Source of the DNA: Phaeacidiphilus oryzae TH49 | GTDB lineage: Bacteria; Actinomycetota; Actinomycetes; Streptomycetales; Streptomycetaceae | NCBI RefSeq assembly: GCF_000744815.1 | Contig: NZ_JQMQ01000005.1 | Location: 4,729,801 to 4,793,800 of the forward strand | Length of the DNA: 64,000 nucleotides | Direction: 5' to 3' | In this document: positions 1 to 64,000 of the stretch, in pieces | How positions within the stretch are numbered: position 1 is the first letter of the stretch | Layout: each line of letters begins with the position of its first letter | Translations under genes and position numbers: made by a program | Notes under the pieces: generated by a model | What the model saw: only the letters and a program-made list of their open reading frames with translations | What the model was told of the DNA's origin: nothing | The model's database searches: none

Positions 1-48
1 CGTTCCGAACTCAGCCCCGAGGACCGGGCCCTGCCCTTCCCGGGGCTG

Positions 49-1212
49 GTGGTCTGGCTCCGGAAGCGGCCGTTGGTGCGCTGGGCCTGGGTGTCCTTCT
101 GGTTCCTGGGACTGCTGTCCGGGGTTCGCCCGCTATGGCAGCCCGGGCAGTCGAGAGGCACGGCCGTGCTGGTCACGGCGGGGGCCGCGGTGTTCATCGC
201 GGCCGCTGTCTGCGCCTTCGCCTTCGTCACCTACCAGCGGCCGGTACGGCAGCGGCTGGTCCCGCTGGTCGCCGCCGGCGTGCTGGCCTTCCTCTACAAC
301 GGGTGGCTGGGCAGCGACTGGACGCCGATGTTCATCTACCTGGTGGTCGTCTCGGCGATGACGCTGCCGCTGCGGGCCGCGCTGGCCACCAACATGGCGA
401 TCGTCGCCGCCGCGTTCCTGCTGGAGGTGGCGATCGGCGAACCCGTCAAGCACTACGGATGGGTCCTGGTGAGCTCCGCCCTCAGCGGACTGCTCTGCGC
501 GTACGCCGCCGAGCGCGGGCGGATCAAGGAGCGGCTGCAGCGCGGGGAGAAGGCCATGGCGCAGCTCGCGGTGAACGAGGAGCGGGTGCGGTTCGCCCGC
601 GACCTCCACGACCTGCTGGGGCATTCGCTGTCGCTGCTCTCCCTCAAGGCGCAGCTGGCCGGCCGGCTGGTGCACGCCGATCCGGACGCCTGCGCCAAGC
701 AGATCGCCGAGATGGAGGAGATCAGCCGGCAGGCGCTGGCCGAGGTCCGGGACTCGGTCACCGGCTACCGCCGGCCGACCATCGCGGTCGAACTCGCCCG
801 CGCCCACACGACGTTGACCTCGGCCGGGATCGATCCGCTGATCGACCCCCAGGCGACGGACCGGGCGCGGGACCTCTCCTCCGGACGCGAGGCGGCGCTG
901 GCGTGGGCGCTGCGGGAGTCGGTGACCAACGTGGTACGGCATGCCGCCGGGGCCCGGAGCTGCCGGATCCGGCTGGAGCGGGCGGGGGCGGGCGGCTTCG
1001 TGCTGACCGTCCAGGACGACGCGCCGGCCGCGGAGGCGGGGGCGCATACGGCGGGCAACGGGCTCACCGGGCTGGGCGAGCGGCTGGCGCTTGAGGGCGG
1101 CCGCCTGGAGGCCGCGCCGACCGGCTCCGGCTTCCGCGTCCGGGCGTTCGTCCCCGCGGCGGACCCGGAGGAGCCGGGGCCGACGCAAAAGATCCCGGCC
1201 GCGGCCGGCTAG
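49..1212 (+). CDS. Two-component sensor histidine kinase, HisKA_3/NarX-DesK type; the frame is open to the window edge, so it may be 5'-truncated
   Basis: Translation contains RFARDLHDLLGHSLSLLSLKAQLA (HisKA_3 H-box) and a C-terminal HATPase_c region (ESVTNVVRHA...GNGLTGLGERL), with several N-terminal transmembrane segments. GTG start at 49, but no stop lies between position 1 and 49 in this frame. Confidence 0.8.
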   Translation: MVWLRKRPLVRWAWVSFWFLGLLSGVRPLWQPGQSRGTAVLVTAGAAVFIAAAVCAFAFVTYQRPVRQRLVPLVAAGVLAFLYNGWLGSDWTPMFIYLVVVSAMTLPLRAALATNMAIVAAAFLLEVAIGEPVKHYGWVLVSSALSGLLCAYAAERGRIKERLQRGEKAMAQLAVNEERVRFARDLHDLLGHSLSLLSLKAQLAGRLVHADPDACAKQIAEMEEISRQALAEVRDSVTGYRRPTIAVELARAHTTLTSAGIDPLIDPQATDRARDLSSGREAALAWALRESVTNVVRHAAGARSCRIRLERAGAGGFVLTVQDDAPAAEAGAHTAGNGLTGLGERLALEGGRLEAAPTGSGFRVRAFVPAADPEEPGPTQKIPAAAG

Positions 1213-1317
1213 CGGCGGCCCAGCGGAGATCGGCGCCTCCGGCACGAGGTACGGACGGCCTGGACGGCTCAGGAAGGCTTTCCCTGCCGAGGAGCGCAGA
1301 ACGACCCGCGCCGCGGC

Positions 1318-2097
1318 TCAGACCCGCTCGACCAGGTCCGCGATGGAGTCGACGACCTTGGAGGGGCGGAAGGGGTAGGCGTCGATGTCCGCGTCCGAGG
1401 TGAGGCCGGTGCGGACCAGGTAGGTGGTCATCCCGGCCTCCAGGCCGGCCAGCACGTCGGTGTCCATCCGGTCGCCGATCATCGCGCTGGTCTCCGAGTG
1501 GGCGCCGATCTTGTTCAGCCCGGCCCGCATCATCAGCGGGTTCGGCTTGCCCACGAAGTACGGCTTCTTGCCGGTCGCCGCCGTGATCAGGGCCGCCGCG
1601 GAGCCGGTCGCCGGCAGCGCGCCCTCTAGGCTGGGCCCGGTCACGTCCGGGTTGGTGGCGATGAACCGGGCGCCCTTGTTGATCAGGCGGACGGCCTTGG
1701 TCATGGCCTCGAAGGAGTAGGTGCGGGTCTCGCCGAGCACCACGAAGTCCGGCACCGCGTCGGTCAGCACGTACCCGACGTCGTGCAGCGCCGTGGTCAG
1801 CCCGGCCTCGCCGATGACGTACGCGCTGCCGCTGGGCCGCTGGTCCGCCAGGAACTGGGCGGTGGCCAGCGCGGAGGTCCAGATGTTCTCCTCGGGCACC
1901 ACGAGGCCCATCCGGGACAGCCGCGCGTGGAGGTCGCGCGCGGTGTAGATGGAGTTGTTGGTGAGCACCAGGAAGGGCTTGCCGGAGGCGCGCAGCTTGT
2001 TGATGAAGTCCTCGGCGCCCGGGATCGGCACCCCTTCGTGGATCAGCACGCCGTCCATGTCGGTCAGCCACGAATCGATGGGCTTCCGCTCGGTCAC
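1318..2097 (-). CDS. HAD-IIA family hydrolase (NagD-like sugar phosphatase)
   Basis: WLTDMDGVL motif (HAD motif I DxDG), then FLVLTNNS, KPNP and GDRMDTDV (motifs II-IV). ORF is open to 2499, but GGGGAG lies 6 nt before the GTG at 2097; an alternative ATG is at 2148. Confidence 0.75.
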   Translation of the reverse strand: MTERKPIDSWLTDMDGVLIHEGVPIPGAEDFINKLRASGKPFLVLTNNSIYTARDLHARLSRMGLVVPEENIWTSALATAQFLADQRPSGSAYVIGEAGLTTALHDVGYVLTDAVPDFVVLGETRTYSFEAMTKAVRLINKGARFIATNPDVTGPSLEGALPATGSAAALITAATGKKPYFVGKPNPLMMRAGLNKIGAHSETSAMIGDRMDTDVLAGLEAGMTTYLVRTGLTSDADIDAYPFRPSKVVDSIADLVERV

Positions 2098-2272
2098 GAC
2101 GTACTCCCCTGTCTGAGTGCTCACCCGGTACCCGGCACGGCCGATCATGCCACACGCCGCGCGGCGCGGCGGTGGTGCGTACGGCGTACGCGCGGCGGTA
2201 GGGTGGGGGCGGGGTGCGCCGGCCGAAAGCTCGGGCCGGCGGCCTGAGCGGAGCCGACCTGGAGGTGCTGAC

Positions 2273-3079
2273 GTGCGCGAGCCGTCGTCCCACTCGGAGG
2301 ACCGAGTGCGGCAGCGGTCGCGTCCACCCGTCTGGGCCAGGCCGGAACGGGCGCGTGGACGCGGGCGTGCCGCCCGTGGCCCGCAGCCCTCGCTGACCGT
2401 CGAGGCCATCGTCGAGGCGTCGATCGCCATCGCGGACGCCGAGGGCGTGGACGCGGTGTCGATGCGCCGGATCGCCGCCAGCCTGGGCGCCGGCACCATG
2501 TCGCTCTACCGCTACGTCTCCACCAAGGACGACCTCCTCGACCTGATGGCCGATCAGATCGCGGGCGACTGCGGCCCGTCGGAGCCGCCCGAGCCCGGCG
2601 CCGACTGGCGCGCGGGGCTGCGCGCGGACGCCGTCCGGACCCGCGAGGTGCTCCTCGCCCACCCCTGGGCCGGTCCGCTGCTGGCCGGCCGCCCGCCGCT
2701 GGGGCCCAAGTCGCTGCGTCGGCACGAGTACCTGCTGCGTCTGCTGGATGGCCGCGGCCTGGGGATCGACGAGATGGCGGCCACCGTCGGCATCGTCACC
2801 GGCTACGTCCGCGGCGTGCTGCTGCGCGAGCTCGCCGAGCGCGCGGTCGCCTGCCGCACCGGCCTGGACGAGGACGAGTGGCGGGCCTACGTCGGCCCGT
2901 ACGTCCGCGACCTGATGGCGGACGGCGACTTCCCGCTGATGGAGCGGTTCATGGTGGAGGCCGACGACCACCCGGACCCGGACGCCTCCTTCCTCTCCGG
3001 TCTGGAGACCGTCCTGGACGGCATCGCCGTCCGGCTCAGGGACGCGGCCGGACCTCCCCGGGGCTCCGCCGACCGCTGA
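2273..3079 (+). CDS. TetR/AcrR family transcriptional regulator
   Basis: N-terminal HTH reads LTVEAIVEASIAIADAEGVDAVSMRRIAASLGAGTMSLYRYVSTKDDLL, followed by a TetR C-terminal-like domain. GGAGG precedes the GTG at 2273. Divergent from the HAD gene. Confidence 0.75.
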   Translation: MREPSSHSEDRVRQRSRPPVWARPERARGRGRAARGPQPSLTVEAIVEASIAIADAEGVDAVSMRRIAASLGAGTMSLYRYVSTKDDLLDLMADQIAGDCGPSEPPEPGADWRAGLRADAVRTREVLLAHPWAGPLLAGRPPLGPKSLRRHEYLLRLLDGRGLGIDEMAATVGIVTGYVRGVLLRELAERAVACRTGLDEDEWRAYVGPYVRDLMADGDFPLMERFMVEADDHPDPDASFLSGLETVLDGIAVRLRDAAGPPRGSADR

Positions 3080-3145
3080 GCCGGGCCGGCTCCGTCGCCG
3101 CCTGCGCCTCCGCCCCTGGCCGCCGGCCCGCACCCGCCGCCCCGC

Positions 3146-4237
3146 CTACCCGCGCGCCGCGGCCAGCTCCGCGCTCAGCACGGCCACCAACTCGGCCGCC
3201 GGCAGCGGCCGTACCCGGTCCTGTCCGGTGCCGGCCCACAGCGCCATCGCGCCCGGGTCGCCGGCCGCCGCGGCGGCGCGCCGCAGGCCGGAGGTGAGGT
3301 GGTGGACCCGCGGGTAGCAGTCGCGCGGAGCCGTCGGCTGGTGCTCGGCGATGAAGCGGTTGGCGATGCCGCGCGCCGGGCGGCCGGAGAAGGCGGTGGT
3401 GACGGTGGTGGTCGCGGCGGGATCGCCGAGCGCCGCCTTGTGCAGCGGATGCGCTCCCGACTCCGGGGCGGCCAGGAAGGCCGTGCCGAGCTGGGCCGCG
3501 TCCGCCCCGGCGGCCAGCGCGGCGGCGACGTCCGCGCCGTCGGCCAGCCCCCCGGCCGCGAGGACGGCGGGCCGCACGCCCTCCGCGGCCACCGACTCGC
3601 CGACCTCGCCGAGCAGCCCGAGCAGCGAGGGCTCCGGCCGGCCGGCCCCGGCGGCGGTGAACGACCCGCGGTGCCCGCCCGCCTCCGGCCCCTGCACGAC
3701 CAGGATGTCCGCCCCGGCGCGGACCGCCTCCAGCGCCTCCTCCGCCGAGGTCACGGTGACCGCGACCTCGCTGCCGGCGGACTGCAGCAGCACCAGGTCG
3801 TCCGGGTCGGGGCAGCCGAAGGTGAAGCCGACCACCGGGACGGCCAGTTCGGCCAGCAGGTCCAGCTTCGCCCGGTAGTGGTCGTCGTCCCAGCCGGCCG
3901 CCGCCGGCAGTTCGACGCCGTAGCGTTTCGCCTCCCCGGCGCGCTCCAGCTCCGCGCGGTATCCGGCGGCCACCCCGGCCGCGCCCGCCGGATCGGGGCC
4001 GGGGCAGAAGACGTTGATCCCGAACGGTTCGCCGGTCAGCTCGCGGGTGCGGGCGATCTGCCGGCGCACCTCCTCCGGAGTGCGGTAGCCGGCGGCCAGG
4101 AACCCGAGGCCGCCCGCACAGGACACAGCGGCGGCCAGCTCCGGGGTGGAACCCCCGCCCGCCATCGGCGCCTGCACGATCGGCTGCCGGAGCTCGGCGA
4201 TCAGGGACGGCGCGGGCTCGGGGAAGTGCGCGGTCAC
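3146..4237 (-). CDS. Nitronate monooxygenase (NMO / 2-nitropropane dioxygenase family, FMN-dependent)
   Basis: Motifs QAPMAGG, FGINVF and ILVVQGPEAGGHRG are typical of the NMO TIM-barrel. GGAGG lies 9 nt upstream of the GTG start at 4237. Confidence 0.85.
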   Translation of the reverse strand: MTAHFPEPAPSLIAELRQPIVQAPMAGGGSTPELAAAVSCAGGLGFLAAGYRTPEEVRRQIARTRELTGEPFGINVFCPGPDPAGAAGVAAGYRAELERAGEAKRYGVELPAAAGWDDDHYRAKLDLLAELAVPVVGFTFGCPDPDDLVLLQSAGSEVAVTVTSAEEALEAVRAGADILVVQGPEAGGHRGSFTAAGAGRPEPSLLGLLGEVGESVAAEGVRPAVLAAGGLADGADVAAALAAGADAAQLGTAFLAAPESGAHPLHKAALGDPAATTTVTTAFSGRPARGIANRFIAEHQPTAPRDCYPRVHHLTSGLRRAAAAAGDPGAMALWAGTGQDRVRPLPAAELVAVLSAELAAARG

Positions 4238-4357
4238 GGGGGTGGACCTCCGTAGGCTTCGGCATCGCGTACCGGACCGACGCTACCCGCCGGCCGGGTC
4301 CGGCCTGTCAGTGGGCGCGGCTACGGTGTTCCCAGCGGATGACGGAGGAGAGGCGCG

Positions 4358-5071
4358 GTGTCGGAGACAGCAGTGCAGCAGGATGCCCAAGAGGCGGACG
4401 TGCTGGGAGAGTTCGAACTTCCGGAGAGCTGGCGGCGGGTGCTGGAGGCGGAGACGGAGGAGCCGTACTTCCACCGCCTGGCCGAGTACGTCGCGGCCGA
4501 GCGCGCGGCCCACCAGGTCTTCCCGCCGGCCGGCGAGGTCTTCGCGGCGCTGGCGGCGACGCCGTACGAGAAGGTGCGGGTGGTCGTCCTCGGCCAGGAC
4601 CCGTACCACGACGACGGGCAGGCGCACGGCATGTGCTTCTCCGTCCGGCCGGGCACCAGGATCCCGCCCTCCCTGCGCAACATCTACAAGGAGCTGAACA
4701 CCGACCTCGGCCTGCCGGTCCCGGCCACCGGGTATCTGATGCCCTGGGCCGAGCGCGGGGTGCTGCTCCTCAACACCGTCCTCACCGTGCGGGCGCACGA
4801 GGCCGCCTCGCACAAGGGCCAGGGCTGGGAGCGGTTCACCGACGCGGTGATCCGCGCCGTGAGCGCCCGCGAGACTCCGGCGGTGTTCGTCCTCTGGGGC
4901 AACCACGCGAAGAAGAAGCTGCCGCTGATCGACACCGACCGGCACGCGGTGGTGCAGGGGGCGCACCCCTCGCCGCTCTCCGCCAAGAAGTTCCTCGGCA
5001 GCCGCCCGTTCTCGCAGATCGACGAGGCCCTGGAACGCCTGGGCCAGCCGCCGATGGACTGGACGCTGTAG
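4358..5071 (+). CDS. ung: Uracil-DNA glycosylase, family 1
   Basis: Conserved VVVLGQDPYH water-activating loop, FTDAVI and the HPSPLS leucine loop. RBS GGAGGAGAGG precedes the GTG start. Confidence 0.9.
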   Translation: MSETAVQQDAQEADVLGEFELPESWRRVLEAETEEPYFHRLAEYVAAERAAHQVFPPAGEVFAALAATPYEKVRVVVLGQDPYHDDGQAHGMCFSVRPGTRIPPSLRNIYKELNTDLGLPVPATGYLMPWAERGVLLLNTVLTVRAHEAASHKGQGWERFTDAVIRAVSARETPAVFVLWGNHAKKKLPLIDTDRHAVVQGAHPSPLSAKKFLGSRPFSQIDEALERLGQPPMDWTL

Positions 5072-5114
5072 GCAGGGGCGCGGCGCCGCGGGCGGCGCGC
5101 TGCCCCCTGCGGGG

Positions 5115-5774
5115 TCAGACCCGCTCGCCCGCGCCCGCGCGGTCGCCGGAGGGCTCGCGCCGGGGCGCGGGAACGGCCGCCGCGCGGGCGCGCCGCCGCC
5201 CGCGGCGGACCCCCGAGGCCACCAGCCCGCTCACGCCGAACGCGGCCACGCAGGAGACCAGGAAGCTGAGCCAGCCGACGTCCAGCCACCGCTCGTCGAC
5301 CCAGCTCAGGCCGACCATGTAGACCGCCCACACCAGCGCGCTCAGTGCGCTCCAGTGGAGGAACCGCCGCATCGGCACCGGCGAGGTGCCGACCGCGAGG
5401 TCGAGGACGGTCCGCCCGCCCGGCACGAAACGCGCCGTGATCACCGTCCGGGCCGGCTTGGTGCGGATGGTCTCCAGCACATACCCGGTCGCCTCGGCCC
5501 ACTTCGGCTTGCGGGCCAGTCGCCGCTGGGCCCAGCCCGCGCCCCGGCGCGCGCACTGCAGCAGCACCAGGTCGCCGGCGAAGGAGGCCGCCGCGACCAG
5601 CAGTACCAGGGGAAGCGGGGAGTGGTGGTCCTCGGTGCTCTGCATGCCCGCGGCGATCACCACGGAGCCGCTCGGCACGAAGGGCAGGAAGCCGTCGGAG
5701 AGAACGGCGAGCACGGCGCCGAGCGCCAGCCAGGAGATTCCGGAAGGCTCAAGGAGCGCGGTCCAAGCGCTCAT
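5115..5774 (-). CDS. DedA/SNARE-associated (VTT domain) family membrane protein
   Basis: Multi-pass membrane protein with the ARFVPGGRTV-type DedA signature. GGAAGGA RBS precedes the ATG at 5774. Confidence 0.8.
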   Translation of the reverse strand: MSAWTALLEPSGISWLALGAVLAVLSDGFLPFVPSGSVVIAAGMQSTEDHHSPLPLVLLVAAASFAGDLVLLQCARRGAGWAQRRLARKPKWAEATGYVLETIRTKPARTVITARFVPGGRTVLDLAVGTSPVPMRRFLHWSALSALVWAVYMVGLSWVDERWLDVGWLSFLVSCVAAFGVSGLVASGVRRGRRRARAAAVPAPRREPSGDRAGAGERV

Positions 5775-5949
5775 AGCGTTCCGTCCTTCCGGGTTCCGTC
5801 GACTCGGCTAATGATCACACCAATCGGCGGCGTCCGCCCCGTTCCGGAGGCGTGATTCTTACCTCACCCCTGGGTGTTCCCCCCGCGAATCCGCCCCTAC
5901 GGTGTGCCGTTGAAGGCTTCCCCGCCCGCCGGGAGATATCAATCGGTAG

Positions 5950-6579
5950 GTGTCCGTGATCAGCCTGAACAGTACCTTCATCATGTTCCTGGCCGTCGTC
6001 GGCCCGCCCAAGGTGCTGCTGGCCTACGCCCAGGTGGCCGCCCGGATGACGGTGCGGGAGGCGCATCGGACGGCCGCGGCCGCCTCCGGGGTGGCCGCGG
6101 TCCTGGGCGTCGCCGAGGCGTACACCGCCCACTATGTGACGGACTTCTTCCACATCACCGACCAGTCGCTCGAACTGGCCGGCGGGGTGATCTTCTTCGT
6201 GTACGCGATGGGCCTGGTGCTGGGGCTGCACCTGGGCGGGCCGAGCGAGACCGAGTTCGAGGCCGACCACCCGGTCACCAGCGGCTTCCGCGCGCTGCTG
6301 CTGCCGTACGTGGTCAGCCCGCTGGGTGTGACCGCGATCCTGGTGGAGTCGCTGAGCCGGCACGACTGGAGCTGGCGGACCGAGGTGGCCGCCGGCTTCG
6401 TCTCGGTGGTGGCCATCGACCTGATCTGCATGGTGCTGCTGACCCGGTTGTTCAAGCGGACCCACCACACCACCCTGGAGGTGCTGTCCCGGCTGCTCGG
6501 CCTGCTGCTCGCCGCGGTCGGCGTCGAGCTCTTCCTCCAGGGGCTGAAGGAGCTCGGCGTCCACCTGCCCGTGCACTGA
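5950..6579 (+). CDS. MarC family integral membrane protein (UPF0056)
   Basis: About 209 aa with six predicted transmembrane segments and the typical MarC N-terminus (FLAVVGPPKVLLAY). High-GC codon usage. Confidence 0.8.
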   Translation: MSVISLNSTFIMFLAVVGPPKVLLAYAQVAARMTVREAHRTAAAASGVAAVLGVAEAYTAHYVTDFFHITDQSLELAGGVIFFVYAMGLVLGLHLGGPSETEFEADHPVTSGFRALLLPYVVSPLGVTAILVESLSRHDWSWRTEVAAGFVSVVAIDLICMVLLTRLFKRTHHTTLEVLSRLLGLLLAAVGVELFLQGLKELGVHLPVH

Positions 6580-6735
6580 GCCCTGGTCCCTGCGCCCCGC
6601 GCTCTGCGCCCTGCGCACCCTGTCAAGACCGCGTAAATCGGCGGCCGGACCGCGCAAGGAAAGCGTTAACGCCGAAGCTCCGGGCTCCGGCGTGGGGTTG
6701 TCTGACGGGGAAGCAGGCGAGAGAGGGCAGCCAGC

Positions 6736-9423
6736 GTGTCCCAGCAGTACGACACCGCCGCCGGCCGGCCGGCCTCCGGGCCGCCGGGACGGGGCAGGCT
6801 CAAGGTCTTCCTGGGCGCGGCGCCCGGGGTCGGCAAGACGTACCGGATGCTGGACGAGGCGCACCGGCGCCTGGAGCGCGGCACCGACGTGGTGGTGGCG
6901 TACGCCGAGTGCCATCACCGCCGCCGCACCGAGGACCGGCTGCACGGCCTGGAGGTGGTCCCGCGGCTGCACCGCGACTACCGCGGGTCCGCGTTCACCG
7001 AGCTCGACGTGGACGCGGTGCTGGCCCGCCGCCCCGAGGTCGCGCTGGTCGACGAGCTCCCGCACACCAACGTCCCCGGCGGGCGGAACGCCAAGCGCTG
7101 GGAGGACGTCGAGGAGCTGCTGGCCGCCGGCATCGACGTGCTGACCACCGTCAACGTCCAGCACCTCGAGTCGCTGAACGACGTGGTGGAGAAGATCACC
7201 GGCGTTCCGCAGCGGGAGACCATCCCGGACGAGGTGGTCCGCCGGGCGGACCAGATCGAGCTGGTCGACATGGCCCCCGAGGGCCTGCGCCGGCGGATGG
7301 CGCACGGCAACGTCTACGCCGCGGAGAAGGTGGACGCCGCGCTCTCCAACTACTTCCGGGTCGGCAACCTCACCGCGCTGCGCGAACTGGCGCTGCTCTG
7401 GCTGGCCGGACGGGTCGACGAGGGGCTCCAGCGGTACAAGGCGGAGCACCGGATCGGCAAGGTCTGGGAGACCAGGGAGCGGGTCGTGGTCGCCCTCACC
7501 GGTGGGCCGGAGGGCGGGACGCTGATCCGCCGCGCCGCCCGGATCGCCGACCGGGCCGGCGGCGGCGAGCTGCTGGCCGTGCACGTGGCGCGGAGCGACG
7601 GGCTCGCGGACGCCTCGCCGGCGGCGCTGGCCGAGCAGCGGCGACTGGTGGAGAGCCTGGGCGGGACGTACCACTCGGTGGTGGGCGACGACATCCCCGT
7701 CGCGCTCCTCGACTTCGCGCGCGGGGAGAACGCCACCCAGCTGGTGCTGGGCACCAGCCGGCGCGGGCGGGTGCTGCGCTCGCTCACCGGGCGGGGGATC
7801 GGCGAGACCACCACGGAGCTCTCCGGGGACATCGACGTCCACATGGTCACCCACGAGCGGTCCGGGCGGGGCCGACGGCTGCCGGTGCCGGACCGGCTGC
7901 ACTCGCCCGCGCGCCGGGCGGCCGGGGCGGCGGCGGGGCTGCTGACGCCGGTCGTGCTGACGGTGGCCCTCACCCAGACCCGGGCGCCGGTCAACCCGCT
8001 GAGCGACGCGCTGATCTTCCTCCTCGGCGTGGTGGCGGTGGCCACCCTGGGCGGCGTCACCTCCGCCCTGCTGGCCTCGGTCGTCGCCTCGACGCTGCTC
8101 AACTTCTACTTCATCCCGCCGATCCACTCGCTGACCATCGGCTCGCCCAACAACATCATCGCGCTGGGGGTGTTCGCGGTGGTCGGCGTGGTCGTGGCGC
8201 TGATCGTCGACCGGGCGACCCGGCTCTCCCGCCGGGCGGCCAGGGCGACCGCCGAGGCCGAGACCCTCTCCGCCCTCACCGGCTCGGTCCTCGGCGGCGA
8301 CCAGGCCGTCCCCGCCCTGCTGGCCCGCCTCCGCGAGACCTTCGGCATGCAGTCGGTGGAACTCCGGCACCGCGACGGCCCCGCCGCCATCGGTCCCGCC
8401 GCTGGTCCCGCCGCCATCGGTCCCGCCCCCGAGCCGCTGCCGCCGCCCCCCTCCGGCGCGCCCGCTGCGGAGTCCGGGGCGGAGGCCGTCGAGGAGGTGC
8501 AGATCGGGGGAGGGGAGACGCTGATCCTCCGGGGGCGGCCGCTGCCGGCCGCGGATCGGCGGGTGCTGGCGGCCTTCGCCGCGCATGTCGCCGCCGCGCT
8601 GGAGCGCGACCGGCTGGCCACCGTCGCCGCCGAGGTGGAGCCGGTGCGCGCCGCGGACCGGCTGCGTACCGCGCTGCTCGCGGCGGTCAGCCACGATCTC
8701 CGCACCCCGCTGGCGGTGGCTCTCGCCTCGGTCTCCTCGCTCCGCTCCGAGGACGTCGAGTTCTCCACCGAGGACCAGGACGAGCTGCTCTCCACCGCCC
8801 AGCTCTCGCTGGAGAAGCTGACCAGACTGGTGGAGAACCTGCTGGACATGAGCCGGCTGCAGGCCGGCGCGCTCACCCTGCACCTCCAGCCGGTCGGTGT
8901 GGACGAGGTCCTCGCCGCCGCCCGCGACTCGCTCACCGGCGGTCCGGAGAGCGCCGCGGGCCCGGTGCTGGCCCAGGGCCTGGCCGAGGCCCCGGAGGTG
9001 CTGGCGGACCCGCCGCTGCTGGAACGGGTGCTGGCCAACCTGTGCGCCAACGGCCTCCGCCACACTCCGGCCGGGGTGCCGGTGGTGGTCACCGCCAGCA
9101 CCCTCGGCGACCGGGTCGAGCTGCGGGTGATCGACCGCGGCCCGGGCCTGCCCGAGGCCGACCGGGACCGGGTCTTCCAGCCCTTCCAGCGCCTCGGCGA
9201 CACCGACAACGGCAGCGGCGTGGGCCTCGGCCTCGCCCTCTCCCGCGGGCTCGCGGAGGCGATGGGCGGCAGCCTCGAACCGGAGGACACCCCCGGTGGC
9301 GGCCTCACCATGGTCCTCTCGCTGCCCGCCGCGCCGGTCGGCGGCACCGGTGCGGCCGACGACGGCACGTCCGGCCGCGCCGCCGGCTCCGGCGCCGGCG
9401 CGGAAGTCGGGACCGGCCGATGA
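6736..9423 (+). CDS. kdpD: Osmosensitive K+ channel sensor histidine kinase KdpD
   Basis: N-terminal KdpD domain with Walker A (LKVFLGAAPGVGKTYRML), a Usp-like region, four transmembrane segments, GAF-like linker, HisKA H-box (AVSHDLRTPL) and HATPase_c (GVGLGLALSRGLAEAMGG). Strong RBS precedes the GTG. Confidence 0.9.
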   Translation: MSQQYDTAAGRPASGPPGRGRLKVFLGAAPGVGKTYRMLDEAHRRLERGTDVVVAYAECHHRRRTEDRLHGLEVVPRLHRDYRGSAFTELDVDAVLARRPEVALVDELPHTNVPGGRNAKRWEDVEELLAAGIDVLTTVNVQHLESLNDVVEKITGVPQRETIPDEVVRRADQIELVDMAPEGLRRRMAHGNVYAAEKVDAALSNYFRVGNLTALRELALLWLAGRVDEGLQRYKAEHRIGKVWETRERVVVALTGGPEGGTLIRRAARIADRAGGGELLAVHVARSDGLADASPAALAEQRRLVESLGGTYHSVVGDDIPVALLDFARGENATQLVLGTSRRGRVLRSLTGRGIGETTTELSGDIDVHMVTHERSGRGRRLPVPDRLHSPARRAAGAAAGLLTPVVLTVALTQTRAPVNPLSDALIFLLGVVAVATLGGVTSALLASVVASTLLNFYFIPPIHSLTIGSPNNIIALGVFAVVGVVVALIVDRATRLSRRAARATAEAETLSALTGSVLGGDQAVPALLARLRETFGMQSVELRHRDGPAAIGPAAGPAAIGPAPEPLPPPPSGAPAAESGAEAVEEVQIGGGETLILRGRPLPAADRRVLAAFAAHVAAALERDRLATVAAEVEPVRAADRLRTALLAAVSHDLRTPLAVALASVSSLRSEDVEFSTEDQDELLSTAQLSLEKLTRLVENLLDMSRLQAGALTLHLQPVGVDEVLAAARDSLTGGPESAAGPVLAQGLAEAPEVLADPPLLERVLANLCANGLRHTPAGVPVVVTASTLGDRVELRVIDRGPGLPEADRDRVFQPFQRLGDTDNGSGVGLGLALSRGLAEAMGGSLEPEDTPGGGLTMVLSLPAAPVGGTGAADDGTSGRAAGSGAGAEVGTGR

Positions 9424-10112
9424 CCCGGGTCCTGATCGTCGACGACGAGCCCCAGATGCTGCGCGCCCTCCGGATCAACCTGAAGGCGCGCCGGTACGCG
9501 GTGGCCACCGCCGCGGACGGCTCCGCCGCGCTGCGGTCGGCGGCCCGGCAGCCGCCGGAGGCGGTGATACTCGACCTCGGTCTGCCGGACCTGGACGGCG
9601 TGGAGGTGATCCACGGGCTCCGGGTCCGGAGCGCCGCCCCGATCATCGTCCTGTCCGGTCGCTCGGGCGCGGCGGAGAAGGTCGCCGCGCTGGACGCGGG
9701 CGCCGACGACTACGTCACCAAGCCGTTCTCGATGAGCGAGCTGATGGCGCGGCTGCGCGCGGTGCTGCGCCGGCCGGCCCCGGAGGCCGGCGCGGTGACC
9801 GCGGTGGTCGGCGACCACGTGGTGGACCTGGCGAGCTGCACCGTCCGCAGCCTTCCGGGCGCCACCGCCGGCGACCGGCCGGTGCGGCTGACGCCGACCG
9901 AGTGGCACCTGGTCTCCGTCCTCCTCCGCAACCCCGGCCGACTGGTGACCAGCCGTCAGCTGCTGGACGAGGTGTGGGGACCAGGGCACGAGGAGAAGAC
10001 CAACTACCTCCGGGTCTACATGGCCGGGCTCCGCCGCAAGCTCGAACCGGACGCGGCCAGCCCCCGTCACTTCATCACCGAGCCGGGCATGGGCTACCGC
10101 TACGCACCGTGA
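9420..10112 (+). CDS. kdpE: OmpR-family response regulator KdpE
   Basis: ATGA start/stop overlap with kdpD. Receiver domain (LIVDDEPQMLRAL...DLGLPDLDG) plus winged-helix trans_reg_C (LTPTEWHLVSVLLRNPGRLVT...YRY). Confidence 0.9.
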   Translation: MTRVLIVDDEPQMLRALRINLKARRYAVATAADGSAALRSAARQPPEAVILDLGLPDLDGVEVIHGLRVRSAAPIIVLSGRSGAAEKVAALDAGADDYVTKPFSMSELMARLRAVLRRPAPEAGAVTAVVGDHVVDLASCTVRSLPGATAGDRPVRLTPTEWHLVSVLLRNPGRLVTSRQLLDEVWGPGHEEKTNYLRVYMAGLRRKLEPDAASPRHFITEPGMGYRYAP

Positions 10113-10234
10113 GCGATCCTCTCGTCTTCCGTCACGTTCGGTAGTGTGACCCATTCGTCGATTGATGATCGATCAAACGGCGTTACTGTGGTGCCCACCG
10201 ACGAGTCCCGCACCGGCGAGAGGAAGGCGTTCCC

Positions 10235-11434
10235 ATGGCTCAGGCGCCCGAGATCCACGGCACGGCCGCCGAGGGCTTCGAGGAGCTCCGCGCGGTCTTC
10301 GCGGAGAACTTCGCGCTCCGCGGCGAGCGCGGCGCGGCCCTCGCCCTCTACCGGGACGGGGAGCGGGTCGTCGACCTGTGGGGCGGCACCGCCGACGCGG
10401 ACGCGGAGGAGGGCGCCGGACGCCCGTGGACCGGGGACACCCCTGTTCTGCTCCGCTCCGCCACCAAGGGCGTCGCCGCCACCGTGCTGCTGCTCCTGGC
10501 CCAGCGCGGACGGATCGACCTCGACGCGCCGGTCGCCGAGTACTGGCCGGAGTTCGCCGCCCGCGGCAAGGAGCGGGTCACCGTGCGGCAGCTGCTCTCC
10601 CATCAGGCCGGCGTGGCCGCGCTGGACCGTCCGCTCACCGCCGCCGAGGCCGCCGACGGGGTCAGCGGCCCGGCCGCGGTCGCCCGCCAGCGCCCGCTGT
10701 GGGCGCCGGGGGAGACGCACGGCTACCACGCGCAGACCTTCAGCTGGCTGCTCGGCGAACTGGTCCGCCGGGTCGACGGCCGCACCCTCGGCGGGGTGCT
10801 CGCCGAGGACGTCACCGAGCTCCTCGGTCTGGACCTGTGGATCGGCCTGCCCGAGGAGGCCCAGCCGCGGGCCGCCCGGATCGCCGAGGTGGCCGCCCCC
10901 GAGCCGGGCCCCGGCGCGCTGCGGATGCGCCCGCGCCGCGAGGTCGCCGCCGCGTACGCCGACCCGGGGTCGCTGACCCGGCGGGCGTTCGGGACGGTCG
11001 CGCCCCAGCCGGACGAGAACGACCCGGCCTGGCGGGCCGCCGAGCTGCCCGGCTCCAACGGTCTGGCCACCGCCCGCGGACTGGGCGGCTTCTACGCCGC
11101 CTTGGGCGCCGGGCACATTCTGGAGCGGCCGATGCTCCGCCGCGCGGCCGCCGTCCACGCCGAGGGCACCGACCGGGTGCTGCTCACCCGCACCCGCTTC
11201 GGCCTCGGCTTCATGCTCCACGGATCGGCCTGCCCGATGACCTCCCCGGGCGCCTTCGGCCACCCCGGCCGCGGCGGGTCGCTCGCCTTCGCCGACCCGG
11301 AGACCGGTCTGGCCTTCGCCTACGTCACCAACGGGATGCAGCCGAGCGTCACCTCGGACCCCCGCGCGCAGGCGCTGGTCCGCGCCGTCCGCTCGGCGAT
11401 CGCGCGGGGCGCGGGCGCCCGGATGGCGGCGTAG
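10235..11434 (+). CDS. Serine hydrolase, beta-lactamase/transpeptidase-like superfamily (class C beta-lactamase/esterase family)
   Basis: S-x-x-K active-site motif (SATKGV) about 75 aa from the N-terminus, YHA motif (HGYHAQ) and a HPGRGGS-like box. RBS GAGAGGAAGG lies upstream. Confidence 0.85.
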   Translation: MAQAPEIHGTAAEGFEELRAVFAENFALRGERGAALALYRDGERVVDLWGGTADADAEEGAGRPWTGDTPVLLRSATKGVAATVLLLLAQRGRIDLDAPVAEYWPEFAARGKERVTVRQLLSHQAGVAALDRPLTAAEAADGVSGPAAVARQRPLWAPGETHGYHAQTFSWLLGELVRRVDGRTLGGVLAEDVTELLGLDLWIGLPEEAQPRAARIAEVAAPEPGPGALRMRPRREVAAAYADPGSLTRRAFGTVAPQPDENDPAWRAAELPGSNGLATARGLGGFYAALGAGHILERPMLRRAAAVHAEGTDRVLLTRTRFGLGFMLHGSACPMTSPGAFGHPGRGGSLAFADPETGLAFAYVTNGMQPSVTSDPRAQALVRAVRSAIARGAGARMAA

Positions 11435-11461
11435 CGGAGTACGCGGGCGGCGTGGGCTGCC

Positions 11462-11510
11462 CGCGCTCCTCGCGCTCCTCGCGCTCCCCGCGCTCCTCGC
11501 GCTCCCCGCG
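11462..11510. repeat. Tandem 9-bp repeat (CGCGCTCCT, about 6 copies) between convergent gene ends
   Basis: Direct reading of 11462-11515: cgcgctcct cgcgctcct cgcgctccc cgcgctcct cgcgctccc cgcgcttt. It abuts the stop codon of the minus-strand LtrA gene. Confidence 0.8.
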
Positions 11511-11513
11511 CTT

Positions 11514-12816
11514 TCAGTGCCCCGGGGCGGCGATCCGCTCCAGCATCTCCCGCTGGTGCCGGTGCCCGACCGTCTCGTAGCCGAGCACCGTGACGAGCGG
11601 GGCGGCCATCACCACGATCAGGCAGACCGCGACGGCCACCCCGGCCGCCGAGAGGAGCACCGCGGCCACCAGGACGGCGAGGGTGGCGGCGAGCAGCAGC
11701 AGGTGGAACCGGTCCGTGGCGGACAGCAGCAGGGCGTGGAGGGTGTACACGGCCAGCAGGTACAGCCCCACCGGGAGGGCCAGCGCCAGCACGACCGTGG
11801 TGTCCCCGATCTCCGAGTGGTGCTCCAGCTGGAGCCCGGCCAGGTGGAGCCCGGCCCCGGCGCCCGCCACGGCCATGAAGACCGCCATGTGCCCGAAGCC
11901 GAAGACGTAGCCCAGATTGCGGCGGTGGACGAGGAGTTCGCCGAAGGGCGTGGCGAAGTAGACCCACCACATGCCGAAGGTCAGCCCGACCCCGGCGACG
12001 ACGATCGCGACGGCGTTGCCGGTCCACTGGGTGCCGTCCGGGCCGCCGAGGAGCGCACCGGACGAGGCGACCGTGCCGACCACGCCCTCGCCGAGGGTGA
12101 TGATGGCGAAGAGGCTGTACCGCTCGGCGATGTGGTGCGGATGCCAGGGCGTGCCGCCGGCCCACCCCTGGGTGAGCCGGGGAAGCACCACCTCCAGGGT
12201 GCCGAAGAGGACGAAGCCGGCGAGCGCGGCGCCCAGCGGCAGCGGGGCGAACCCGATCACGATCCAGCCGAGCTGGGCGATCGCGATCCAGCGGATGTTG
12301 GCGATCCCGACGTCGTGGTAGGCCGCCGACTGCCGGGCCGCGCGCCACCACTGGAGCCCCATGGCGATCCGCATCACCACGTAGCCGATCACGATGGCGC
12401 GCAGTTCGAGGTGGTCGCCCTGCCGGACGGAGTGGAACATCGCCGGCAGGCCGAGCGCCAGCACCACCACCCCGATCATCTGCACCATCGTCAGCACCCG
12501 GTACAGCCAGTCGTCGGTGTCGAAGGCCGAGGCGAACCAGGAGAAGCTGATCCAGGCGTTGGTGATGGCGAACATGGCCATCAGGAAGGCGATGACCGCC
12601 TGCCCCGGGTCGCCCTCCGCCAGCAGCTCCGAGAACTGCGTGGCCGAGGTACCGACCGCCACCACGAAGGTCAGATCGAACAGCAGCTCCAGGGGCGAGG
12701 ACACCCGCCCTCTTTCGCCCGGGTCCCGCCCGGCCATCGGCAGCAGCCGGTGGGCCGGCCGCAGTCCACCGGCCGGCCCCCCGCTGACCGGCCCCGTCTC
12801 TTCGGCGTCGCTCATG
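11514..12816 (-). CDS. Low-temperature-requirement A (LtrA) family membrane protein
   Basis: ELLFDLTFVVAV near the N-terminus is an LtrA signature; about 10 transmembrane segments. ATG at 12816 (MSDAEETG...). ORF is open further upstream, but that part is low-complexity. Confidence 0.75.
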
Positions 12817-13013
12817 CGCGCCAGGCTGCCACACCGGCGCAGGCCCGCGCGCGCAGCACGCGCGCGGGGGCCGGCGCGCCCCTCGCGGCGGGCGTGCCGC
12901 CGCACCGGCCGGCGGCGGAGCGGCGGAACACCCGCCGACTGTCGGTGGGGCCCGGTAGCGTTCCTCGGGTCGGCTGGGGATCGGCCGACCAGGACCGGAA
13001 GGGGTGGGGAGCC

Positions 13014-14027
13014 ATGGCCGGACCCGCGGCCGCAGCGCCGGAAGCAGCCGAACTCGAGCAGTACCGACGGGAGTTGACCGGGTACTGCTATCGCATGCTC
13101 GGTTCCGCCTTCGAGGCGGAGGACGCCGTGCAGGAGGCGATGGTCCGGGCCTGGCGCGGCCTGGAGCGGTTCGAGGGGCGCTCCTCGCTGCGCTCCTGGC
13201 TGTACCGGATCGCCACCAACGTCTGCCTGGACATGCTGAACGGCCGTCAGCGCCGGGCCAGGCCGATGGATCTGGAGGAGGTCGGCTCCGCCACCGGCCC
13301 GCTCAAGCCACCGCTCCCGGAGGAGGCCTGGCTCGGCCCGATACCGGACTCCCGGATCCTCGACGACCGGGCGCTGGACGAGCGGGCCGACCCGGCCGCC
13401 CAGGCCGTGCTGCGCGACTCGGTGCGGCTCGCGCTGGTCGCCGCGCTCCAGGAGCTGGCGCCCAAGCAGCGCGCGGTGCTGATCCTGCGCGAGGCGCTGG
13501 GCTGGTCCGCGGCCGAGGTGGCGGAGCTGCTGGAGACCACCGTGCCGGCGGTCAACAGCGCCCTCCAGCGGGCCCGCGCGGTGCTCGCCGAGAAGCGGCC
13601 GCAGGAGTCCGAGCCGTACCGCCCGATGGACGCCGGGCAGCGCGAGTTCCTGGCCCGCTACGTCGACGCCTTCCAGCGCTACGACCTGGAGACGCTGGCC
13701 TCGCTGGTGCACGAGGACGTGGTGATGCAGATGCCGCCGCTGCCGCTGTGGCTGCGCGGCCGGGACGAGGTCACGGCCTGGCTGAGCGGTATCGGGCAGG
13801 AGTGCGAGGGATCGGTGGTGGTCCCGGTGGGTGCCGCCAACGGCCTGCCGGCCTTCGGGCAGTACCGGGACGGCGGGGCCACGCCCTGGGCGCTCCAGGT
13901 GCTGGAGATCGAGGACGGCCGGATCACCGGGCTCAACAGCTTCCTCGACGTCGACCGCCTCTTCCCGCTCTTCGGCCTCCCGGAGAAGTGGACCGCCGGC
14001 GGCGGCCCGGATCAGGCGGAGGGGTGA
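13014..14027 (+). CDS. ECF-type RNA polymerase sigma-70 factor with C-terminal SnoaL-like extension (ECF41/ECF56-like, SigJ-type)
   Basis: Sigma-2 region (YRRELTGYCYRMLGSAFEAEDAVQEAMVRAWRGLERFEG), sigma-4 (LQELAPKQRAVLILREALGWSAAEVAELL) and a roughly 150-aa C-terminal extension. RBS GAAGGGGTGGGGA precedes the ATG at 13014. No adjacent anti-sigma gene. Confidence 0.85.
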   Translation: MAGPAAAAPEAAELEQYRRELTGYCYRMLGSAFEAEDAVQEAMVRAWRGLERFEGRSSLRSWLYRIATNVCLDMLNGRQRRARPMDLEEVGSATGPLKPPLPEEAWLGPIPDSRILDDRALDERADPAAQAVLRDSVRLALVAALQELAPKQRAVLILREALGWSAAEVAELLETTVPAVNSALQRARAVLAEKRPQESEPYRPMDAGQREFLARYVDAFQRYDLETLASLVHEDVVMQMPPLPLWLRGRDEVTAWLSGIGQECEGSVVVPVGAANGLPAFGQYRDGGATPWALQVLEIEDGRITGLNSFLDVDRLFPLFGLPEKWTAGGGPDQAEG

Positions 14028-14054
14028 ACGGCGAACGATCGGGTTGACGGCCCG

Positions 14055-14738
14055 TCAGCGGGCGGCGTGCGCCGCCCTGGTGGGGGCGGAGGTGAGGAGC
14101 GGGCGGAGCACCCCCTCGCTCAGCCGCCCCACCAGGGGGGTGGCCACCCGCCCGAGGAGCGCGCTGACCGCGAAGGCCACCGGGAGGGCGAGGACGAAGG
14201 CGCCCAGCACGTCGTGGGGGTAGTGGGCGCCCACGTACACCCGGGTGAAGCCCTCCAGGAGGGCGAAGAGCGCGGCCACCGCGCAGAGCCGCCGGCTGAC
14301 CAGGTACAGTCCGGCGACGGTGGCCGCGGCGGTGGTGGAGTGGCCGCTGGGGAAGGCGTAGTCGTTGAGCGGGGGGCAGGCCTCGACGATGAAGGCGTGC
14401 GGCACGGAGCGGCACGGCCGCACCTCCGCCACCAGCTTCTTGGCCACCTCGGCCACCGCGAAGGCGAACACCACGGCGACCGGGGCGGCCAGCGCGGTGG
14501 TCATCGCCCGCGGGTCGTTCGCCTTCCGGGCGCCCCACCAGCCGAGCACCATCAGCAGGGCGAAGACCAGCAGTCCGATGTTGGTCCAGGACTCCAGCGG
14601 GCCGTTCAGCCAGCGGGTGTCCCGGGCCAGGTCGGTGACCGAGCGGAAGAGCGAGCCGTCGATCCCCGAGCCGTCGAAGGCGAGCTGCGGGTGGACGCTG
14701 TGCGGCGGGCCGGGCGGCGGCGGGGGGAAGGCTGGCAT
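14055..14738 (-). CDS. PAP2 superfamily phosphatase (phosphatidic acid phosphatase type 2 / undecaprenyl-PP phosphatase-like)
   Basis: PSGHS and SRVYVGAHYPHDV motifs (PAP2 motifs II/III) with transmembrane segments. ORF is open to 14777; start taken at the internal Met (MPAFPPP) at 14738. Confidence 0.75.
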   Translation of the reverse strand: MPAFPPPPPGPPHSVHPQLAFDGSGIDGSLFRSVTDLARDTRWLNGPLESWTNIGLLVFALLMVLGWWGARKANDPRAMTTALAAPVAVVFAFAVAEVAKKLVAEVRPCRSVPHAFIVEACPPLNDYAFPSGHSTTAAATVAGLYLVSRRLCAVAALFALLEGFTRVYVGAHYPHDVLGAFVLALPVAFAVSALLGRVATPLVGRLSEGVLRPLLTSAPTRAAHAAR

Positions 14739-14842
14739 CCTGTCATTCCTGACTGCCCGCCCGGCTGCTGCGGGCATGGCACACTGAGGGACGGCTGAGC
14801 TTCTACAAGACTGTAGATGAAGGAACGGACGGCAGAGTAGCA

Positions 14843-15244
14843 GTGCGAGGAGAGCGGCGGCGGGGACAGGGCGTGCTGGAGGCGGAGGTGCTGGCCCAGC
14901 TGCAACAGGCGGCCGAGGTCTGCCCGCTGACGCCGGCCCAGGTCCGGGAGCGCCTCCCGGCCGGGTCGGACGGCGAGGAGCTGGCCTACAGCACGGTGGT
15001 CACCGTCCTCTCCCGGCTCTACGAGAAGGGCCTGCTGGCGCGGGTCCGGCAGGGCAGGGCGTACGCCTACACGCCGGTCGCCGACCGGCACGGGCTCACG
15101 GCCCGCCGGATGCACCGGATGATGGACGCCGACCCCGACCGGGAGGCCGTCCTCAGCCGCTTCGTCGACGACCTCTCGGCCCGGGACGAGGACCTGCTGC
15201 GCCGCCTCCTCGGCGGCCCGGAGGCCCCGGGGGAGGGGGGCTGA
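14843..15244 (+). CDS. BlaI/MecI/CopY family transcriptional repressor
   Basis: 133 aa; winged-helix N-terminus (EAEVLAQLQQAAEVCPLTPAQVRERL...YSTVVTVLSRLYEKGLLAR) typical of penicillinase-repressor family proteins. Directly followed by an M56 peptidase gene. Confidence 0.8.
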   Translation: MRGERRRGQGVLEAEVLAQLQQAAEVCPLTPAQVRERLPAGSDGEELAYSTVVTVLSRLYEKGLLARVRQGRAYAYTPVADRHGLTARRMHRMMDADPDREAVLSRFVDDLSARDEDLLRRLLGGPEAPGEGG

Positions 15245-15245
15245 C

Positions 15246-16289
15246 GTGCTCTCCCTGGTCTACCTGGTCTATCTGCCGCTGCTGCTCCCGGTGCTCGCGG
15301 CCGGCACCGCCCGGCCGATCGCCGAGCGGGTCGAACCCCGGCTCGCCACCTGGCTGCTGACCCTCTCCGCGCTCGCCCTCGCGGCCGGCAGCGGGATCTC
15401 CCTCGGGGTGCTGGCGGTGGCCGGGGTGGCCCGGCTGCCGCTGGCCGGGCTGATCGGCGACTGGTCGGTCGGCACGGTCCGCACCGGCGACCCGGTCGGC
15501 CTGGCCGAGGCGGCGCTCGCCGGGCTCCTCTTCACGGTGGCGCTGGGCGCGGCACTGCGGATGCTGTGGCGGCGGATGCGGGCGCTGGTCGCGGCCGGCT
15601 TCGAGGCGTACTGCCTGCCGGGCGCGGGCGAGCTGGCGGTGGTCGAGGACGAGCGGCCGGAGGCGTACGCGCTGCCCGGGCTGCCGAACGGTGGCTCGCC
15701 GCCGGACCCGGGCCGTTCCAGGTCCTGGGGGCGGATCGTGGTCTCCACCGGGATGCTGCGCAGCCTCGACCAGTCCGAGCGCGAGGTGCTCTTCGCCCAC
15801 GAGCGGGCCCATCTCGCCTGCCACCACTACGCGTTCGTCGCGGCGGCGCATCTGGCCTCGGCGGCCAACCCGCTGCTGCGGCCGGTCGCCGCGGCGGTGG
15901 CCTACACCGTCGAGCGCTGGGCCGACGAGCGGGCCGCGACGGCCTGCGGCGACCGGCGCCGGGTGGCGCAGGCGGTGGGCAAGGCGGCGCTGGCCGCCAA
16001 GCGGCACCGGCGGCGGCGCGGATCCCGGCTGCCGGCGGCGGCGCTCGGTCTGGTCGCGGGGCGGCACGGCCGGAACGGCCGGAAGGACCGGAAGGACCGG
16101 AAGGACCGGCGGGATCCGCTGCGCGGTGCCGGTCCGGTTCCGCGCAGGGTGGCGGCGCTGCTGACGCCGCCGGCGTACCTCAGGCTGGTGCCGCAGTCGG
16201 TGACGGCCCTGCTGGTCGGCGCCAGCGTGCTGTGCGCGACGGCGGCGGCGCGGGACCTCCACCATCTGCTGAAGATCGCCCACGGCTGA
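15246..16289 (+). CDS. M56-family (BlaR1-like) zinc metallopeptidase membrane protein
   Basis: HExxH motif (FAHERAHLACHH) after N-terminal transmembrane segments. GTG at 15246 overlaps the BlaI-like stop. Contains an internal KDRKDRKDR tract encoded by a 9-bp tandem repeat. Confidence 0.75.
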   Translation: MLSLVYLVYLPLLLPVLAAGTARPIAERVEPRLATWLLTLSALALAAGSGISLGVLAVAGVARLPLAGLIGDWSVGTVRTGDPVGLAEAALAGLLFTVALGAALRMLWRRMRALVAAGFEAYCLPGAGELAVVEDERPEAYALPGLPNGGSPPDPGRSRSWGRIVVSTGMLRSLDQSEREVLFAHERAHLACHHYAFVAAAHLASAANPLLRPVAAAVAYTVERWADERAATACGDRRRVAQAVGKAALAAKRHRRRRGSRLPAAALGLVAGRHGRNGRKDRKDRKDRRDPLRGAGPVPRRVAALLTPPAYLRLVPQSVTALLVGASVLCATAAARDLHHLLKIAHG

Positions 16290-16313
16290 GGCCGGCGCGC
16301 GCCCCGGCCGCGG

Positions 16314-16808
16314 TCAGCGGGCGAGCCGCACCACCGCGCGCCCCAGCGTCGCCCGGCGGCCGTCGGCGGACTCCGTCCACAGCTCGATCTCCGCGACGGG
16401 GCCGGCGGCTTCGCCGACCTCGGCGACCCGGCCGACCCCGCCGGCCTGGTCGACCTCACCGACCTGGCTGGCCTGGCCGACCTCACCGACATCGCCGACC
16501 TCGGTGACCCGGCCGCCGCAGGCGATCGGCTCGCCGCAGTAGTCCATCCCCCGGTAGGAGGCCTCCAGTGACAGCAGCCGGTCCCCGGGGCGCAGCCACC
16601 CCGTCACCAGCTGCCCGAGCCAGGCGGTCTTGAGCAGCCCCTGCACGGGGAAGCCGGGGAAGCCCTGCTCCGCCGCGAACTCCCGGTCGTAGTGCAGCGG
16701 GTAGAAGTCCCCGGAGGAGGACGCGTACCGCACCAGGCGGGTGAGGTCCGGCGTCACCGTCCACCCCGGCAGCTCGGCCCCCGCGGCCACCTTCTCGGGC
16801 CTCATCGC
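16314..16808 (-). CDS. MaoC-like (R)-specific enoyl-CoA hydratase/dehydratase hot-dog protein (HadB-like)
   Basis: YASSSGDFYPLHYDREFAAEQGFPGFPVQG is a MaoC dehydratase signature. Internal Met at 16808 of a longer spurious ORF. Contains a repetitive EVGDVGEVGQ...VGEVDQAGGVGRVAEVGE insertion. Confidence 0.7.
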   Translation of the reverse strand, partial: AMRPEKVAAGAELPGWTVTPDLTRLVRYASSSGDFYPLHYDREFAAEQGFPGFPVQGLLKTAWLGQLVTGWLRPGDRLLSLEASYRGMDYCGEPIACGGRVTEVGDVGEVGQASQVGEVDQAGGVGRVAEVGEAAGPVAEIELWTESADGRRATLGRAVVRLAR

Positions 16809-16810
16809 GG

Positions 16811-17299
16811 TCACCGCCGGATCCGGGTGCCGACGTGCCGGGCGACGACCTCGCCGGTGTCGTCCCGGCGGAACTCGGTGCGGAAGGTCAGCACCGCCAT
16901 CCGCCCGGAGCGGCCGGCCTTCTCCACCGCCTCCACCAGCTCGGTCCGCGAGCGCAGCACGTCGCCGAGCCGCAGTTCGGGCGCCGCCTCCGGGTACTCG
17001 AAGCGGTCGCCGCCGTTGAGCCAGCCCTGCCCGTACGCCAGTGCGGCGGGGCACTCGGGCGGCTCGTCCACGAAACCGCAGAGCAGCGTCGGCGGGACGG
17101 CCAGGTCGTCGGGGACGGCCCCCGGCGCGGGCGCGGCGGCGGTCCGCCCGTCCACCGCGATCGCGGTGAGGAAGTCGCCGAGATGCCGGTGCTCGACGCG
17201 GTCCACGCGCTCCCGGCCCTGCCAGCCGACGGCCGCGGCGAGCCGCGCCATCTCCTCGGATACCTGCGGTGCCGCCGCACCCGGAGTCGCTGAAGTCAC
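16811..17299 (-). CDS. MaoC N-terminal-like hot-dog protein (HadA-like non-catalytic dehydratase partner)
   Basis: About 160-aa hot-dog fold protein immediately upstream of, and 2 nt from, the MaoC dehydratase gene. The pair arrangement resembles HadA/HadB. GTG start at 17299. Confidence 0.7.
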   Translation of the reverse strand: MTSATPGAAAPQVSEEMARLAAAVGWQGRERVDRVEHRHLGDFLTAIAVDGRTAAAPAPGAVPDDLAVPPTLLCGFVDEPPECPAALAYGQGWLNGGDRFEYPEAAPELRLGDVLRSRTELVEAVEKAGRSGRMAVLTFRTEFRRDDTGEVVARHVGTRIRR

Positions 17300-17479
17300 C
17301 GTTCTTCTCTATCACGGGCTACCTCTGCCGACGTACCGCGGCCGGGTTCGCCGGGGATTGTCAGACCCCTCCGCCAGAATGCGGACAGGAGCCGATTCTG
17401 ACGGGCCATCAGAGCGTGATCCCCCAGCGTGATCCCCCAGCGTGATCCCACAGCACGACCGATCCGAGGAGTTGAAGTC

Positions 17480-18253
17480 ATGCACATGGACAAACCGACC
17501 ACCCACACCCCCTGCTGGGTGGAGCTCGGCACCTCCGACCCGGAGGCGGCCAAGCGGTTCTACGCCGCCGTCTTCGGCTGGCGCGCGGCCACCGACCCCC
17601 GCCCCGAGGCGGGCGGCTACACCATCCTCCATCTCGGCGAGAGCACCGCCGACGCCCCCGTGGCCGCGCTGATGGGGCTGATGGGCGAGGGCCAGCCGAC
17701 GGCCTGGTCGATCGCCTTCTCGGTGACCGACGCGGACGCCGCCGTCGCCGCCGTCCGCAAGGCCGGCGGCAGCCTGATCGTGGACCCGATGGACGTCTTC
17801 GAGGAGGGCCGCTACGCGGTCGTCGCCGACCCCTCCGGCGCCGCCTTCGCGCTCTGGCAGCCGCGCGCCTTCGACGGCTTCACCTCGTACGAGGCGAACG
17901 GCGGGATGTGCTGGGCCGAGCTGCACACCGACGACACCGCCGGCGCCGAGCGCTTCTACCCGGCGGTCTTCGGCTGGACCGTCCGGCGGTCGGTCGACTT
18001 CTACGCCATGTTCTCCCTCGGCGAGGCCGACTTCGGCGGCCTGGCCGGGATCGACGAGGAGCACACCCCGGGCGCCCGCCCCCACTGGCTGCCGTACTTC
18101 GGTGTGGAGGACGTGGACGCCGCTGTGGAGCGGGCCGCGGCGGCCGGCGGCCGGGCGGTGATGGGCCCGGTTCAGGTCCCGGACGGCCCCTACATCGCGG
18201 TGGTGAGCGATCCGCAGGGGGCCGTCTTCGGCCTGCTGCGAGGCGCCGCCTGA
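17480..18253 (+). CDS. VOC (glyoxalase/bleomycin-resistance/dioxygenase) family protein, two tandem VOC domains
   Basis: Repeated half-domains (PCWVELGTSDPEAAKRFYAAVFGW... / MCWAELHTDDTAGAERFYPAVFGW...). GAGGAG RBS precedes the ATG at 17480. Paralogous to the gene at 44668-45465. Confidence 0.8.
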   Translation: MHMDKPTTHTPCWVELGTSDPEAAKRFYAAVFGWRAATDPRPEAGGYTILHLGESTADAPVAALMGLMGEGQPTAWSIAFSVTDADAAVAAVRKAGGSLIVDPMDVFEEGRYAVVADPSGAAFALWQPRAFDGFTSYEANGGMCWAELHTDDTAGAERFYPAVFGWTVRRSVDFYAMFSLGEADFGGLAGIDEEHTPGARPHWLPYFGVEDVDAAVERAAAAGGRAVMGPVQVPDGPYIAVVSDPQGAVFGLLRGAA

Positions 18254-18279
18254 CGGCACGCCGGTCCCGGGCCGGCCGG

Positions 18280-19494
18280 TCAGTAGCGCGGTCGCACGAC
18301 CCCCGGGGACGGCATCCGGTCCAGGGTGGTCACCCGGACCACCGTCCCCGGCCGGGGTGCGTGCACCACCAGCCCGTCGCCGATGTACATCCCCACATGG
18401 GTCGCCCCGGGGAAGTAGACGACCAGGTCCCCGGGGCGCAGCGGCTGCCCCGCCGGCACCCGGGGCAGGCCCGCGAACTGCGCCTGGCTGGTGCGCGGGA
18501 TCCGCACCCCGGCCGCCGCCCAGGCCTGCGAGGTCAGGCCCGAGCAGTCGTATCCGGAGGGCGAGGTGCCGCCCCAGACGTAGGGGGTGCCGATGTGCGC
18601 CAGCGCGAAGAGGACCGCCCGCAGGGCCTTGCCGTCCGGCTGGAGGTCTGGACCGGCGGCCCGGCCGGGCAGCGCCCGCAGCAGGCCGGAGGCCGCGCTG
18701 CCGTCCCCGAAGCGGGCGGCGATCCCGGCCAGCAGGGCGTCCCGGCGGGCGGTGAGCGCGGGGCGGGAGGCCGCGACGGCGTCCCGGCGCCGCTCGGCCG
18801 CGGTGGCCGCGGCGGCGGCCCGGGCCGCCTGCGCGGCGCGCAGTGCGGCGACCCGGCGGGCCTCCTGGTAGGCCACGGTGTAGGCGTGCCGGGCCTGGTA
18901 CTCGGCGCTCTGCCGGTCGGCCAGCCGCTGGGCTCCGCCGCGCCCGGTGAGGAGGTCGGTGAGCCCGGCCAGCGGGCCGTCGGCGTACTGGTAGCCGGCC
19001 AGCCGGGCCATCGCGTCGCCCATCAGCTCGCGGCGGACCCGCTGCCAGGCGGCCTTGGCGGCCAGCTGCCCGGCCTGCGCGCGCAGCGCCGAGGCCTGCG
19101 CGGAGAGGGCGTCCACCCGGGCCTGCAGACCGGAGAGTTGACGGAACGTCCGGTCCAGGGCGTCCAGGGTGGACGGGGCCGGCGCGTTCCCGCGTGCGGC
19201 CACCGGCCCGGGGCCGGTGCCGACCGCCGCCGAGTCGGGGTCGGCGTCGGCGTCAGGCCCGGGGCCGGGGGCCGGCGTCGCGGCACCCGCCAGGGGCCGG
19301 GCAGCCGACCCGGCGGCAGGGGCGAGGAGGAGGTTGGCACCCGGCAGCGCGGCCGGCCCGAGTGCCGCGAGGGGGCCCGTACCCGGGCGGGTGCCCGGCC
19401 GGGCGCCCGGACCCGGCGCTCCCGCGACCGCCGTCACCGCCGCCGCCCGCTCGGCGCCGAAGGCGACCCCCGCCGCCCCGCGGAGCCCGCGCAC
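18280..19494 (-). CDS. NlpC/P60 family peptidoglycan endopeptidase with N-terminal coiled-coil (RipA-like)
   Basis: C-terminal NlpC/P60 domain (HIGTPYVWGGTSPSGYDCSGLTSQAWAAAGVRIPRTSQAQF...GDLVVYF...HVGMYIG) carrying the Cys-His catalytic residues. GTG at 19494 is the first start in frame, but the N-terminus has no signal peptide. Confidence 0.75.
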   Translation of the reverse strand: MRGLRGAAGVAFGAERAAAVTAVAGAPGPGARPGTRPGTGPLAALGPAALPGANLLLAPAAGSAARPLAGAATPAPGPGPDADADPDSAAVGTGPGPVAARGNAPAPSTLDALDRTFRQLSGLQARVDALSAQASALRAQAGQLAAKAAWQRVRRELMGDAMARLAGYQYADGPLAGLTDLLTGRGGAQRLADRQSAEYQARHAYTVAYQEARRVAALRAAQAARAAAAATAAERRRDAVAASRPALTARRDALLAGIAARFGDGSAASGLLRALPGRAAGPDLQPDGKALRAVLFALAHIGTPYVWGGTSPSGYDCSGLTSQAWAAAGVRIPRTSQAQFAGLPRVPAGQPLRPGDLVVYFPGATHVGMYIGDGLVVHAPRPGTVVRVTTLDRMPSPGVVRPRY

Positions 19495-19815
19495 GCGGCG
19501 GCGGCCACCGCCGCGGCCAGCGCCGCCGTCAGTCCGCTCCGTCCGGTCCGCACAGGTACCCGTACCAACTGACCCATGGGGTCAGGCTGCTCCGGGCGGC
19601 CGTCCCGGGCCGCGGAACACGCCTGGGCGGGACCTCCACGTAGCCCGGACGGCCGAGGACTGAGGAGGTCGAATCAGGGTACGTGCAGTCTGCAATCAAC
19701 CGTCTCGAGAGGACTGACGCGCTGTCATATCGACGCAAGGTGTACGCCCCGACGGCGTTCTGCTGCCCCGTCAGCCCTCTCCGACCCGACCCCCCAGGAA
19801 GGACCGGACCCCCAG

Positions 19816-21267
19816 ATGACGTCCGCAGCTCCGCCGTCGCCCAGCCAACCCGCGCCTGCCACCGGTAGACCCGCCGACCCCCGCCGCTTCCTCCGCCGGC
19901 TCACCCTGGCCACCGGCGGCGGGATGTTCATCGACGGCTTCGTCTTCGCCTCGGTGGCCTCGGCGCTCGCCGGCAGCGCGATGTCCCGGCAGATCGGCGT
20001 CACCCTCACCTGGTCGACGCTGATCTCCTCGTCCACCCTGATCGGCACCTTCTTCGGCGGGCTCTTCCTCGGCTATCTGACCGACCGCCTCGGCCGCCGC
20101 CCGATGTTCACCATCGACCTGTCGGTCTTCCTCGCCTGCGCGCTGCTCATGCTGGCGGTGGACGCCCCCTGGCAGGTGATGGTGCTGGGCCTGGTGATGG
20201 GCCTCGCCGTCGGCGCCGACTACTCGATCGGCTCCCCGCTGCTCGCCGAGTTCTCCCCGCGCGCCAAACGCGGCAACTACCTCGGCGTCCTGGAGATCCT
20301 CTGGAACGTCGGGTACGTGGTGGCCTACCTGGTCGGTTACGTGATCAACAGCAACTGGCCGAACGCCTGGCACATCACCCTCGCGGCCAGCGCCGTACCG
20401 GCGGTGGCCTGCCTGGTGCTGCGGCACGGACTGCCCGAGTCGCCGCGCTGGCTGATGTCCAAGGGCCGCCGGGAGGACGCGGAGCGGGTCCTCGCCGAGT
20501 CGCTCGCCGTCCGCTCCGGCGCCGGCTCCGCGGACCCGGCGAGTGCCGCGATCGCCCGCGACCTCGCCGTGGAGGCCGCCGACATCCAGGCCGAGGAGGC
20601 CGCGCCCACCCGGTACGCGATGCTCTTCTCCCGGGACTACCTGCTGCGGACGGTCTTCGCGTCCACCTTCTGGATCTGCATCGTCCTGCCGTACTTCGCG
20701 CTGACCTTCTTCCAGCCGACCGTCCTCACCGCGATAGGCCTGGGCAGCTCCGCGCTGGCCGGCGCGCTCCTCGGCACGGTCATCGCGCTGGTCGGCGCCT
20801 GCACCGGATGGTGGCTGGTGGACCGGGTCGGCCGCCGGACCATCCTGGTCTGGCCGATGTTCGGCTGCGCGCTGGCGCTCTTCCTGGTGGCCCTGGGGCA
20901 TCTGCTGCCGGTCTGGCTGGGGACCGTCTGCTTCTTCGGCTACCTCTTCTCCTACGGGATCATGAGCATCCTGCCGGGGATCTATCCGGAGGAGGTCTTC
21001 CCGACCCCGATCCGGACCTCCGGCGTCGGCTTCGCCTCGGCCGCCAGCCGGATCGGCGCCGCCATCGGCACCTTCCTGCTGCCGCTCTCCCTCGACCATC
21101 TCGGCCTCGGCTGGTCGATGTTCATCATGGGCGTGGTCTCGCTGGTCGGCGGGGTCACCGCGATCGCCTGGGCGCCGGAGACCAACGGCAGGCTGCTGAG
21201 CGACACCGGCCACCGGCGGAACCGCGGCCGCGAGGCGGTCGTCCACGCCGCGGCGACCACCGGCTAG
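19816..21267 (+). CDS. MFS transporter (sugar porter / metabolite:H+ symporter-like)
   Basis: 12 transmembrane segments, GYLTDRLGRRP (MFS motif A) and PESPRWL (sugar-transporter motif). RBS GGAAGGACCGGA precedes the ATG at 19816. Confidence 0.85.
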   Translation: MTSAAPPSPSQPAPATGRPADPRRFLRRLTLATGGGMFIDGFVFASVASALAGSAMSRQIGVTLTWSTLISSSTLIGTFFGGLFLGYLTDRLGRRPMFTIDLSVFLACALLMLAVDAPWQVMVLGLVMGLAVGADYSIGSPLLAEFSPRAKRGNYLGVLEILWNVGYVVAYLVGYVINSNWPNAWHITLAASAVPAVACLVLRHGLPESPRWLMSKGRREDAERVLAESLAVRSGAGSADPASAAIARDLAVEAADIQAEEAAPTRYAMLFSRDYLLRTVFASTFWICIVLPYFALTFFQPTVLTAIGLGSSALAGALLGTVIALVGACTGWWLVDRVGRRTILVWPMFGCALALFLVALGHLLPVWLGTVCFFGYLFSYGIMSILPGIYPEEVFPTPIRTSGVGFASAASRIGAAIGTFLLPLSLDHLGLGWSMFIMGVVSLVGGVTAIAWAPETNGRLLSDTGHRRNRGREAVVHAAATTG

Positions 21268-21462
21268 CGCGACGTCCCCCGACGCGACGGGGGCGCTGTC
21301 CGTCACCGGGACCCGGCGGAGGATTTCGTCGCGACTTCCCATCCCTGTCCTGCGTGTGTTATTGACCTGTACACGCGCTGCGGTGAGGATGTGTCCATAT
21401 GACGTGGATGCGACAGTTGAGAGTCCCGACATCCCAGCGCCCCCAGCGCCGCAGGCGCGCCC

Positions 21463-23988
21463 ATGGCACCCCCGGAGACGGGGGAGGCGGCCGTGGCTGA
21501 GTTCTCCCGGCGCCGTTTCCTCAAGCGCGCCGCGGGCACCGGCGCCGCGGCGGCCGCCGCGGCCCTGCTGCCGCCCAACCTCCGGCAGGCGGTCGCCGCC
21601 GAGCCGGCCCGCCGACTCGGCTCCCTCGACGAGATCGAGCACGTGGTGATCCTGATGCAGGAGAACCGCTCGTTCGACCACTACTTCGGCACCATGCCGG
21701 GGGTCCGCGGGTTCGACGACCCGAACGCGGTCCAGCTCTCCACCGGCCGCTCGGTCTTCTACCAGCCCGACCCGGAGAACCCGGACGGCTACCTCCTCCC
21801 GTTCCACCTCGACACCCGCACCACCAGCGCGCAGGCGATCCCCTCGACCAGCCACGCCTGGTCGGTCCAGCACTCCGCGGTGAACGGCGGACGGATGGAC
21901 AACTGGGTCCCCGCCCACCGCAAGGCGGACGGCGAGGCCCGCGGCCCCTACACGATGGGCTACTACGAGCGGGACGACATCCCCTTCCACTGGGCGCTGG
22001 CCGAGGCCTTCACCCTCTGCGACGGCTACCACTGCTCCCTGCTCGGCCCGACCTGGCCCAACCGGCTCTACCACTGGACCGGCACCATCGACCCGAGCGG
22101 CACCATGGGCGGCCCGGTGACCAGCAACACCATCCCGTCCCCGTTCCGCTGGACCACCTATCCCGAGCGGCTGACCGCGGCCGGCGTCTCCTGGCACGTC
22201 TACCAGCAGGAGGACGACTACGGCTGCAACCCGCTCGAGTTCTTCGCCAACTTCCAGAACGCCGAGCCCGGTTCGGCCCTCCACGAGCACGGCCTGACCA
22301 TCGGCCCGGCCGACCGCTTCGAGCAGGACGCCCTCAACGGCCGCCTGCCCACCGTCTCCTGGATCATTCCGACCTCCGGCCAGTCCGAGCACCCGGACTA
22401 CCTGCCGGCCTCCGGCGCCGACTTCCTGGCCCGGCAGCTGGACGCCGTGGCCGCCAACCGCGACCTGTGGCGGAAGACCGTCTTCATCCTCAACTACGAC
22501 GAGAACGACGGCCTCTTCGACCACGTGGTCCCGCCACTGCCGCCGGCCGGCACCCCGGACGAGTTCGTCGGCGGCCTGCCGATCGGCGCCGGGGTGCGGG
22601 TGCCGTGCGTCATCGTCTCGCCGTGGACCCGGGGCGGGCTGGTCGCCACCGAGAACTTCGACCACACCTCGGTGCTGCGCTTCCTGGAAAGGCTGACCGG
22701 CGTCCAGGAGACCAACATCAGCGCCTGGCGCCGCTCCACCTTCGGCGACCTCACCTCGGCCTTCGGCCTCCCGGGCGGCGGTTCGGACGGCTCCTTCCCG
22801 CAACTCCCGGAGACCAAGGGCGAGCTGCGGCTGGCCGAGTACGAGGTGGCGACACTGCCGCCGGCCACCTTCCCCGGCGCCGACCAGACGCCGCCGCACC
22901 AGGGCAGCGTGAGCAGCCGCAGTGCGAGCCCCTCCGCGATTCCGTCCGCCCCCGAGCGCTACCCCGGCAGCAGCCACTGGTTCCGCAACCGGATCGCCGA
23001 GGACCCGACGGCCCGTCAGAAGAAGGCCACCGAGTTCCCGGGACCGGCCGTCCGGGTCCCCACCGCCGCCCCCGCGGGCGCCGGCCGGCTGGCCTACGCG
23101 GCCTGCCCGGCGGGGAGCATCCTCGCCATGGTCGACACGGCCACCAGGACCCTGGTCGCCGCCTCCTACAGCGGAGTCACCAACCCCTACGGCGTCGCCG
23201 CCCTGCCGGACGGCGGCAAGCTCTACATCGCCAACTCGGGGGAGAGCGACGTCGCGGTCTACGACACCGCCAAGCGGGCGGTGACCTCCTCCGTCACGGT
23301 GGGCCTCTACCCCCACGGCGTCGCCGTGTCGCCGGACGGCGGGCTGGTCTATGTGGCCAACACCGGCTCGGACACCGGGCCCGGCTCCTCGAACAGCCTC
23401 TCCGTCATCGACACCGGCTCCGACGAGGTCGCGGACACCTGGCGGGTCGGCACCTCCCCGCACACCGTCGCCCCCCTCCCGGACGGCCGTTCGCTCCTCG
23501 TCACCTGCTACGACGGCCTGGTCGTGGTGGACGCCGAGAGCGGCCGGGTGCGCGGCCGGCTGCCCGACCAGTCCCGGGCCGTCGGCGTCTCCGTCCACCC
23601 CGACGGCCGCCGCGCCTACGTGGCCAACCCCTCCCGGAACACCGTCTCGGTGATCGACCTGGCGGCCGGCCGGACGGTCTCCCGTATCCCCGTCGGCCGC
23701 ACCCCGTGGCGGACGGCGGTGACCGGGGACGGCAGCCGGGTGCTGGTCACCAACTCCGGCGAGGACACGGTCACCGCGCTGGACGCGGCCACCGGCCGGG
23801 TCCTGGGCCGGGCGGCCGTCCACCACATCCCGACCGGCCTCTCCATCGACCCGGTGACCGGGCTCGCCTGGGTCGCCACCAACGTCTCCAGCACCCTCGA
23901 CGTCATCGACCCGGCGACCATGCGGGTGCTGTCCAGCACCCTGATCGCGCTCTCCGCCGAACCGGCCACCATCGCCTTCGCGCCCTGA
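21463..23988 (+). CDS. Tat-secreted phospholipase C (phosphoesterase family, PlcN-like) fused to a C-terminal YVTN-type beta-propeller repeat region
   Basis: Tat signal SRRRFLKRAAG; phosphoesterase core (VVILMQENRSFDHYFGT...NYDENDG). The C-terminal 330 aa or so carry roughly 40-residue YVTN-like repeats (YGVAALPDGGKLYIANSGESDVAVYD..., GVAVSPDGGLVYVANTGSD..., SVHPDGRRAYVANPSRNTVSVID...). Confidence 0.85.
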   Translation: MAPPETGEAAVAEFSRRRFLKRAAGTGAAAAAAALLPPNLRQAVAAEPARRLGSLDEIEHVVILMQENRSFDHYFGTMPGVRGFDDPNAVQLSTGRSVFYQPDPENPDGYLLPFHLDTRTTSAQAIPSTSHAWSVQHSAVNGGRMDNWVPAHRKADGEARGPYTMGYYERDDIPFHWALAEAFTLCDGYHCSLLGPTWPNRLYHWTGTIDPSGTMGGPVTSNTIPSPFRWTTYPERLTAAGVSWHVYQQEDDYGCNPLEFFANFQNAEPGSALHEHGLTIGPADRFEQDALNGRLPTVSWIIPTSGQSEHPDYLPASGADFLARQLDAVAANRDLWRKTVFILNYDENDGLFDHVVPPLPPAGTPDEFVGGLPIGAGVRVPCVIVSPWTRGGLVATENFDHTSVLRFLERLTGVQETNISAWRRSTFGDLTSAFGLPGGGSDGSFPQLPETKGELRLAEYEVATLPPATFPGADQTPPHQGSVSSRSASPSAIPSAPERYPGSSHWFRNRIAEDPTARQKKATEFPGPAVRVPTAAPAGAGRLAYAACPAGSILAMVDTATRTLVAASYSGVTNPYGVAALPDGGKLYIANSGESDVAVYDTAKRAVTSSVTVGLYPHGVAVSPDGGLVYVANTGSDTGPGSSNSLSVIDTGSDEVADTWRVGTSPHTVAPLPDGRSLLVTCYDGLVVVDAESGRVRGRLPDQSRAVGVSVHPDGRRAYVANPSRNTVSVIDLAAGRTVSRIPVGRTPWRTAVTGDGSRVLVTNSGEDTVTALDAATGRVLGRAAVHHIPTGLSIDPVTGLAWVATNVSSTLDVIDPATMRVLSSTLIALSAEPATIAFAP

Positions 23989-23998
23989 CCGGCCCGGC

Positions 23999-24745
23999 TC
24001 AGTCCCGCAGCAGGCCGCCCAGCACCCCGCCCAGGCCGCCGGCCTCGACCGCCTCCCGCTCGCCACCGAGCGGGAGGTACGGCACCAGGGCGTGCGCCAG
24101 GTTCGGCAGCGGCATGGACTGGAGCCAGATGTCGCCGGGCCCGGTGAGCGCGACCAGGTAGTAGCCGTCGCCGCCGAAGAGGCGGTTGGTCACGCCCGGC
24201 ACCCGGGTCATGGTGAACCGCACCCGCTCCTCGAACATCCCGATGTGCCCCGGGTGGACGAGCATCGTCCGCCCGGCCGGGAGCTGGTAGTGGCACAGCT
24301 CTCCGGAGAGCTCGATCCAGGCCCGGCCGCTGCCCTCCAGCCGCTGGAGGAGGAAGCCGTCCCCGCCCCACAGCCCCCCGCGGAAGCTCTGCTGCAGCCC
24401 GACCGTCGGCGTCACCCCGGGGGTGCCGGCCAGCCAGCCGTGCCGGTGCACCAGGTAGCCGCGGTCCCGGTCGACGTCGACCGGCACGATGTGGCCGGGC
24501 ACCTTCGAGGCGAAGGCGACCATCCCCGGGCCGCCCTCGGGCTGGTAGCGGGTGAGGAACAGCCCCCCGCCGCCGGCCAGCCGCTTCAGCGTCCGCAGCA
24601 GGCCGCCGCCAGCCTGGGCGGACTGGCTCATCGTCATGTTCTCGGACATCCAGGAGAGCTCGCCGTGCGGCGTGACCAGGCTCTCCCCGACGTTCATGGT
24701 GACTTCGAGCACCGGCATGGTGCTCCCCTTGACCACGGCTTCCAT
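23999..24745 (-). CDS. AIM24 family protein (TIGR00266 / DUF124)
   Basis: N-terminus PVLEVTMNVGESLVTPHGELSWMSENMTMS matches the AIM24-family N-terminal pattern, and the protein is Gly-rich and mostly beta in character. Confidence 0.75.
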   Translation of the reverse strand: MEAVVKGSTMPVLEVTMNVGESLVTPHGELSWMSENMTMSQSAQAGGGLLRTLKRLAGGGGLFLTRYQPEGGPGMVAFASKVPGHIVPVDVDRDRGYLVHRHGWLAGTPGVTPTVGLQQSFRGGLWGGDGFLLQRLEGSGRAWIELSGELCHYQLPAGRTMLVHPGHIGMFEERVRFTMTRVPGVTNRLFGGDGYYLVALTGPGDIWLQSMPLPNLAHALVPYLPLGGEREAVEAGGLGGVLGGLLRD

Positions 24746-24889
24746 CGCCGCCCCCTTCGCCTACCCGTGGGTATGGACGCAGCTCCCGGGCCCGCCGTTC
24801 CCGGTCGGCGGGGGTTTGATCGCGCGCGGCCGGGCTAGGCGCGCTGCCGGGAACCATCGAGGCCCACCCCCGACCTACCGAAGGGTGGA

Positions 24890-25462
24890 GTGACCGTGAG
24901 CACCGAACTCCAGAACAAGACCATCGCCTTCCTCGTCGCGCCCGAAGGAGTGGAGCAGGTCGAACTGACCGATCCCTGGCAGGCCGTCCACGACGCGGGC
25001 GGGACGCCGCGCCTCCTCTCCACGGGCGCCGAACGCGTCCAGGCCTTCAACCATCTGGACAAGGCGGACACCTTCCCGGTCCACCAGCAGGTCGCGGACG
25101 CCGACCCGGCCGACTACGACGCGCTGGTCCTGCCCGGCGGCGTGGCCAACCCCGACTTCCTGCGGACCGACTCCGACGCGGTGGCCTTCACCAAGGCCTT
25201 CTTCGACGCCCGCAAGCCGGTCGCGGCGATCTGCCACGGCCCGTGGACCCTGGTCGAGGCCGGCGTGGTCCGCGACCGCACGCTGACCTCCTGGCCGAGC
25301 CTGCGCACCGACATCGAGAACGCCAGCGGCCACTGGGTCGACGAGGAGGTCTTCGTCTGCCCCGGCGGGCCCAACGTGCTGATCACCAGCCGCAAGCCGG
25401 ACGACCTGCCGGCCTTCGACAAGGCCCTGATCACCGAGTTCGCCAAGGGCCCGAAGGGCTGA
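24890..25462 (+). CDS. DJ-1/PfpI family protein (type-1 glutamine amidotransferase-like)
   Basis: IAFLVAPEGVEQVEL, nucleophile-elbow Cys (AAICHGPW) and VVRDRTLTSWPS are DJ-1/PfpI signatures. Confidence 0.85.
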   Translation: MTVSTELQNKTIAFLVAPEGVEQVELTDPWQAVHDAGGTPRLLSTGAERVQAFNHLDKADTFPVHQQVADADPADYDALVLPGGVANPDFLRTDSDAVAFTKAFFDARKPVAAICHGPWTLVEAGVVRDRTLTSWPSLRTDIENASGHWVDEEVFVCPGGPNVLITSRKPDDLPAFDKALITEFAKGPKG

Positions 25463-25540
25463 CCGGGCGGCCCGCCTGACCGGGCGCCCCTCCTGACCGG
25501 GCGCGCCCCCTCCTCACCGGCCTCCCCTCCCCGCCGCGGA

Positions 25541-28500
25541 TCAGCGCGGGTGCCGTGGGGCGTGCGACTCGCGCTCCGCGGTACGGAGGATGGCGGATTC
25601 GATGGCCGCGGCCCGGTCGGCCAGGAGGGAGAGGGCGGCCGCCGCGCGATGGGCGGGATCGGCCTCCGGGCCGCCGCCCGCGCCGGTGAGCGCGCGGGCC
25701 CGGACGTGGGCGGCCCGGATCTCCTTGAGACGGACGCCCTCCTCCGGGGTCAGGGCGCCGCGCAGTTCGGCCAGGCGCAGGAGGTTGAACTCCGCGCCGG
25801 TGGCGAGAGTCTGGGCGGCGGCCGTGTAGTGGTCGTCGACGACCGCCGCGGCCTCGGCCGGGTTCATGGCGGGGTCCAGGCGGGCGGCGACGGCGTTCAT
25901 GTCCCGATAGGAGCCCTGGAGGAGGAACGGCGGCTCCGTGCGGGTCTCCGGCGACTGCGCGGCCGAGGCGATGTAGGCGGCGTTGACCGCCAGCACCGTG
26001 TCCCGGGCTGCCAGCAGATGGCGCAGGACGCTCTCGATCCGGGCCAGGTCGGCGGGCGGGCAGGCGGCCCGGAGGGGCTCCCGGCGGGCGGCGGGATCGC
26101 CGGCGGCGAGGCGGAGGAGAGTGGTCAGGTCCGACCGGTCGAAGGCGGCCGCGGGAGCCAGGACCGGGTTGGCGGCCAGGGCGTTCTCGATGAAGCTGAG
26201 CGAGAAGGCGTCCTCGCGGCCGGAGAGGACCTCGCCCAGGTTCCAGACGTCGGCGCGGCTGGCCAGCATGTCGGGGATGCGGAAGCGGCCGCCGGACTCG
26301 GTGTACGGGTTGGCGGTCATCCACACCGCGAAGCGCTTGCCGCGCAGGTCGTAGCGGCGGGCCGCGCCGTTCCACACCCCCTCGACGCCGCGCTGCGCGT
26401 CGCACAGCGGGATGAAGCGCTGCAGCAGCTCGGGGGAGGCGTGCTGGACGTCGTCGAGGTGCAGAAGCACGTTGCCGCCCGCGGCCAGCGCGAAGTTGAC
26501 CTTCTCGATCTCGCGGCGAGCGGCCGCGTCCGGGGCCCGGGCCGGATCGAGGGAGGTCGTGCCCTCGCCGAGGGCCGGCCCGTCCACCCGGACCAGCAGC
26601 AGGCCGAGGCGGTCGGCGACGTAGTCGATCAGGCTGGTCTTGCCGTAGCCGGGCGGCGACACGAGGAGGAGCAGGCCCTGCTGGGCGACGCGCGGGCCCT
26701 CGGCCGTACCGAGCTGGCGGGCCAGGCTGTCCCCGACGAGGGGCAGGTACACCTCCTCGATCAGGCGGTTGCGGACGAAGCCGGCACTGACCCGCGGACG
26801 GTGCTCGTCCAGGCGCAGCTGGGCTCGGGCGGCGGCGACCAGGTCGGCACGGCGGTGCTGGTAGGCGCGGAAGGCCGGGACCTCGACGGCCTCGAACCTG
26901 GCCGTGCGGTCGAGGAGTTCGTCCAGGCGGACCTCCAGCCGGCCGTGGTCGATGCGCGGGTGGCTGCCGCGGAGGCCCTCCACCGTGTGGGAGAGCGGGG
27001 CCTCGACCAGGCGACGGGGGAGTCCGGGGGTGAGCTCGGCGGCGACGGCTTCGGCGATCGAGGCCGGGACGGCGTCGAGAGCCGAGTCGGCCTCGGTGGA
27101 GGCGGCGCTCGCGTCGGCGTAGGCGCTGAGCCAGGTCTCGACGAGCTGGCGGCGGGCGGGGAGGTCGTCGGCGAGGGAGGAGAGGGCGTCCGGGTAGGAG
27201 GCCCGCGCGTCCTCGCTCATGGCGCGGTGGAAGCCGTCCAGGAAGGTGCGGGCGCCGGCGCTGAGGGCGAAGTCGTCGGGGGTCTCGGTCAGCTCCTCGA
27301 AGAGGTACTCGGCGGCGGCGGGCGAGGAGCCGTCCCCCGGCGTGAACTCCTCGATGGCGCGGGCGAGTTCGGCGCACCAGGCGGCGATCCCGGCGGCACC
27401 GCCCGGCGTCGGGCCGAAGTCGGCGCGGGCCCGGGACAGGGAGGCGGCGCGCAGGGCCCAGACGGCGCGCGACTCGGGGGTCGCGCCGTGCGCCCAGAAG
27501 AGCTGGGCGGAGGCCCGCGCCCGCGCGGGGAAGCGCAGCACGCCCGCCCCGGCGCGGAGCCGCAGGAGGGCGGCGAGGATGAGCGCGGCGTCGTGGTCGT
27601 GCACACCCTGCTCGTAGCCCTCGTCGTAGGCGGATCGGGCGGCGGCGGAGGCGAGTTCGGTGAGTTCGACGAGGTCGTCCGGATCGGAGCCGAGGGCGTT
27701 GGAGCCGAGCGCGTCCGGGCCGTTGTCGCGTAGCAGGCGGGCGGCCAGGTACTCGGCACGGTAGACGGCCGGTGACTCCGAGGGGAGCGTGCGGCCCCAG
27801 CAGTCGCAGGTGCTGAGGAAGTCCGGGTCGGTGACGGGCTCGCGGTAGTCGGTGCCGGTGACGGCGAGGTCCAGGCCTCCGTCGGCGCCCGGGACCAGGG
27901 CGAGGTCGAACGGCTGGGTGGTGACGGTGAAGCGGCGCCGGCCCAGGCGGACCACGCGGCCGCCCTCCGTGTACAGATCGGCGCGGTCGCGCAGGGCACG
28001 GGCGGCCGCCTGCCCGGCCTCGGCCAGCCGGCCTTCCAACTCCTCGGCGCGCAGCGGCTCGTCGAGCCCGCGCAGGTCGGCCGCCGCCCTGCGGATCCGG
28101 GCCACCACCGGGTCGGTGGCGAAGTAGGCGGCGGCCGCGGTGGCGTCCGGCAGCGCGGAGACCCGGAGGCCGACCGTCCGCAGCGCCTGCTCGGCGGCGC
28201 GGAGCAGCCGCTCGGCCCGGCGGGCGCGCTCGTCCAGCAGGTTCTGGCGGCGGGCCGCGAAGGCGTCGGTGATCTCCGCGCGCAGTTCCGCGGTACGGGC
28301 CAGGGCCTCCTCGGAGGCGCCGAAGCGGGACTCCAGGTCCTCCAGCCGGAAGAGCAGGCGTGCCGACTGCTCCTCGCACGCGGCGGGGGTCCCCGCGGAG
28401 GCGAGGGCGGTCGCGGTGGTCTGGCGCAGCAGGGCGAGTTCGGCCGCGGACTCGGCCCGGCTCTCGTCCTCGCCGAGCTCGGCCAGGCGCGCAGCGAGCG

Positions 28501-30676
28501 CCGCCCGGGCGGCGTTGGCGGAGGCGAGCACCCGGCCTACGCGCTCCAGGATGCCGGTGCGGACGGCGGCGTCGCCGATGTCCAGCTCGGTGACGACGTC
28601 GGTGACGGTGCGCAGTCCGCGCTGCAGCTCGTCCAGGCGGGCGGAGAGCGGCGCGGAGTCGGCCGTCCGGTCCAGGGCCCCGGCCCGGGCGGTGAGCGCG
28701 GACAGGTCGGCGAGGAGGCCGTCGAAGGCGTCGGGACGGGCCAGGTGCTCGACGGCCCGCCGGGCGAAGGAGGCGATGTCCGACTCCAGGCCGGCGGCCA
28801 GGGCGAGTGCCGACTCGCGTTCCACGTACGGGAGTTCGGCCAGGGGGAGGACGGCGGCGTGCGCGGTGCGCAGGGCTGTCAGGCGCTCCACCCATTCGGC
28901 GGCGGTGGCCGGGGCCTCGCCGCGGGCGCGCCGGACCAACGCGGTGACCTCCCGCTCGGCCTCGGCGAGCGCGTCGGCGGCACGGCGGGTGAGGTCGTCC
29001 ACGCGGTCGAACTCGGCGAGGGTCTGCGCGGCGGTGGCCCGCAGCGCCTCCAGGATCGTCAGGACGTCCCGGAGCGGGCTCCCCGTGGCCTGGGCCTCTT
29101 CGGCCTCTTCGGCTGCTTCGGTCTCTTCGGCCTCCGCAAGCCATGGGTGGGCGCTGACGGCGTGGGTGCAGGCGGCGGCCAGCCGCCGGTAGCCCTCGGC
29201 GGTGTGCTCGGGCTCGGTGGCCGAGCGGGCGATCGCGAAGAGCGTGGAGACCCCGCGCACCAGATCGGCGTTGCCGATCCGGGCCAGCGCCGGGTCGGGG
29301 GCGTCGGTGGTACGGGAGTGGGCGTCGGCCCACGTGTCCGACGCGTAGGGCGAGTTCCAGAACTGGACGGTGTGGACGCGGGCGGGCTCGCCGGCGGCGT
29401 CCGCCCGCAGCAGGGCGAGGGTGCCGTCGTCGAGCAGCGTGTAGTCCCGGCAGAGCAGCGGGGCCGCGAACTCCTGGCGCACCAGGTTGTAGGAGAGCAG
29501 CAGGGCGTGGCCGGTGGCCCGGCAGCGGAAGGCGTAGAGGACGTCCTCGCCGCCGGGCGCGCGGTGCTCGCGTTCGAATTCCGGCTCGCGGATCACTGCG
29601 GGGTCCGGTTCGAAGGCGCCGTGCCGGCCGCCGGCCAGGCAGTAGCCGCCGGGGAAGACGACGCCCTGCTGGTCGGGCAGCGAGCGGCAGGCCCGGCCGA
29701 TGCCGTCCAGGCGGACGACGGCCCGGGTGGTGGTGTCGAAGACCAGATGGCGGGCGACCGGCTCCCGGTAGGGGCGGACGCGCAGCAGGATCAGCGCGCC
29801 CACGCGGGCGTGCGCGACCTCGGCGTCGTCCAGGGACTGCAGCGGCTCGTCGACCGGCTCGCTGTACACGCCGTCGCCGGTGGCGGTGTCGTCCTCGGTC
29901 TTGACGGTGAGGGTGCCGCCGAGGGTGTCGACGAACAGCTCGCCGCGGACGGCGATGTGCGGGTGCCGGCCGGCCCGCTGGTCCTCCCGGACCGCCTCGG
30001 TCCAGTCGAAGTCGTACGCGGGGGCGGGGGAGAGCTCGCGGTCGCCGTGGGCGTCCAGGAACTCGGCGGAGTCGTCCTTGACGGCCCAGCGCAGCCCGCG
30101 GACGTCGGTGGCGCGCTCGCCCGTACGGAAGAGGGCGAGGACGCCGTCCTCGCCGCCGCGCAGGCGGACCAGCCGGGCGTCGCGGAAGTAGCGGTGCAGC
30201 TCGTCGAAGGCCTGCCGGAAGCCCGGCGCGTCCAGCAGGCCGGGCACGGCGTCGGCGGGCAGCGGGGCCAACTCGCGATCGTGGAGGGCGAGTACGTCGG
30301 CCGGGCGGACGCCGGCGCCGTCGCCCGGGCCGGAGACGGGGCTGGAGCCGGGGACGGGGACGGGGCTGGAGCCGGGCACGGGGGCGAAGCCCAGCAGCAG
30401 CCGGTCGCCCACCCTGGCGATCCCGCTGGGGAGGGCGGCACGCTCGGTACGGACGCGGGCGGTACGGGCCGGCGCGAGACGCGCGGAGCCGAAGGCGGCT
30501 GTCCGGCGCGTGTTCAACTCCTCGGTGAGCGAGCCGAGTTCGGCCGCCTGCGCGGCGAGTCTGCGGCGCAGGACGGCGTAGGCTCCGGCATCCGGCCCGG
30601 AGTGCGGACCGGCTCCGATGGCCGCCCCCGCGGTCGCGTCCGCCCGCGGCTCCCTCTCCTCACCTGCTGCGTTCAC
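25541..30676 (-). CDS. Giant (1711 aa) MoxR-like AAA+ ATPase with a long N-terminal region and coiled-coil segments; last gene of the NfeD-flotillin operon
   Basis: Single uninterrupted frame. C-terminal AAA domain has Walker A LLLLVSPPGYGKTSL, Walker B VLLHLDDVQ and a MoxR-like sensor region (FAVWMTANPYTESGGRFRIPDMLASRADVWNLG). Long Ala/Glu/Arg-rich coiled-coil stretches upstream. GTG start at 30676 overlaps an upstream in-frame TGA (GTGA). Confidence 0.8.
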   Translation of the reverse strand: MNAAGEEREPRADATAGAAIGAGPHSGPDAGAYAVLRRRLAAQAAELGSLTEELNTRRTAAFGSARLAPARTARVRTERAALPSGIARVGDRLLLGFAPVPGSSPVPVPGSSPVSGPGDGAGVRPADVLALHDRELAPLPADAVPGLLDAPGFRQAFDELHRYFRDARLVRLRGGEDGVLALFRTGERATDVRGLRWAVKDDSAEFLDAHGDRELSPAPAYDFDWTEAVREDQRAGRHPHIAVRGELFVDTLGGTLTVKTEDDTATGDGVYSEPVDEPLQSLDDAEVAHARVGALILLRVRPYREPVARHLVFDTTTRAVVRLDGIGRACRSLPDQQGVVFPGGYCLAGGRHGAFEPDPAVIREPEFEREHRAPGGEDVLYAFRCRATGHALLLSYNLVRQEFAAPLLCRDYTLLDDGTLALLRADAAGEPARVHTVQFWNSPYASDTWADAHSRTTDAPDPALARIGNADLVRGVSTLFAIARSATEPEHTAEGYRRLAAACTHAVSAHPWLAEAEETEAAEEAEEAQATGSPLRDVLTILEALRATAAQTLAEFDRVDDLTRRAADALAEAEREVTALVRRARGEAPATAAEWVERLTALRTAHAAVLPLAELPYVERESALALAAGLESDIASFARRAVEHLARPDAFDGLLADLSALTARAGALDRTADSAPLSARLDELQRGLRTVTDVVTELDIGDAAVRTGILERVGRVLASANAARAALAARLAELGEDESRAESAAELALLRQTTATALASAGTPAACEEQSARLLFRLEDLESRFGASEEALARTAELRAEITDAFAARRQNLLDERARRAERLLRAAEQALRTVGLRVSALPDATAAAAYFATDPVVARIRRAAADLRGLDEPLRAEELEGRLAEAGQAAARALRDRADLYTEGGRVVRLGRRRFTVTTQPFDLALVPGADGGLDLAVTGTDYREPVTDPDFLSTCDCWGRTLPSESPAVYRAEYLAARLLRDNGPDALGSNALGSDPDDLVELTELASAAARSAYDEGYEQGVHDHDAALILAALLRLRAGAGVLRFPARARASAQLFWAHGATPESRAVWALRAASLSRARADFGPTPGGAAGIAAWCAELARAIEEFTPGDGSSPAAAEYLFEELTETPDDFALSAGARTFLDGFHRAMSEDARASYPDALSSLADDLPARRQLVETWLSAYADASAASTEADSALDAVPASIAEAVAAELTPGLPRRLVEAPLSHTVEGLRGSHPRIDHGRLEVRLDELLDRTARFEAVEVPAFRAYQHRRADLVAAARAQLRLDEHRPRVSAGFVRNRLIEEVYLPLVGDSLARQLGTAEGPRVAQQGLLLLVSPPGYGKTSLIDYVADRLGLLLVRVDGPALGEGTTSLDPARAPDAAARREIEKVNFALAAGGNVLLHLDDVQHASPELLQRFIPLCDAQRGVEGVWNGAARRYDLRGKRFAVWMTANPYTESGGRFRIPDMLASRADVWNLGEVLSGREDAFSLSFIENALAANPVLAPAAAFDRSDLTTLLRLAAGDPAARREPLRAACPPADLARIESVLRHLLAARDTVLAVNAAYIASAAQSPETRTEPPFLLQGSYRDMNAVAARLDPAMNPAEAAAVVDDHYTAAAQTLATGAEFNLLRLAELRGALTPEEGVRLKEIRAAHVRARALTGAGGGPEADPAHRAAAALSLLADRAAAIESAILRTAERESHAPRHPR

Positions 30677-30704
30677 GTCCGGCGTCTCTCACTTCCCGGC
30701 TTGT

Positions 30705-30872
30705 ACCGCGTGTGCTGTGTGTACTGCGTCTGCCGCGTGCCTTGCGTGCCTCGCGTGGCCTGCGTGCTCCGCGTGCCTCGCGTGCCCGGCGTGCCTCGTG
30801 TGCCCCGGGGGCCTCGCGTGCCCTGCGTGCCTCGCGTGGCCCGGGGGCCCGCGTGCCCTGTCCGCCCCGCGT
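30705..30872. repeat. About 18-copy tandem 9-bp repeat array (consensus CYCGCGTGC) filling the flotillin to AAA-ATPase intergenic region
   Basis: Direct reading gives ...gccgcgtgc cttgcgtgc ctcgcgtgg cctgcgtgc tccgcgtgc ctcgcgtgc ccggcgtgc ctcgtgtgc cccgggggc ctcgcgtgc cctgcgtgc ctcgcgtgg cccgggggc... Because the unit is 9 bp, all three frames stay open. A 96-aa minus-strand ORF (30673-30963) spans it. Confidence 0.85.
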
Positions 30873-30959
30873 GTGCCGGCGCCCCGGGCCCCCGGCCCGT
30901 CCGGCCCGGTGCCGCGCCTGTCGGGCCCGACCCCTGTGCGGGCCCGACAGGAAGCGCGG

Positions 30960-33041
30960 TCACGCCGAGGCGTCGCCGCCGTTCGCCGCCGCCAGCGGCA
31001 TCTGGGCCAGGCCCAACCGCTCGGCCTGCTCCATCAGACGGCGGACCTGGCCGGCCTGCGCCCCGCCGTCCTTGGCCAGCCGCGTCAGCAGTGCCGACAC
31101 CGTGAGGTCGCGCACGTCCCCGGCGGAGACCGAGCCGACCATCCTGGTCAGGTCCTCCGGGAAGCTCGCGCTGCCGTTCAGCCAGGGGCCGATCAGCGCC
31201 TGCGCCGTCTCGGAGTGCTGGACGAAGCCGTCGACGCCCTTGCCCATGCCGATCGCCGAGACCAGCCGGTCGAAGAAGGCGCTCTCGCCGCCGACGATGT
31301 CGATGTCGGCGTGCTCCAACCCGGTGGCCAGCACGGTGGCCTGGGCCTCCGCGAGCCGGCGCTGCATGTCCAGGCCGGCCAGCCGGACCTCCTTCTCCGC
31401 GGCCAGGCGCAGCCGGTACTCCTCGTGGCCGCGGGAGGCGTCGTCCAGCGCGGCCATCGCCGCAGCCTTCTCGGTGAGCCCCTCGGCCTCGGCCTTCAGC
31501 TTCTCGCCGATCATCGCGGCCTCCGCGGTGGCCAGTGCCGCCGTCCCCTCGGCCTCGGCGAGCGCCTTGAGCCGCGCCCCCTCCGCCTCGGCCCGCAGCC
31601 GCGCGGCCGTCGCCTCGGCCTCGGCCCGGCCGGCCTTCTCCACTACCTCCGCCTCCTTGTCCCGCACCTGCACGGAGGCGAGGCCGCCGGCGGCCTCCTC
31701 GGCCTGCACGGCCTCGGCGAGCCGCAGCTTGGCCTTGGCGTCCAGGTCGGCGGCCTTCAACCGGGCCTCGGCCAGGGTGAGTTGCTCGGCCGCCCGGTGA
31801 GTGGCCGCGGCCTCGGCGGCCTCCGCCGCCTTGATGTCCTTGACCAGCCGCTCCTGGGCCTCCGCCTCGGCGGCGATGATCACGGACTGGCGGGTGCGCT
31901 CGGCCTCCTCGACCACGCGCAGCTTCTTGATGGACTCCTCCTGCTCGGCGACCGTCCGGTCGACCGCGACCCGCTCGCGTACCACGTCCGCCATCTCCCG
32001 GCGCTCGGTCTCGACCTCGCGCTGGGCGGCGATCCGGGACAGCTCGGTGGCACGGTCCCGGGCGATGGCCTCCAACTGGCGGTCCTTCTCGATCCGTTCG
32101 TTCTCCACGGCGATCACCCGCTCGCGGTTCTTCTCCGCGGCGGCGATCTCCCGCGCCTGGTTCTCGCGCTGCACGCCGAGCAGCTCCTCGGTGCGGATGA
32201 ACGCGGTCTGCGCCTCCAGCCGCTGCTCCTCCTGCGTCTTGGCGGTGACCGCCTCCTCGCGGGCCCGCAGCGTCTCCACCTCGCGGCGCTGCTTGATCTC
32301 GGCCTCCGCCTGCCGGCGCTCCAGCTCCAGGATGGTCTCCCGGGCGTCGACGTCCTGGCGGGTGATCTCCTTCTGCTCGGTGCGCTGGTACTCGTTGGTG
32401 CGCACGTGCTCGGTCGTCGTCAGCTCGGTGATCTTGCGGATGCCCTGGGCGTCCAGGATGTTCGACGGGTCGAGCTGCGACATCGAGGTCTGCTCGAGGA
32501 AGTCGATGGCCGCGTCGTCCAGGTGGTAGCCGTTCAGGTCGGTGCCGATGACCTGGATGATGCGGTCCCGGAACTCCTCGCGCTTGGTGTAGAGATCGAC
32601 GAAGTCCAGCTGCTTGCCGACGGTCTTGAGCCCCTCGGAGAACTTCGCCGCGAAGAACTCCTGGATCGCCTTCGGGTCGCTGGCGGTGGCCGTGCCGATG
32701 GACTGCGCGACCTTGACGACGTCCTCGACGGTCTTGTTCACCCGCACGAAGAACGAGATGTGGATGTCCGCGCGGATGTTGTCCCGGCAGATCAGCCCCT
32801 CCCGGCCGGTGCGCCGGATCTCGATGGTCTTCACCGAGATGTCCATGTACTCGGCCTTGTGGACGACGGGCAGCACGATCGCGCCGGTGAAGGTCACGTC
32901 GACCTTCTTGGCCTTGGAGATGATCAGCGCCCGCCCCTGCTCCACCTTGCGGAACAGCCGGCTGAAGAGCACCAGCACCGTGAGCGAGATGAGCAGCACG
33001 ACGGCGACGAGCACACCGATGGCCAGGGATACGGCATCCAT
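30960..33041 (-). CDS. Flotillin family (SPFH/band-7) protein, YqiK/FloT-like, with an extended coiled-coil
   Basis: N-terminal transmembrane anchor, SPFH domain (ALIISKAKKVDVTFTGAIVLPVVHKAEYMDISVKTIEI...) and a long EA-rich coiled-coil (AEAEIKQRREVETLRAREEA...). GAAGGA RBS precedes the ATG at 33041. Confidence 0.9.
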   Translation of the reverse strand: MDAVSLAIGVLVAVVLLISLTVLVLFSRLFRKVEQGRALIISKAKKVDVTFTGAIVLPVVHKAEYMDISVKTIEIRRTGREGLICRDNIRADIHISFFVRVNKTVEDVVKVAQSIGTATASDPKAIQEFFAAKFSEGLKTVGKQLDFVDLYTKREEFRDRIIQVIGTDLNGYHLDDAAIDFLEQTSMSQLDPSNILDAQGIRKITELTTTEHVRTNEYQRTEQKEITRQDVDARETILELERRQAEAEIKQRREVETLRAREEAVTAKTQEEQRLEAQTAFIRTEELLGVQRENQAREIAAAEKNRERVIAVENERIEKDRQLEAIARDRATELSRIAAQREVETERREMADVVRERVAVDRTVAEQEESIKKLRVVEEAERTRQSVIIAAEAEAQERLVKDIKAAEAAEAAATHRAAEQLTLAEARLKAADLDAKAKLRLAEAVQAEEAAGGLASVQVRDKEAEVVEKAGRAEAEATAARLRAEAEGARLKALAEAEGTAALATAEAAMIGEKLKAEAEGLTEKAAAMAALDDASRGHEEYRLRLAAEKEVRLAGLDMQRRLAEAQATVLATGLEHADIDIVGGESAFFDRLVSAIGMGKGVDGFVQHSETAQALIGPWLNGSASFPEDLTRMVGSVSAGDVRDLTVSALLTRLAKDGGAQAGQVRRLMEQAERLGLAQMPLAAANGGDASA

Positions 33042-33070
33042 GACAGAGACAGTCCTTCGAGGATCAACAG

Positions 33071-33095
33071 GTGAGGTGAGGTGAGATGAGGTGCG
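33071..33095. repeat. Hexamer tandem repeat (GGTGAG x4 on plus strand, CTCACC on minus strand) in the flotillin 5' leader
   Basis: Plus strand reads caggtgaggtgaggtgagatgaggtg, located 30-55 nt upstream of the flotillin ATG on the minus strand. Confidence 0.7.
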
Positions 33096-33195
33096 CCGAG
33101 CGGGCCGCGGACACGCACGCGGGCATGCGGGCCCGCGAGTCGGTGGCCGGGCGTCGCGGAGACTCTTCCCGGAACCCGGCAGCTTCGGCTCGCCG

Positions 33196-33252
33196 CCGCT
33201 ACGTCTGCAGCGCTACGTCTGCGCCGCTACGTCTGCGTCACTACGTCTGCGG
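33196..33252. repeat. Tandem 14-bp repeat x4 (CGCTACGTCTGCGN) between the NfeD-like gene stop and the flotillin start
   Basis: ccgctacgtctgcag cgctacgtctgcgc cgctacgtctgcgt cactacgtctgcgg; each unit has an ACGT core. The last copy overlaps the NfeD-like stop. Confidence 0.8.
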
Positions 33253-33885
33253 CGCGCCCGGCGGCCCGGTTTCGGGTCGCAGTACGGGGTCGAAGGGCGC
33301 GACCCAGAAGAACTCGCCCTGCTCGTCGTAGTCGTAGAGCAGACCGGTGGTCCCCGCGGCCCCCGCGGCCAGCAGCTCGGCGTCCCTCGGCTGGGCGCGG
33401 ACCGGCACCACGGCGCTCGACCCGTCCTCGGCGCCGACCTCGGCCTGGCCGAATTCGGCCGTGACCCGCCCGGTGCGGATCCGGCAGGTGAGTCCGACGA
33501 AGTCGCGCCGGGACGGGGCGGATTGCTCGGGCAGCACCCGGCGCAGCCGCCGGACCAGCGCCAGGGTGGACACCCAGGACAGCAGCAGGGCGGCGAAGAG
33601 CACCGCCGTTTCGAGGACGGTCCGCAGGGGCCCCGCCGCGACCGCGGCGCGGACCAGCAGCGCGCCGGTCAGGCTGGTGAACCAGGCGATCAGGACCAGG
33701 AAGGACACCGGCACGGTGACCGGTACCGAGCCGCCGCCGAGCGTCTCGGGGAGGTGGTGGGCGTGCAGCGCGTCGTGGTCCGCCGCCCCGACCAGGACCA
33801 GCAGCCAGAACACCACCACGACGATCAGGGCTGCGCCGAACAGCACGGCCGGGAAACCGAGCGCGGCACGCAGGAACTCTCCCAC
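33241..33885 (-). CDS. NfeD-like / YqiJ-family (DUF1449) membrane protein; first gene of the flotillin operon
   Basis: N-terminal transmembrane helices (FPAVLFGAALIVVVVFWLLVLVGAA, FLVLIAWFTSLTGALLV) and a C-terminal beta-rich OB-like region, in the position of yqiJ/nfeD upstream of the flotillin. GGAGGGGGAGGG lies 3 nt upstream of the GTG at 33885. ORF is open to 34191. Confidence 0.65.
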   Translation of the reverse strand: MGEFLRAALGFPAVLFGAALIVVVVFWLLVLVGAADHDALHAHHLPETLGGGSVPVTVPVSFLVLIAWFTSLTGALLVRAAVAAGPLRTVLETAVLFAALLLSWVSTLALVRRLRRVLPEQSAPSRRDFVGLTCRIRTGRVTAEFGQAEVGAEDGSSAVVPVRAQPRDAELLAAGAAGTTGLLYDYDEQGEFFWVAPFDPVLRPETGPPGAPQT

Positions 33886-34141
33886 CTGCCCTCCCCCTCC
33901 GAAACCGGCCCTGCGGCCCTCGCTTTCCGGGCGTGGCCTCGTGCCACTCCCCTGCGAGACAGCATCCTGAGGGGAGGGAGGGGCCCACCGCATTGCCCGT
34001 TTCCGGCAATCTTTACCGGCTCCCCATGCCGGTTGCACGACAACCGGACCCACCTGCGATTCTTGATTGGTTCTTGACGACGGGCGCTGAGCCGCCGTTG
34101 ACGGCACCGCGTGACGGTCGGGAGGGGTGGGGTGGGTGTCG

Positions 34142-35230
34142 ATGTCCGATGCCGTGGTCGCCGCGGACTGGAGCGCCGGCGAAGGCGCCACCGGCCCCGA
34201 CGGCTACGCCCGGCTGCTCGCCGAGGTCGCGGCGACCGGCCGCCGCCTCACCCGCGGGGAACTCGACGAGCATCGCGCCCGTGGCGAGGCCGCCGCCGGC
34301 TCCGGTCGCTCGCTCCGTGAACTCGTCGGCCGCTACCTGGCCGCGACCAGGGCCGCCTGGCCGGAGAACGCCCCCTCGGCGGACCCAGTGCTGGCCGCGA
34401 TGGCCATGGCCGTGGACGCCTTCGCCGACGGCTACGAGCGCGCTCAGCGGATCGCCGTCCGCCAGGAGGAGAACGCCCGCCGGGAGTTCATCGACGACCT
34501 GCTGTACGGCCGCGGGGACCTCGGCCGGCTCGCCCAGCGCGCCGAGCGCTTCGGCCTCCGCCTCGCCCACGCGTACGTCGTGGCCGTGGCGGCGGCCGCG
34601 GACCTCGCCGCGTACGACGCCGTGCACCCCGTCACGCGACAGGTGGAACTCGCCCTGCGCGGCCGGTTCGGCACCCGCAGCATCCTCCTCACCACCAAGG
34701 ACGCCCGGCTCGTCTGCATCGCCCCCGCCGATCACACCGACGTGCTCGACCACTTCGCCGCGCTGGTCCGCGGCGCGGACCGCACGGCGCGCGTCGCCGT
34801 CGGCCGCCCGCACCCAGGCGCGGGCGGCGTCGTCCACTCGTACGAGGAGGCGCTCAACGCCCTCGACCTGGCCGACCGCCTCGACCTGCCCAGCCCTCTG
34901 CTGCACGCCGCCGACCTGCTGGTCTACCCCGTGCTGACCCGCGACCGGGACGCCATGGCCGACCTGGTGCGGCACGCCCTCGGCCCGCTGGAGCGGGCCC
35001 GCGGCGGAGCCGGGCCGCTGCTGAGGACGCTCAGCGTCTACTTCGACAGCGGCTGCGTCTCGGCGGAGGCGGCCCGCAGGCTCGCACTCAGCGTCCGCGC
35101 CCTCACCTACCGCCTGGCCCGAGTCCGGGACCTGACCGGCGCCGACCCGGCCGACCCGGCCCACCGCTACACCCTCCAGACCGCCGTCATCGGCGCCCGC
35201 CTACTGGACTGGCCCGCCCGGGCGCTGTGA
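34142..35230 (+). CDS. PucR/CdaR family transcriptional regulator
   Basis: C-terminal PucR-type HTH (RTLSVYFDSGCVSAEAARRLALSVRALTYRLARVRDLTGADPADP). Transcribed divergently from the NfeD-flotillin operon. Start could be GTG 34127, GTG 34136 or ATG 34142. Confidence 0.75.
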   Translation: MSDAVVAADWSAGEGATGPDGYARLLAEVAATGRRLTRGELDEHRARGEAAAGSGRSLRELVGRYLAATRAAWPENAPSADPVLAAMAMAVDAFADGYERAQRIAVRQEENARREFIDDLLYGRGDLGRLAQRAERFGLRLAHAYVVAVAAAADLAAYDAVHPVTRQVELALRGRFGTRSILLTTKDARLVCIAPADHTDVLDHFAALVRGADRTARVAVGRPHPGAGGVVHSYEEALNALDLADRLDLPSPLLHAADLLVYPVLTRDRDAMADLVRHALGPLERARGGAGPLLRTLSVYFDSGCVSAEAARRLALSVRALTYRLARVRDLTGADPADPAHRYTLQTAVIGARLLDWPARAL

Positions 35231-35258
35231 CGGCTCGGCGGGGGCCGGGAGGTCCACG

Positions 35259-35798
35259 GTGATCATCAGCAGAGGCGGCCGTCGTGCCGCGATCCGAACA
35301 GACGAGTCTTCTGCCGTCTACGTCGGCACACATGTCGCTCGCTGCGAGCGCGCCGGCCCGGCCGAGCCGGTACGTGCGGTGCGGGCGGTCGTGGAACTGA
35401 GCCGAGCGCTCGGCGGGATGACGATGCGGGCCCTTCTCGGGGCCGAGTTCTCACCGGATCCATCGGGGTCGGCGACTGAGTTCGAGGTCCCGTTCGATGA
35501 GCCTCTGGGGCTCGGCGCGGTTGCCCATGCCCACTGCCGCAGCGAGCTCGGACGCTCGCTCGTGGCTGGGTTGCCAGGCGACTTCGCCGCTGCGGTGCTC
35601 GACGGACTGGCAGGAGAGGCCGCGGCCAGGACGTTGCCGAGGGGGCTGCTGCGGATCGACCGCGCGGGCTTCGACGAGGCAGGCTCCTCTGAGATGGCCT
35701 TCAAGCTCGCTGGGGGCCTGTTGCGGTGTGTCGTGGAGGCCCTGCTGCATGGCGACGATCCGCTCGTGGCGGCCCAGGCCGTCGTGAGCGGATGGTGA
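35259..35798 (+). CDS. Hypothetical protein with atypical (lower GC3) codon usage
   Basis: 179-aa ORF with protein-like composition but many A/T-ending codons (tca, gat, cca, act, gtt, ttg, tct, tgt) compared with its neighbours. Lies between the PucR gene and the tRNA-Lys 3' end. Confidence 0.3.
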   Translation: MIISRGGRRAAIRTDESSAVYVGTHVARCERAGPAEPVRAVRAVVELSRALGGMTMRALLGAEFSPDPSGSATEFEVPFDEPLGLGAVAHAHCRSELGRSLVAGLPGDFAAAVLDGLAGEAAARTLPRGLLRIDRAGFDEAGSSEMAFKLAGGLLRCVVEALLHGDDPLVAAQAVVSGW

Positions 35799-36015
35799 CG
35801 TGGGAGTCAGGCCGAAGAATAGGCAGCGCCGATGGCAGCCGGGGGCCCCCGGTGAACAGCCTCACCAAGGCGTCCAGATGGCCGATGCCGTGTAGTCGTG
35901 TGTGCGCGGACGCCCCACGCAGGGGGAGTGAGCCTGCGCACTGGGACCTGCCTCCGGCGAGCTGATCGGACGCGTGCGGTTCTTGTGCAGGCGTTCCCGC
36001 TCTGCTCCCACCGCA

Positions 36016-36064
36016 AATCAAAAACGGCCTGGGGCCTCCCGTCGAAACGCGAGGCCCCAGGCCG
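36016..36064 (-). terminator. Intrinsic terminator downstream of tRNA-Lys
   Basis: Minus strand has a 13-bp perfect stem GGCCTGGGGCCTC/GAGGCCCCAGGCC with loop gcgtttcgacgg, then GTTTTTGATTTG. It starts 22 nt after the tRNA 3' end. Confidence 0.75.
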
Positions 36065-36085
36065 TTGTACTGCATGTCTTGCTTG

Positions 36086-36159
36086 TGCGCCGCCAGGGAC
36101 TCGAACCCCGGACCCGCTGATTAAGAGTCAGCTGCTCTAACCAACTGAGCTAGCGGCGC
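36086..36159 (-). tRNA. tRNA-Lys: tRNA-Lys (anticodon CTT)
   Basis: Minus strand GCGCCGCTAGCTCAGTTGGTTAGAGCAGCTGACTCTTAATCAGCGGGTCCGGGGTTCGAGTCCCTGGCGGCGCA folds as a cloverleaf: 7-bp acceptor stem, TAGCTCAGTTGGTTAGAGC D-arm, anticodon loop CTCTTAA, GGTTCGAGTCC T-arm. CCA is not encoded. Confidence 0.9.
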
Positions 36160-36267
36160 GGGCGTCGTCGCCTCGGGCGAGCTGGTCGCCGTCGCGTTGA
36201 CGGAAGTAATCATAGCGGACCTTCGCCGGTGCTCCGACCACCGTCGGCCACCGTCCGGCCGCGCGGT

Positions 36268-37077
36268 TCAGCGGCTGGAGGCGGCCGCCGCGGTGCTGGT
36301 GGTCTGGTCGGTCTCGACCAGGCGGCGGACGGCGTCCGCGATCTCGTCCCGGGCGACCAGCAGCTGGAGCCAGATCCGCGGCTCCCGGCCGTCCCAGCCC
36401 GGGTAGAGGCGGGCGCTGAGGCAGCCGGCGGCGGCCAGCGCGGCCAGCCGCCGGTCGTGGACGGAAGCGCCCTGAACAGCGGGCGCGCCGGGGGGCACGC
36501 CGCCCCCGCCGCGGGCCCCGCCGACCGCCCGTACCGCCGCGTCCACCTCGGCCGCCAGCCGCCGGTGGGCGTCCGCCGACTCGGCGTAGTACCCGGTGCG
36601 CGGGAAGAGGCCCAGCACCCGCCGCTGCTCGACCCGCAGCAGCCCCCGCGAGACCAGCGCGTCCAGATACGGCCGGTCCGCGTTTCTGGCCAGCCGGCGC
36701 AGCGCCGCCTGCAGCGGCAGCCCGCGCGGGTTCTCGGCGGCCGCCTCGGCCACCCAGGCCAGCGCCGCGTCAAGGCCCGGCTCCCCGCGCGGTGCCGGCG
36801 AGGCGAGCCCGACCCGTCCGCCGCCGACCCGGACCGACCGGTTCAGCTGCAGCTCCGCCAGTACCGCCCCGGCCAGCGCGTACCGGAAGAACTGCGGCTG
36901 CCGTACCCGCAGGCTGCGCGGGTCGAGGCAGAGGAGCAGCAGCTCCTCGGGCAGCGGGAGCCGGTACGCGGCACGCGAATCGAAGCCGGTTTCTGGGGTC
37001 GTCGCTCCGTCCACCCGACCACGTTCGCACGGCCGAGCGGGCATCCGGCAGGCTCGCGGGGACGACCGGCCGCTCAT
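36268..37077 (-). CDS. GPP34/GOLPH3 family protein
   Basis: LPLPEELLLLCLDPRSLRVRQPQFFRYALAGAVLAELQL matches the GPP34-family N-terminal signature. The longer ORF to 38034 is antisense to the peptidase gene, so the start is taken at ATG 37077; ATG 37044 is an alternative. Confidence 0.7.
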   Translation of the reverse strand: MSGRSSPRACRMPARPCERGRVDGATTPETGFDSRAAYRLPLPEELLLLCLDPRSLRVRQPQFFRYALAGAVLAELQLNRSVRVGGGRVGLASPAPRGEPGLDAALAWVAEAAAENPRGLPLQAALRRLARNADRPYLDALVSRGLLRVEQRRVLGLFPRTGYYAESADAHRRLAAEVDAAVRAVGGARGGGGVPPGAPAVQGASVHDRRLAALAAAGCLSARLYPGWDGREPRIWLQLLVARDEIADAVRRLVETDQTTSTAAAASSR

Positions 37078-37152
37078 GGGGCGGATGTCGGTGCGCCGTG
37101 ATACGTCTGACGGCGTATCGGAACCGACGGTCGCGGCCAGCGGAGGTAGGCG

Positions 37153-38326
37153 ATGGCATCCAGGGCGGGGCGGCTGAACGCGCTGACGGACGTCCCCGGG
37201 CTGAGGGTGGGGCACGCCCAGCGGATCGGGGAGGGCTGGCTCTCCGGCACGACGGTCGTCCTCGCCCCACCCGGCGGCGCGGTCGCCGCGGTGGACGTCC
37301 GCGGCGGCGGTCCGGGCACCCGCGAGACCGACGCCCTCGATCCGCGCAACCTCGTCCAGCGGGTCGAGGCGGTGGTGCTGACCGGCGGCAGCGCCTTCGG
37401 CCTGGCCGCCGCGGACGGGGTGATGGCCTGGCTGGAGGAGCGCGAGCGGGGCTTCCCGGTCGGGCCCGGCCGGGTCGTCCCGGTCGTCCCCGCGGCGGCG
37501 CTCTTCGACCTCGGCCGCGGCGGGGACTGGCGGGCCCGCCCGGGCGCCGCCCTCGGGCGCACGGCGGCCGAGGCCGCCTGGGCGGCGGGGGAGGGGGTGC
37601 CGGTGCCGCAGGGCGCGGTCGGCGCGGGCACCGGCGCGCACACCGAGGGCGGGCTCAAGGGCGGGATAGGCACGGCGAGCGCGGTGGTCCCGCTGCCGGC
37701 CGCCGAGGGGCGGGAGGCGTGCGAGGTGACCGTCGCCGCCCTGGTCGCGCTGAACGCGGCCGGCTCCCCGGTGGACCCGGCCACCGGGCTGCCGTACGGA
37801 GCCTTCGCGGAGGTGGAGGGCGAGTTCGGCCGGCTGGGCGGGCTGGCCGGCGCGGAGGCGCGCGGCCCGCTGCCGGAGGCGGTACGCCGGCGGGCGGCCG
37901 AGCGGCTGGCGGAGGCGGCGGGCGCCCCGGCCCCGGCAGCCCGGCCTCCGGCAGCCCGGCCCCGGCGGCACGGCCTCCGGCGGCACGGCGGCCGCCGCCC
38001 AGCCGCTCAACACCACCCTCGCCGTCGTCGCCACCGACGCCGAGCTGACCCGCCCTCAACTCCACAAGCTGGCCGGCACCGCCCATGACGGCCTGGCCCG
38101 CGCGGTCCGCCCGGTGCATCTCCTCAACGACGGGGACACCGTCTTCACCCTCGGCACCGGCACCGGCACCGCCCCGGCGCCGGCCGACGCCCTCGCGGTG
38201 AACGCGATCCTCGCCGCCGGCGCGGACGCGGTCACCCGCGCGGTGGTGCACGCCGTGTTGAGCGCGGAGTCGGTCCGCACCCCGGCCCGCTCCTTCCCCT
38301 GCTACCGCGAGCTGTACCTGGAGTGA
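37153..38326 (+). CDS. P1 family peptidase (DmpA/S58-type aminopeptidase) with an apparent frameshift inside a short tandem repeat at about 37930-37990
   Basis: N-terminal 260 aa or so (NALTDVPGLRVGHAQR...VDVRGGGPGTRETDAL...VLTGGSAFGLAAADGVMAWLEE) read in frame 1. The conserved C-terminal region (NTTLAVVATDAELTRPQLHKLAGTAHDGLARAVRPVHLLNDGDTVFTLGTG) reads in frame 2 (ORF 38114-38326). The join lies within ccggcagcccggcct ccggcagcccggccc cggcggcacggcct ccggcggcacggcggcc. Confidence 0.7.
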
Positions 38327-38454
38327 GCCTCCGCACCCGGCGGCGGGAACATCTGCTCGGGGCGCGCTGTTGACGCGGGTCGGACCATCCAGGTCAGACC
38401 CGTCCAGGGCAGACCTCAGAACCACCTGCGCAGCCGAATGAGGAGAGCAGCCCG

Positions 38455-39549
38455 GTGAGCAACAGCAGCGCCGACCCCGAGACCCCCCTCTCGATCCTCG
38501 ATCTGGCCACCGTCGGCGAGGGATACACCCCCACCGAGGCGCTCGCCGCCACCACCCGGCTCGCGCAGGACGCCGAGCGCTGGGGGTACCACCGCTTCTG
38601 GGTGGCCGAGCACCACGGGATGCCCGGGGTGGCCAGCTCCAGCCCGGCCGTCCTCCTCGCCCACCTCGGCGCCGCCACCAGTACCATCCGGCTCGGCAGC
38701 GGCGGCGTCATGCTGCCCAACCACGCCCCCCTCGTGGTCGCCGAGCAGTTCGGCCTGCTGCACGCGCTGCATCCGGGGCGAATCGACCTGGGTCTGGGCC
38801 GCGCCCCCGGCACCGACCCGGCGACCGCCGCCGCCCTCCGCCGGAACACCGGCGACCCGCACGCCGACGACTTCCCGCAGCAGCTCGCCGAGCTGACCCA
38901 CTTCCTGGACGCCGACTTCCCGCCCGGCCACCCGTACGCCCGGCTGAAGTCGGTGCCCGGCGAGGCCAGCGCGCCGGGCACCGGGCGGCCGCCGATCTGG
39001 CTGCTCGGCTCCTCCGGCTTCAGCGCCCAGCTGGCCGGCCGGCTCGGCCTGCCGTTCGCCTTCGCCCACCACTTCAGCGCGCAGAACACCGTCCCGGCGC
39101 TGGACCTCTACCGGCAGACCTTCCGCCCCTCCGAGGTGCTGGAGAAGCCGTACGCGCTGATCGGCGTGGGCGCGATCGCCGCCGACGACGAGAAGCAGGC
39201 CCGCCGGCTGGCGCTCTCCGGAGCGCTCAACATGCTGCGGCTGCGCCGGGGCGCCCCGGGCCTGGTGCCCACCCCGGAGGAGGCGGAGGCCTATCCGTAC
39301 TCCGAGCTGGAGCGGGACTTCATCGACTCCTGGCTCGCGAACGTGGTCCTCGGCGACCGCGACCAGGTCCGCCAGGGCCTGGCCGCGCTGCGCGAGCGCA
39401 CCGGCGCCGACGAGCTGATGATCACCAGCAATGTCCACGGCCACGCGGCCCGCAACCGCTCCTACCGGCTGATCGCCGAGGCCCACGGCCTGGTCGAGCC
39501 GAGCGAGCCGAGCGAGTCGGGCGAGCCGGAGGCGCCCGGCGGGGCCTGA
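38455..39549 (+). CDS. LLM-class flavin-dependent oxidoreductase (luciferase-like monooxygenase, MsnO8-like)
   Basis: LSILDLATV...[29 protein letters not shown] is characteristic of the luciferase-like TIM-barrel family. RBS GAGGAGAG precedes the GTG. Confidence 0.85.
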
Positions 39550-39570
39550 CCCGGCCAGAGCCCCGACCTC

Positions 39571-39597
39571 CGCCACGACGCCACGACGCCACGACGC
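39571..39597. repeat. Tandem 9-bp repeat (CGCCACGAC x3) immediately upstream of the ACC-deaminase-family gene start
   Basis: cgccacgac gccacgacg ccacgacgcc ATG; there is no canonical SD between the repeat and the ATG at 39599. Confidence 0.7.
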
Positions 39598-39598
39598 C

Positions 39599-40558
39599 AT
39601 GACACTCCATCAGGACCCGCCCCCGGACCCGGACCCCGCCCCGCGCTTCGCCCTGGACGAGCCCCTAGCCCCCACTCCGCTCCAGGAGCTGGTGGACGAG
39701 CGGCTGCGCCGGGCCGGCGTCCGGCTGCTGCTCAAGCGGGACGACCTGATCGACCCGGGCGTCCCCGGCTCCGGCACCAAGTGGCGCAAGCTGCTGCCGA
39801 ACGCCCGGGCCGCCCGCTCCGCCGGCCACGACACCCTGCTGACCTTCGGCGGCGCCTACTCGCACCATCTGCGGGCGACCGCCGCGGCCGGCCGCCGCTT
39901 CGGCCTGCGCACGGTCGGCGTGGTCCGCGGCGAGGAGCTGCGCGACCGCCCGCTCAACCCCGGCCTGGCCCGGGCCGCCGCCTATGGGATGCGGCTGGAC
40001 TTCATGGACCGGGTGACCTGGCGGCTGCGCGACACCCCCCGGGTGCTGGAGGAGCTCCACGAGCGGCACGGCCCGGCGTACGTCCTCCCCGAGGGGGGCT
40101 CCAACGCCCTCGGCGTACGCGGCTGCCGGACGGTGACGGAGGAGCTCAACTCCCAGGCGCCGGAGGTCGATGTGATCTGCTGCTCGGTCGGCACCGGCGG
40201 GATGCTGGCCGGACTGGCCGCGGGCCTGCGCCCGGGGCAGCGCGCGCTGGGCTTCGCCGCGCTCAAGCCCGGACCCTCGCTGGACCTGGACGCCGAGACG
40301 GCGGCCCTCCAGCGGCTGGCCTTCGGCGCCCGCCGCGGCTCCTGGTACATCGACCACCGCTACCATTTCGGCGGCTACGGCCGCAGCACCCCCGAGCTCA
40401 AGGCCTTCGCCGCCGGGGTGGCCGACCGCCAGGACGGCGAGGCCGCCCTCGACCTCGACCTCACCTATGAGGCCAAGGCCCTCTACGGCCTTCTCGACCT
40501 GGTCGAACGCGGGGCGTTCCGCCGTGGGACGACCCTCGCGCTGATCATCGCCGGCTGA
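39599..40558 (+). CDS. PLP-dependent 1-aminocyclopropane-1-carboxylate deaminase/D-cysteine desulfhydrase family protein
   Basis: LLLKRDDLIDPGVPGSGTKWRKL (PLP-lysine region), the Gly-rich loop VGTGGMLAGL and the C-terminal YEAKALYGLLDL are typical of the ACCD/DcyD family. Confidence 0.8.
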   Translation: MTLHQDPPPDPDPAPRFALDEPLAPTPLQELVDERLRRAGVRLLLKRDDLIDPGVPGSGTKWRKLLPNARAARSAGHDTLLTFGGAYSHHLRATAAAGRRFGLRTVGVVRGEELRDRPLNPGLARAAAYGMRLDFMDRVTWRLRDTPRVLEELHERHGPAYVLPEGGSNALGVRGCRTVTEELNSQAPEVDVICCSVGTGGMLAGLAAGLRPGQRALGFAALKPGPSLDLDAETAALQRLAFGARRGSWYIDHRYHFGGYGRSTPELKAFAAGVADRQDGEAALDLDLTYEAKALYGLLDLVERGAFRRGTTLALIIAG

Positions 40559-40677
40559 GCCGGCGTCAGTTCCCTTTCCGCTGAAGGAAACTGGTCCAGA
40601 CCATACCCTTGACTGCGCTCGGCCACAGGACTAGACCATAGGCACCAAGTCTCCGTCTTCCCCCACAAGGAGATCCG

Positions 40678-41973
40678 GTGCCAACAGAAAACGGCAGACA
40701 CCGAACCCCCGCTAGCCGCCGGGCCCGCGGCCTCTTCGCCGGCCTCGCCACCGCCGCGCTCGCCGCCACCGGCCTGTTCGCCGCGGCCCAGTCCGGCAAC
40801 GCGGCCCCCGCGACCGCCCCCGCCGCGGCCACCAGCGCCGCCCTCGGCAGCAACTGGTACGCCGCGGCCCCGTACCTGATGCCGCTCGACAACAACCCGC
40901 CCAACCCCGTCGACGTGATGAACGCCAGCGGGATCAAGGCCTTCCAGCTCGCCTTCATCCTGGCCGACGGCAGCTCCTGCGCGCCGGCCTGGGACGGCAC
41001 CGCCGCGGTCTCCTCGGACTCCGCGGTGGCGAGCACGATCAGCTCGATACGGGCGGCCGGCGGCGACGTCTCGGTCTCCATCGGCGGCTACAACGGCACC
41101 AAGCTGGGCCAGGTCTGCGGCACCCCGGCCGCCACCGCCGCCGCGTACCAGCAGGTGATCGACAAGTACGGGCTGCACGCCATGGACTTCGACCTGGAGG
41201 AGCCGGAGTACGAGAACAGCTCCGCGATCGCCAACGAGATCGGCGCCGCGCAGATCCTCCAGAAGAACAACCCGGGCCTGTACATCTCGGTGACCACCGC
41301 CGGTACCTCGGCCGGCACCGGCTGGTTCGGCCAGCAGATGCTCAACCAGGCCAAGACCGACGGCTTCGTTCCGGACAACTTCTCCATCATGCCGTTCGAC
41401 GGCGGCTTCAACGGCGCGGCCTCGCAGATCAGCGCCCTCCAGGCGTTCAACGGGCTGCTCCAGTCGACCTTCGGCTGGGACTCCGCGACCGCCTACGCCC
41501 ACGAGGGCGTGTCGATGATGAACGGCCGCAGCGACAGCGGCGAGTTCTTCTACCAGTCCGACTTCCAGTCGGTGCTGAACTTCGCCGAGAGCAACCACAT
41601 GGCCAGGTACACCTTCTGGTCGGTCAACCGCGACCGCGAGTGCAGCCCGCCGGACAACAACGGCACCACCTCCGGCACCTGCTCCAGCGTGACCCAGAAC
41701 GCCTGGGACTTCACCAAGTACGACACCCAGTTCGCCGGGGCGACCCCGCCCAGCGGAAGCGGCGGCGGCACCGGCACCCCGACGCCCACCCCGACCCCGA
41801 CCCCCACGCCCACCCAGGGCGGCTGCACCGCCGCGGCCTGGTCCAGCACCACCGCGTACACCGGCGGCCAGCAGGTCAGCTACAACGGCCACACCTGGAC
41901 CGCCAAGTGGTGGACCGAGGCCGACGTCCCCGGCGGAAGCGCCGGAGTCTGGACCGACGACGGCCCCTGCTGA
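40678..41973 (+). CDS. Secreted GH18 chitinase with C-terminal CBM5/12 chitin-binding domain
   Basis: Signal peptide (RRARGLFAGLATAALAATGLFAAAQSGNA); GH18 catalytic motif MDFDLEEPEY (DxDxE) and SIGGYNG; Thr/Pro linker (TPTPTPTPTPTPT); CBM5/12 (AWSSTTAYTGGQQVSYNGHTWTAKWWT). AAGGAG RBS. Confidence 0.85.
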   Translation: MPTENGRHRTPASRRARGLFAGLATAALAATGLFAAAQSGNAAPATAPAAATSAALGSNWYAAAPYLMPLDNNPPNPVDVMNASGIKAFQLAFILADGSSCAPAWDGTAAVSSDSAVASTISSIRAAGGDVSVSIGGYNGTKLGQVCGTPAATAAAYQQVIDKYGLHAMDFDLEEPEYENSSAIANEIGAAQILQKNNPGLYISVTTAGTSAGTGWFGQQMLNQAKTDGFVPDNFSIMPFDGGFNGAASQISALQAFNGLLQSTFGWDSATAYAHEGVSMMNGRSDSGEFFYQSDFQSVLNFAESNHMARYTFWSVNRDRECSPPDNNGTTSGTCSSVTQNAWDFTKYDTQFAGATPPSGSGGGTGTPTPTPTPTPTPTQGGCTAAAWSSTTAYTGGQQVSYNGHTWTAKWWTEADVPGGSAGVWTDDGPC

Positions 41974-42160
41974 GCCGGCCCGCCGGCCCGGCGCAGGCCC
42001 TTAGGGTCCAGCAAGGGGCAAGGGGCAAGGGGCCCGGGGAGCTGCATCGCCCGCCCACGGCGCCGCCGCCCTCGGCAAAGGTCACCGGGTCGCGACCCGA
42101 GGTCCGTCGCCGAGTGCGGCAGCCCGTGCCGCTGGGCGCGCGGCTCCCCCGGCCCCTCAT

Positions 42161-42203
42161 GAGCCCTTCGGGCTCAGCGGGGCCGCTGCGGGCCGGCGGC
42201 CCC
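42161..42203. terminator. Two consecutive GC-rich hairpins between convergent chitinase and GGDEF-EAL genes (candidate bidirectional terminator)
   Basis: gagccc-ttcg-gggctc (42161-42175) and ggggccg-ctgcgggc-cggcccc (42179-42203), the second abutting the minus-strand stop codon. No U-tract, as is common in high-GC actinobacteria. Confidence 0.35.
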
Positions 42204-44024
42204 TCAGCCGCCGTGCCGGCGCTGCGCGACCAGTTCGGCCACCGCCTCCGCCGGGCCCGGGCGGGCGAAATGCCAGCCCTGGGCGACGTCGCAGCCTGTC
42301 TCGCGCAGCCGCTGCGCCTGCTCGGGGCCCTCGACGCCCTCGGCGGTGACGCTCAGCCCCAGTACGTGGGCCAGCCGGACCAGCGCGCTGACGATCTCGG
42401 CGTCGACCTCCTGGCGTCCGGCCGGCGCCCCCGGACCGGCGGCCGCCTTGCCGCCGGCTCCGAACCCGGAGACGAAGGACGAGTCCAGCTTCAGCGCGTG
42501 CACCGGCAGCCGGCTGAGGTAGGAGAGGTTGGAGTACCCGGTACCGAAGTCGTCGATGGCGATCCTGATCCCCATCGCGGAGAGCGCGTGGAGCGCCTCC
42601 ACCGGCCGCCCGGCGGGGCCCAGCACGGCGCTCTCGGTGAGCTCCAGTTGCAGCAGCCGGGCCGGGAAGCCGGTCCGCTTGAGCACCTCGGCGACGTCCG
42701 CGACCACGTCCGAGTCCCAGATCTGCCGCGCCGCCAGGTTGACCGAGACGAACAGCTCCGCCTCCGGGAACTCCCGCATCCAGCGCCGCCCCTGACGGCA
42801 CGACTCCTCCAGCACCCACATCCCCAGCGGGACGATGGCCCCGGTCTCCTCGGCGATGTCGATGAACCGGTCCGGGGAGAGCCGCCCGAACTGCGGGTGG
42901 GCCCAGCGCACCAGCGACTCGACGCCCACCGCCGCGCCGTCCGCGAGCCGCACCAGCGGCTGGTAGTCGAGGACGAACTCACCGCGGTCCAGCGCCGGCC
43001 GCATCGTGGTGGCCAGCACCTGCCGGGTGAGCTGGTCCGCGTGCCGCTCCGGGTCGAAGAGCGCCCAGCGGCCCCGGCCCTCCCGCTTGGCCCAGTGGAG
43101 GGTCGCGTCCGCGTCCGTGACCAGCTCGGACGGGTCGGTACCGGCGACGGCCCGCTCCACCACCCCGACGCTGGCCGAGGCGCTGACCCGTCGGCCGTCC
43201 AACTCGTAGTCGGTGTCGAGCAGTTCGAGCAGTTCGGTGGCGAGGGCGGTGAGCTCCTGCGGGCCGGCGCTGCGCGGGACGACGACCGCGAACTCGTCCC
43301 CGCCGGTCCTGGCCACCAGGTGGCCGCGCGGGGTGAAGCGCTCGGTGAGCCGCCGTGCCACCGCGCTGAGCAGCTGGTCGCCGACCAGATGGCCGAGGGT
43401 GTCGTTGACCGCGTGGAAGCCGTCCAGGTCGAGGTAGCACAGGCCGATCCGGCTGCCGGGGCCGGCGGCGGCGAACGCCTCGCCGAGCCGGTCGAAGAAG
43501 AGCGAACGGTTCGGCAGCCTGGTCAGCGGGTCGTGCTTGGCCTGGTAGTGCAGCCGGGCGCCGAGCCGGCGCCGATGGGAGACGTCCTCCACCATCGCCA
43601 GGGTGTAGCCGGGGGACCCGTCGGCGGGGTGCACCAGGGTCAGGGTGATCTGGGTCCACACCGGGTGCCCGGCGCGGTGGTCGAGCCTCCGCTCCAGCCG
43701 GACCCGCTCCCGCCCGCTCGCGGCCAGTGCGCTGTGCAGGGGGCCTGACGGCCCGTCAGGGTGCAGCAGCCGCTGCACCCGCGTCCCGGTGAGCTCGGCC
43801 GGCTCGTAGCCGAGCATCCGGGCGAGCGCGGGGTTGGCCTCCAGCAGGACGTCCTCGGCGGAGATCACGGCCATGCCGATCCCGGCGTGCTGGAAGGCGG
43901 CCCGGAAGCGGGCATCGGCGCCCTCCGCGGCCGCCGGTGCCGCCGGCTGCTCGCCGCAGCAGGGGCACGGGTCGGCCACGGCGAGGCTTCGGGCGCTTTC
44001 GGCGCCTCCTGTGGGGCCGGGCAC
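42204..44024 (-). CDS. PAS-GGDEF-EAL domain protein (c-di-GMP diguanylate cyclase/phosphodiesterase)
   Basis: PAS (AFQHAGIGMAVISAEDVLLEANPALARMLGY), GGDEF domain (RTGGDEFAVVV) and EAL domain (QPLVRL...ELTES...DDFGTGYS, LKLD). Confidence 0.85.
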   Translation of the reverse strand: MPGPTGGAESARSLAVADPCPCCGEQPAAPAAAEGADARFRAAFQHAGIGMAVISAEDVLLEANPALARMLGYEPAELTGTRVQRLLHPDGPSGPLHSALAASGRERVRLERRLDHRAGHPVWTQITLTLVHPADGSPGYTLAMVEDVSHRRRLGARLHYQAKHDPLTRLPNRSLFFDRLGEAFAAAGPGSRIGLCYLDLDGFHAVNDTLGHLVGDQLLSAVARRLTERFTPRGHLVARTGGDEFAVVVPRSAGPQELTALATELLELLDTDYELDGRRVSASASVGVVERAVAGTDPSELVTDADATLHWAKREGRGRWALFDPERHADQLTRQVLATTMRPALDRGEFVLDYQPLVRLADGAAVGVESLVRWAHPQFGRLSPDRFIDIAEETGAIVPLGMWVLEESCRQGRRWMREFPEAELFVSVNLAARQIWDSDVVADVAEVLKRTGFPARLLQLELTESAVLGPAGRPVEALHALSAMGIRIAIDDFGTGYSNLSYLSRLPVHALKLDSSFVSGFGAGGKAAAGPGAPAGRQEVDAEIVSALVRLAHVLGLSVTAEGVEGPEQAQRLRETGCDVAQGWHFARPGPAEAVAELVAQRRHGG

Positions 44025-44179
44025 GACGCGATCATAGAGGCGGCCCGGAACGGCCCACCACCGCCGACCGAGCGATTCCCCCGCTCCGGTGGCCGCCCCC
44101 CGGTCCTCCGGCGGGCGCCCGAACAGGCGTACGCCCGGCCCGCGCGCCTGCGCCCGGGCCGGGCGTACCGGCGAACCGC

Positions 44180-44608
44180 TCAGGCCAGCGAGGCGTCCAG
44201 GGCGACCTCGACATTGCCCTTCATCAGCTGGCTGACCGGGCAGTTCGCCTTGGCGTCCTGCGCCGCCTCGGTGAACCCGGCGGCGTCCAGCCCCGGCACC
44301 TCGCCGCGCACGGTGAGCTTCACCGCGGTGATCCCCGTGCCCGGCTGGAAGGTCACCTCGGCCTGGGTGTCCAGCCGCGTCGGCGGATGCCCCGCCTGGG
44401 TGAGCCCGTGCGAGAGCGCCATCGAGAAGCAGCTCGAATGCGCGGCCGCGATCAGCTCCTCCGGACTAGTCTGCCCGTTCGGCTGCTCCGCCCGGGAAGG
44501 CCAGGAGACCTGGTAGTCCCCGATCCCGGAGGAGGCGAAGGTGACGGTACCCTTCCCGTCCTGCAGCCCGCCCTCCCAGGCGGTACGGGCGACACGCGTC
44601 GTGGCCAT
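44180..44608 (-). CDS. OsmC family peroxiredoxin
   Basis: 142 aa; the two conserved Cys regions (ELIAAAHSSCFSMAL and AKANCPVSQL) typical of OsmC. GAGGGAGAGG RBS precedes the ATG at 44608. Confidence 0.85.
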   Translation of the reverse strand: MATTRVARTAWEGGLQDGKGTVTFASSGIGDYQVSWPSRAEQPNGQTSPEELIAAAHSSCFSMALSHGLTQAGHPPTRLDTQAEVTFQPGTGITAVKLTVRGEVPGLDAAGFTEAAQDAKANCPVSQLMKGNVEVALDASLA

Positions 44609-44667
44609 GGCGATGACCTCTCCCTCTCTGATCCTGTGTCCTGTGTCCTGTATTCGAACGACTGTAC

Positions 44668-45465
44668 TCAGCCGGGCAGTTGGCAGATCTGCAGATGCGC
44701 GCCGAAGGGGTCGAGGATGGCGCACATCCGACCGTAGGGGGAGTCCTCGGGACCGTGGACGATCTTCCCCCCGCCGTTCGCCACGATCCGCGCCGCCGCG
44801 TCCGCGTCCTGGACCGTGAAGAAGGCGTCCCAGGAGGGCCGCCCGCCGGGCAGCTGCTCGGCGGGCACCCGCCAGCGCCCGGCGACCTGCGCGGGCTCGC
44901 CCTCCGGGATCCCGGCGGCCTGCCACACGGCGTAGTCGAAGTTCGAGCCGTCACCGAGCTGGTCCACGCCCGCGTAGCCGAAGACCTCGCGGTAGAAGGC
45001 GTCCACGTCGGAGCCGCCGGTGGTGGCCAGCTGGTTCCAGCACATCGCGCCCGGCTCGGCCCACAGCTTGGACCCGATGTGCCCGGCCGCCTGCCACAGG
45101 CCGAACGAGCCGCCGGCCGGGTCGACCGCGAAGGCCATCGTCCCCGCGCCGGGCACCTCCTGGGCGGCCAGCGCCACCTGGCCGCCGGCGGCCGCCACCC
45201 TCTCCAGCGCGCCGCCGATGTCCGAGGTGGCGAGGTAGACGTTCCACTCCGGCGACATCCCCTCCATCTCCGGAGTCGGGGCCATCATGGCGGCGACCGG
45301 CTGCCCCTTCACGAGGCACATCGTGTAGTGCCCCATCTCCTCTCCGAGGTCCTGGAACTCCCAGCCCAGGACGGCGGAGTAGAAGCGCTGGGCGCCCTCC
45401 GGGTCCGGGGTGAGGATGTCCGCCCAGCAGGGCGCTCCCTCGGCGTACGAACTGCGTTCCGGCAT
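44668..45465 (-). CDS. VOC (glyoxalase/bleomycin-resistance) family protein, two tandem VOC domains
   Basis: PCWADILTPDPEGAQRFYSAVLGWEF and MCWNQLATTGGSDVDAFYREVFGY half-domains. GGGAGGA RBS precedes the ATG at 45465. Confidence 0.8.
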   Translation of the reverse strand: MPERSSYAEGAPCWADILTPDPEGAQRFYSAVLGWEFQDLGEEMGHYTMCLVKGQPVAAMMAPTPEMEGMSPEWNVYLATSDIGGALERVAAAGGQVALAAQEVPGAGTMAFAVDPAGGSFGLWQAAGHIGSKLWAEPGAMCWNQLATTGGSDVDAFYREVFGYAGVDQLGDGSNFDYAVWQAAGIPEGEPAQVAGRWRVPAEQLPGGRPSWDAFFTVQDADAAARIVANGGGKIVHGPEDSPYGRMCAILDPFGAHLQICQLPG

Positions 45466-45604
45466 CGGGTCCTCCCGTGGTCGGCCGGTGCACCGGCGGC
45501 CCGGCGCACCCAGGCTTCCCCCGACCGCCCGCCCCCGCAACCACCGCGCCGCGTGTCGCAGCCCGCCGTACGGCGACTGGCCCAGCAGGCTCGGCGGGCG
45601 GCCG

Positions 45605-46741
45605 TCAGGAGGCCGCAAGACCCAGCCGGTACGCCGAGAACCGCCGCACCTCGCGGAAGCCGAGCCGCTCGTTGACCGCCAGCATGTGCCGGTTCTCCGC
45701 GGCGCACTCCGTCCACACCTCGGAGACCTCCGGGTGGGCCCCGGTCAGCCACTGCAGCATGGCCGCCTTGAGCCACAGCCCGAGCCCGTGCCCGCGGTGC
45801 TCCGGCACCACCGCCGTGGTGTAGGTCCAGGCGTGCCGCTCGCCGCCGTCCACCGGGTCGGCGAAGAGCGGCCGGCCGGAGGTGTCCGCGCCGGGGATCG
45901 CCACCTCGCTGAACCCGGCCACCAGCTCCCCGCCGGCCCCGCCGGCCGCGTCGATCCCGCCTCCGGCCCCGCCGCCTGCCTCCTCGCCCGCGCCCGCGTC
46001 CTCGTCGGCCAGCGCGGCCACCGTGAGCAGCGCGTCCCCGCGGCCCCGCACCACCTCGGCGAAGCGGTGCAGCCGCTCGGCGTCCCAGGCGGCGGTGCCG
46101 CGGGTCACCCCGCGCATCGGCAGCTCGTCCATCGCCGACCGGGCGGCCGCGTACGCCTCGGCCAGGTCCGGCGGCACCACGCCGGGCCAGCGGGCCAGCC
46201 GGTATCCGCCGGCGCCCGTGCGGACGATCTCCCGCAGCCCGGCCGCGTCCAGCCCGTCCACGGTGAGCCGCAGCGCCACCATGTCGAGCACCGGGGTGAA
46301 GCCGAGGGCGCTCAGCAGCCGCGCACCCGGGGTCTCCGCGCCGGCCTCGGCGAGCAGCTCGGTACGCCCCTCGGCCCGGGCCGCCGCCACCGCCTCGTCG
46401 AGGAGCCGGCGTCCGACGCCCTGCCCGCGGTGCTCGGGGTGGACGCAGAGTTCGAGTTCCGCCGCGTGCCGCAGATCGGCGTCGTCCGGCAGCCGGAGCT
46501 CGGCCAGTCCGACCGGCGTCGACTCGCCTTCCACCGCCAGCCAGCGCAGTACCCGCTCGCCGTCCGGGCGGGGCGCCGTCGCGGACGACGCCGGCTCTCC
46601 GGGCCGGTCCGCCGCCCGCGCTGCGGTGAGCACCTGCTGCCAGCCCTCCACCGCCGCGCTGTCCAACTGCTCCGGCTTGTCCCAGTGGAGCAGCCGAACG
46701 GTCTCGTTGACAGCGTTCCCGGTGTTCACCTCGTGGTCCAA
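45605..46741 (-). CDS. GNAT family N-acetyltransferase with two tandem GNAT domains
   Basis: Two acetyl-CoA binding cores (VHPEHRGQGVGRRLL and VVPEHRGHGLGLWLK). TTG start at 46741, 6 nt after GGAGG. Confidence 0.8.
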   Translation of the reverse strand: MDHEVNTGNAVNETVRLLHWDKPEQLDSAAVEGWQQVLTAARAADRPGEPASSATAPRPDGERVLRWLAVEGESTPVGLAELRLPDDADLRHAAELELCVHPEHRGQGVGRRLLDEAVAAARAEGRTELLAEAGAETPGARLLSALGFTPVLDMVALRLTVDGLDAAGLREIVRTGAGGYRLARWPGVVPPDLAEAYAAARSAMDELPMRGVTRGTAAWDAERLHRFAEVVRGRGDALLTVAALADEDAGAGEEAGGGAGGGIDAAGGAGGELVAGFSEVAIPGADTSGRPLFADPVDGGERHAWTYTTAVVPEHRGHGLGLWLKAAMLQWLTGAHPEVSEVWTECAAENRHMLAVNERLGFREVRRFSAYRLGLAAS

Positions 46742-47016
46742 CGCGCGCCTCCGCGGTCAGGGCGCTCCCCCCGGCAGCGCCGTCCTGCGCACAGCTTGCG
46801 CCGACACGCTGTGTGTTCGGAAGGCGGCCCCCGCCGCGGATTCGCGTTCCCGTCCGAGTTCCGGGTCCCCGGCATGACACAGATCACAATCCGGCCGCCC
46901 GCCCCTCTCCGCCGGGGACTTTCGCCGACGGTCCCTTAGCCTTTAAGGAGACAAAAGTCCTCTATGTCCCGTTCTGCGGGTCTACCCGGATCCGTCTAGC
47001 GCCCGGAGGTAGTGGA

Positions 47017-48714
47017 GTGATCCCGCAGCCGCACCCCGCGCGGATCTCCCCGCTCGGGGAGTCCCGCTCGCCCGACCTGGCCCGCGCGCTGGCCGCCGGC
47101 GGGATCGGCGCCTTCGAGTGGGACCTGGTCCACGGCGAACTGCGCTGCGACCCGCTCTCGGCCCGCATCCTCGGCCTCACCGCGGACCACGGCGGAGCGG
47201 GCTTCGAGGGGCCCGCCGACGCCTTCTTCGACCGCGTCCACCCCGCCGACCTGCCGGTGCTCCAGGCCGAGGCCGCCGAGGCGCTGGACCGCGGCGGCTC
47301 GTACCACTCCGCGTACCGGGTCCGGCACGCCGACGGCTCGGTGCACACCGTCCACGAGCGGGGCAGCGTCGAGCTCGCGGCCGACGGGACCCCGGTCCTG
47401 GTCAGCGGGGTGATGGTGGACCGCGGCCGGGCGGCCGAGCGGGACTCCTGCGCGGCCGAGCGGACCGGCTTCGGCGGCGAGGCCCGCAACGCCTTCCTCC
47501 TCACCCTCACCCGGGCACTCTCCCGCGCGATCACCGTCCACGACCTGGCCACCGTGCTGAACGGCCTGGTCCGGCCGACCCTCGCCGCGGACGCCGTGCT
47601 GCTCCACGTGCTGGACGAGGCCGGCCAGGGCGAGGAGCACAGCAGCACCTACTACCAGGGCGAGCGCACCACCTGCGAGGGCGACCAGCGGCTGCGCGAG
47701 ACCGCTCACGAGGCCATGCACCGGGCGCTGCGCGACGAGCGCCCGCTCTTCCTCTCCGAGGTCTCCGACGGCCAGGAGGACCGCGCCTGGGCGGTCCTCC
47801 CGCTGATCGTCTCCGGCCGGCCGGTCGGCGCCTGCCTGATCGCCTTCCGCGGCCCGCGCGAGTTCAGCGGCTCGGAGCGGGCCCTGTGCACCGCGCTCAC
47901 CGGCATCATCGCCCAGTCCGCCGAGCGGGCCCGGCTGCACGACCTCGAGCACCGGCACGCGATGGACCTCCAGCGGATGATGCTGCCCCGGCAGATCGCC
48001 GCGGTCCCCGGCCTGGAGACCGCCGCCCGCTACCTCCCGGGCACCGCGGGCCTGGAGGTCGGCGGCGACTGGTACGACGTCCTCAGCCTGCCCGGCGGCC
48101 GGATCGGCCTGGTCGTCGGCGACGTCCAGGGGCACAGCGCCGAGGCCTCCGCGACCATGGGCGTGCTGCGGGTGGGGCTCCGCGCCTACGCCCGCGAGGG
48201 CCTGCCGCCGGACCAGGTGCTGTCCCGTACCAGCGGGCTGCTGGCGGACCTGGACAGCGAGCTCTTCGCCACCTGCTGCTACCTCGAACTGGACCCGGCC
48301 GGCGGCCTCCTCCGCGGCGTCCGGGCGGGCCATCCGCTGCCGGTCCGGCTGGCCCCGGACGGTTCGGTCACCGAGCTGGCGCTGCCCGGCGGCCCGCCGC
48401 TCGGCGTGGAGCCGCGGGCCGGCTACGAGGTGCGGGAGACCCGGCTGGGCTGTGGAGAATCGCTTCTGCTGTACACCGACGGCCTGGTGGAGCGCCGCGA
48501 CGAGGATCTGGACCTCTCCGTGGCCCGGCTGCTGGACCGGATCCGCGGCTGGTCCGGCCCGTGGATACCCGGCGGGCGGGCCCCCGGGGCGGCCGACGCG
48601 CCGGGATTGGAGGAACTGGCCGACCGGCTGATCGCACCACATCGTGACGCTGTGCGCCGTTATCCGGACGACATCGCGTTGCTCCTGGTCAGGCGACTTC
48701 AGCGGGCAGCGTAG
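47017..48714 (+). CDS. PAS/GAF-containing PP2C-family (SpoIIE/RsbU-like) serine/threonine phosphatase
   Basis: PAS-like N-terminus (FEWDLVHGELRCDPLSARILGL), GAF-like middle region, C-terminal PP2C (VGGDWYDVLSLPGGRIGLVVGDVQGHS...LLLYTDGLVE). GGAGG precedes the GTG at 47017. Confidence 0.8.
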   Translation: MIPQPHPARISPLGESRSPDLARALAAGGIGAFEWDLVHGELRCDPLSARILGLTADHGGAGFEGPADAFFDRVHPADLPVLQAEAAEALDRGGSYHSAYRVRHADGSVHTVHERGSVELAADGTPVLVSGVMVDRGRAAERDSCAAERTGFGGEARNAFLLTLTRALSRAITVHDLATVLNGLVRPTLAADAVLLHVLDEAGQGEEHSSTYYQGERTTCEGDQRLRETAHEAMHRALRDERPLFLSEVSDGQEDRAWAVLPLIVSGRPVGACLIAFRGPREFSGSERALCTALTGIIAQSAERARLHDLEHRHAMDLQRMMLPRQIAAVPGLETAARYLPGTAGLEVGGDWYDVLSLPGGRIGLVVGDVQGHSAEASATMGVLRVGLRAYAREGLPPDQVLSRTSGLLADLDSELFATCCYLELDPAGGLLRGVRAGHPLPVRLAPDGSVTELALPGGPPLGVEPRAGYEVRETRLGCGESLLLYTDGLVERRDEDLDLSVARLLDRIRGWSGPWIPGGRAPGAADAPGLEELADRLIAPHRDAVRRYPDDIALLLVRRLQRAA

Positions 48715-48870
48715 ATCCCTCCGGGGGGTGTCCGGCTGTCCATGGTGACCAGGGATTCGACCGCCGTCTTGTATGAAGTCGACGCATCGTGGGGGGTTCC
48801 GGAAACGTAAGGTCGATGCCAGAGCTGGTTCGCTGCCCGCGCAACCGGACAGACTGGGAGTTCTTTCGAC

Positions 48871-50475
48871 ATGACCGTTCTGCAGGATTCGGATGCCGCC
48901 GCGGCCGGTGCCGCCGACCCCTCGGGGGACACCCGCAGCCGGGTGGCGGAGCTGCACGACATCCGCGAGCAGGTTGTGGCGGGTCCGAGTGAGAGGGCGA
49001 CCGAGGCGCAGCATGCCAAGGGCAAGCTGACGGCGCGGGAGCGGATCGCGTTGTTGCTGGACGAGGGGTCCTTCAACGAGGTGGAGCCGTTGCGGCGGCA
49101 TCGCGCCTCGGGGTTCGGGCTGGAGAACAAGAAGCCCTACACCGACGGGGTGATCACCGGCTGGGGGACCGTGCACGGGCGGACGGTGTTCGTCTACGCC
49201 CATGACTTCCGGATCTTCGGCGGGGCGCTGGGCGAGGCCCACGCCACCAAGATCCACAAGATCATGGACATGGCCATCGCCGCGGGCGCGCCGCTGATCT
49301 CCCTCAACGACGGGGCCGGCGCCCGGATCCAGGAGGGCGTGACCGCGCTGGCCGGCTACGGCGGGATCTTCCAGCGCAACACCAGGGCCTCCGGGGTCAT
49401 CCCGCAGATCTCGGTGATGCTGGGCCCGTGCGCGGGCGGCGCGGCCTACTCCCCGGCGCTCACCGACTTCGTCTTCATGGTCCGCGAGACCAGCCAGATG
49501 TTCATCACCGGCCCGGACGTGGTCCAGGCCGTCACCGGCGAGCAGGTCTCCCAGAACGGCCTGGGCGGCGCGGACGTGCATGCCGAGGTCTCTGGGGTGT
49601 GCCACTTCGCCTACGACGATGAGGAGTCCTGCCTGGAGGAGGTGCGCTACCTCCTGTCGCTGCTGCCGGCCAACAACCGGGAGATGCCGCCCGCGCAGGT
49701 CACCGAGGACCCCGCGAGCCGGCGCTGCGAGGACCTGCTGGACCTGGTGCCCGCGGACGGCAACCGGCCGTATGACATGCGCGCGGTGATCGAGTCCCTG
49801 GTGGACGAGGGCGAGTACCTGGAGATCCACGAGCGCTGGGCGACCAACGTGATCGTGGCCCTGGCCCGGATGGACGGCCAGGTGGTGGGGATCGTGGCCA
49901 ACCAGCCGCAGGCCCTGGCCGGGGTGCTGGACATCAACGCCAGCGAGAAGGCCGCCCGCTTCGTGCAGATGTGCGACGCCTTCAACATCCCCATCCTCAC
50001 CCTGCTGGACGTGCCCGGCTTCCTGCCCGGGGTGGACCAGGAGCACGGCGGCATCATCCGGCACGGCGCCAAGCTGCTGTACGCCTACTGCAACGCCACC
50101 GTGCCGCGGATCTCGCTGATCCTGCGCAAGGCCTACGGCGGCGCCTACATCGTGATGGACTCCCGCTCGGTGGGCGCGGACCTGTCCTACGCCTGGCCCA
50201 CCAACGAGATCGCGGTGATGGGCGCCGAGGGCGCGGCCAACGTCATCTTCCGCCGCCAGATCGCCGCCGCCGACGACCCCGAGGCCATGCGCCAGCGCAT
50301 GGTCAAGGAGTACAAGGCCGAGCTCATGCACCCCTACTACGCGGCCGAACGCGGACTGGTCGACGACGTGATCGACCCCGCCGAGACCCGCGAGGTCCTC
50401 ATCCGCTCCCTGCACATGCTGCGCACCAAGCACGCCGACCTGCCCCAGCGCAAGCACGGCAACCCGCCGCAGTAA
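48871..50475 (+). CDS. pccB: Acyl-CoA carboxylase carboxyltransferase beta subunit (propionyl-CoA carboxylase beta chain, PccB/AccD5-like)
   Basis: 534 aa with the CoA carboxyltransferase N and C domains (GKLTARERIALLLDEGSFNE...MLGPCAGGAAYSPALTDFVFM...YAWPTNEIAVMGAEGAANVIF). Confidence 0.9.
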   Translation: MTVLQDSDAAAAGAADPSGDTRSRVAELHDIREQVVAGPSERATEAQHAKGKLTARERIALLLDEGSFNEVEPLRRHRASGFGLENKKPYTDGVITGWGTVHGRTVFVYAHDFRIFGGALGEAHATKIHKIMDMAIAAGAPLISLNDGAGARIQEGVTALAGYGGIFQRNTRASGVIPQISVMLGPCAGGAAYSPALTDFVFMVRETSQMFITGPDVVQAVTGEQVSQNGLGGADVHAEVSGVCHFAYDDEESCLEEVRYLLSLLPANNREMPPAQVTEDPASRRCEDLLDLVPADGNRPYDMRAVIESLVDEGEYLEIHERWATNVIVALARMDGQVVGIVANQPQALAGVLDINASEKAARFVQMCDAFNIPILTLLDVPGFLPGVDQEHGGIIRHGAKLLYAYCNATVPRISLILRKAYGGAYIVMDSRSVGADLSYAWPTNEIAVMGAEGAANVIFRRQIAAADDPEAMRQRMVKEYKAELMHPYYAAERGLVDDVIDPAETREVLIRSLHMLRTKHADLPQRKHGNPPQ

Positions 50476-50510
50476 CGCAGAGACCCCCCTCTTCAAGGAG
50501 ACGTGACCCG

Positions 50511-50735
50511 GTGACCACCGTCATCGAACCCCGCACCACCGAGCAGCCCCTGGTCCGTGTCGAGCGCGGCACCCTCGCCGACGACGAGCTCGCCGCGCTG
50601 ACCGCCGTCCTCCTCACCCGCGCGACCGCCGGTGCGGACGCGCCGGAGGACCGGCCCACCACCCCGGTCGTCCCGCTGTGGGACCGCCCGGAGCGCCACG
50701 CCCCTTACCGCTCCCCGGTCAGCTGGCAGCGCTGA
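50511..50735 (+). CDS. Acyl-CoA carboxylase epsilon subunit
   Basis: 74-aa ORF 35 nt after pccB. VIEPRTTEQPLVRVERGTLADDELAALTAVLLTRA matches the small epsilon subunits that follow actinobacterial pccB/accD5. Confidence 0.7.
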   Translation: MTTVIEPRTTEQPLVRVERGTLADDELAALTAVLLTRATAGADAPEDRPTTPVVPLWDRPERHAPYRSPVSWQR

Positions 50736-50754
50736 CGCCGGCTCCCTGGCCGGT

Positions 50755-51210
50755 TCAGCCCGCTGCCAGCGGCTGGGCCGCTTCGACCACGCGGACCAGG
50801 GGCGCCAGCTCCGGCAGCTGCTCGGCATCGGCGAGAGCCTCCCGCAGCGCCCCGTCGTGGGTCGGCCGCGCGGCCGCGAGGAGTTCCCGGCCGGCCGGGC
50901 TGACCTCGGTGTAGATCCCGCGCCGGTCGTCCGCGCAGAGGTAGCGGGTGAGCAGGCCCTGCTGCTCCAGGCGGGTCACCAGCCGGGTCGTCGCGCTCTG
51001 GCTCAGCACGACCGCGTTGGCCAGCTGCTGCATCCGCATGTGCCAGTCCTGCTGGCGGCTCAGCACGTCGAGCACGGCGTACTCGGTGACGCTCAGGTCG
51101 TGCTCGGCCTGCAGGGCCTTCTCGATCCGGTTCTCGATCCGGGAGTGCAGCGCGGCCAGCGCGCGCCAGCCCTGCGCGCGGGCCTCGGCGGCGTCGTCCG
51201 GCAGCGACAT
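50755..51210 (-). CDS. MarR family transcriptional regulator
   Basis: Winged-helix LSVTEYAVLDVLSRQQDWHMRMQQLANAVVLSQSATTRLVTRLEQQGLLTR. Start taken at the internal Met (MSLPDD) at 51210 of a longer ORF. Confidence 0.8.
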   Translation of the reverse strand: MSLPDDAAEARAQGWRALAALHSRIENRIEKALQAEHDLSVTEYAVLDVLSRQQDWHMRMQQLANAVVLSQSATTRLVTRLEQQGLLTRYLCADDRRGIYTEVSPAGRELLAAARPTHDGALREALADAEQLPELAPLVRVVEAAQPLAAG

Positions 51211-51313
51211 GGTGGCCTCCTCGCCGATGGTGCCGCCCAGTATAGGGCTGCGCTCGGTGAATACAGGCGGCTGCAAGGATCCAGGGCCCCGCGCCGCGCG
51301 ATCGGCGCGCGGG

Positions 51314-51898
51314 TCAGTGCGCGGTGCGCACCTCCAGGTGCACCAGACCGGTCACGGCGAACTCGATCATCAGCTTCTCGCTGGAGCCCGCGCCCACCGG
51401 CTCCGGCAGCCGCACCACCGGCTGGCCGCTGCCGCCGACCGAGGTGCTGGAACCTGGCGCGAGCAGCACGCCGGCGGTCGACACGATGCCGGCCTTGGCG
51501 CCGCCCTGGCTGATCGTCGCGTTCCTGCCGTCCGGCGCGGTGACCGCGGCCAGGTGCTCGGGGATGCCGCTGGTGTTCCTGATCGTCGCGGAGAGCAGCG
51601 AGGTGCCGCCCGGCCCCGGCTTGAGCTCGGCGCCGGAGATCTGGAGATCCATCGCCGAGGTCTGGATGTCCATGCTGCCGAGGGAGCTCCGGACGGTGGC
51701 CTGGCCGCTGGGGAAGGCCTGTCCCGAGCCCTGCTTCTGCGAGCCGGATGACCCGGTCGAGTCGCCCGAGGAGGACGACGTGCCGGAGCAGCCCGCCGCG
51801 AACGCGGTCAGGGCTGCTGCCAGCACGGAGGAACAGGCGATCCGGGAGATACGGGTCCGATTCACCCTCGCATTATGCCGAGGGCTCCGGCTTCTCAT
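51314..51898 (-). CDS. Putative secreted lipoprotein of unknown function, Ser/Gly-rich
   Basis: Positively charged n-region, hydrophobic core and lipobox-like AFAAGC, followed by an SGTSSSSGDSTGSSGS linker. The start is uncertain (ATG 51898 overlaps the aqpZ 3' end; GTG 51865 is an alternative). Confidence 0.5.
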   Translation of the reverse strand: MRSRSPRHNARVNRTRISRIACSSVLAAALTAFAAGCSGTSSSSGDSTGSSGSQKQGSGQAFPSGQATVRSSLGSMDIQTSAMDLQISGAELKPGPGGTSLLSATIRNTSGIPEHLAAVTAPDGRNATISQGGAKAGIVSTAGVLLAPGSSTSVGGSGQPVVRLPEPVGAGSSEKLMIEFAVTGLVHLEVRTAH

Positions 51899-52595
51899 CC
51901 GGCAGGGGGGCCGTCCGCGGGTGGGTCACCTCCGCGACCAGGGCCGCGATCACCCCGCCGATCAGCGGCGCCACGATGAACAGCCACAGCTGGGAGAGCG
52001 CCCCGCCGCCGGCGAAGATCGCCGGGCCGAGCGAGCGGGCCGGGTTCACCGAGGTGCCGGTCAGCGGGATGCCGACCAGGTGGATCACGGTCAGCGAGAC
52101 GCCGATGGCGAGGCCGGCGAACTTGTACAGCGAGACCCGGTGGGTCACCGACAGCACCACCCACACCAGCAGGAAGGTGAGGACGACCTCGGCGAGGAAG
52201 GCGCCGCCCTGGCTGAGGTGGACCGAGGAGCGGTCCCCGTAGCCGTTGCTGCCGAAGGCGTCATGGGTGGTCAGCCCCGGGACCTGGTGGGCCAGCAGGT
52301 AGAGCAGCGCCGCTCCGGCGATGCCGCCGACGAACTGCGCGACCCAGTAGCAGGCGGCGGTGATCAGGTCGATCCGGCGGGCCACCAGGGCCCCCATCGT
52401 CACCGCGGGGTTGACGTGGCAGCCGGAGACCGGACCGATCGCGTACACCAGGGCCATCAGCACGAAGCCGAAAGCCAGGGCGATGCCGAAGGTTCCGATG
52501 AACTGAGCGGAGATGACGGCGGATCCCACGGCGAAGAAGACCAGGAGTGCCGTTCCCAGGAATTCGCAGAAGATCGCTCGGATCTTGTCGTTCAT
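51873..52595 (-). CDS. aqpZ: Aquaporin Z (MIP family water channel)
   Basis: Two NPA boxes (GCHVNPAVT and GTSVNPARS) and six transmembrane segments. Start at the internal Met (MNDKIRAIFCEF) at 52595. Confidence 0.85.
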   Translation of the reverse strand: MNDKIRAIFCEFLGTALLVFFAVGSAVISAQFIGTFGIALAFGFVLMALVYAIGPVSGCHVNPAVTMGALVARRIDLITAACYWVAQFVGGIAGAALLYLLAHQVPGLTTHDAFGSNGYGDRSSVHLSQGGAFLAEVVLTFLLVWVVLSVTHRVSLYKFAGLAIGVSLTVIHLVGIPLTGTSVNPARSLGPAIFAGGGALSQLWLFIVAPLIGGVIAALVAEVTHPRTAPLPDEKPEPSA

Positions 52596-52692
52596 GCCAG
52601 GCCCTTCTCGCGACGGCGTCCCCCTCCCCACCACGCTGGTGAGGGGGTGGAGGGCGCTGCGAGCCGGAGTGGGCCGGACGGGTGAGTCCGGG

Positions 52693-53082
52693 TCAGCCGT
52701 TCAGGGCGAACCTGGGGTCGCGGGCGCCGCCGGCCGCCCGCGCGTAGCCGACGAAGCGTACGGGGGTGCCGACGGGGGCCGCGCCCGGCAGCAGTCCGTC
52801 CAGCCAGGAGCGGATCCGGAAGCCCTCGACCAGTTCGACGACCACCGGCAGGGAGGGCTCGGCGCCGCGCGCCGAGGTCGCCTTGAGGGCCCTGTGCACC
52901 CGGCCGACGCCCGAGCTGCGCTCGACGGTCAGCCGGTCGGAGCCGCAGGCCGGGCAGAGCTCGGCGATGGCCTGCACCGGGGTGGTGCAGAAGGTGCAGC
53001 GGTGGAACCGCAGGCTCTCGGCGGCGGCGAGCGGGTTCCCGTGCACCGGGCTTCCCCCGTGCACCGGGCTTCCCCCGTTCAC
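52693..53082 (-). CDS. Zn-ribbon/OB-fold protein (DUF35 family, ChsH2 C-terminal-like)
   Basis: RFHRCTFCTTPVQAIAELCPACGS (rubredoxin-like zinc ribbon) followed by an OB-fold region. Start overlaps the acyl-CoA synthetase stop (ATGA). The N-terminus carries a duplicated GGSPVHG encoded by a 21-bp direct repeat. Confidence 0.7.
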   Translation of the reverse strand: MNGGSPVHGGSPVHGNPLAAAESLRFHRCTFCTTPVQAIAELCPACGSDRLTVERSSGVGRVHRALKATSARGAEPSLPVVVELVEGFRIRSWLDGLLPGAAPVGTPVRFVGYARAAGGARDPRFALNG

Positions 53083-54780
53083 CGGGCCTCACCCCGGCTC
53101 CGGGAGAGCTCCTCGCGGAGCTCGCGCTTGAGGACCTTGCCGGTGGCGTTCCGGGGCAGCGGGCGGCCTCGCGGCACGACCAGCGCGGGCACCTTGAAGC
53201 CGGCCAGCCGGGCGGCGACGAAGGCGCGCACCTCCTCCGGGTCCAGCGGGCGGCCGTCCTTCGCCACCACCAGGGCGGCGACCTCCTCGCCGAGCTGCGG
53301 GTGCGGGATCCCGACCACGGCCGCGTCGGCCACGTCCGGATGGGCGAAGAGGACCGACTCGACCTCCACGCAGTAGACGTTCTCGCCGCCGCGGATCACC
53401 ACGTCCTTGATCCGGTCGACGATGCACAGCTCGCCGTCCCGGACGCAGGCGAGGTCGCCGGTGCGGAACCATCCCCGGTCGAAGGCCGCCTCGGTGGCCT
53501 CCGGGTTGTTCCAGTAGCCGCCGAACACGGACTGGCCGGTGATCTGAAGCTCGCCGATCTCGCCGTCGGGGCATTCGGCGCCGTCCGCGCCGACGATCCG
53601 GATCCGGGTGGCCGGGCTGGGGGCGCCGACCGCGTCCGGGTGCTTGCGGTAGCGGTCTCCGGCGATGGAGATCACGCCGCCGACGGTCTCGGTGAGCCCG
53701 TAGCCGTTGCGCGGCTCGACGCGGTCGCCGAAGCGCTCCTCGATCAGCCGGACCAGCTCCGGCGGGGCCGCCGCCCCGCCGGTGTTCACCACGCTGAGGG
53801 TGGCCAGCCGGGGGTCGTCGGCGGAGCCGTGGAGCAGTTGGAGGGCGGTGGTGGGGACGCCGGCGAAGGCGGTGACGCCGTTGGCGGCGATGGCGTCCCT
53901 GGCCGCCTCGACGTCCCACTTGTGCAGCAGGACGACGGTGGAGCCGGCGGTCATCGCGGTGAGCACCCCGGTGAAGGCGGCCACGTGGAAGAACGGGAAG
54001 GTCACCATGGCGGTGATGGCGGGCGGGTCGGCGAGGATGTCGACGCCCGCCTCGACGGCGGCGCGAACCCCCGCCCAGCGGCCGTTGAGGGCGGCGCCCA
54101 CGATGTTGCGATGGGTCAGCACCACGCCCTTGGGCTCCCCGGTGGTGCCGGAGGTGTAGATGATCGCGGCCAGGTCGTCCGCCGACAGCCCGACCTCGGG
54201 CGGGGTGCCGGGGCCGCCCGGGAGGTCCTCGAAGCGCTCCCGGCGTCCGTCGGCCTTCTCGCCGGCCGGCTCGGCCTCGTCGGCGACGGTGAGCAGCCAC
54301 GGGCGCTCGGCGGCGTCCTGCCGCTCCCGCCAGGGCGCGAGCCGGGGCACCCGCTCGCCGTCCGCCACCAGCAGCCGCGGGGAGCAGTGGTCCAGCGCCC
54401 GGGCCAGCTCCTCCGCCGACCACCAGGCGTTCAGCGGTACGGCGACGGTGCCGGCCAGCTGGCAGGCCCAGAAGGCGACCTGCCACTCGGGGTGGTTGCG
54501 CATCGCGATCGCCACCCGGTCGCCCTTGCGCAGCCCGTACCCCTCGACCATCCGCCGGGCCAGGTCGGCCGCGGCGGCGTAGTGGCCGGCGTAGCCGTAG
54601 CCGCCGCGCGGGCCGACCAGGAACGGCTTGTCGCCGTGCGCCCGGGTGGCCGCCAGCAGCTGCCCGAGGTGCTCGGGCACCCCCGGCCCGGGCCCGTACA
54701 CCGGGACGCGGCGGCCGCCGACCGCGGTCTCGGTGGTGTGGAACGGTGAGCCGGGGGCGGTCAGAGCGGCGAGCGACATT
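53079..54780 (-). CDS. AMP-dependent acyl-CoA synthetase/ligase (fatty-acid-CoA ligase family)
   Basis: AMP-binding motifs YTSGTTGEPKGV, GYGLTET, WFRTGDL and PRNATGKVLKRELR. ATG at 54780 with a GAGAGG RBS. The upstream part of the 995-aa ORF is a spurious extension. Confidence 0.85.
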
Positions 54781-54847
54781 GCGAACCTCTCGGGGGGCGG
54801 TGCTGTGCTGTGCTGGCGGTACGGGCGGCCTGAGGAGGCGAACTCCC

Positions 54848-56005
54848 TTACAGGCCCATGGACTTGGCGATCACGCTCTTCATGATCTCGCTGGTGCCGC
54901 CGTAGATCCGGTACACCCGGTTGTCCGTGTAGAGGCGGGCGATCGGGTACTCCAGCATGTAGCCGTAGCCGCCGTGGAGCTGGAGGCAGCGGTCCACCAC
55001 CCGGGAGCAGACCTCGGTGGTGAAGAGCTTGGCCTTGGCCACGTCGGAGGCGGTGAGCTCGCCCTTCTCGAAGGACTCCAGGCACTCGTCGACCAGCGCC
55101 TGGGCGGCCACCGCCTCGGCCTCGCAGGCGGCCAGCTCGAACTTGGTGTTCTGGAAGGTCGAGACCGCCTTGCCGAAGACCTTGCGGTTCTGGGTGTACT
55201 CGACGGCCAGGTCGATCGCGGCCCTGGTGACGGCGACCGCGTTGACGGCGATGCCGAGGCGCTCCTGGACCAGGTTCTGGCCGAGGTAGTAGAAGGCCTT
55301 GCCCTCCTCGCCGAGGAGGTCCTCGACGGGGACCTTGACGTCGGTGAAGGACAGCTCGGCGGTGTCCGAGACGCGCAGGCCGATCTTCTCCAGCTTGCGG
55401 CCGACCGCGTAGCCCTCGGAGGTGGTGTCCACGGCCAGGATGGAGAGGCCGGCCCGGCGGTCCTCCGGGTCGTACGGGGAGGTGCGGGCGATCACCAGCA
55501 CCCGGTCCGCCTGCACGCCGCCGGTGATGAAGGTCTTGGCGCCGTTCAGCACGTAGTGGGTGCCGTCCGCGGAGAGCTTCGCCGTGGTCGACATGCCGGC
55601 CAGGTCGGAGCCGGTGCCGGGCTCGGTCATGGCGATGGCGGTCATCATCTCGCCGGAGACGAAGGGCGGCAGCCAGCGCTGCTTCTGCTCCTCCGTGGCG
55701 TAGGCCATCAGATACGGCAGGACCAGGCCGACGTGGACGCTGGAGCCGCCGAGGGAGACGTTCGCGCGGGCGCACTCCTCGGTCAGCACCACGTGGTAGC
55801 GGTAGTCCTGGATGCCCGCGCCGCCGTACTCCTCGGGCACCTCGATGCCCCAGACGCCGAGCTCGCCGAGCTTCCGGTAGATCTCCTTCGGCACGTAGCC
55901 CTGCTGCTCCCACTCGGGGAAGACCGGCACGACCTCTTTCGCGAGGAAGTCGCGGACGGTCTGGCGGTAGGCCTCGTGATCCTCGTTGAAGACGGTGCGC
56001 CGCAT
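54848..56005 (-). CDS. Acyl-CoA dehydrogenase
   Basis: 385-aa ACAD, N/M/C domains, with catalytic region YPIARLYTDNRVYRIYGGTSEIMKSVIAK and GSDLAGM. Confidence 0.9.
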   Translation of the reverse strand: MRRTVFNEDHEAYRQTVRDFLAKEVVPVFPEWEQQGYVPKEIYRKLGELGVWGIEVPEEYGGAGIQDYRYHVVLTEECARANVSLGGSSVHVGLVLPYLMAYATEEQKQRWLPPFVSGEMMTAIAMTEPGTGSDLAGMSTTAKLSADGTHYVLNGAKTFITGGVQADRVLVIARTSPYDPEDRRAGLSILAVDTTSEGYAVGRKLEKIGLRVSDTAELSFTDVKVPVEDLLGEEGKAFYYLGQNLVQERLGIAVNAVAVTRAAIDLAVEYTQNRKVFGKAVSTFQNTKFELAACEAEAVAAQALVDECLESFEKGELTASDVAKAKLFTTEVCSRVVDRCLQLHGGYGYMLEYPIARLYTDNRVYRIYGGTSEIMKSVIAKSMGL

Positions 56006-56188
56006 GGCCTGGTCCCTTCGATAGCGCGGGCGTACTGCTCGGTATGTCGGCGGGCAGCACGGCCAAGTTAATCCGCGCTAGCCACGATGTCCATAGGTTG
56101 CCGGATACAACCTGCCATGCCGGGCTGGACGGCGACCGGTCGGTGCGGGCAGAGTGAAGGCGGGTTAGCCGAAGAAGGCGAGGACGAG

Positions 56189-57430
56189 GTGGGCAGGGCG
56201 CGGACCGGGACCGACCGGCGGGCGGAGATCCTCCGCGCGGCCGGCGAGCTGTTCCAGCGCCGCGGCTTCCACCAGGTGTCGATGAACGAGGTCGCCGCCG
56301 CGGTGGAGATCACCGCGCCCGCCCTCTACCGGCATGTGCGCGGCAAGCAGGAGCTGCTGCGGCAGACCGTGACGGCGGTGCTGGACGGCTTCGAGGCGGC
56401 GCTTGCGCCCGCCCTGGCCCCCGCGCGGGCCGGCGGCCGCCCCTCGCTGGACTCCCTGGCCGAGGCGCTGGCCACGGCCACCCTGGACAACCGCACCCTC
56501 GGGGCGCTGCTCCACCGCGAGGTGCGCTACCTGGAGCCGGAGCGCCGGGCCGAGGCGGAGGACCGGCTGCGGCGGATCGCCGAGGAGATCGCCGCCGCGC
56601 TGGACGCCGCCGGGGCGCCGGGCGAACCCCGGCTGCGTGCCTGGGCGGCGCTGTTCGCCTACGGCAGCGTCTCGCTGCACGGGGCCTCGCTGCCCCGGGC
56701 GAGGTTCGAACGGCAGCTGGCCGGACTCGGGCGGGCGCTCTTCACCGTGCCGCTCGGAGCGGCCACCGACCGGCCCCGGCCGCAGCCGGCCGAGAGCGGC
56801 GGGCCCGCGCCCTCCCGGCGGGAGGAGCTGCTGCGGGCCGCCGTCCGCCTCTTCCACCAGCGCGGCTTCGAGGCGGTCAGCGTCAACGAGCTGGGCGCGG
56901 CGGTCGGGATCGCCGGGCCCAGCGTCTACAAGCACTTCGGCGGCAAGGCCGAGATCCTCGCCGCGGCCTCGGCGCGCACCCGGGAGCGGGTGCGGCTGGC
57001 GATGGAGGGCGCCCTCGCGGCGCCCGGCGGATCCGGCACGCCGGGGGAGACCCTGGAGCGGATGCTCGACGCGTACATCGACTACGCCGTGGGCAACCCC
57101 GACAACCTGGGGCTGGTCCCCACCGGAACGGTCCACCTCCCGGAGCCGGACCTGCGGGAGTCGCTGGCCTTCCGGCGGGAGTTCGTCGGCGGCTGGGCCG
57201 GGCTGCTCGGCGAGAGCCGGCCCGGGCTGGAGCCCACCGCCGCCAGGATCACCGTGCAGGCGGCGGTCACCCTGATCAACGACGCGGTCAGCCTGGCCCC
57301 GCTGCGCGACCGGCCCGATCTGGGGCCGCGACTGCGCGAGTTGGGGCGCGCGGTGTTGCAGATCACCCCGGCCCATCGGGCCCCGGCGGCCGGCCGAACG
57401 TCCCTGGACAGCGGAGATAAAGACGGCTAG
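56189..57430 (+). CDS. TetR/AcrR family regulator with two tandem TetR domains
   Basis: Two HTH regions (RRAEILRAAGELFQRRGFHQVSMNEVAAAVEITAPALYRHV and RREELLRAAVRLFHQRGFEAVSVNELGAAVGIAGPSVYKHF). Divergent from the ACAD/ACS cluster. GTG at 56189 follows GAAGGCGAGGACGAG. Confidence 0.75.
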   Translation: MGRARTGTDRRAEILRAAGELFQRRGFHQVSMNEVAAAVEITAPALYRHVRGKQELLRQTVTAVLDGFEAALAPALAPARAGGRPSLDSLAEALATATLDNRTLGALLHREVRYLEPERRAEAEDRLRRIAEEIAAALDAAGAPGEPRLRAWAALFAYGSVSLHGASLPRARFERQLAGLGRALFTVPLGAATDRPRPQPAESGGPAPSRREELLRAAVRLFHQRGFEAVSVNELGAAVGIAGPSVYKHFGGKAEILAAASARTRERVRLAMEGALAAPGGSGTPGETLERMLDAYIDYAVGNPDNLGLVPTGTVHLPEPDLRESLAFRREFVGGWAGLLGESRPGLEPTAARITVQAAVTLINDAVSLAPLRDRPDLGPRLRELGRAVLQITPAHRAPAAGRTSLDSGDKDG

Positions 57431-57510
57431 TACCGCGGTACTGGTGGCGGGCGCGGTTTGGGTGCCGTGGTACCGGATCCGGTCCCGCCGCCGCACCTAG
57501 GGTCGTTCGC

Positions 57511-58491
57511 ATGATCGAGATCCGGAATCTGGTCAAGCGCTACGGCGCGAAGACCGCCGTCGACGGCCTGGACTTCACCGTCCGGCCCGGCGTGGTGACC
57601 GGCTTCCTGGGGCCCAACGGCGCCGGGAAGTCCACCACCATGCGGATGATCGTCGGACTGGACACGCCGACCAGCGGAAGCGTCACCGTCAACGGCCGTC
57701 GCTACGACCGGCACCGGGCGCCCCTCCAGGAGATCGGCGCCCTGCTGGAGGCCCGCGCCGTCCACCCCGGCCGCAGCGCCTACGGCCACCTCCGCGCGCT
57801 CGCGCTCACCCACGGCATCTCGCGGAAGCGCGTCCACGAGGTGATCGAGATGACCGGACTCGGCAAGGTCGCCCGCAAGCGCGCCGGCGGCTTCTCGCTC
57901 GGCATGGGCCAGCGGCTGGGCATCGCCGCCGCCCTCCTCGGCGACCCGCACACGGTGATGCTGGACGAGCCGGTGAACGGGCTGGACCCGGAGGGCGTCC
58001 TCTGGATCCGCAACCTGCTGCGCGGGCTGGCCGAGGAGGGCCGCACGGTCTTCATCTCCTCCCACCTGATGAGCGAGATGGCGCTGACCGCCACCGACCT
58101 GATCGTGATCGGCAAGGGCCGGCTGCTCGCCGACACCACCGTCGAGCGGTTCGTCGAGGAGGCCGGCGGGCGCCGGGTCACCGTCGCCAGCGCCGACCCG
58201 GCGCGGCTGCGCACGGCGCTGCTGGAGGCCGGCGGCCGGGACGGCGCCGCCGCCACCGTCACCGGTGTGCCCGGCTCCGAGGAACTGGAGGTCACCGGGC
58301 TGTCCGCGCGGCGGATCGGCACCGTCGCCGCCGAGCACGGCATCGCCCTCTACGAACTCTCGCCCAAGTGCGTCTCGCTGGAGGAGGCGTTCATGTCCCT
58401 CACCGGCGAGTGCGTCGAGTACCAGGGCAGCTGCACCGCCGGCGCCGCCCCCACCACCGAGAACGTCGAGCACCTCCGGAGCCTCGCATGA
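57511..58491 (+). CDS. ABC transporter ATP-binding protein
   Basis: Walker A GPNGAGKST, Q-loop, ABC signature FSLGMGQRLGIAAAL, Walker B VMLDEP and an H-loop. Confidence 0.9.
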   Translation: MIEIRNLVKRYGAKTAVDGLDFTVRPGVVTGFLGPNGAGKSTTMRMIVGLDTPTSGSVTVNGRRYDRHRAPLQEIGALLEARAVHPGRSAYGHLRALALTHGISRKRVHEVIEMTGLGKVARKRAGGFSLGMGQRLGIAAALLGDPHTVMLDEPVNGLDPEGVLWIRNLLRGLAEEGRTVFISSHLMSEMALTATDLIVIGKGRLLADTTVERFVEEAGGRRVTVASADPARLRTALLEAGGRDGAAATVTGVPGSEELEVTGLSARRIGTVAAEHGIALYELSPKCVSLEEAFMSLTGECVEYQGSCTAGAAPTTENVEHLRSLA

Positions 58492-59351
58492 CCACCGTCA
58501 CCCCCGCCCTCGGCGGACTCCCGCGGCAGCGCGGCCCCCGCGAGGCGGCCCCGCTCCGCAAGGCGCCCGCGGCCGCCCTCCGGGTCAACGGGCTGCGCGT
58601 GCTGCGCGCCGAGTGGGCCAAGTTCTGGTCGCTGCGGTCGAGTTGGACGACCCTGCTGGCAGCGTTCGGGATCCTGGCCGCCCTCGGCCTGGTCGCCGCG
58701 GCCGGCCACAAGCCGACCTCCGCGATGTACACCCCCGGCCTGGGGCGGAACGCGGTCACCATCGCCCTCAGCGGCGTGGACTTCGCACAGCTGGCCTTCG
58801 GCGTCCTCGGCGTCCTCCTCACCGCCGGCGAGTACGCGACCGGGACGATCCGCTCCACGCTGTCGGCGGTGCCGCGGCGGCTGCCGGTGCTGTGGTCCAA
58901 GGTGGCGGTGATCACCGCGATCGCGGCGGGGGTCTCCGGAACCTCGATCCTCACCGCGTTCCTCGGCGGGGCGGGCTTCCTCCACGGCACCGGGATGGGC
59001 CTGTCGCTCGGCGACCCCGGCGTCCTCCGCTCGCTGCTCGGCGCGGTGGGCTACCTGGCGCTGGTGGGCGTCCTCGGGGTGGCGCTCGGCGCGCTGCTGC
59101 GGTCGGTGGCGGGGGCGGTCGCGCTGCTGATCGTCGGCGTGATGCTGATGCGCCTGGTGATCCAGGCGCTGCCGACCTCGCTGCAGAACCTCCTGGGCCC
59201 GTTCATCCCGGGCAACGCGGGCAACTCGATGTACTCTCTCCACCAGATCCCGCACACCCTCTCGCCCGGCGCCGGCGCGGCGGTACTGGCCGGTTGGGCG
59301 GCCCTCGCCCTGGCCGGCGCGGCCTGGCGGCTGCGCCGTACGGACGTCTAG
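58488..59351 (+). CDS. ABC-2 family transporter permease
   Basis: ATGA overlap with the ATPase gene; six transmembrane segments, about 287 aa, typical ABC-2 permease. Confidence 0.8.
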   Translation: MTTVTPALGGLPRQRGPREAAPLRKAPAAALRVNGLRVLRAEWAKFWSLRSSWTTLLAAFGILAALGLVAAAGHKPTSAMYTPGLGRNAVTIALSGVDFAQLAFGVLGVLLTAGEYATGTIRSTLSAVPRRLPVLWSKVAVITAIAAGVSGTSILTAFLGGAGFLHGTGMGLSLGDPGVLRSLLGAVGYLALVGVLGVALGALLRSVAGAVALLIVGVMLMRLVIQALPTSLQNLLGPFIPGNAGNSMYSLHQIPHTLSPGAGAAVLAGWAALALAGAAWRLRRTDV

Positions 59352-59397
59352 GCCGCCCGCGGCCGCTCCCGGGCCCAGGTCCGTCCGCGGTCGTATC

Positions 59398-60801
59398 GTG
59401 ACAAGCGTGACGTCCGCACAACGCACCGCCTGGGCGCTTACGCACCCGCGTGCCCGCGCCTGGCTGCGCCGCTACCGGCGGCTGCGGCGCGCGGACCTGC
59501 GCCACCCCTGGCGGCTCGACCTGCTGCTGGTGGTCCTGGTGGTGATCCTCGGGGTCAGCGGGCTCGGCTATCCGCACCGGGCCCCGTTCGGCCCGTCCAC
59601 CGGGACGGTGCCGACCACGGTGGCCTTCGCCACCATCGCCGGCCAGGGGATCGCGCTCTTCTGGCGGCGACGGGCCCCGCTCGCGGTCTTCTACGTGGTG
59701 CTGGCGCTCTGCACGGCGCAGTGGCTGGGGGGCGCCTTCTACCGCAGCGACGTGGCGCTGATGGTGGCGCTCTACGGGGTCGCCCGGCACAGCCGGGTCG
59801 GGCAGCTGCCGTGGGTGGCCGGGGCGACCCTGGTCGCCCTGGTGGTTCCCGCCGTACGGGCGAATCCGCTGGTCAGCACGCCCGACTCGCTCTTCTTCCT
59901 GATCTCGGCGGCGACCGCGGCGGCCGCGCTCGGACTCGCCGCGAGGATCCGCGAGGCGCAGCTCGCCGTGCTGGCGGAGCGGGCGGCCCGGCTGGAGATC
60001 GAGCGCGAGCAGCGGGTCCAGCTCGCCACCATCGCCGAACGGGAGCGGGTCTCCCGGGAGATGCACGACATCATCGGCCACAACCTGGCCGTCATCATCG
60101 GGCTCGCGGACGGCGGGGCGTCCATCGCCGCAGCCGACCCCGGCAGCGGCGCCGAGGCGATGCGGATCATCTCCGAGACCGGCCGGCACGCCCTGGCCGA
60201 GCTGCGGGCCACCCTCGGCGCGCTGCGCGACCGGCCCGAGAACGGCCGCCTGGACGCCGCGGAGCTCTCGCCGCAGCCCGGGATCGCCGAGCTCCACGGG
60301 CTGCTGGAGCGGCTGCGGGCGGCCGGGCCCGAGGTCGTCTACACCACCTCGGGCGACCCGGAACGGGTCGCGCCCAGCGTGCAGTTGGCGGTGTACCGGA
60401 TCGCCCAGGAGGCGCTGACCAACGCGCTGAAGCACAGTGGATCGGGTACCCGGGTACGGGTGGCGCTGCGGATCACCGACCGCGAGGTGAGGCTCGGCAT
60501 CTGGGACAGCGGGCCGGTCGGCGCGGAGGCGGCGGCCCCGTCGAGGTGGAGACCGGGGCGGGCGGCCGAAGCGGCGGAGGCCGGGGAGGCGGAGCGGCGG
60601 GGCCTCGGGCTGGTCGGCATCCAGGAGCGGGCCGGGCTGATCGGCGGCCGGGCCGGCGCCGGGCCGCGGCCCGGCGGAGGCTGGAAGGTGTGGGCGGTCC
60701 TGCCGCCGCACCCCGATCCGTTCACCGAGGAGTCGGGCGACCCCGAGGAGGACGGGGAAGACCGAGAGCGAGCACCCGACCACGAGGAGGGGCACCGGTG
60801 A
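59398..60801 (+). CDS. Two-component sensor histidine kinase (HisKA_3, NarL-family partner)
   Basis: Transmembrane N-terminus, H-box ERERVSREMHDIIGHNLAVI, HATPase_c (EALTNALKHS...GLGLVGIQERAGLIGG). Confidence 0.85.
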   Translation: MTSVTSAQRTAWALTHPRARAWLRRYRRLRRADLRHPWRLDLLLVVLVVILGVSGLGYPHRAPFGPSTGTVPTTVAFATIAGQGIALFWRRRAPLAVFYVVLALCTAQWLGGAFYRSDVALMVALYGVARHSRVGQLPWVAGATLVALVVPAVRANPLVSTPDSLFFLISAATAAAALGLAARIREAQLAVLAERAARLEIEREQRVQLATIAERERVSREMHDIIGHNLAVIIGLADGGASIAAADPGSGAEAMRIISETGRHALAELRATLGALRDRPENGRLDAAELSPQPGIAELHGLLERLRAAGPEVVYTTSGDPERVAPSVQLAVYRIAQEALTNALKHSGSGTRVRVALRITDREVRLGIWDSGPVGAEAAAPSRWRPGRAAEAAEAGEAERRGLGLVGIQERAGLIGGRAGAGPRPGGGWKVWAVLPPHPDPFTEESGDPEEDGEDRERAPDHEEGHR

Positions 60802-61481
60802 CCACCGTGCTGATCGTCGACGACCACCCGTTGCAGCGGATGGGCTTCCGCATGCTGCTGACGGGCAGTCAGGAGACCACGGTGGTCGGCGAGGCCGAGA
60901 ACGGCGCGGAGGCCGTCCGGAAGACCGCGGAGCTGCGGCCGGACGTGGTGCTGATGGACGTGCGGATGCCGGGGATGGACGGGATCGAGGCGACCCGGCG
61001 GATCGTCGCCTCCGGCGGGCGGTCCCGGGTCCTGGTGCTGACCACCTTCGACCTGGACGAGTACGTCCACGCCGCGCTGCGGGCGGGGGCCAGCGGGTTC
61101 CTGCTGAAGGACGCGCTGCCGGACGAGCTGCTGGCGGGGATCCGGGCGGTCGCGGGCGGCGACGCGGTGGTCGCCCCGGCGCTGACCCGGCGGCTGCTGG
61201 CCAGGTTCACCTCGACGGAGGGGAGCGAGGGGGTGGCGCCGGCCTCCTCGCCCGAGCGGCGGGACGACGTGCGGCTGGCGTCGCTGAGCGGGCGGGAGCG
61301 GGAGGTGCTGGAGGCGGTCGCGGCGGGGCTGACGAACGGTGAGATCGCGGAACAGCTGGTGCTGTCGGAGTCCACCGTCAAGAACCACGTCAGCCGCGTG
61401 ATGACGAAGCTGGGGGCGCGGGATCGGGTGCAGCTGGTCATCTACGCGTACGACGCGGGGCTGGTCCGGCCGTCCGGCTGA
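60798..61481 (+). CDS. NarL/LuxR-family response regulator
   Basis: GTGA overlap with the kinase; receiver domain (VLIVDDHPLQRMGF...DVVLMDVRMPGMDG) and LuxR HTH (LSGREREVLEAVAAGLTNGEIAEQLVLSESTVKNHVSRVMTKLG). Confidence 0.9.
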   Translation: MTTVLIVDDHPLQRMGFRMLLTGSQETTVVGEAENGAEAVRKTAELRPDVVLMDVRMPGMDGIEATRRIVASGGRSRVLVLTTFDLDEYVHAALRAGASGFLLKDALPDELLAGIRAVAGGDAVVAPALTRRLLARFTSTEGSEGVAPASSPERRDDVRLASLSGREREVLEAVAAGLTNGEIAEQLVLSESTVKNHVSRVMTKLGARDRVQLVIYAYDAGLVRPSG

Positions 61482-61508
61482 CGCCCTTTCAGCGCCGCAG
61501 GCGCAACG

Positions 61509-61640
61509 AAGGGGCGCGGGGAACTGCGCGCCCGGCCGGTTACGGTCTGTCAGTCGGCAGCGGAGTTCGGGTTGCAACCCATTGCCCGATGCCGGGTGCG
61601 GCGCCGCAAGTGGCTGGGCGCGCAGTTCCCCGCGCCCCTT
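61509..61640. repeat. Perfect 24-bp inverted repeat pair (AAGGGGCGCGGGGAACTGCGCGCC / GGCGCGCAGTTCCCCGCGCCCCTT) flanking an 84-nt spacer with a central 12-bp palindrome
   Basis: Read directly: IR-L 61509-61532, IR-R 61617-61640, central GGGTTGCAACCC at 61569-61580. Lies in the 180-nt gap between the convergent response-regulator and dnaE genes. Confidence 0.8.
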
Positions 61641-61660
61641 ACTCGGCCCTTCGGGCCTGC

Positions 61661-64000
61661 TTACGCGGCGCCCATCCAGCAGTTGGGGCCGAGGACCGTC
61701 TTCAGTTCGGAGGCGAGGCCGTTCTCGGGGTCGACCGAGAGGCCCAGTTCGAAGAGGACGCTCTTGCGGCGGCCCTGCATCAGCAGCCGGACGGGGACGT
61801 CGCCGGGGTGGGCGCGGAGCGTCCGCTTGAGGTCGGCGATCAGGGGGACGGTGATCCGCGTCTCGGGGACGGCCAGCTGGACCGGCGGGCGGCCGCCGTT
61901 CTCCACCGAGGAGACGTCCAGCGGCTGGATCTCCGAGCCGAAGACGGACAGCGCGCCGTCCCGCTCGTTCAGCCGGCCGCGGACCGACACCACGTTGTCC
62001 TCCACCAGCAGCTGCGAGACCAGCTGGTACGACTTGGGGAAGAAGAGGACCTCCACCGAGCCGTCCCGGTCGGCCAGCTGGATCAGCGCCCACGCGTCGC
62101 CGCGCTTGTTGATCCGCTTGTCGACGGAGGTGATCAGCCCGGCGAGCCGGACCTCGCCCTCGGTCCGCCCGGAGCCCAGCAGCTCGGCCACGGAGGTGTC
62201 CCGGTTGGCGGAGAGGATCTGCTCGGCGCCGTCCAGCGGATGCGCGGAGACGTACAGGCCGAGCATCTCCCGCTCCAGGCCGAGCCGGTGCTTCTTCGGC
62301 CACTCCTGCTCGTCCAGCTGGAAGTCGAGGCCGAAGGACTGGCCGCCGGAGCCGGCCCCGCCGCCCTCCGGTTCGAGGGCGCCGAAGAGGTCGTCCTGGC
62401 CGATCGCCCGCTGCTTCTTGACGCCGGTGACCGCGTCGATCGCGGTCTCCGCGACGGCGGAGAGGCTGCGCCGGGTGTGGCCGAGGGAGTCGAAGGCGCC
62501 GGCCTTGATCAGCGAGTCCATCGCCCGCTTGTTGCAGACCGGGAGCTCGACCTTGTCCAGGAAGTCGGCGAAGGAGCTGTACTTGCCCTTCTCCTTCCGG
62601 GTGGCGACCAGCGACTCGATGACGTTGTCGCCGACGTTGCGGATCGCCCGCAGGCCGAACCGGACGTCCTCGCCGACCGCGGTGAAGTCCGCGACCGACT
62701 CGTTGACGTCGGGGGAGAGGACGCGGATGCCGGCCGAGCGGGCGTCGGCGAGGTAGATCGCGGCCTTGTCCTTGTCGTCGCCGACCGAGGTGAGCAGCGC
62801 GGCCATGTACTCGGCGGGGTAGTTGGCCTTGAGGTAGGCGGTCCAGTAGGAGACCAGCCCGTACGCGGCGGAGTGCGACTTGTTGAAGGCGTAGCCGGCG
62901 AACGGGACCAGCACGTCCCACACCGCCTGGATCGCCTCGTCCGAGTAGCCGCGCTCCTTGCAGCCCGCGTGGAAGGGGATGAACTCCTTCTCCAGGACCT
63001 CCTTCTTCTTCTTGCCCATCGCCCGGCGGAGGAGGTCGGCCTGTCCGAGGCTGTAGCCGGCCAGCACCTGCGCGGCTCGCTGCACCTGCTCCTGGTAGAC
63101 GATCAGGCCGTAGGTGGGGCCGAGGACCTCCGCGAGCGGCTCCTCCAGCTCGGGGTGGATCGGCACGATCTCCTGCTGGCCGTTCTTCCGCAGGGCGTAG
63201 TTGATGTGCGAGTTCATCCCCATCGGGCCCGGCCGGTAGAGCGCCGAGACCGCGGAGATGTCCGCGAACTCGGTGGGCTTCATCAGCCGCAGCAGCGCCC
63301 GCATGGGCCCGCCGTCGAGCTGGAACACGCCCAGGGTGTCGCCGCGGGAGAGGAGTTCGAAGGTCGTCGGATCGTCCAGCGGGATGTCGTCGCAGACGAC
63401 GTCCACGCCCCGGTTGGCCTTGATGATCTGGATGCAGTGGTCGATGATGCCGAGGTTCCGCAGGCCCAGGAAGTCCATCTTGATCAGGCCCATGGACTCG
63501 CAGGACGGGTAGTCGAACCCGGTGATGATGGTGCCGTCCTTGTCCCGCATGTGCATCGGGATCAGGTCGAGCAGCGGGGCCGAGGAGAGGATCACCGCGG
63601 CGGCGTGGACGCCGGTGTTGCGGATCAGGCCCTCGATGCCGAGGCCGGTGTCGATGATCTTCTTGACGTCCGGCTCGTTCTCGTAGAGGGCGCGGATCTC
63701 GGTGCCCTCGTTGTACCGCGGGTGCTCCTTGTTGAAGAGGTCCGCGAGCGGGACGCCCTTGCCCATCACGTCCGGCGGCATCGCCTTGGTGATCCGGTCG
63801 CCCATCGCGAAGGGGTAGCCGAGGATCCGGGAGGCGTCCTTGACGGCGGCCTTGGCCTTGATCGTGCCGAAGGTGTTGACCTGCGCGGTGTACTCGGTGC
63901 CGTACTTCTCCGAGACGTAGCGGACCATCTGGTCGCGCTGGCGGTCGTCGAAGTCGATGTCGACGTCCGGCGGGTTGATCCGCTCCGGGTTGAGGAAGCG
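61661..64000 (-). CDS. dnaE: DNA polymerase III alpha subunit (DnaE), C-terminal part; gene continues beyond the window
   Basis: Pol III alpha finger, beta-binding and OB regions (GLIKMDFLGLRNL, QLDGGPMRALL, LYRPGPMG, QADLLRRAMGKKK, FNKSHSAAYG). The frame is open to the window end. Confidence 0.9.
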   Translation of the reverse strand, partial: RFLNPERINPPDVDIDFDDRQRDQMVRYVSEKYGTEYTAQVNTFGTIKAKAAVKDASRILGYPFAMGDRITKAMPPDVMGKGVPLADLFNKEHPRYNEGTEIRALYENEPDVKKIIDTGLGIEGLIRNTGVHAAAVILSSAPLLDLIPMHMRDKDGTIITGFDYPSCESMGLIKMDFLGLRNLGIIDHCIQIIKANRGVDVVCDDIPLDDPTTFELLSRGDTLGVFQLDGGPMRALLRLMKPTEFADISAVSALYRPGPMGMNSHINYALRKNGQQEIVPIHPELEEPLAEVLGPTYGLIVYQEQVQRAAQVLAGYSLGQADLLRRAMGKKKKEVLEKEFIPFHAGCKERGYSDEAIQAVWDVLVPFAGYAFNKSHSAAYGLVSYWTAYLKANYPAEYMAALLTSVGDDKDKAAIYLADARSAGIRVLSPDVNESVADFTAVGEDVRFGLRAIRNVGDNVIESLVATRKEKGKYSSFADFLDKVELPVCNKRAMDSLIKAGAFDSLGHTRRSLSAVAETAIDAVTGVKKQRAIGQDDLFGALEPEGGGAGSGGQSFGLDFQLDEQEWPKKHRLGLEREMLGLYVSAHPLDGAEQILSANRDTSVAELLGSGRTEGEVRLAGLITSVDKRINKRGDAWALIQLADRDGSVEVLFFPKSYQLVSQLLVEDNVVSVRGRLNERDGALSVFGSEIQPLDVSSVENGGRPPVQLAVPETRITVPLIADLKRTLRAHPGDVPVRLLMQGRRKSVLFELGLSVDPENGLASELKTVLGPNCWMGAA

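Follow-up and report, generated by a model that had tools for sequence, protein, structure and literature searches.

A probable base omission in the genome sequence of Phaeacidiphilus oryzae TH49 separates an export signal from its NlpC/P60 endopeptidase domain

We analysed a stretch of 64,000 nucleotides of the Phaeacidiphilus oryzae TH49 genome (the window; positions count from its first letter, and all features of the gene and its leader lie on the minus strand) and observed that the export signal of an NlpC/P60 endopeptidase is encoded in a different frame from its catalytic domain. The true gene would be a single open reading frame (ORF) of about 432 codons running from ATG 19577, and its product would be a secreted RipC/CwlO-like peptidoglycan endopeptidase precursor having a Sec-type signal, an Ala/Gly/Pro linker, a helical region and a C-terminal NlpC/P60 domain. 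We propose that the deposited sequence is short of one G (a C on the plus strand) in a run of four or five Gs within 19479–19467; this loss would put the signal peptide out of frame and make the annotation pipeline pick the first in-frame GTG, 19494. We infer that the missing base is probably a consensus omission of a PacBio-RS/HGAP-only assembly, and not a mutation in the organism.

As deposited, the gene is a 404-aa ORF in frame B, extending from the GTG at 19494 to 18280, with its stop codon at 18280–18282. The product is identical in sequence to the NCBI protein WP_051940465.1, ‘C40 family peptidase [Phaeacidiphilus oryzae]’, the sole member of its protein cluster. After the TGA at 19584–19582, frame B has no ATG, GTG or TTG until 19494; this GTG is therefore the first available start, as the first-pass annotation had stated. 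The publicly annotated start codon (19492–19494) overlaps the Cys29 codon of the upstream frame, frame A, and no Shine-Dalgarno-like sequence was found in the 25 nt upstream of it. The best 15-residue Kyte-Doolittle mean of the annotated N-terminus was only 1.37, and that at residue 42, which agrees with the earlier remark that this N-terminus has no signal peptide. We concluded that the start at GTG 19494 is an artefact of the frame break.

An in-frame export signal is needed for an NlpC/P60 endopeptidase to act on the wall. Such a signal in frame with the catalytic domain is absent from the deposited sequence, present after the addition of one G, and present in the orthologues. The NlpC/P60 (C40) domain itself (18322–18591) is intact. 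It matches Pfam PF00877 over aa 302–391 with 74.7 bits against a gathering threshold of 23 (E = 6.4e-21), and 37 NlpC/P60 chains in the PDB match the protein at E <= 1e-5. The motifs DCSGL, ATHVGMY and VVHAP could be read in the 404-aa protein and are kept in all the orthologues listed; they supply the Cys, the His and, as the third polar residue, a second His at +12, which we take to be the catalytic residues from what is established for the family. No further lesion was found in the remainder of the gene. Upstream of the domain lie an Ala/Arg/Gln/Leu-rich, helix-like middle region (18592–19182), which aligns at high identity with two orthologues (P0002 and P0003), and a low-complexity Ala/Gly/Pro linker in frame B (19183–19466). 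The middle region (aa ~105–300), whose helical character is suggested by its composition, is presumably a coiled coil as in RipC and CwlO.

The inferred true start is the ATG at 19575–19577, the only ATG, GTG or TTG of frame A after the upstream stop. The 83 nt between ATG 19577 and GTG 19494 make 27 codons plus 2 nt, and hence the two starts are in different frames. Frame A encodes the 47-aa product MGQLVRVPVRTGRSGLTAALAAAVAAAACAGSAGRRGSPSAPSGRRR, whose signal-peptide segment (19480–19577) has the n-region MGQLVRVPVRTGR and the h-region SGLTAALAAAVAAAACAGSA. Three Arg residues are present among residues 1–15, and the best 15-residue Kyte-Doolittle mean is 2.11, from residue 16. To be scored as signal-like, an ORF had to have at least two net positive charges and, after these, an uncharged stretch of 15 residues with a Kyte-Doolittle mean of at least 2.0. 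Among the first-start ORFs of at least 40 aa in the six frames of the window (74% GC), only 2 of the 326 were signal-like, one of them being the frame A ORF. This rarity, together with the in-frame signals of the orthologues, argues that the frame A signal is not a chance product, and the earlier claim that an ATG 83 nt upstream encodes a signal peptide in another frame is thus upheld. The other signal-like ORF of the window is a credible lipoprotein at 51898–51314.

The earlier statement that frame A ends after 47 codons was right in its count; the end itself does not lie inside the G/C-rich stretch, as had been supposed. The G-rich stretch gcggggcggcggggg occupies 19481–19467, and frame A, continuing out of frame, runs into a TGA 31 nt beyond it, at 19434–19436. 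This stretch is most likely where the frames swap and not where the frame A ORF stops.

Comparison with orthologues argues for a broken frame in the window. The closest orthologue, at a locus that we denote L081, is 75% identical and syntenic, with the gene order MFS transporter, P60 and glyoxalase as in the window. It has a homologous ATG followed by the signal MRLFVGARSERPVAAAVLAAAVAAAVTATSVG, and a continuous single frame leads from there into the P60 domain, the very continuity for which the first-pass annotation had proposed to look. The two share conserved DNA around the ATG and the h-region, the start context being agcctg(a/g)ccccATG in both, and the linker elements PGTRPGTG and GPGPVA of frame B are also found in L081. 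The frame A signal aligns with that of L081 and with those of the orthologues P0003 to P0007, all of which start with signal peptides. An N-terminal hydrophobic segment was present in all 16 homologues inspected and absent from the annotated 404-aa protein. No orthologue that starts without a signal at the equivalent of 19494 was found among these homologues; the only apparent case, the L081 protein P0002 (315 aa as called by JGI), comes from a gene call that is too short: the open frame around it is 579 codons long and includes the signal peptide. A search of genome contigs with the 404-aa protein returned Streptomyces and Corynebacterium paralogues of at most 65% identity, with neither a close orthologue nor the source genome itself among the matches listed. 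Metagenome scans gave no usable match, either with the helical region or, as an exact pattern, with the conserved leader.

We then asked where the frames are joined. Since frame B is offset by 2 nt (or −1) relative to frame A, one inserted base repairs the frame: a G added to either the G4 run (19479–19476) or the G5 run (19471–19467) gives a single 432-aa ORF, with the junction-crossing peptide AGAAGVAFGAER or AGRRGVAFGAER in the repaired precursor. Codon-usage path likelihood makes these two runs (19467–19479) the likeliest site of the missing G. The model confines the switch to 19497–19464 with its peak on the G runs, the top position being 19478–19476 and the second 19469–19467. For a switch past 19461 the likelihood drops by ~9 log units, because frame A would then need CCT, which accounts for 2 of 9609 training codons; the frame switch is upstream of about 19461. 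Two other approaches were set aside. In a GC3 frame plot of 19200–19700, all three frames exceeded 80% GC3 in the low-complexity stretch, and the plot was uninformative; we therefore used the codon-usage path score instead. The DNA alignment to L081 was ambiguous, since one way of aligning the G-rich stretch leaves a net difference of 3 nt; the low complexity of the linker keeps an alignment from fixing the exact site, and only the codon model narrows it. The closeness of the break to G runs says little on its own, since G/C runs occur throughout the window (516 of length 4, 140 of length 5 and 26 of length 6). The open frame in L081, the 432-aa repair and the codon-usage switch in the G-run region together bear out the earlier proposal of a 1-nt indel that cuts the export signal off from the catalytic domain.

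The first-pass annotation had named two causes for such an indel, either a true frameshift or an error made in sequencing a G/C run. Of these we favour the error because the genome is PacBio-only and a second broken gene lies nearby. The TH49 genome was assembled from a PacBio RS 10-kb library with HGAP 2.2, without short-read polishing (PMC4481293, PMC7601586). In a comparable PacBio assembly of a high-GC streptomycete, Streptomyces leeuwenhoekii, 2934 bases had to be inserted; the omissions, verified against Illumina contigs at about 1 per 2.7 kb, were mostly of G or C in runs of at least three and caused frameshifts (Gomez-Escribano et al. 2015, PMC4487206). The P. oryzae case shares the platform, the era and the signature of those errors (one G or C short in a run of at least three, with a frameshift); the genome is PacBio RS-only, and one G added to either the G4 or the G5 run mends the gene. 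However, breaks are much sparser here, with two broken genes in 64 kb; the apparent error rate in the window being so much lower, the S. leeuwenhoekii base rate is not quantitatively transferable.

The second broken gene, a peptidase S58 gene at 37153–38326, is split between two frames within a GC-rich repeat and is otherwise intact. If each of two GGCCCCGG runs is lengthened by one C, the result is a 391-aa ORF that is colinear with an 80%-identical orthologue. Removal of one base also repairs this gene, and hence its break is no proof of an omission-type error. A single 29-nt tandem duplication could be ruled out as its cause, as 29 nt gives the wrong phase. A junction in HMM matches at 16817, considered as a possible frameshift, turned out to be a normal two-gene MaoC-type junction.

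A genuine 1-nt deletion in TH49 would give exactly the same picture as an omission error, and it is our second most likely explanation. The gene would then be a recent pseudogene, or would make a signal-less, and hence non-exported, non-functional hydrolase from GTG 19494, a loss made tolerable by the many NlpC/P60 paralogues of Streptomycetaceae. The break is, after all, present in the sequence as deposited, slippage in G runs is a natural route of mutation too, related genomes carry many paralogous C40 peptidases, and a very recent mutation is indistinguishable from an error in these data. The genome annotation reports 272 pseudogenes against 6526 CDS, among which neither the NlpC/P60 nor the S58 break is counted. 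However, a second lesion is absent across 1.2 kb, the catalytic motifs have been kept, the sequencing platform is known for omitting G or C in runs, and a further gene at a distance of 18 kb is interrupted in a similarly GC-rich context while being otherwise whole. A free-living actinomycete would not usually have two fresh, otherwise undamaged pseudogenes among ~52 genes. On balance, we consider a genuine deletion unlikely, though deserving of some weight, and an assembly omission remains our preferred reading.

It is very improbable that the annotation is right and that a signal-less protein is made from GTG 19494, the upstream signal-like ORF being a by-product of the base composition. GC-rich DNA does often encode Ala-rich peptides in any frame, and the JGI call of P0002 is even shorter than the annotated protein. 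Against this stand the scarcity of signal-like ORFs in the window noted above, the homology of frame A, including the ATG context, to an in-frame signal peptide in L081, and the signals in all the homologues inspected; P0002, moreover, is merely called short inside its open frame.

A real break bypassed by recoding is barely credible: a tRNA-Gly slipping by −1 on G_GGG (gcG GGG cgg or cgG GGG tcg), or else transcriptional slippage, would let a small part of the enzyme be made at full length and exported, with the sequence of the repaired protein, and the passage from frame A to frame B does need the −1 direction, with a GGG codon preceded by G that would permit P-site re-pairing, but frame A has no canonical X XXY YYZ heptamer from 19497 to 19437, and thus no conserved slippery heptamer of a programmed −1 frameshift, no stimulatory structure or conserved element was identified, L081 is continuous and needs no shift, and runs of 4 to 5 Gs are below the length of known transcriptional slippage or phase variation. 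We give as little credence to the related idea that the missing G is real and that −1 slippage at 19479–19467 serves a low, tunable export of a potentially lethal wall hydrolase.

The type of the signal was also considered, as it had been described as a textbook lipoprotein-type signal, a description with weak support. Cys29 of frame A does follow a positively charged n-region and an Ala-rich h-region, the layout of bacterial lipoprotein (signal peptidase II) signals; the differences lie in the lipobox and in the conservation of the Cys. The lipobox reads A-A-A-C (AAAAC), which fails the strict pattern [LVI][ASTVI][GAS]C and matches only permissive patterns of the G+LPP and PROSITE PS51257 types, in our own regular-expression renderings. 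In L081, a Thr is aligned with Cys29 and the signal is without any Cys. One of the six close orthologues matched the lipoprotein patterns (P0007, both permissive ones), P0004 matched the PS51257-type pattern only, and the lipobox Cys is not conserved among the orthologues. The Kitasatospora orthologues have AxA-type signal peptidase I sites (e.g. ASA-RP, AHA-RP and ARA-QP). We consider the frame A signal more probably a substrate of signal peptidase I than a site of lipid modification.

Upstream of the ATG, a conserved non-coding leader or promoter block (19580–19743) lies in the intergenic region between this gene and the divergently oriented MFS transporter gene. Its identity to L081 over 19743–19580 is 68% (112 of 164 positions, 1 gap), as against 47% with many gaps further upstream, and GC is 68% in 19578–19750 as against 81% within the gene. 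A sigma-70 consensus site was looked for in this region and not found. Actinomycete wall-hydrolase genes often carry a ydaO (c-di-AMP) riboswitch. Such an element in the leader was ruled out: Rfam gave no match at E <= 1 in 19300–20100, and at its gathering thresholds neither the window nor any of five orthologous loci had one, the leader folds no better than its shuffles (z = −0.36), and its motifs are absent from the other 85 loci. We also rejected the idea that the leader codes for an N-terminal extension; although L081 has it in frame, in the window it is out of frame, with many A/T third positions and the lower GC given above.

RipC (Rv2190c/MT2245) of Mycobacterium tuberculosis and CwlO of Bacillus subtilis are secreted, FtsEX-activated endopeptidases with an N-terminal helical or coiled-coil region and a C-terminal NlpC/P60 domain. 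The P. oryzae protein shares that C-terminal domain and, once repaired, would have the same layout of signal, linker, Ala/Arg/Gln-rich helical region and P60. Among PDB entries, an unnamed NlpC/P60 domain protein (8er5) came first (1.3e-23) and FtsEX-RipC (8idc) second (E = 7.8e-22), the latter being the best solved-structure match with an assigned function. RipC (NF038345) was likewise the best NCBIfam model; however, the score was 102 bits against a cutoff of 425, so that the protein is not a RipC equivalog, and only model positions 235–355 align, short of full length and confined to the catalytic domain. The long Pro/Gly/Ala linker is specific to the lineage, and it differs even from that of the orthologue with 75% identity. 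Some homologues have been named ‘peptidoglycan DL-endopeptidase CwlO’ by JGI.

The finding is correct but ordinary; its value is practical, not conceptual. WP_051940465.1 is N-terminally wrong, missing its signal peptide and having its first ~9 residues from another frame, and localisation predictors will therefore call a wall hydrolase cytoplasmic. The P1/S58 peptidase record (311 aa) has a wrong C-terminus. In this PacBio-only reference, the only type-strain genome that our searches found, frame breaks are silently annotated as plausible CDSs, and comparative or secretome analyses of the P. oryzae genome should re-polish it first. A real deletion would make the gene an unremarkable case of a recent pseudogene, in a family of hydrolases with redundant members.

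With a GC content of 74.2%, the window forms part of the main contig (6.86 Mb) of Phaeacidiphilus oryzae, formerly Streptacidiphilus oryzae. The minus-strand ORF 19494-18280 encodes 404 aa, is 100% identical to NCBI WP_051940465.1 ('C40 family peptidase') and carries a C-terminal NlpC/P60 domain (aa 302-391; 74.7 bits, cutoff 23). This ORF starts with GTG, and no ATG, GTG or TTG occurs in its frame (frame B) between that codon and the upstream TGA at 19584-19582. On the same strand, an ATG at 19577, 83 nt (27 codons plus 2 nt) 5' of the GTG, opens a different frame (frame A) that encodes MGQLVRVPVRTGRSGLTAALAAAVAAAACAGSAGRRGSPSAPSGRRR and stops at 19436-19434. Re-reading of the sequence confirmed the first-pass annotation in its coordinates, frames and peptide (GTG 19494, ATG 19577, 47 codons). 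Its statement that the short frame ends inside a G-rich stretch holds in part: the stretch, gcggggcggcggggg (19481-19467), is near the break, but the stop lies 31 nt beyond it.

The nearest relative, P0002 (75% identity), is encoded on contig L081 of a JGI soil metagenome, where the gene order is that of the window: MFS sugar transporter, P60 hydrolase, glyoxalase. Its frame is open for 579 codons from 1706, with an ATG at L081:1892 followed by MRLFVGARSERPVAAAVLAAAVAAAVTATSVGAAAGAP..., and JGI called 315 aa from the GTG at 2498. The conserved ATG and predicted signal peptide at 1892 imply that this call is too short and that the protein would have 517 aa (1892-3445). At face value the truncated entry (JGI 3300036805, Ga0376681_0019970) would falsely pass as a signal-less orthologue. 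At the DNA level, the window and L081 have in common the ATG context agcctg(a/g)ccccATG and the h-region CTGGCCGC.GCGGTGGCCGC.GC, with 68% identity over the signal-peptide segment. When the L081 protein was compared with the window by tblastn, residues 5-35 aligned to frame A and the remainder to frame B. Signal peptide and catalytic domain also occupy one ORF in P0003 (57% identical; contig L082) and in the Kitasatospora orthologues P0004-P0007. Since all these genes read both parts in one ORF, the sequences indicate that the ancestral gene had signal peptide and domain in a single frame and that frame A is homologous to this signal peptide; the first-pass view of an export signal cut off from its catalytic domain is thus supported. 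P0003 itself (478 aa; L082 3001-4437) continues for ~70 residues beyond the usual C-terminus (...GVVRPD); the overlap of this Arg/Pro-rich tail with a convergent enoyl-CoA hydratase gene (L082 4250-5026) suggests that the stop codon has been lost or that this metagenome assembly carries an indel.

Ala-rich peptides arise in any frame of GC-rich DNA, and therefore we measured how frequent signal-like ORFs are, requiring a net positive charge in residues 1-15 and, after them, 15 consecutive uncharged residues whose mean Kyte-Doolittle value is at least 2.0. Only 2 of 326 ORFs (first-start, at least 40 aa, six frames, whole window) were signal-like, namely the frame A ORF and ORF 51898-51314, a credible lipoprotein. 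The annotated N-terminus, MRGLRGAAGVAFGAER..., reaches a best value of only 1.37, and that only at residue 42; all 16 inspected homologues reach 1.79-2.47 within the first ~27 residues. The possibility that the annotated ORF is right and the upstream ORF accidental is contradicted by this rarity and by the homology of frame A. ORF 51314-51898 (minus strand, 194 aa) starts with MRSRSPRHNARVNRTRISRIACSSVLAAALTAFAAGCSGTSSSSG..., shows a lipobox of the classical type (AAGC) and a tether rich in Ser, and no Pfam match was found for it; it probably encodes a genuine lipoprotein of unknown function.

The frame A signal had been described as a textbook lipoprotein signal. A Cys (Cys29, after AAAA) does follow the charged and hydrophobic segments, but the site does not match [LVI][ASTVI][GAS]C, the classical lipobox, and Cys29 fits only permissive patterns of the G+LPP and PROSITE PS51257 types, in regular-expression versions of our own. 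Among the orthologues, P0007 alone matches both permissive patterns. The L081 orthologue has Thr at the position of Cys29 and a signal without any Cys, and the Kitasatospora orthologues have AxA-type signal peptidase I sites. For these reasons, a Sec/signal peptidase I signal appears more likely than a lipoprotein signal.

In the repaired protein, the signal peptide is predicted to be followed by a linker of Ala, Gly and Pro and by a helical region rich in Ala, Arg, Gln and Leu; the fourth part is the NlpC/P60 domain, which carries the Cys and His motifs. Among matches with an assigned function, the best for the catalytic domain was RipC of M. tuberculosis (FtsEX-RipC complex 8idc, E = 7.8e-22), which ranked directly after 8er5, an unnamed NlpC/P60 domain protein (1.3e-23). 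Because the top NCBIfam model, RipC NF038345, scored 102 bits (cutoff 425) and aligned over the domain alone, we consider the protein RipC/CwlO-like in layout and not an equivalog. By family analogy with RipC/CwlO, the hydrolase may depend on FtsEX and form a coiled coil.

Directly 5' of the ATG, a block of ~165 nt (minus strand, 19743-19580; L081 1725-1889) aligns to L081 with 68% identity and one gap; the alignment is poor in the rest of the divergent intergenic region and in the linker downstream. We judge this block to be non-coding because its GC content is 68%, its third positions are often A or T, and its frame differs from that of the window ATG. It contains CAGTCCT twice and the block GGCGTGTTCCGCG. 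No Rfam family or sigma-70 consensus was found in it, it folds no better than shuffled sequence, and its motifs are absent from the other 85 loci. The block, compared between two sequences, probably combines a promoter, an operator and the 5' UTR.

To get from frame A to frame B, one base has to be added or two lost. We scored all switch points with a codon-usage model trained on 9609 codons of confidently coding window segments. The score was flat, within 1.6 log units, from 19497 to 19467, with the best value at the G4 run (19478-19476) and the second at the G5 run (19469-19467). A switch after 19461 scored ~9 log units lower, since frame A would then need CCT (2 of 9609 codons); frame B there uses typical codons (GTC GCC TTC GGC GCC GAG). 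The 'GSAG' of frame A (19488-19477) is present again in P0003 and similar to 'TSVG' of L081. One G added to the G4 run gives ...AAACAGSAGAAGVAFGAER... and to the G5 run ...GSAGRRGVAFGAER..., between which alignment does not discriminate because the stretch is of low complexity. Either addition yields one 432-aa ORF, which, with the codon-usage peaks on the G runs, agrees with the 1-nt indel proposed on first reading.

A seven-state codon HMM, run across the whole window for same-strand frame switches without a stop/start junction, flagged one further case, a peptidase S58/P1-family (DmpA-like) gene at 37153-38326 (plus strand). The ORF 37153-38088 covers positions 1-197 of the 307 of Pfam PF03576, and the next frame (37754-38326), whose first start is only at 38114, covers positions 206-301. 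The NCBI CDS (P0121, 311 aa) carries a spurious Arg/Pro-rich tail. The switch falls inside a GC-rich tandem repeat (37926-37989; 15/14-nt units, period 29). When two GGCCCCGG runs (37932-37935, 37961-37964) are each extended by one C, the result is a 391-aa protein that is colinear, down to its own last residues, with the 80%-identical orthologue P0122. Removal of one base would equally repair the gene, which makes an omission no more than a possible type of error at this site. Elsewhere the HMM found ~1 kb without coding potential at 35226-36277, which includes a tRNA-Lys (CTT) gene (36085-36159, minus strand), the sole RNA gene in the window, with ~850 nt outside it. Two Arg/Gly/Pro-rich ORFs antisense to real genes, 19771-24066 (minus; 1431 aa) and 17908-19572 (plus; 554 aa), gave no coding signal and are spurious ORFs typical of a 74% GC genome.

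WP_051940465.1 is the single member of its protein cluster, two metagenome scans returned no independent sequence of the locus, and nothing is on record for the P0001-encoding contig. The draft was obtained from a PacBio 10-kb library on the PacBio RS at JGI (genome announcement, PMC4481293) and assembled with HGAP v2.2.0.p1 without short-read data (N50 6,858,095 bp; 272 pseudogenes versus 6526 CDS; PMC7601586). For Streptomyces leeuwenhoekii, likewise of high GC content, 2934 bases had to be inserted into a comparable PacBio assembly after comparison with Illumina contigs; most were G/C left out of runs of at least three, with frameshifts as the consequence (Gomez-Escribano et al. 2015, PMC4487206). 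Precisely this type of repair is required in the hydrolase gene.

Two of ~52 genes in the window are broken, both in G/C-run contexts and both without other damage. As the assembly is PacBio-RS-only, we regard an assembly error as the likely cause of the frame break: the consensus would have left out one G, which the deposited sequence would now lack. Judged from the platform, the known error type, the second gene and the absence of other damage, a consensus error is a better fit than two pseudogenes of recent origin. That the strain itself has recently lost the base is less probable but still plausible. Programmed −1 frameshifting is conceivable, as the direction is right and a P-site slip on G_GGG could be imagined, but the X XXY YYZ heptamer is absent, we identified no element that would stimulate a shift, and the L081 orthologue needs none. 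Phase variation is unlikely at runs as short as 4-5 G.

The first-pass observation and its interpretation were right. The gene is of a known kind and the break in its frame is ordinary, most probably an artefact of the assembly. The worth of the finding lies in an annotation correction and in a quality warning on this reference genome.

Follow-up and report, generated by a model that had tools for sequence, protein, structure and literature searches.

Positions 25541-35230 of a 64,000-nucleotide stretch of Phaeacidiphilus oryzae TH49 DNA (hereafter the window) hold three co-directional genes on the minus strand, which encode a small membrane protein, a flotillin and a giant ATPase, together with a divergently transcribed gene for a PucR-family regulator. 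An ORF check found all four genes where the first-pass annotation had placed them. Codon-position GC content indicates that all four are coding, with GC3 values of 0.94-0.95 (counting the regulator from either 34127 or 34142), and that the DNA upstream of 33885, with a GC3 of 0.70, is non-coding.

33241-33885, minus strand: small membrane protein of 214 aa (GC3 0.94), with N-terminal hydrophobic helices and a C-terminal FGQAEV...VR...GEFFWV pattern
30960-33041, minus strand: YqiK-type flotillin of 693 aa, with a Band_7 fragment match and YqiK homology
25541-30676, minus strand: giant ATPase of 1711 aa in a single open frame, with Pfam DUF3686, DUF7902 and weak AAA/AAA_5 matches
34142-35230, plus strand: divergent regulator of the PucR/CdaR family, with GGDEF_2 and HTH_30 domains; the longest ORF starts from a GTG at 34127

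The middle gene had been read as a 693-aa flotillin with an EA-rich coiled coil, and this is supported by a Pfam Band_7 match (E 3.4e-10), seen only when the N-terminal 251 aa were scanned alone, and by homology to E. coli YqiK (28% identity, E 1e-37). The whole protein returned zero families in Pfam and NCBIfam scans, probably because the coiled coil tripped HMMER's filters, and the Pfam Flot domain was not detected in the fragments scanned. Identity is 77% to the S. lividans-type ortholog and 32-48% over the full length to orthologs from five other phylum-level groups; from adjacency, we infer that SCO3286 is the flotillin. The protein is about 140 aa longer than YqiK, to which its conserved C-terminal domain failed to align. 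It is composed as follows:

aa 32-224 (32370-32948, minus strand): SPFH/Band_7 domain, preceded by an N-terminal TM segment
31317-32369, minus strand: EA-rich coiled coil
aa ~576-693 (30963-31316, minus strand): conserved C-terminal domain

The small membrane protein had been called NfeD/DUF1449-like. Weaker evidence favors this likeness, but no Pfam threshold for NfeD or YqiJ was reached: none of 24 family members scored above the cut-off for NfeD (PF01957) or YqiJ (PF21001, PF07290), whereas E. coli YqiJ, used as a positive control, passes both YqiJ models easily. The protein is too divergent for these models, and Pfam, NCBIfam and PDB profile searches left it without a class. Its alignment to E. 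coli YqiJ by hhalign is colinear over 144 columns (E 0.0018, with a probability of only 15%), its orthologs match YqiJ_N (E 0.15) and NfeD (E 0.0078) weakly, and a tblastn comparison with the Hymenobacter ortholog, named "DUF1449 family protein" in RefSeq, gave an E of 9.5e-9. Some orthologs bear DUF1449, YqiJ or OB-fold names in UniRef or NCBI, and the position, size and topology of the protein fit a YqiJ/YuaF-type 3TM protein. Orthologs lie upstream of the flotillin gene in 63 of 83 loci and are absent only in a subset of Streptomyces. On this weaker evidence, the protein appears to be a divergent YqiJ/NfeD-like partner of the flotillin.

Read from its N terminus onward, the ATPase consists of a beta-propeller-like DUF3686 domain, a helical stalk with DUF7902, a helical middle domain and a MoxR-clade AAA+ module, all encoded on the minus strand:

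aa 47-508 (29153-30538): DUF3686 region (PF12458, E 2.1e-143, 478.5 bits against a gathering cut-off of 25)
aa 447-900 (27977-29338): long alpha-helical stalk or bundle, containing DUF7902
aa 649-731 (28484-28732): DUF7902 (PF25472, 75.8 bits against a gathering cut-off of 26)
aa 901-1299 (26780-27976): middle domain, in which a small beta unit precedes an all-alpha domain (AF2 pLDDT 88.5)
aa 1300-1575 (25952-26779): AAA+ module of the MoxR/CbbQ/NorQ-midasin-dynein clade
aa 1576-1711 (25544-25951): C-terminal helical domain with the family-invariant motif RTEPPF.LQGSYR.MN

The approximately 1200 aa that precede the AAA+ module had been taken as unassigned, which does not hold, as the two Pfam families occupy part of them. 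The beta-rich core of DUF3686 (aa 68-441) is all-beta in the AF2 model (pLDDT 87.8), and Foldseek aligned it to WD40 and other propellers in the PDB (probability ~1, E 1e-4 to 1e-5, TM 0.3-0.42); as modeled, it is a divergent beta-propeller-like domain. No Pfam match was obtained for the middle domain scanned alone or for the C-terminal helical domain. Conserved alignment columns in the former include GG..IKLGKHRF.VN and EGY..GVHD.DA, and the invariant motif of the latter served as one of the two search patterns that brought up at least 597 genomes. Full-length homologs measure 1500-2040 aa, with identities down to 24%.

The motifs first read from the AAA+ module are present in the translation (GYGKTS, aa 1343-1348; LLHLDDVQ, aa 1404-1411; MTANPY, aa 1453-1458), and the module carries a Walker A SPPGYGKTS (K1346), a Walker B LLHLDD (D1408 D1409), N1456 and R1474. 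Structure comparison confirmed by fold that the module is MoxR-like: the MoxR type came ahead of other AAA+ clades, with the best matches in the MoxR family (CbbQ, NorQ, RavA) and the midasin/dynein/McrB clade, and with CbbQ and NorQ nearest. Like these, the module has a Walker A motif, with Asn in the sensor-1 place and a conserved Arg. The model also has a beta-hairpin before beta4 (model residues 551-564); this was read from the secondary-structure string only, which gives no sign of a beta-hairpin around helix 2. By sequence, the module aligns to positions 2-138 of the 139 in the AAA_5 profile at 20.2 bits, below the Pfam cut-off of 22. Unlike in the MoxR family, it lies at the end of a long protein (1711 aa), with the propeller and the helical stalk ahead of it, and its Walker B ends in DD, which is invariant in 43 sequences. 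Active AAA+ proteins usually have DE at this position, so ATP hydrolysis could be slow here or depend on a different base. A further difference is the lack of a VWA-domain partner, the usual co-worker of MoxR proteins: none is conserved among the neighbors in 83 loci, so that a canonical MoxR-VWA pair was rejected.

The ATPase gene is strictly linked to the flotillin gene, often with translational coupling, across five phylum-level groups. The trio is a conserved syntenic unit, a point that the first-pass annotation had put forward for checking: in 88 of 88 loci with an upstream flank, the flotillin gene lies directly upstream of the ATPase gene on the same strand, and in most the small membrane gene accompanies them. 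These loci cover Actinomycetota, Gammaproteobacteria, a deltaproteobacterial MAG, Bacteroidota and Deinococcota; they include the 80 genome loci with a flank among the best matches to the query (80/80), which are mostly actinomycetes, and the same arrangement is seen in Proteus, Vibrio, Pseudomonas pQBR103, Hymenobacter, Deinococcus, Pseudoalteromonas, the BD1-7 clade and Neptuniibacter. The stop and start codons of the two genes overlap in at least 19 of 83 junctions, and the family median spacer is 85 nt, with many loci overlapping. In E. coli, yqiJK has no ATPase gene alongside, and therefore the dependence runs from the ATPase to the flotillin.

Such invariant linkage to a membrane scaffold (88/88) bears on the public names of the large protein, "ATPase involved in DNA repair" for Pfam DUF3686 and "DNA repair ATPase" at NCBI. 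Only these names speak for a DNA repair enzyme whose adjacency to flotillin is incidental, a reading that we find scarcely credible given the linkage, given that Pfam and NCBIfam scans found no DNA-binding, nuclease or helicase domain, and given that the AAA+ module is of the MoxR clade and not an ABC head of the SMC/Rad50/RecN type. An SMC-like protein was likewise rejected: the protein's one ATPase domain is a C-terminal AAA+ domain of MoxR fold, in place of a split ABC-type head on either side of a coiled coil. SbcC and RecN bear COG names with matching wording, and the label was presumably transferred through coiled-coil similarity. It is a misleading name on thousands of sequences, without support here.

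Beyond the operon, no other conserved neighbor gene was found in the 83 loci. The operon is patchily distributed and occurs on 13 plasmid or chromid records, megaplasmids included, its flanking genes differ from genome to genome, and in S. lividans/coelicolor-type genomes TIR-like and ThsA-Macro-like genes lie nearby. These observations would suit an anti-phage or abortive-infection system in which the large NTPase would detect infection, with the flotillin and the small protein serving as effector at the membrane. The defence module initially considered nonetheless found little support and seems to us quite improbable. PADLOC-DB v2 gave no system match, only a 15-bit P-loop match to IetA and nothing for the other three proteins; the operon has 0 copies in 50,697 phage records; and no effector domain of nuclease, TIR, protease or pore-forming type was detected. 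The MoxR-clade fold and the lack of an effector also rule out a STAND/AVAST-like defence NTPase. The operon's partners elsewhere, which include PspA, TelA, PLD and polyamine genes, point to stress physiology: PLD and TelA lie downstream of the operon in Neptuniibacter, and LemA and a TPM-domain gene adjoin it in Proteus.

The trio itself is known from comparative genomics. The part of Ravi et al. (mSystems 2024; PMC11237479) that concerns it describes the same three proteins, sometimes extended by CesT/Tir-PspA, and also an abbreviated form, with the same membrane-stress contexts and functional inference as here; the initial view that a giant AAA+ ATPase falls outside the established flotillin picture was thus mistaken. 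A chaperone-like role in assembling membrane-linked complexes is proposed there, and an analogy is drawn to Vps4/ESCRT-III-Snf7 and to the AAA+ partner of PspA. Compared with that description, protein architectures are the same and nothing essential differs, except that the window is without the CesT/Tir-PspA pair. The pair is not adjacent to the operon, the upstream side being occupied by the PucR gene, and the locus is therefore the published abbreviated form, in which a YqiK-type flotillin stands between a small YqiJ/NfeD-like membrane protein and the giant ATPase. A tblastn search with Hymenobacter PspA and Tir, which is a weak test, gave no match in the window. The full form turned up in Hymenobacter and Pseudoalteromonas, where CesT/Tir-like and PspA genes head the same operon, and a PLD-containing variant in Neptuniibacter. 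Relative to the described operon, the divergent PucR gene, a conserved 19-bp palindrome and the loss of the small membrane gene from some members of the genus are Streptomyces-specific and apparently additional, while junctions expanded by tandem repeats are specific to the window. The E. coli yqiJ-yqiK and B. subtilis yuaF-floT operons likewise encode a small membrane protein and then a flotillin, but have no ATPase. A literature search found no study of the ATPase and no experiment on any member of the operon.

These additional features lie upstream of the operon and at its two internal junctions:

33992-34010: conserved 19-bp palindrome ATTGCCc-GTTTC-CGGCAAT (family consensus ATTGCCGG-N3-CCGGCAAT)
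34029-34047: 7-5-7 palindrome flagged first, CCGGTTG-CACGA-CAACCGG, present and rejected as a conserved element
33197-33255: tandem repeat of a 14-mer, CGCTACGTCTGCGG, x 4.2, across the stop codon of the small membrane gene at its junction with the flotillin gene
33166-33182: weak second copy of the 19-bp palindrome with 2 mismatches, inside the membrane-gene/flotillin spacer, suggestive only
30917-30951, minus strand: hairpin with a perfect 13-bp stem and a 9-nt loop, 9 nt past the flotillin stop codon
30733-30858: tandem repeat of a 9-mer, CGCGTGCCT, x ~14 (18-mer x 7), in the 283-nt flotillin/ATPase spacer

The regulator was identified as a PucR-family protein by GGDEF_2 (PF17853, E 2e-17, 63.9 bits) and the PucR HTH_30 (PF13556, E 4.5e-15, 55.6 bits), both above the Pfam cut-off, and its orthologs (63-77% identity) diverge from the operon in 35 Streptomyces loci. 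In other genera no PucR gene was found beside the operon, except in Embleya, where it has the other orientation. Both the 256-bp spacer and the 7-5-7 palindrome of the first-pass annotation exist, but that palindrome is found in 0 of the 35 orthologous spacers. The 19-bp palindrome, by comparison, is found in 31 of the 35 PucR-divergent spacers as well as in the window. Its exact form, TGCCGG-N3-CCGGCAATG, precedes the operon in 34 loci, several of which have no adjacent PucR gene and two of which (L031 and L048) have a second copy elsewhere. If up to 2 mismatches are allowed, the pattern matches 4 times within the window, where 0.43 matches are expected; the copy at 33992-34010, which is a candidate operator of the operon, has 1 mismatch. 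A consensus promoter scan found none in this region of 74% GC.

Repeat detection verified that tandem repeats occupy both internal junctions. The 283-nt flotillin/ATPase spacer is unusually long against the family median, and folds as a whole with a z-score of -3.0. Judged by its sequence, the hairpin within it is possibly an attenuator or a terminator without a U-tract; a consensus terminator scan of the region found none. Co-transcription here is not assured, because the junctions are long (283 and 199 nt) and filled with repeats, and the hairpin comes right after the flotillin stop.

Starting from the observed gene identities, domain architecture, fold class and strict linkage, we propose that the flotillin and its small partner would form a membrane-attached SPFH assembly, on which the ATPase would dock by way of its propeller and stalk, probably as a ring oligomer of the kind that other MoxR-clade proteins form. 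Its use of ATP may then assemble, remodel or dismantle the flotillin scaffold, as the first-pass annotation had plausibly suggested for remodeling and disassembly, or release cargo held by it. The system would be part of an envelope or membrane stress response, alongside PspA, whose gene belongs to the operon in some lineages and lies outside it in others, and in Streptomyces the 19-bp palindrome would control the operon, most likely through the divergent PucR-family regulator. This reading as a whole, a flotillin-coupled MoxR-clade remodeling machine for membrane stress under palindrome/PucR control, seems to us evenly poised between right and wrong. MoxR-family ATPases such as RavA, CbbQ and NorQ target large pre-formed protein assemblies, rather than unfolding substrates; the absence of a conserved VWA partner counts against the reading, as do the invariant DD of Walker B, the long, repeat-filled junctions with their hairpin and, weakly, the lack of a PspA match in the window.

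Alternatively, the flotillin may be only a membrane platform that recruits the ATPase as a MoxR-type maturation or assembly chaperone for other microdomain complexes. This would agree with the nearest folds, CbbQ and NorQ, which mature other enzymes, with the propeller as a generic protein-binding module, and with the chaperone-like role suggested in the part of Ravi et al. (PMC11237479) noted above. We consider it rather unlikely, as there is no conserved third-party client or VWA adaptor gene nearby, and the ATPase is paired one to one with the flotillin, often with translational coupling, which suggests that the flotillin itself is its partner.

More specifically, the ATPase may be a dedicated ATP-driven motor that builds or dismantles SPFH/flotillin cages, with its propeller docking on the C-terminal domain that only these long flotillins have, an idea that we advance tentatively. 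Vps4 with ESCRT-III/Snf7 and the AAA+ partners of PspA resemble this arrangement in that a dedicated AAA+ gene stands beside the gene for a membrane-shaping or scaffolding polymer. Compared with Vps4/ESCRT-III, the AAA+ clade, the substrate (SPFH here) and the recognition domain (a propeller here, MIT there) all differ; the parallel, an analogy only, concerns a possible working mode and not family membership.

As this operon type was already known, the value of our findings lies in refinement and testability rather than in discovery, with a candidate operator for the Streptomyces operon as a concrete outcome. If true, the proposed motor would be the first known energy-dependent remodeler of SPFH scaffolds, doing for them what Vps4 does for ESCRT-III. 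A flotillin subfamily invariably accompanied by its own MoxR-clade AAA+ machine, in an operon that occurs in tractable organisms such as Streptomyces coelicolor (SCO3285/SCO3286) and Proteus mirabilis and on plasmid pQBR103, would offer an experimental handle on how SPFH cages open, close and turn over.

At a G+C content of ~74%, many spurious ORFs overlap the true ones in the window, and codon-position GC was used to tell real reading frames from them. The genes discussed here are the following.

Genes in the window, with GC3 or domain matches.
21463-23988, plus strand: 841-aa protein, phospholipase C-type phosphoesterase (PF04185, E 2e-114) with C-terminal beta-propeller/NHL-like repeats
23999-24745, minus strand: AIM24-family gene (E 2e-55)
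24890-25462, plus strand: DJ-1/PfpI-family gene (E 3e-43)
25541-30676, minus strand: giant ATPase (1711 aa), GC3 0.95; DUF3686 at aa 47-508 (Pfam E 2e-143), DUF7902 at aa 649-731 (Pfam E 3e-21)
30960-33041, minus strand: flotillin, GC3 0.95
33241-33885, minus strand: small membrane protein, GC3 0.94
34142-35230, plus strand: PucR regulator, GC3 0.95
37153-38088, plus strand: Peptidase_S58 gene, overlapping a 588-aa ORF (36268-38034, minus strand)

Since the motifs quoted in the first-pass annotation occur in translations of these high-GC3 frames, the gene set, order and strands of the operon and its regulator are as described there. Non-coding by the same measure are the regions upstream of 33885 (GC3 0.70) and upstream of 33041. 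The AIM24-family and DJ-1/PfpI-family genes lie just downstream of the ATPase gene, and neither is conserved beside the operon in other genomes. Directly after the PucR gene, positions 35259-36100 have a GC3 of ~0.8 or less in all frames and include a 179-aa ORF with no Pfam match; this stretch may be non-coding or atypical DNA. The 588-aa ORF was rejected as over-extended: its high-GC3 frame is confined to the C-terminal part, which carries a GPP34 domain (aa 361-574).

We found that the giant ATPase is invariably linked to flotillin. Its family comprises 482 clusters among 1.84 billion representative proteins scanned with HMMER, with full-length members of 1500-2040 aa throughout and identities down to 24%, and is present in at least 597 genomes when one genome per species is scanned. 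In loci retrieved from the genome scan (80), with neighbours identified by local tblastn, a flotillin ortholog was directly upstream of the ATPase on the same strand wherever an upstream flank was available (80/80). The same arrangement was found in eight more lineages (Proteus mirabilis, Vibrio, the P. fluorescens plasmid pQBR103, a Hymenobacter plasmid, a Deinococcus plasmid, Pseudoalteromonas, the BD1-7 clade and Neptuniibacter), for a combined linkage of 88/88. The small membrane gene was upstream of flotillin in 63 of 83 loci, being absent only from some Streptomyces, including the S. lividans/coelicolor type. The three genes form a conserved syntenic unit, and when the flanking ORFs of all loci were clustered de novo, no other conserved neighbour gene emerged. 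Because E. coli has yqiJK without the ATPase while the linkage is otherwise invariable, the ATPase appears to depend on flotillin and not the reverse. From adjacency, we infer that SCO3286 is the flotillin.

The flotillin stop and ATPase start overlap or almost touch in at least 19 of 83 loci, as do at least 10 membrane-gene/flotillin junctions, which is a signature of translational coupling. The corresponding junctions in the window measure 283 and 199 nt, against far shorter family medians of 85 and 87 nt. Tandem repeats fill the two of them, as noticed earlier (9-mer x 14 and 14-mer x 4.2, respectively), and a perfect 13-bp hairpin begins 9 nt past the flotillin stop. Comparison of gene arrangements gives good support to co-transcription of flotillin and ATPase across the family, but with these long, repeat-filled junctions and the hairpin it is less certain in P. 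oryzae TH49. The ATPase stop is followed, after 11 nt, by a third tandem repeat (25459-25530; 17-mer x ~4, or 37-mer x 2), so that short tandem repeats stand behind all three gene ends of the operon.

The regulator carries GGDEF_2 and PucR HTH_30 domains (Pfam). Its gene is transcribed divergently from the operon at 35 Streptomyces loci; in other genera it is not beside the operon, except in Embleya, where its orientation differs. The 7-5-7 palindrome singled out in the first-pass annotation (34029-34047) was present in none of the 35 orthologous spacers. A different element, ATTGCCGG-N3-CCGGCAAT, was found in 31 of the 35 PucR-divergent spacers, and 34 loci each have the exact form TGCCGG-N3-CCGGCAATG upstream of the operon, with a second copy elsewhere in L031 and L048. 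Several of these 34 loci lack a divergent PucR gene, as does Embleya. On grounds of conservation, the window copy (33992-34010, one mismatch) is the best candidate for an operator, and PucR may bind it; a two-mismatch copy in the membrane-gene/flotillin spacer (33166-33182) is suggestive only.

Pfam gave no match for the whole flotillin; scanning its N-terminal 251 aa alone yielded Band_7 (E 3.4e-10), and the protein shares 28% identity with E. coli YqiK across 452 aa (E 1e-37). Band_7 is likewise missed in most long EA-rich orthologs by precomputed and on-the-fly Pfam scans (e.g., 5882-7915 in locus L001 and 6713-8908 in locus L084), and these are therefore listed in databases as domain-less “hypothetical” or “secreted” proteins. 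Such labels conceal the flotillin-ATPase synteny from neighbourhood surveys based on domains. The small membrane protein fell below every Pfam and NCBIfam threshold, while the positive control, E. coli YqiJ, exceeded those of both YqiJ models. Several indirect lines nonetheless suggest that it is YqiJ/NfeD-like: its size, topology and position resemble those of YqiJ; an hhalign comparison of the two is colinear (E 0.0018, with a probability of just 15%); its orthologs match YqiJ_N and NfeD weakly; a Hymenobacter ortholog matching it by tblastn (E 9.5e-9) is a RefSeq “DUF1449 family protein”; and a minority of orthologs are named “DUF1449 family”, “YqiJ family” or “OB-fold-containing” in UniRef/NCBI.

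Two AlphaFold2 models of the ATPase, built from 43 aligned homologs of actinomycetes and proteobacteria, were both confident (pLDDT 87.8 for aa 1-900 and 88.5 for aa 880-1711). The N-terminal part is modelled as a helix, an all-beta domain (aa 68-441) and long helices spanning ~450 residues. In Foldseek, the beta domain resembled beta-propellers, both WD40 and others (DCAF1, IFT-A, Elp2, clathrin terminal domain), with high probability and modest E-values and TM-scores, indicating a divergent propeller. A 24-mer repeated 2.5 times in tandem and in frame (30323-30382, aa 99-118), encoding PVPGSSPVPVPGSSPVSGPG, maps to a low-confidence loop of this model (pLDDT <50 at aa 117-119) and looks like a lineage-specific low-complexity insertion. 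The C-terminal part comprises a small beta unit, an all-alpha middle domain, the AAA+ module and a helical tail. Pfam matched AAA_5/AAA at aa 1336-1474, weakly yet end-to-end. The modelled fold supports a MoxR-clade assignment of the module, in line with its earlier label; the classical AAA or RuvB affinity returned by sequence-only searches was discarded, as these are drawn misleadingly to the P-loop. Invariant across the family are Walker A GYGKT, Walker B DD (not DE), N1456, R1474 and a C-terminal RTEPPF.LQGSYR motif. NCBI names the homologs “DNA repair ATPase”; that they are genuine DNA repair enzymes is very improbable, the name alone speaking for it, and Pfam, NCBIfam and PADLOC found no DNA-related, VWA or effector domain in the proteins scanned.

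This very operon has been described (Ravi et al., mSystems 2024; PMC11237479), with a CesT/Tir-PspA pair combined with the three proteins, as has a PLD variant; the window operon is an abbreviated form lacking the pair. Contrary to the first-pass annotation, the giant ATPase is thus not outside the known flotillin-operon picture. In Hymenobacter and Pseudoalteromonas the operon is headed by CesT/Tir-like chaperone (DUF2170 in Pseudoalteromonas) and PspA/IM30 genes, in Neptuniibacter it is extended by phospholipase D-type and TelA genes, and on pQBR103 DUF1190 and glutathionylspermidine synthase-family genes precede the trio. In Proteus mirabilis, LemA and a TPM-domain gene (PF04536, E 8e-40; L084 3747-5518) are divergently upstream, TPM domains being listed among PspA-associated partners (Ravi et al., PMC11237479). 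These contexts point to membrane and envelope physiology. TelA, a toxic-anion resistance family, is near the operon in two Gammaproteobacteria (L086 14502-16823 and L093 12911-14697). In Neptuniibacter it follows the PLD-type gene and is co-directional with it, and in Vibrio it is on the opposite strand beside a ClpX-like AAA+ gene. In the S. lividans/coelicolor-type lineage only (L001/L002, 528-4545), CAP12-PCTIR TIR-like and BTAD plus ThsA-Macro genes adjoin the flotillin-ATPase pair. No phage record carries the ATPase gene. Occasional defence-gene neighbours of this kind and plasmid carriage (13 plasmid or chromid records) are the only hints that the trio is an anti-phage system, which we consider unlikely given that it has neither a PADLOC match nor an effector.

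A literature search found no experimental work on any operon member. The identity, architecture and fold class of the proteins, the obligate linkage and the stress-related contexts are established here. By analogy with other MoxR-clade proteins, which act on large assemblies, and with Vps4 acting on ESCRT-III, the ATPase would dock on the flotillin assembly and use ATP to remodel it or its contents. The invariant Walker B DD and the lack of a VWA partner weigh to some degree against such remodelling, and flotillin could conceivably be a platform for a chaperone acting on other clients. The interpretation in the first-pass annotation is partly supported: the conserved linkage and MoxR-like fold stand, but the operon type is not new. 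The operon is a further member of a type already described by comparative genomics, to which our analysis adds the ATPase's apparently strict dependence on flotillin, its MoxR-clade fold, a conserved Streptomyces palindrome and the finding that the “DNA repair” name is unsupported.

Follow-up and report, generated by a model that had tools for sequence, protein, structure and literature searches.

A conserved hairpin and a decayed, probably non-coding tandem repeat between the flotillin and DUF3686 ATPase genes of Phaeacidiphilus oryzae

The flotillin gene of Phaeacidiphilus oryzae is followed on the same strand by a gene for a DUF3686 ATPase, and the 283-bp spacer between them (79% GC) contains a 9-bp tandem repeat and an open reading frame of 96 codons. 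The question raised by this junction is whether the frame is translated or the spacer is non-coding. A preliminary description of the locus offered both readings, a translationally coupled small repeat protein or a non-coding tandem repeat, and extended the second to a phase-variation or contingency site. We analyzed the junction within a 64-kb stretch of P. oryzae DNA (the window) and at orthologous loci in Streptomyces. The spacer is best explained as non-coding, with a conserved stem-loop at the flotillin mRNA 3′ end and, beyond it, a slippage repeat that is neutral and has decayed, and we place the probability of this reading at about 0.78. The features of the junction are as follows.

30960–33041, minus strand: flotillin-family (SPFH/YqiK-like) gene, a 693-amino acid open reading frame and the upstream partner of the junction.
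30912–30959, minus strand: GC-rich conserved RNA hairpin immediately downstream of the flotillin stop, from the fold and a covariance model.
30859–30911, minus strand: GC-rich segment that separates hairpin and array and has no clear repeat, with a weak TRF row only.
30733–30858, minus strand: degenerate 9-bp tandem repeat with an 18-bp higher order, unit GGCACGCGA on the gene strand, from TRF.
30677–30732, minus strand: decayed end of the repeat (CAGACGCAG, TACACACAG) together with the ATPase leader, read from the sequence.
30673–30963, minus strand: mechanical 96-codon open reading frame spanning the spacer, judged not to be protein-coding.
25541–30676, minus strand: gene for a DUF3686/AAA "DNA repair ATPase", a 1711-amino acid open reading frame and the downstream partner of the junction.

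The flanking genes define the ends of the spacer. The flotillin frame stops at a TGA at 30960–30962, and its GC content by codon position (0.73/0.43/0.98) has the coding pattern. A protein search found its product to be 100% identical to the NCBI entry "flotillin family protein [Phaeacidiphilus oryzae]", and there was no Pfam or NCBIfam match at E ≤ 0.01. P. oryzae was found once in this search, on a single contig; the genus has one species, and the next relative is 83–84% identical. The ATPase matches Pfam PF12458 (2.1e-143) and PF25472, has an AAA domain at residues 1336–1474 (Pfam), and has a GC content by codon position of 0.80/0.55/0.95. Its homologs carry the name "DNA repair ATPase" in the protein search, which returned partial homologs only and not the P. 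oryzae entry itself. The GTG at 30674–30676 is predicted to be the ATPase start, since no other canonical start lies in frame ahead of the conserved region. Both this GTG and the flotillin stop are at the positions reported in the preliminary description. An in-frame TGA at 30689–30691 closes the ATPase frame four codons before the GTG. An amino-terminal extension of the ATPase and read-through from flotillin were rejected based on this TGA and the finding that no spacer frame has a coding signature. The two genes are syntenic in 77 of 80 Streptomyces loci, and the remaining three loci end before the ATPase gene. PADLOC gave no defense-system match for the flanking genes. Flotillin and the DUF3686 ATPase are an uncharacterized but widely conserved gene pair.

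The 96-codon frame is open across the entire spacer with GTGA at both ends, as was originally described. Its GTG at 30961–30963 overlaps the flotillin TGA, and its TGA at 30673–30675 overlaps the ATPase GTG to give ACGTGAAC at 30673–30676. Coding frames were recognized by GC3 far exceeding GC2, as in the flanking genes (GC3 of ~0.95 versus GC2 of 0.45–0.55). The 96-codon frame has GC contents of 0.72/0.83/0.80, and the flanking-gene GC1/GC2/GC3 pattern is seen in no spacer frame. The codon log-odds score of the frame is −0.57 per codon, and all six spacer frames are negative, compared to a minimum of +0.20 and a mean of +0.81 for held-out in-frame windows of the flanking genes. The segment at 30859–30911 has no coding signature in any frame by GC pattern or codon log-odds. 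A search of 5.8 billion protein clusters returned no homolog of the product at E ≤ 0.001 and no self-hit, although the neighboring flotillin is represented at 100% identity, and the product has no exact entry on record. At the 77 orthologous junctions where the ATPase start could be identified, neither tblastn nor blastn located a counterpart. The first ~16 codons of the frame coincide with the covarying RNA hairpin. The GC pattern, the codon score, and the lack of homologs or orthologous counterparts give no support to the translated small repeat protein that had been suggested. Almost certainly, the 96-codon frame is not a gene and results from the very high GC content of the DNA.

One form that a product could take is a functional small collagen-like or low-complexity protein of Gly-Thr-Arg repeats, and the translation had been called Gly-X-Y-like. 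Short Gly-X-Y runs do exist, and there are weak, sub-threshold matches to Pfam Collagen (19.7 bits, cut-off 27.2 bits) and to NCBIfam collagen-like adhesin models (~20 bits, cut-offs 325–500). All of these scores are far under the cut-offs, however, and at most seven Gly-X-Y triplets are uninterrupted, the series being broken by STQ and ATR. Neither a signal peptide nor a trimerization domain is evident in the sequence. The composition and codon score are non-coding, nothing similar exists in the protein database or at the orthologous loci, and the amino-terminal codons are those of an RNA stem. The collagen-like protein is close to refuted, and we give it almost no weight.

The frame and its overlaps have a simpler origin. 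The frame stays open in 62–68% of shuffled spacers, and the original caution that an open frame alone is weak evidence was well placed. In the window, the context NTGA, with a first base that permits a start codon, occurs at 6 of 32 stop codons. Weighing against a chance origin is the low prior probability, estimated at ~1% per junction (0.19 × ~0.25 × 1/3 × ~0.65), of finding the two −4 overlaps in a single open frame; here 0.25, the frequency of an A after the start codon, is an estimate and not a measured value. The 96-codon frame and its two GTGA overlaps arise because 79% GC makes stops rare, because the repeat unit is a multiple of three, and because two common junction tetranucleotides happen to share a frame. 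Translational coupling through the double GTGA was part of the preliminary description, and the orthologs do not bear it out. Two of 77 orthologs have GTGA after the flotillin gene, and bridging open reading frames occur at 1 of 64 orthologous junctions compared to 6.5 expected from shuffles. In these sequences, the double GTGA arrangement is not conserved.

The element that is conserved lies directly 3′ of the flotillin stop. The hairpin is 39–48 nt long with its core at 30915–30953, the loop CACAGGGGU, the tail CACCGGGCCG, and a local folding energy of −38.5 kcal/mol. It is not followed by a U-tract, and the 8-nt tail CACCGGGC contains 0 U. A scan of 30300–31300 found no canonical intrinsic terminator consisting of a stem-loop and U-tract. 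Covariance model R1 matches 30915–30953 on the minus strand at 49.6 bits, its sole match in the window, and at 24 of 80 Streptomyces loci it detects the hairpin in the equivalent place downstream of flotillin. No other position fell below E = 0.05 in the 1.15 Mb searched. These counts were taken from the covariance model; a fixed-length hairpin finder missed some stems. In the loop-anchored, ungapped alignment, 96% of the cells are paired, 9 of 14 pairs change on both sides, and there are 20 G·U cells on the sense strand versus 1 A·C cell. The loop CACAGGGG is conserved among species. These data show that the hairpin is a conserved RNA structure. Rfam identified no family in 30400–31200 and gave only two chance-level matches (19–21 bits compared to gathering scores of 46–65). 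The hairpin is probably the ancestral core of the junction because it fills most of the 60–100-nt gap in compact orthologs. Mapped Streptomyces transcripts with structured ends that lack U provide an analogy, by which the hairpin would most likely mark or protect a 3′ end of the flotillin mRNA.

The tandem repeat lies downstream of the hairpin. Its unit on the plus strand is CGCGTGCCT, a rotation of the CYCGCGTGC reported earlier. TRF describes the array as 13.9 copies of a 9-bp unit with a 72% match (30734–30857) or as 7.1 copies of an 18-bp unit with a 79% match (30733–30858), and its score of 152 is the highest tandem repeat score in the window. A two-unit probe gave 8 matches compared to 0.67 expected, and none of 100 shuffles reached 8. 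The matches all lie inside 30733–30840, and the window has no other copy. When read in register, 13 units share at least 6 of 9 bases with the consensus; two of the ~13 are the consensus exactly, and two to four units on the flanks are very degenerate. No perfect repeat tract exceeds 17 nt. The 9-bp repeat is therefore real and far above chance, but the 18 copies first counted are reduced to ~13–14 copies by TRF that are 72–79% alike. Contrary to what had been stated, the array does not exactly fill the junction. It covers ~125 bp (at most ~150) of the 283-bp spacer, of which the 48 nt adjoining the flotillin stop form the hairpin. The weak TRF row at 30892–30929 (period 9, score 35, 18% indels) also overlaps a hairpin arm. 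Short tandem repeats are also found in other intergenic regions of the window, at 33197–33255, 25459–25530, and 17413–17454.

The junctions of the orthologs differ from this one and from each other. The gap ranges from ~60 to 670 nt in 77 Streptomyces species, and about half of the gaps hold tandem repeats of many periods (5–99 bp) or REP-like elements. The 9-bp unit and its array are absent from all 77 orthologous Streptomyces junctions examined. Many junctions have a REP-like palindromic element (GCCGGACGGGCT) where the hairpin would sit, and in compact orthologs, a GGAAGGGA-type Shine-Dalgarno sequence belonging to the ATPase gene closely follows the hairpin. Comparison of orthologous junctions, the check proposed for deciding between a conserved small open reading frame and a variable repeat, yielded no small-frame counterpart and a variable spacer with unrelated repeats.

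The idea that the array is a contingency or variable-number site was considered, with frequent 9-bp copy-number changes tuning read-through, mRNA stability, or the flotillin–ATPase spacing. The array is a tandem repeat in an intercistronic position, and the junction length is hypervariable between species. The rate of slippage depends on repeat purity, however, and this array is impure. A 9-bp unit cannot switch the reading frame. Promoter-like sites or hexamers were not found in 30300–31300, including in or beside the array, in a search for the E. coli-type consensus only that is a weak test. The variation between species consists of unrelated insertions and not the copy number of one unit. 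These data speak against the phase-variation extension of the preliminary description, and we regard a contingency site as quite improbable.

The array might instead be a cis-regulatory platform that controls ATPase expression through sites for DNA- or RNA-binding proteins or through a Z-DNA-prone GCACGCG tract. In its favor, a defined 9-mer is regularly repeated upstream of the ATPase start, and the heptamer GCACGCG, read from the sequence in each unit, alternates purine and pyrimidine. On the other hand, neither the orthologous junctions nor the remainder of the window contain the unit, sites spaced 9 bp apart do not share one helix face, and the units show decay instead of conservation. In metagenomes, a scan for 2.5 units identified 70 contigs that have the identical 9-mer in tandem (3–22 copies) with GC contents of 0.45 to 0.81. 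These arrays most often read (ARE)n in the longest open frame, and none of the 70 contigs encodes a flotillin or DUF3686 relative. They were rejected as homologs and are unrelated slippage products. The occurrence of the 9-mer array in 70 unrelated contigs suggests a generic product of slippage, and the odds of a cis-regulatory platform are remote. The data support the P. oryzae array being a non-coding tandem repeat, which was the second alternative of the preliminary description.

These results are brought together in the following model. The hairpin on the flotillin mRNA strand would mark or protect the 3′ end of the message, and only a fraction of transcription would continue past it into the ATPase gene, placing flotillin above the ATPase in abundance. 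The spacer beyond the hairpin would be unconstrained, as suggested by the varying gap length and the unrelated repeats in Streptomyces, none with the P. oryzae unit. In the P. oryzae lineage, it was probably lengthened by replication-slippage amplification of the 9/18-bp unit. The array would then have decayed by point mutation, consistent with the 72–79% identity and the 17-nt perfect tract. The array most likely has no sequence-specific function and would merely separate the hairpin from the ATPase ribosome-binding region. Its neutrality is judged from one genome, and its rank as the top-scoring tandem repeat of the window counts against this reading. The leader at 30677–30732 holds weak purine-rich Shine-Dalgarno-like stretches, GGGAAG and GAGAGA. 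The Shine-Dalgarno-like sequence at the ATPase GTG is weak and poorly spaced, which leaves room for some coupling.

Such coupling is central to another explanation, a MIRU-like relay frame that is translated only to ferry ribosomes across the enlarged spacer. Ribosomes terminating at the flotillin TGA would reinitiate at the GTG that overlaps it, unfold the hairpin, translate the repeat, and reinitiate at the ATPase through the TGA/GTG overlap. The peptide would be irrelevant; therefore, the codon usage and conservation tests would not apply. The −4 overlaps at both junctions of one open frame and the weak Shine-Dalgarno-like sequence at the ATPase start are consistent with a relay, and a review describes MIRUs that insert at start codons and have an internal open reading frame coupled at −4 spacing (PMC12548453). 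Yet 62% of shuffles have the frame open given the spacer length and flanking tetranucleotides, NTGA stop contexts are common (6/32), and the orthologs have neither an enrichment of bridging frames (1/64 versus 6.5 expected) nor, in all but 2 of 77 cases, GTGA after flotillin. The ATPase of compact orthologs has its own Shine-Dalgarno sequence just past the hairpin. Little mRNA would be left for coupling if the hairpin ends most transcripts, and the start of the 96-codon frame has no evident Shine-Dalgarno sequence and runs straight into the −38.5 kcal/mol stem. A relay is unlikely, and it is doubtful that one was kept after repeat expansion pushed the hairpin ~230 nt from the ATPase start. A separate part of this improbable reading is that the CACAGGGG-loop hairpin would be a previously undescribed cis-regulatory RNA motif of the flotillin–DUF3686 operon in Streptomycetaceae. 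If true, the relay would be a MIRU-like solution derived from a 9-bp minisatellite outside the mycobacteria.

With the spacer read as a non-coding hairpin and decayed repeat, the junction matters little as a repeat or small open reading frame, and the hairpin is a modest positive result. It is locus-specific and covarying, is shared by Phaeacidiphilus and roughly one-third of the Streptomyces loci sampled, and matches no Rfam family. The REP-like palindrome at the hairpin site in other Streptomyces suggests that the flotillin:ATPase ratio is set at the RNA level. The locus also illustrates that in very GC-rich genomes, chance produces open frames of considerable length and even pairs of start/stop overlaps, and that frames of this kind can be dismissed with GC3, codon statistics, and a comparison of orthologous junctions.

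Four known systems were compared to the junction. The phase-variable contingency tracts of Neisseria and Haemophilus are pure and act by frame shifting or promoter spacing. The P. oryzae array shares with them a short-unit tandem repeat adjoining a gene start, but it is impure, its unit is a multiple of three, and it lies in no recognizable promoter. MIRU units are 40–100 bp and dispersed at many loci, whereas the P. oryzae unit is 9 bp (18 bp in the higher order) and its array is unique within the window. MIRUs are short repetitive sequences in many mycobacteria (PMC12548453). MIRU-VNTR loci and the P. oryzae junction both have an actinobacterial tandem repeat between co-oriented genes, with an open frame through the repeat that overlaps the downstream start by 4 nt (PMC12548453). 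Unlike MIRUs, the P. oryzae array is degenerate and absent from orthologous junctions, and it gives no evidence of mobility.

Intercistronic REP-type hairpins stabilize upstream operon mRNA, as in malE–malF of E. coli. The P. oryzae hairpin is likewise a stable stem-loop between two operon genes that is expected to favor the upstream product, and the REP-like GCCGGACGGGCT holds this place at many Streptomyces junctions. The CACAGGGG hairpin differs in being found only at the flotillin–ATPase junction in 1.15 Mb and is not a dispersed family. U-less stem-loops with a dG below −23 kcal/mol are a recognized class of Streptomyces 3′ ends with partial read-through in Term-seq (PMC8269248). This HS-U-lack class of TEPs (I-shaped terminator-like stem-loops) has a dG below ~−23 kcal/mol and <3 U among the 8 nt that follow the stem (PMC8269248), and the P. 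oryzae hairpin has −38.5 kcal/mol and 0 U. It is also GC-rich, closely follows a stop codon, and lies within a gene cluster. The class is defined by experimentally mapped 3′ ends, whereas the P. oryzae hairpin is identified from sequence. The hairpin has in addition a locus-specific loop, CACAGGGG, and stems that covary across genera, and generic terminators need neither.

The flotillin and ATPase genes of Phaeacidiphilus oryzae (Streptomycetaceae, 74% GC, one species in the genus) are separated by a 283-bp spacer with these features.

30960-33041, minus strand: flotillin-family ORF, 693 aa, 100% identical to NCBI 'flotillin family protein [Phaeacidiphilus oryzae]'
30960-30962, minus strand: flotillin TGA stop, overlapped by a GTG at 30961-30963
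30673-30675, minus strand: TGA stop of the 96-codon open frame that bridges the spacer (the ORF, 30673-30963), overlapping the ATPase GTG at 30674-30676
25541-30676, minus strand: ATPase ORF downstream of flotillin on the same strand, 1711 aa, with Pfam DUF3686, DUF7902, and AAA domains

The closest other flotillin relatives found by protein search are Streptomyces proteins (83-84% identity), and close relatives are labelled 'YqiK' by JGI and 'flotillin family' by NCBI. The flotillin has no Pfam or NCBIfam match at E ≤ 0.01, which may reflect HMMER bias filters acting on its long Ala/Glu-rich coiled-coil region. The ATPase matches Pfam DUF3686 'ATPase involved in DNA repair' with E = 2e-143, and its homologues are named 'DNA repair ATPase'. 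Neither protein matched PADLOC models.

Rechecking the coordinates in the sequence confirmed the 96-codon frame and the GTGA overlaps at both junctions. The preliminary description also placed 18 copies of a 9-bp repeat in the junction and had them fill it exactly. The repeat (consensus GGCACGCGA) exists. TRF finds 13.9 copies at period 9 (72% matches, 30734-30857) and 7.1 copies at period 18 (79% matches, 30733-30858; score 152, the top in the window), and all eight matches of a two-unit probe (0.67 expected) fall inside the array. The count of 18 does not stand, since the in-register reading gives 13 units with at least 6 of 9 consensus bases, and the array covers about 125 of the 283 bp. 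Only two units are identical to GGCACGCGA, and perfect tandem tracts reach 17 nt at most. Replication slippage of a 9/18-bp unit probably created the array, which then accumulated substitutions; traces of a roughly 36-bp higher-order duplication are readable. Slippage depends on repeat purity, and the low purity of the array argues against present-day hypermutability, which makes contingency behavior very unlikely. A platform for protein binding or Z-DNA formed by the array is highly improbable. In 70 unrelated metagenome contigs (L081-L150; GC 0.45-0.81) the same unit, GGCACGCGA, forms pure tandem arrays with 3-22 copies, where the longest open frame most often reads (ARE)n. These arrays are recurrent independent amplifications of an identical unit.

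GC content at codon positions 1/2/3 is 0.73/0.43/0.98 in flotillin, 0.80/0.55/0.95 in the ATPase, and 0.72/0.83/0.80 in the ORF; the coding pattern is absent from every spacer frame on both strands. A codon log-odds score, for which 28 other confident genes in the window served as training set, gave -0.57 per codon for the ORF and was negative in all six spacer frames. For held-out 96-codon windows of the flanking genes, in-frame scores had a minimum of +0.20 and a mean of +0.81, and out-of-frame scores were at most -0.68. A search of 5.8 billion protein clusters (E ≤ 0.001) gave no match to the ORF, itself included. The adjacent flotillin is present in the protein data, so the missing self-match indicates that no source annotates the ORF. 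Its matches to Pfam Collagen and NCBIfam collagen-like adhesin were far under threshold. The GC pattern, codon score, and cluster search speak against the translated small repeat protein offered earlier as one reading, and a functional collagen-like peptide has next to no probability.

Scanning genomes for the flotillin protein gave 80 Streptomyces loci. The DUF3686 ATPase follows on the same strand in 77, and the other three end before the ATPase. Across the 77, about 60 to 670 nt separate the flotillin stop from the conserved ATPase portion. About half of the 77 junctions hold tandem repeats, with many periods from 5 to 99 bp; none of the 77 contains the GGCACGCGA unit, and comparison with the ORF peptide and with the spacer DNA gave no significant match at these junctions. 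In 2 of the 77 loci the flotillin gene is followed by GTGA. This comparison shows that the repeat, the ORF, and the coupling are all unconserved. The array is lineage-specific and decayed.

The first 48 nt after the flotillin stop form a long GC-rich stem (CCGCGC..CUGUCGGGCCCG-CACAGGGGU-CGGGCCCGACAG-GCGCGG; dG -38.5 kcal/mol). Many orthologues have a hairpin at the same place that keeps the loop (CACAGGGG or YACGGGGG) and differs in stem sequence. Aligning 20 sequences on the loop gave pairing in 96% of cells, and 9 of 14 pairs changed on both sides compared to 1.5 in shuffles; the signal is lost when the partner is slid. The gene strand has 20 G.U cells versus one A.C, which identifies the hairpin as an RNA structure of the flotillin mRNA strand. 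Fifteen of these sequences were used to build a covariance model, and its matches over 1.15 Mb all lie immediately after flotillin; 24 of the 80 loci have one, several of them outside the training set, and no other position scores below E = 0.05. The model's match in the window is as follows.

30915-30953, minus strand: hairpin, covariance-model match of 49.6 bits, once in the window

No Rfam family matches the hairpin. In the shortest-gap species it is most of the spacer, and the ATPase start, which carries a GGAAGGGA-type Shine-Dalgarno sequence, lies within about 25-30 nt after it. These data establish that the flotillin 3' end carries a conserved RNA stem-loop on the sense strand, a by-product of the analysis worth recording, and the spacer outside the stem-loop is unconstrained. 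At many other Streptomyces junctions a REP-like palindrome (GCCGGACGGGCT) takes the hairpin's place; 44 of its 46 copies across the 80 loci fall in this junction. In many junctions a REP-like palindromic element of 28-99 bp (core CCGTCCTCAAACGCCGGACGGGCTGG) occurs in tandem, with 2-6 copies (locus coordinates about 8100-8600 in L006, L010, L015, L022, L032, L049, and others). In L080, an 18-bp repeat (GACGCCCGGCTGAGGCCC, 4.6 copies, 8149-8230), whose unit includes CTGA, as does the flotillin stop context of that locus, lies between the flotillin stop and the hairpin. Expansions thus occur on either side of the hairpin, depending on the species.

The serious rival is a relay ORF, translated merely to carry ribosomes across the spacer to the ATPase start, as proposed for MIRUs, in which an ORF inside an inserted repeat is coupled at -4 to a gene (PMC12548453). 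The peptide of a relay would not matter, so the codon and conservation tests are no argument against it, and the weak ATPase Shine-Dalgarno leaves room for coupling. We nevertheless consider a relay unlikely. Dinucleotide-preserving spacer shuffles leave each frame open in 66-68% of cases, and the bridging ORF survives 62% of shuffles with the flanks held fixed; an open frame is the expected state. NTGA stops with a start-capable N occur in 6 of 32 genes in the window, and the joint prior for the double overlap is roughly 1% per junction, or several cases per genome, using a guessed frequency of A after a start codon. Orthologues lack bridging ORFs in excess (1 of 64 usable junctions versus 6.5 expected from shuffles). 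The hairpin sits at the ORF start and encodes its first ~16 codons, further evidence for selection on RNA structure rather than peptide. Overall, the junction holds an intergenic slippage repeat of a GC-rich actinobacterial operon together with an ORF judged spurious, a known kind of thing.

Short tandem repeats in other intergenic regions of the window mark such arrays as a habit of the genome and not a special device. A 14-bp repeat (GCAGACGTAGCGGC, 4.2 copies, 33197-33255, minus-strand sense) between flotillin and the upstream 316-aa ORF (33241-34191, minus strand; no match in Pfam, NCBIfam, or PADLOC) reiterates the final codons and TAG stop of that ORF, meaning that a stop-containing gene end was tandemly duplicated four times. 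A 17-bp repeat (CTGACCGGGCGGCCCGC, about 3 copies, 25459-25530) between convergent genes ending at 25462 (plus strand) and 25541 (minus strand) starts at the TGA of the plus-strand gene and reiterates it, the second case here of a tandem repeat seeded at the stop-codon end of a gene. The flotillin 5' leader has a short pyrimidine-rich reiteration (CACCTCATCTCACCTCACCTCACCTG, 33062-33092, minus-strand sense); the GAAGGA Shine-Dalgarno-like sequence and the ATG follow about 20 nt further on. Near the N terminus of the ATPase, the coding sequence contains an in-frame 24-bp repeat (2.5 copies, 30323-30383) that encodes PVPGSSPVPVPGSSPVSGPG. The first ~25 ATPase residues are unconserved, and orthologue alignments start at residue 7-29 with one locus excepted.

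In function, the stem-loop probably belongs to a class of transcript 3' ends that Term-seq mapped in Streptomyces clavuligerus and that are described as 'highly structured, U-lacking'. Inside transcription-unit clusters these sites show partial read-through and are proposed to set relative transcript levels (PMC8269248). As a member of this class, the stem-loop would favor flotillin over the ATPase.
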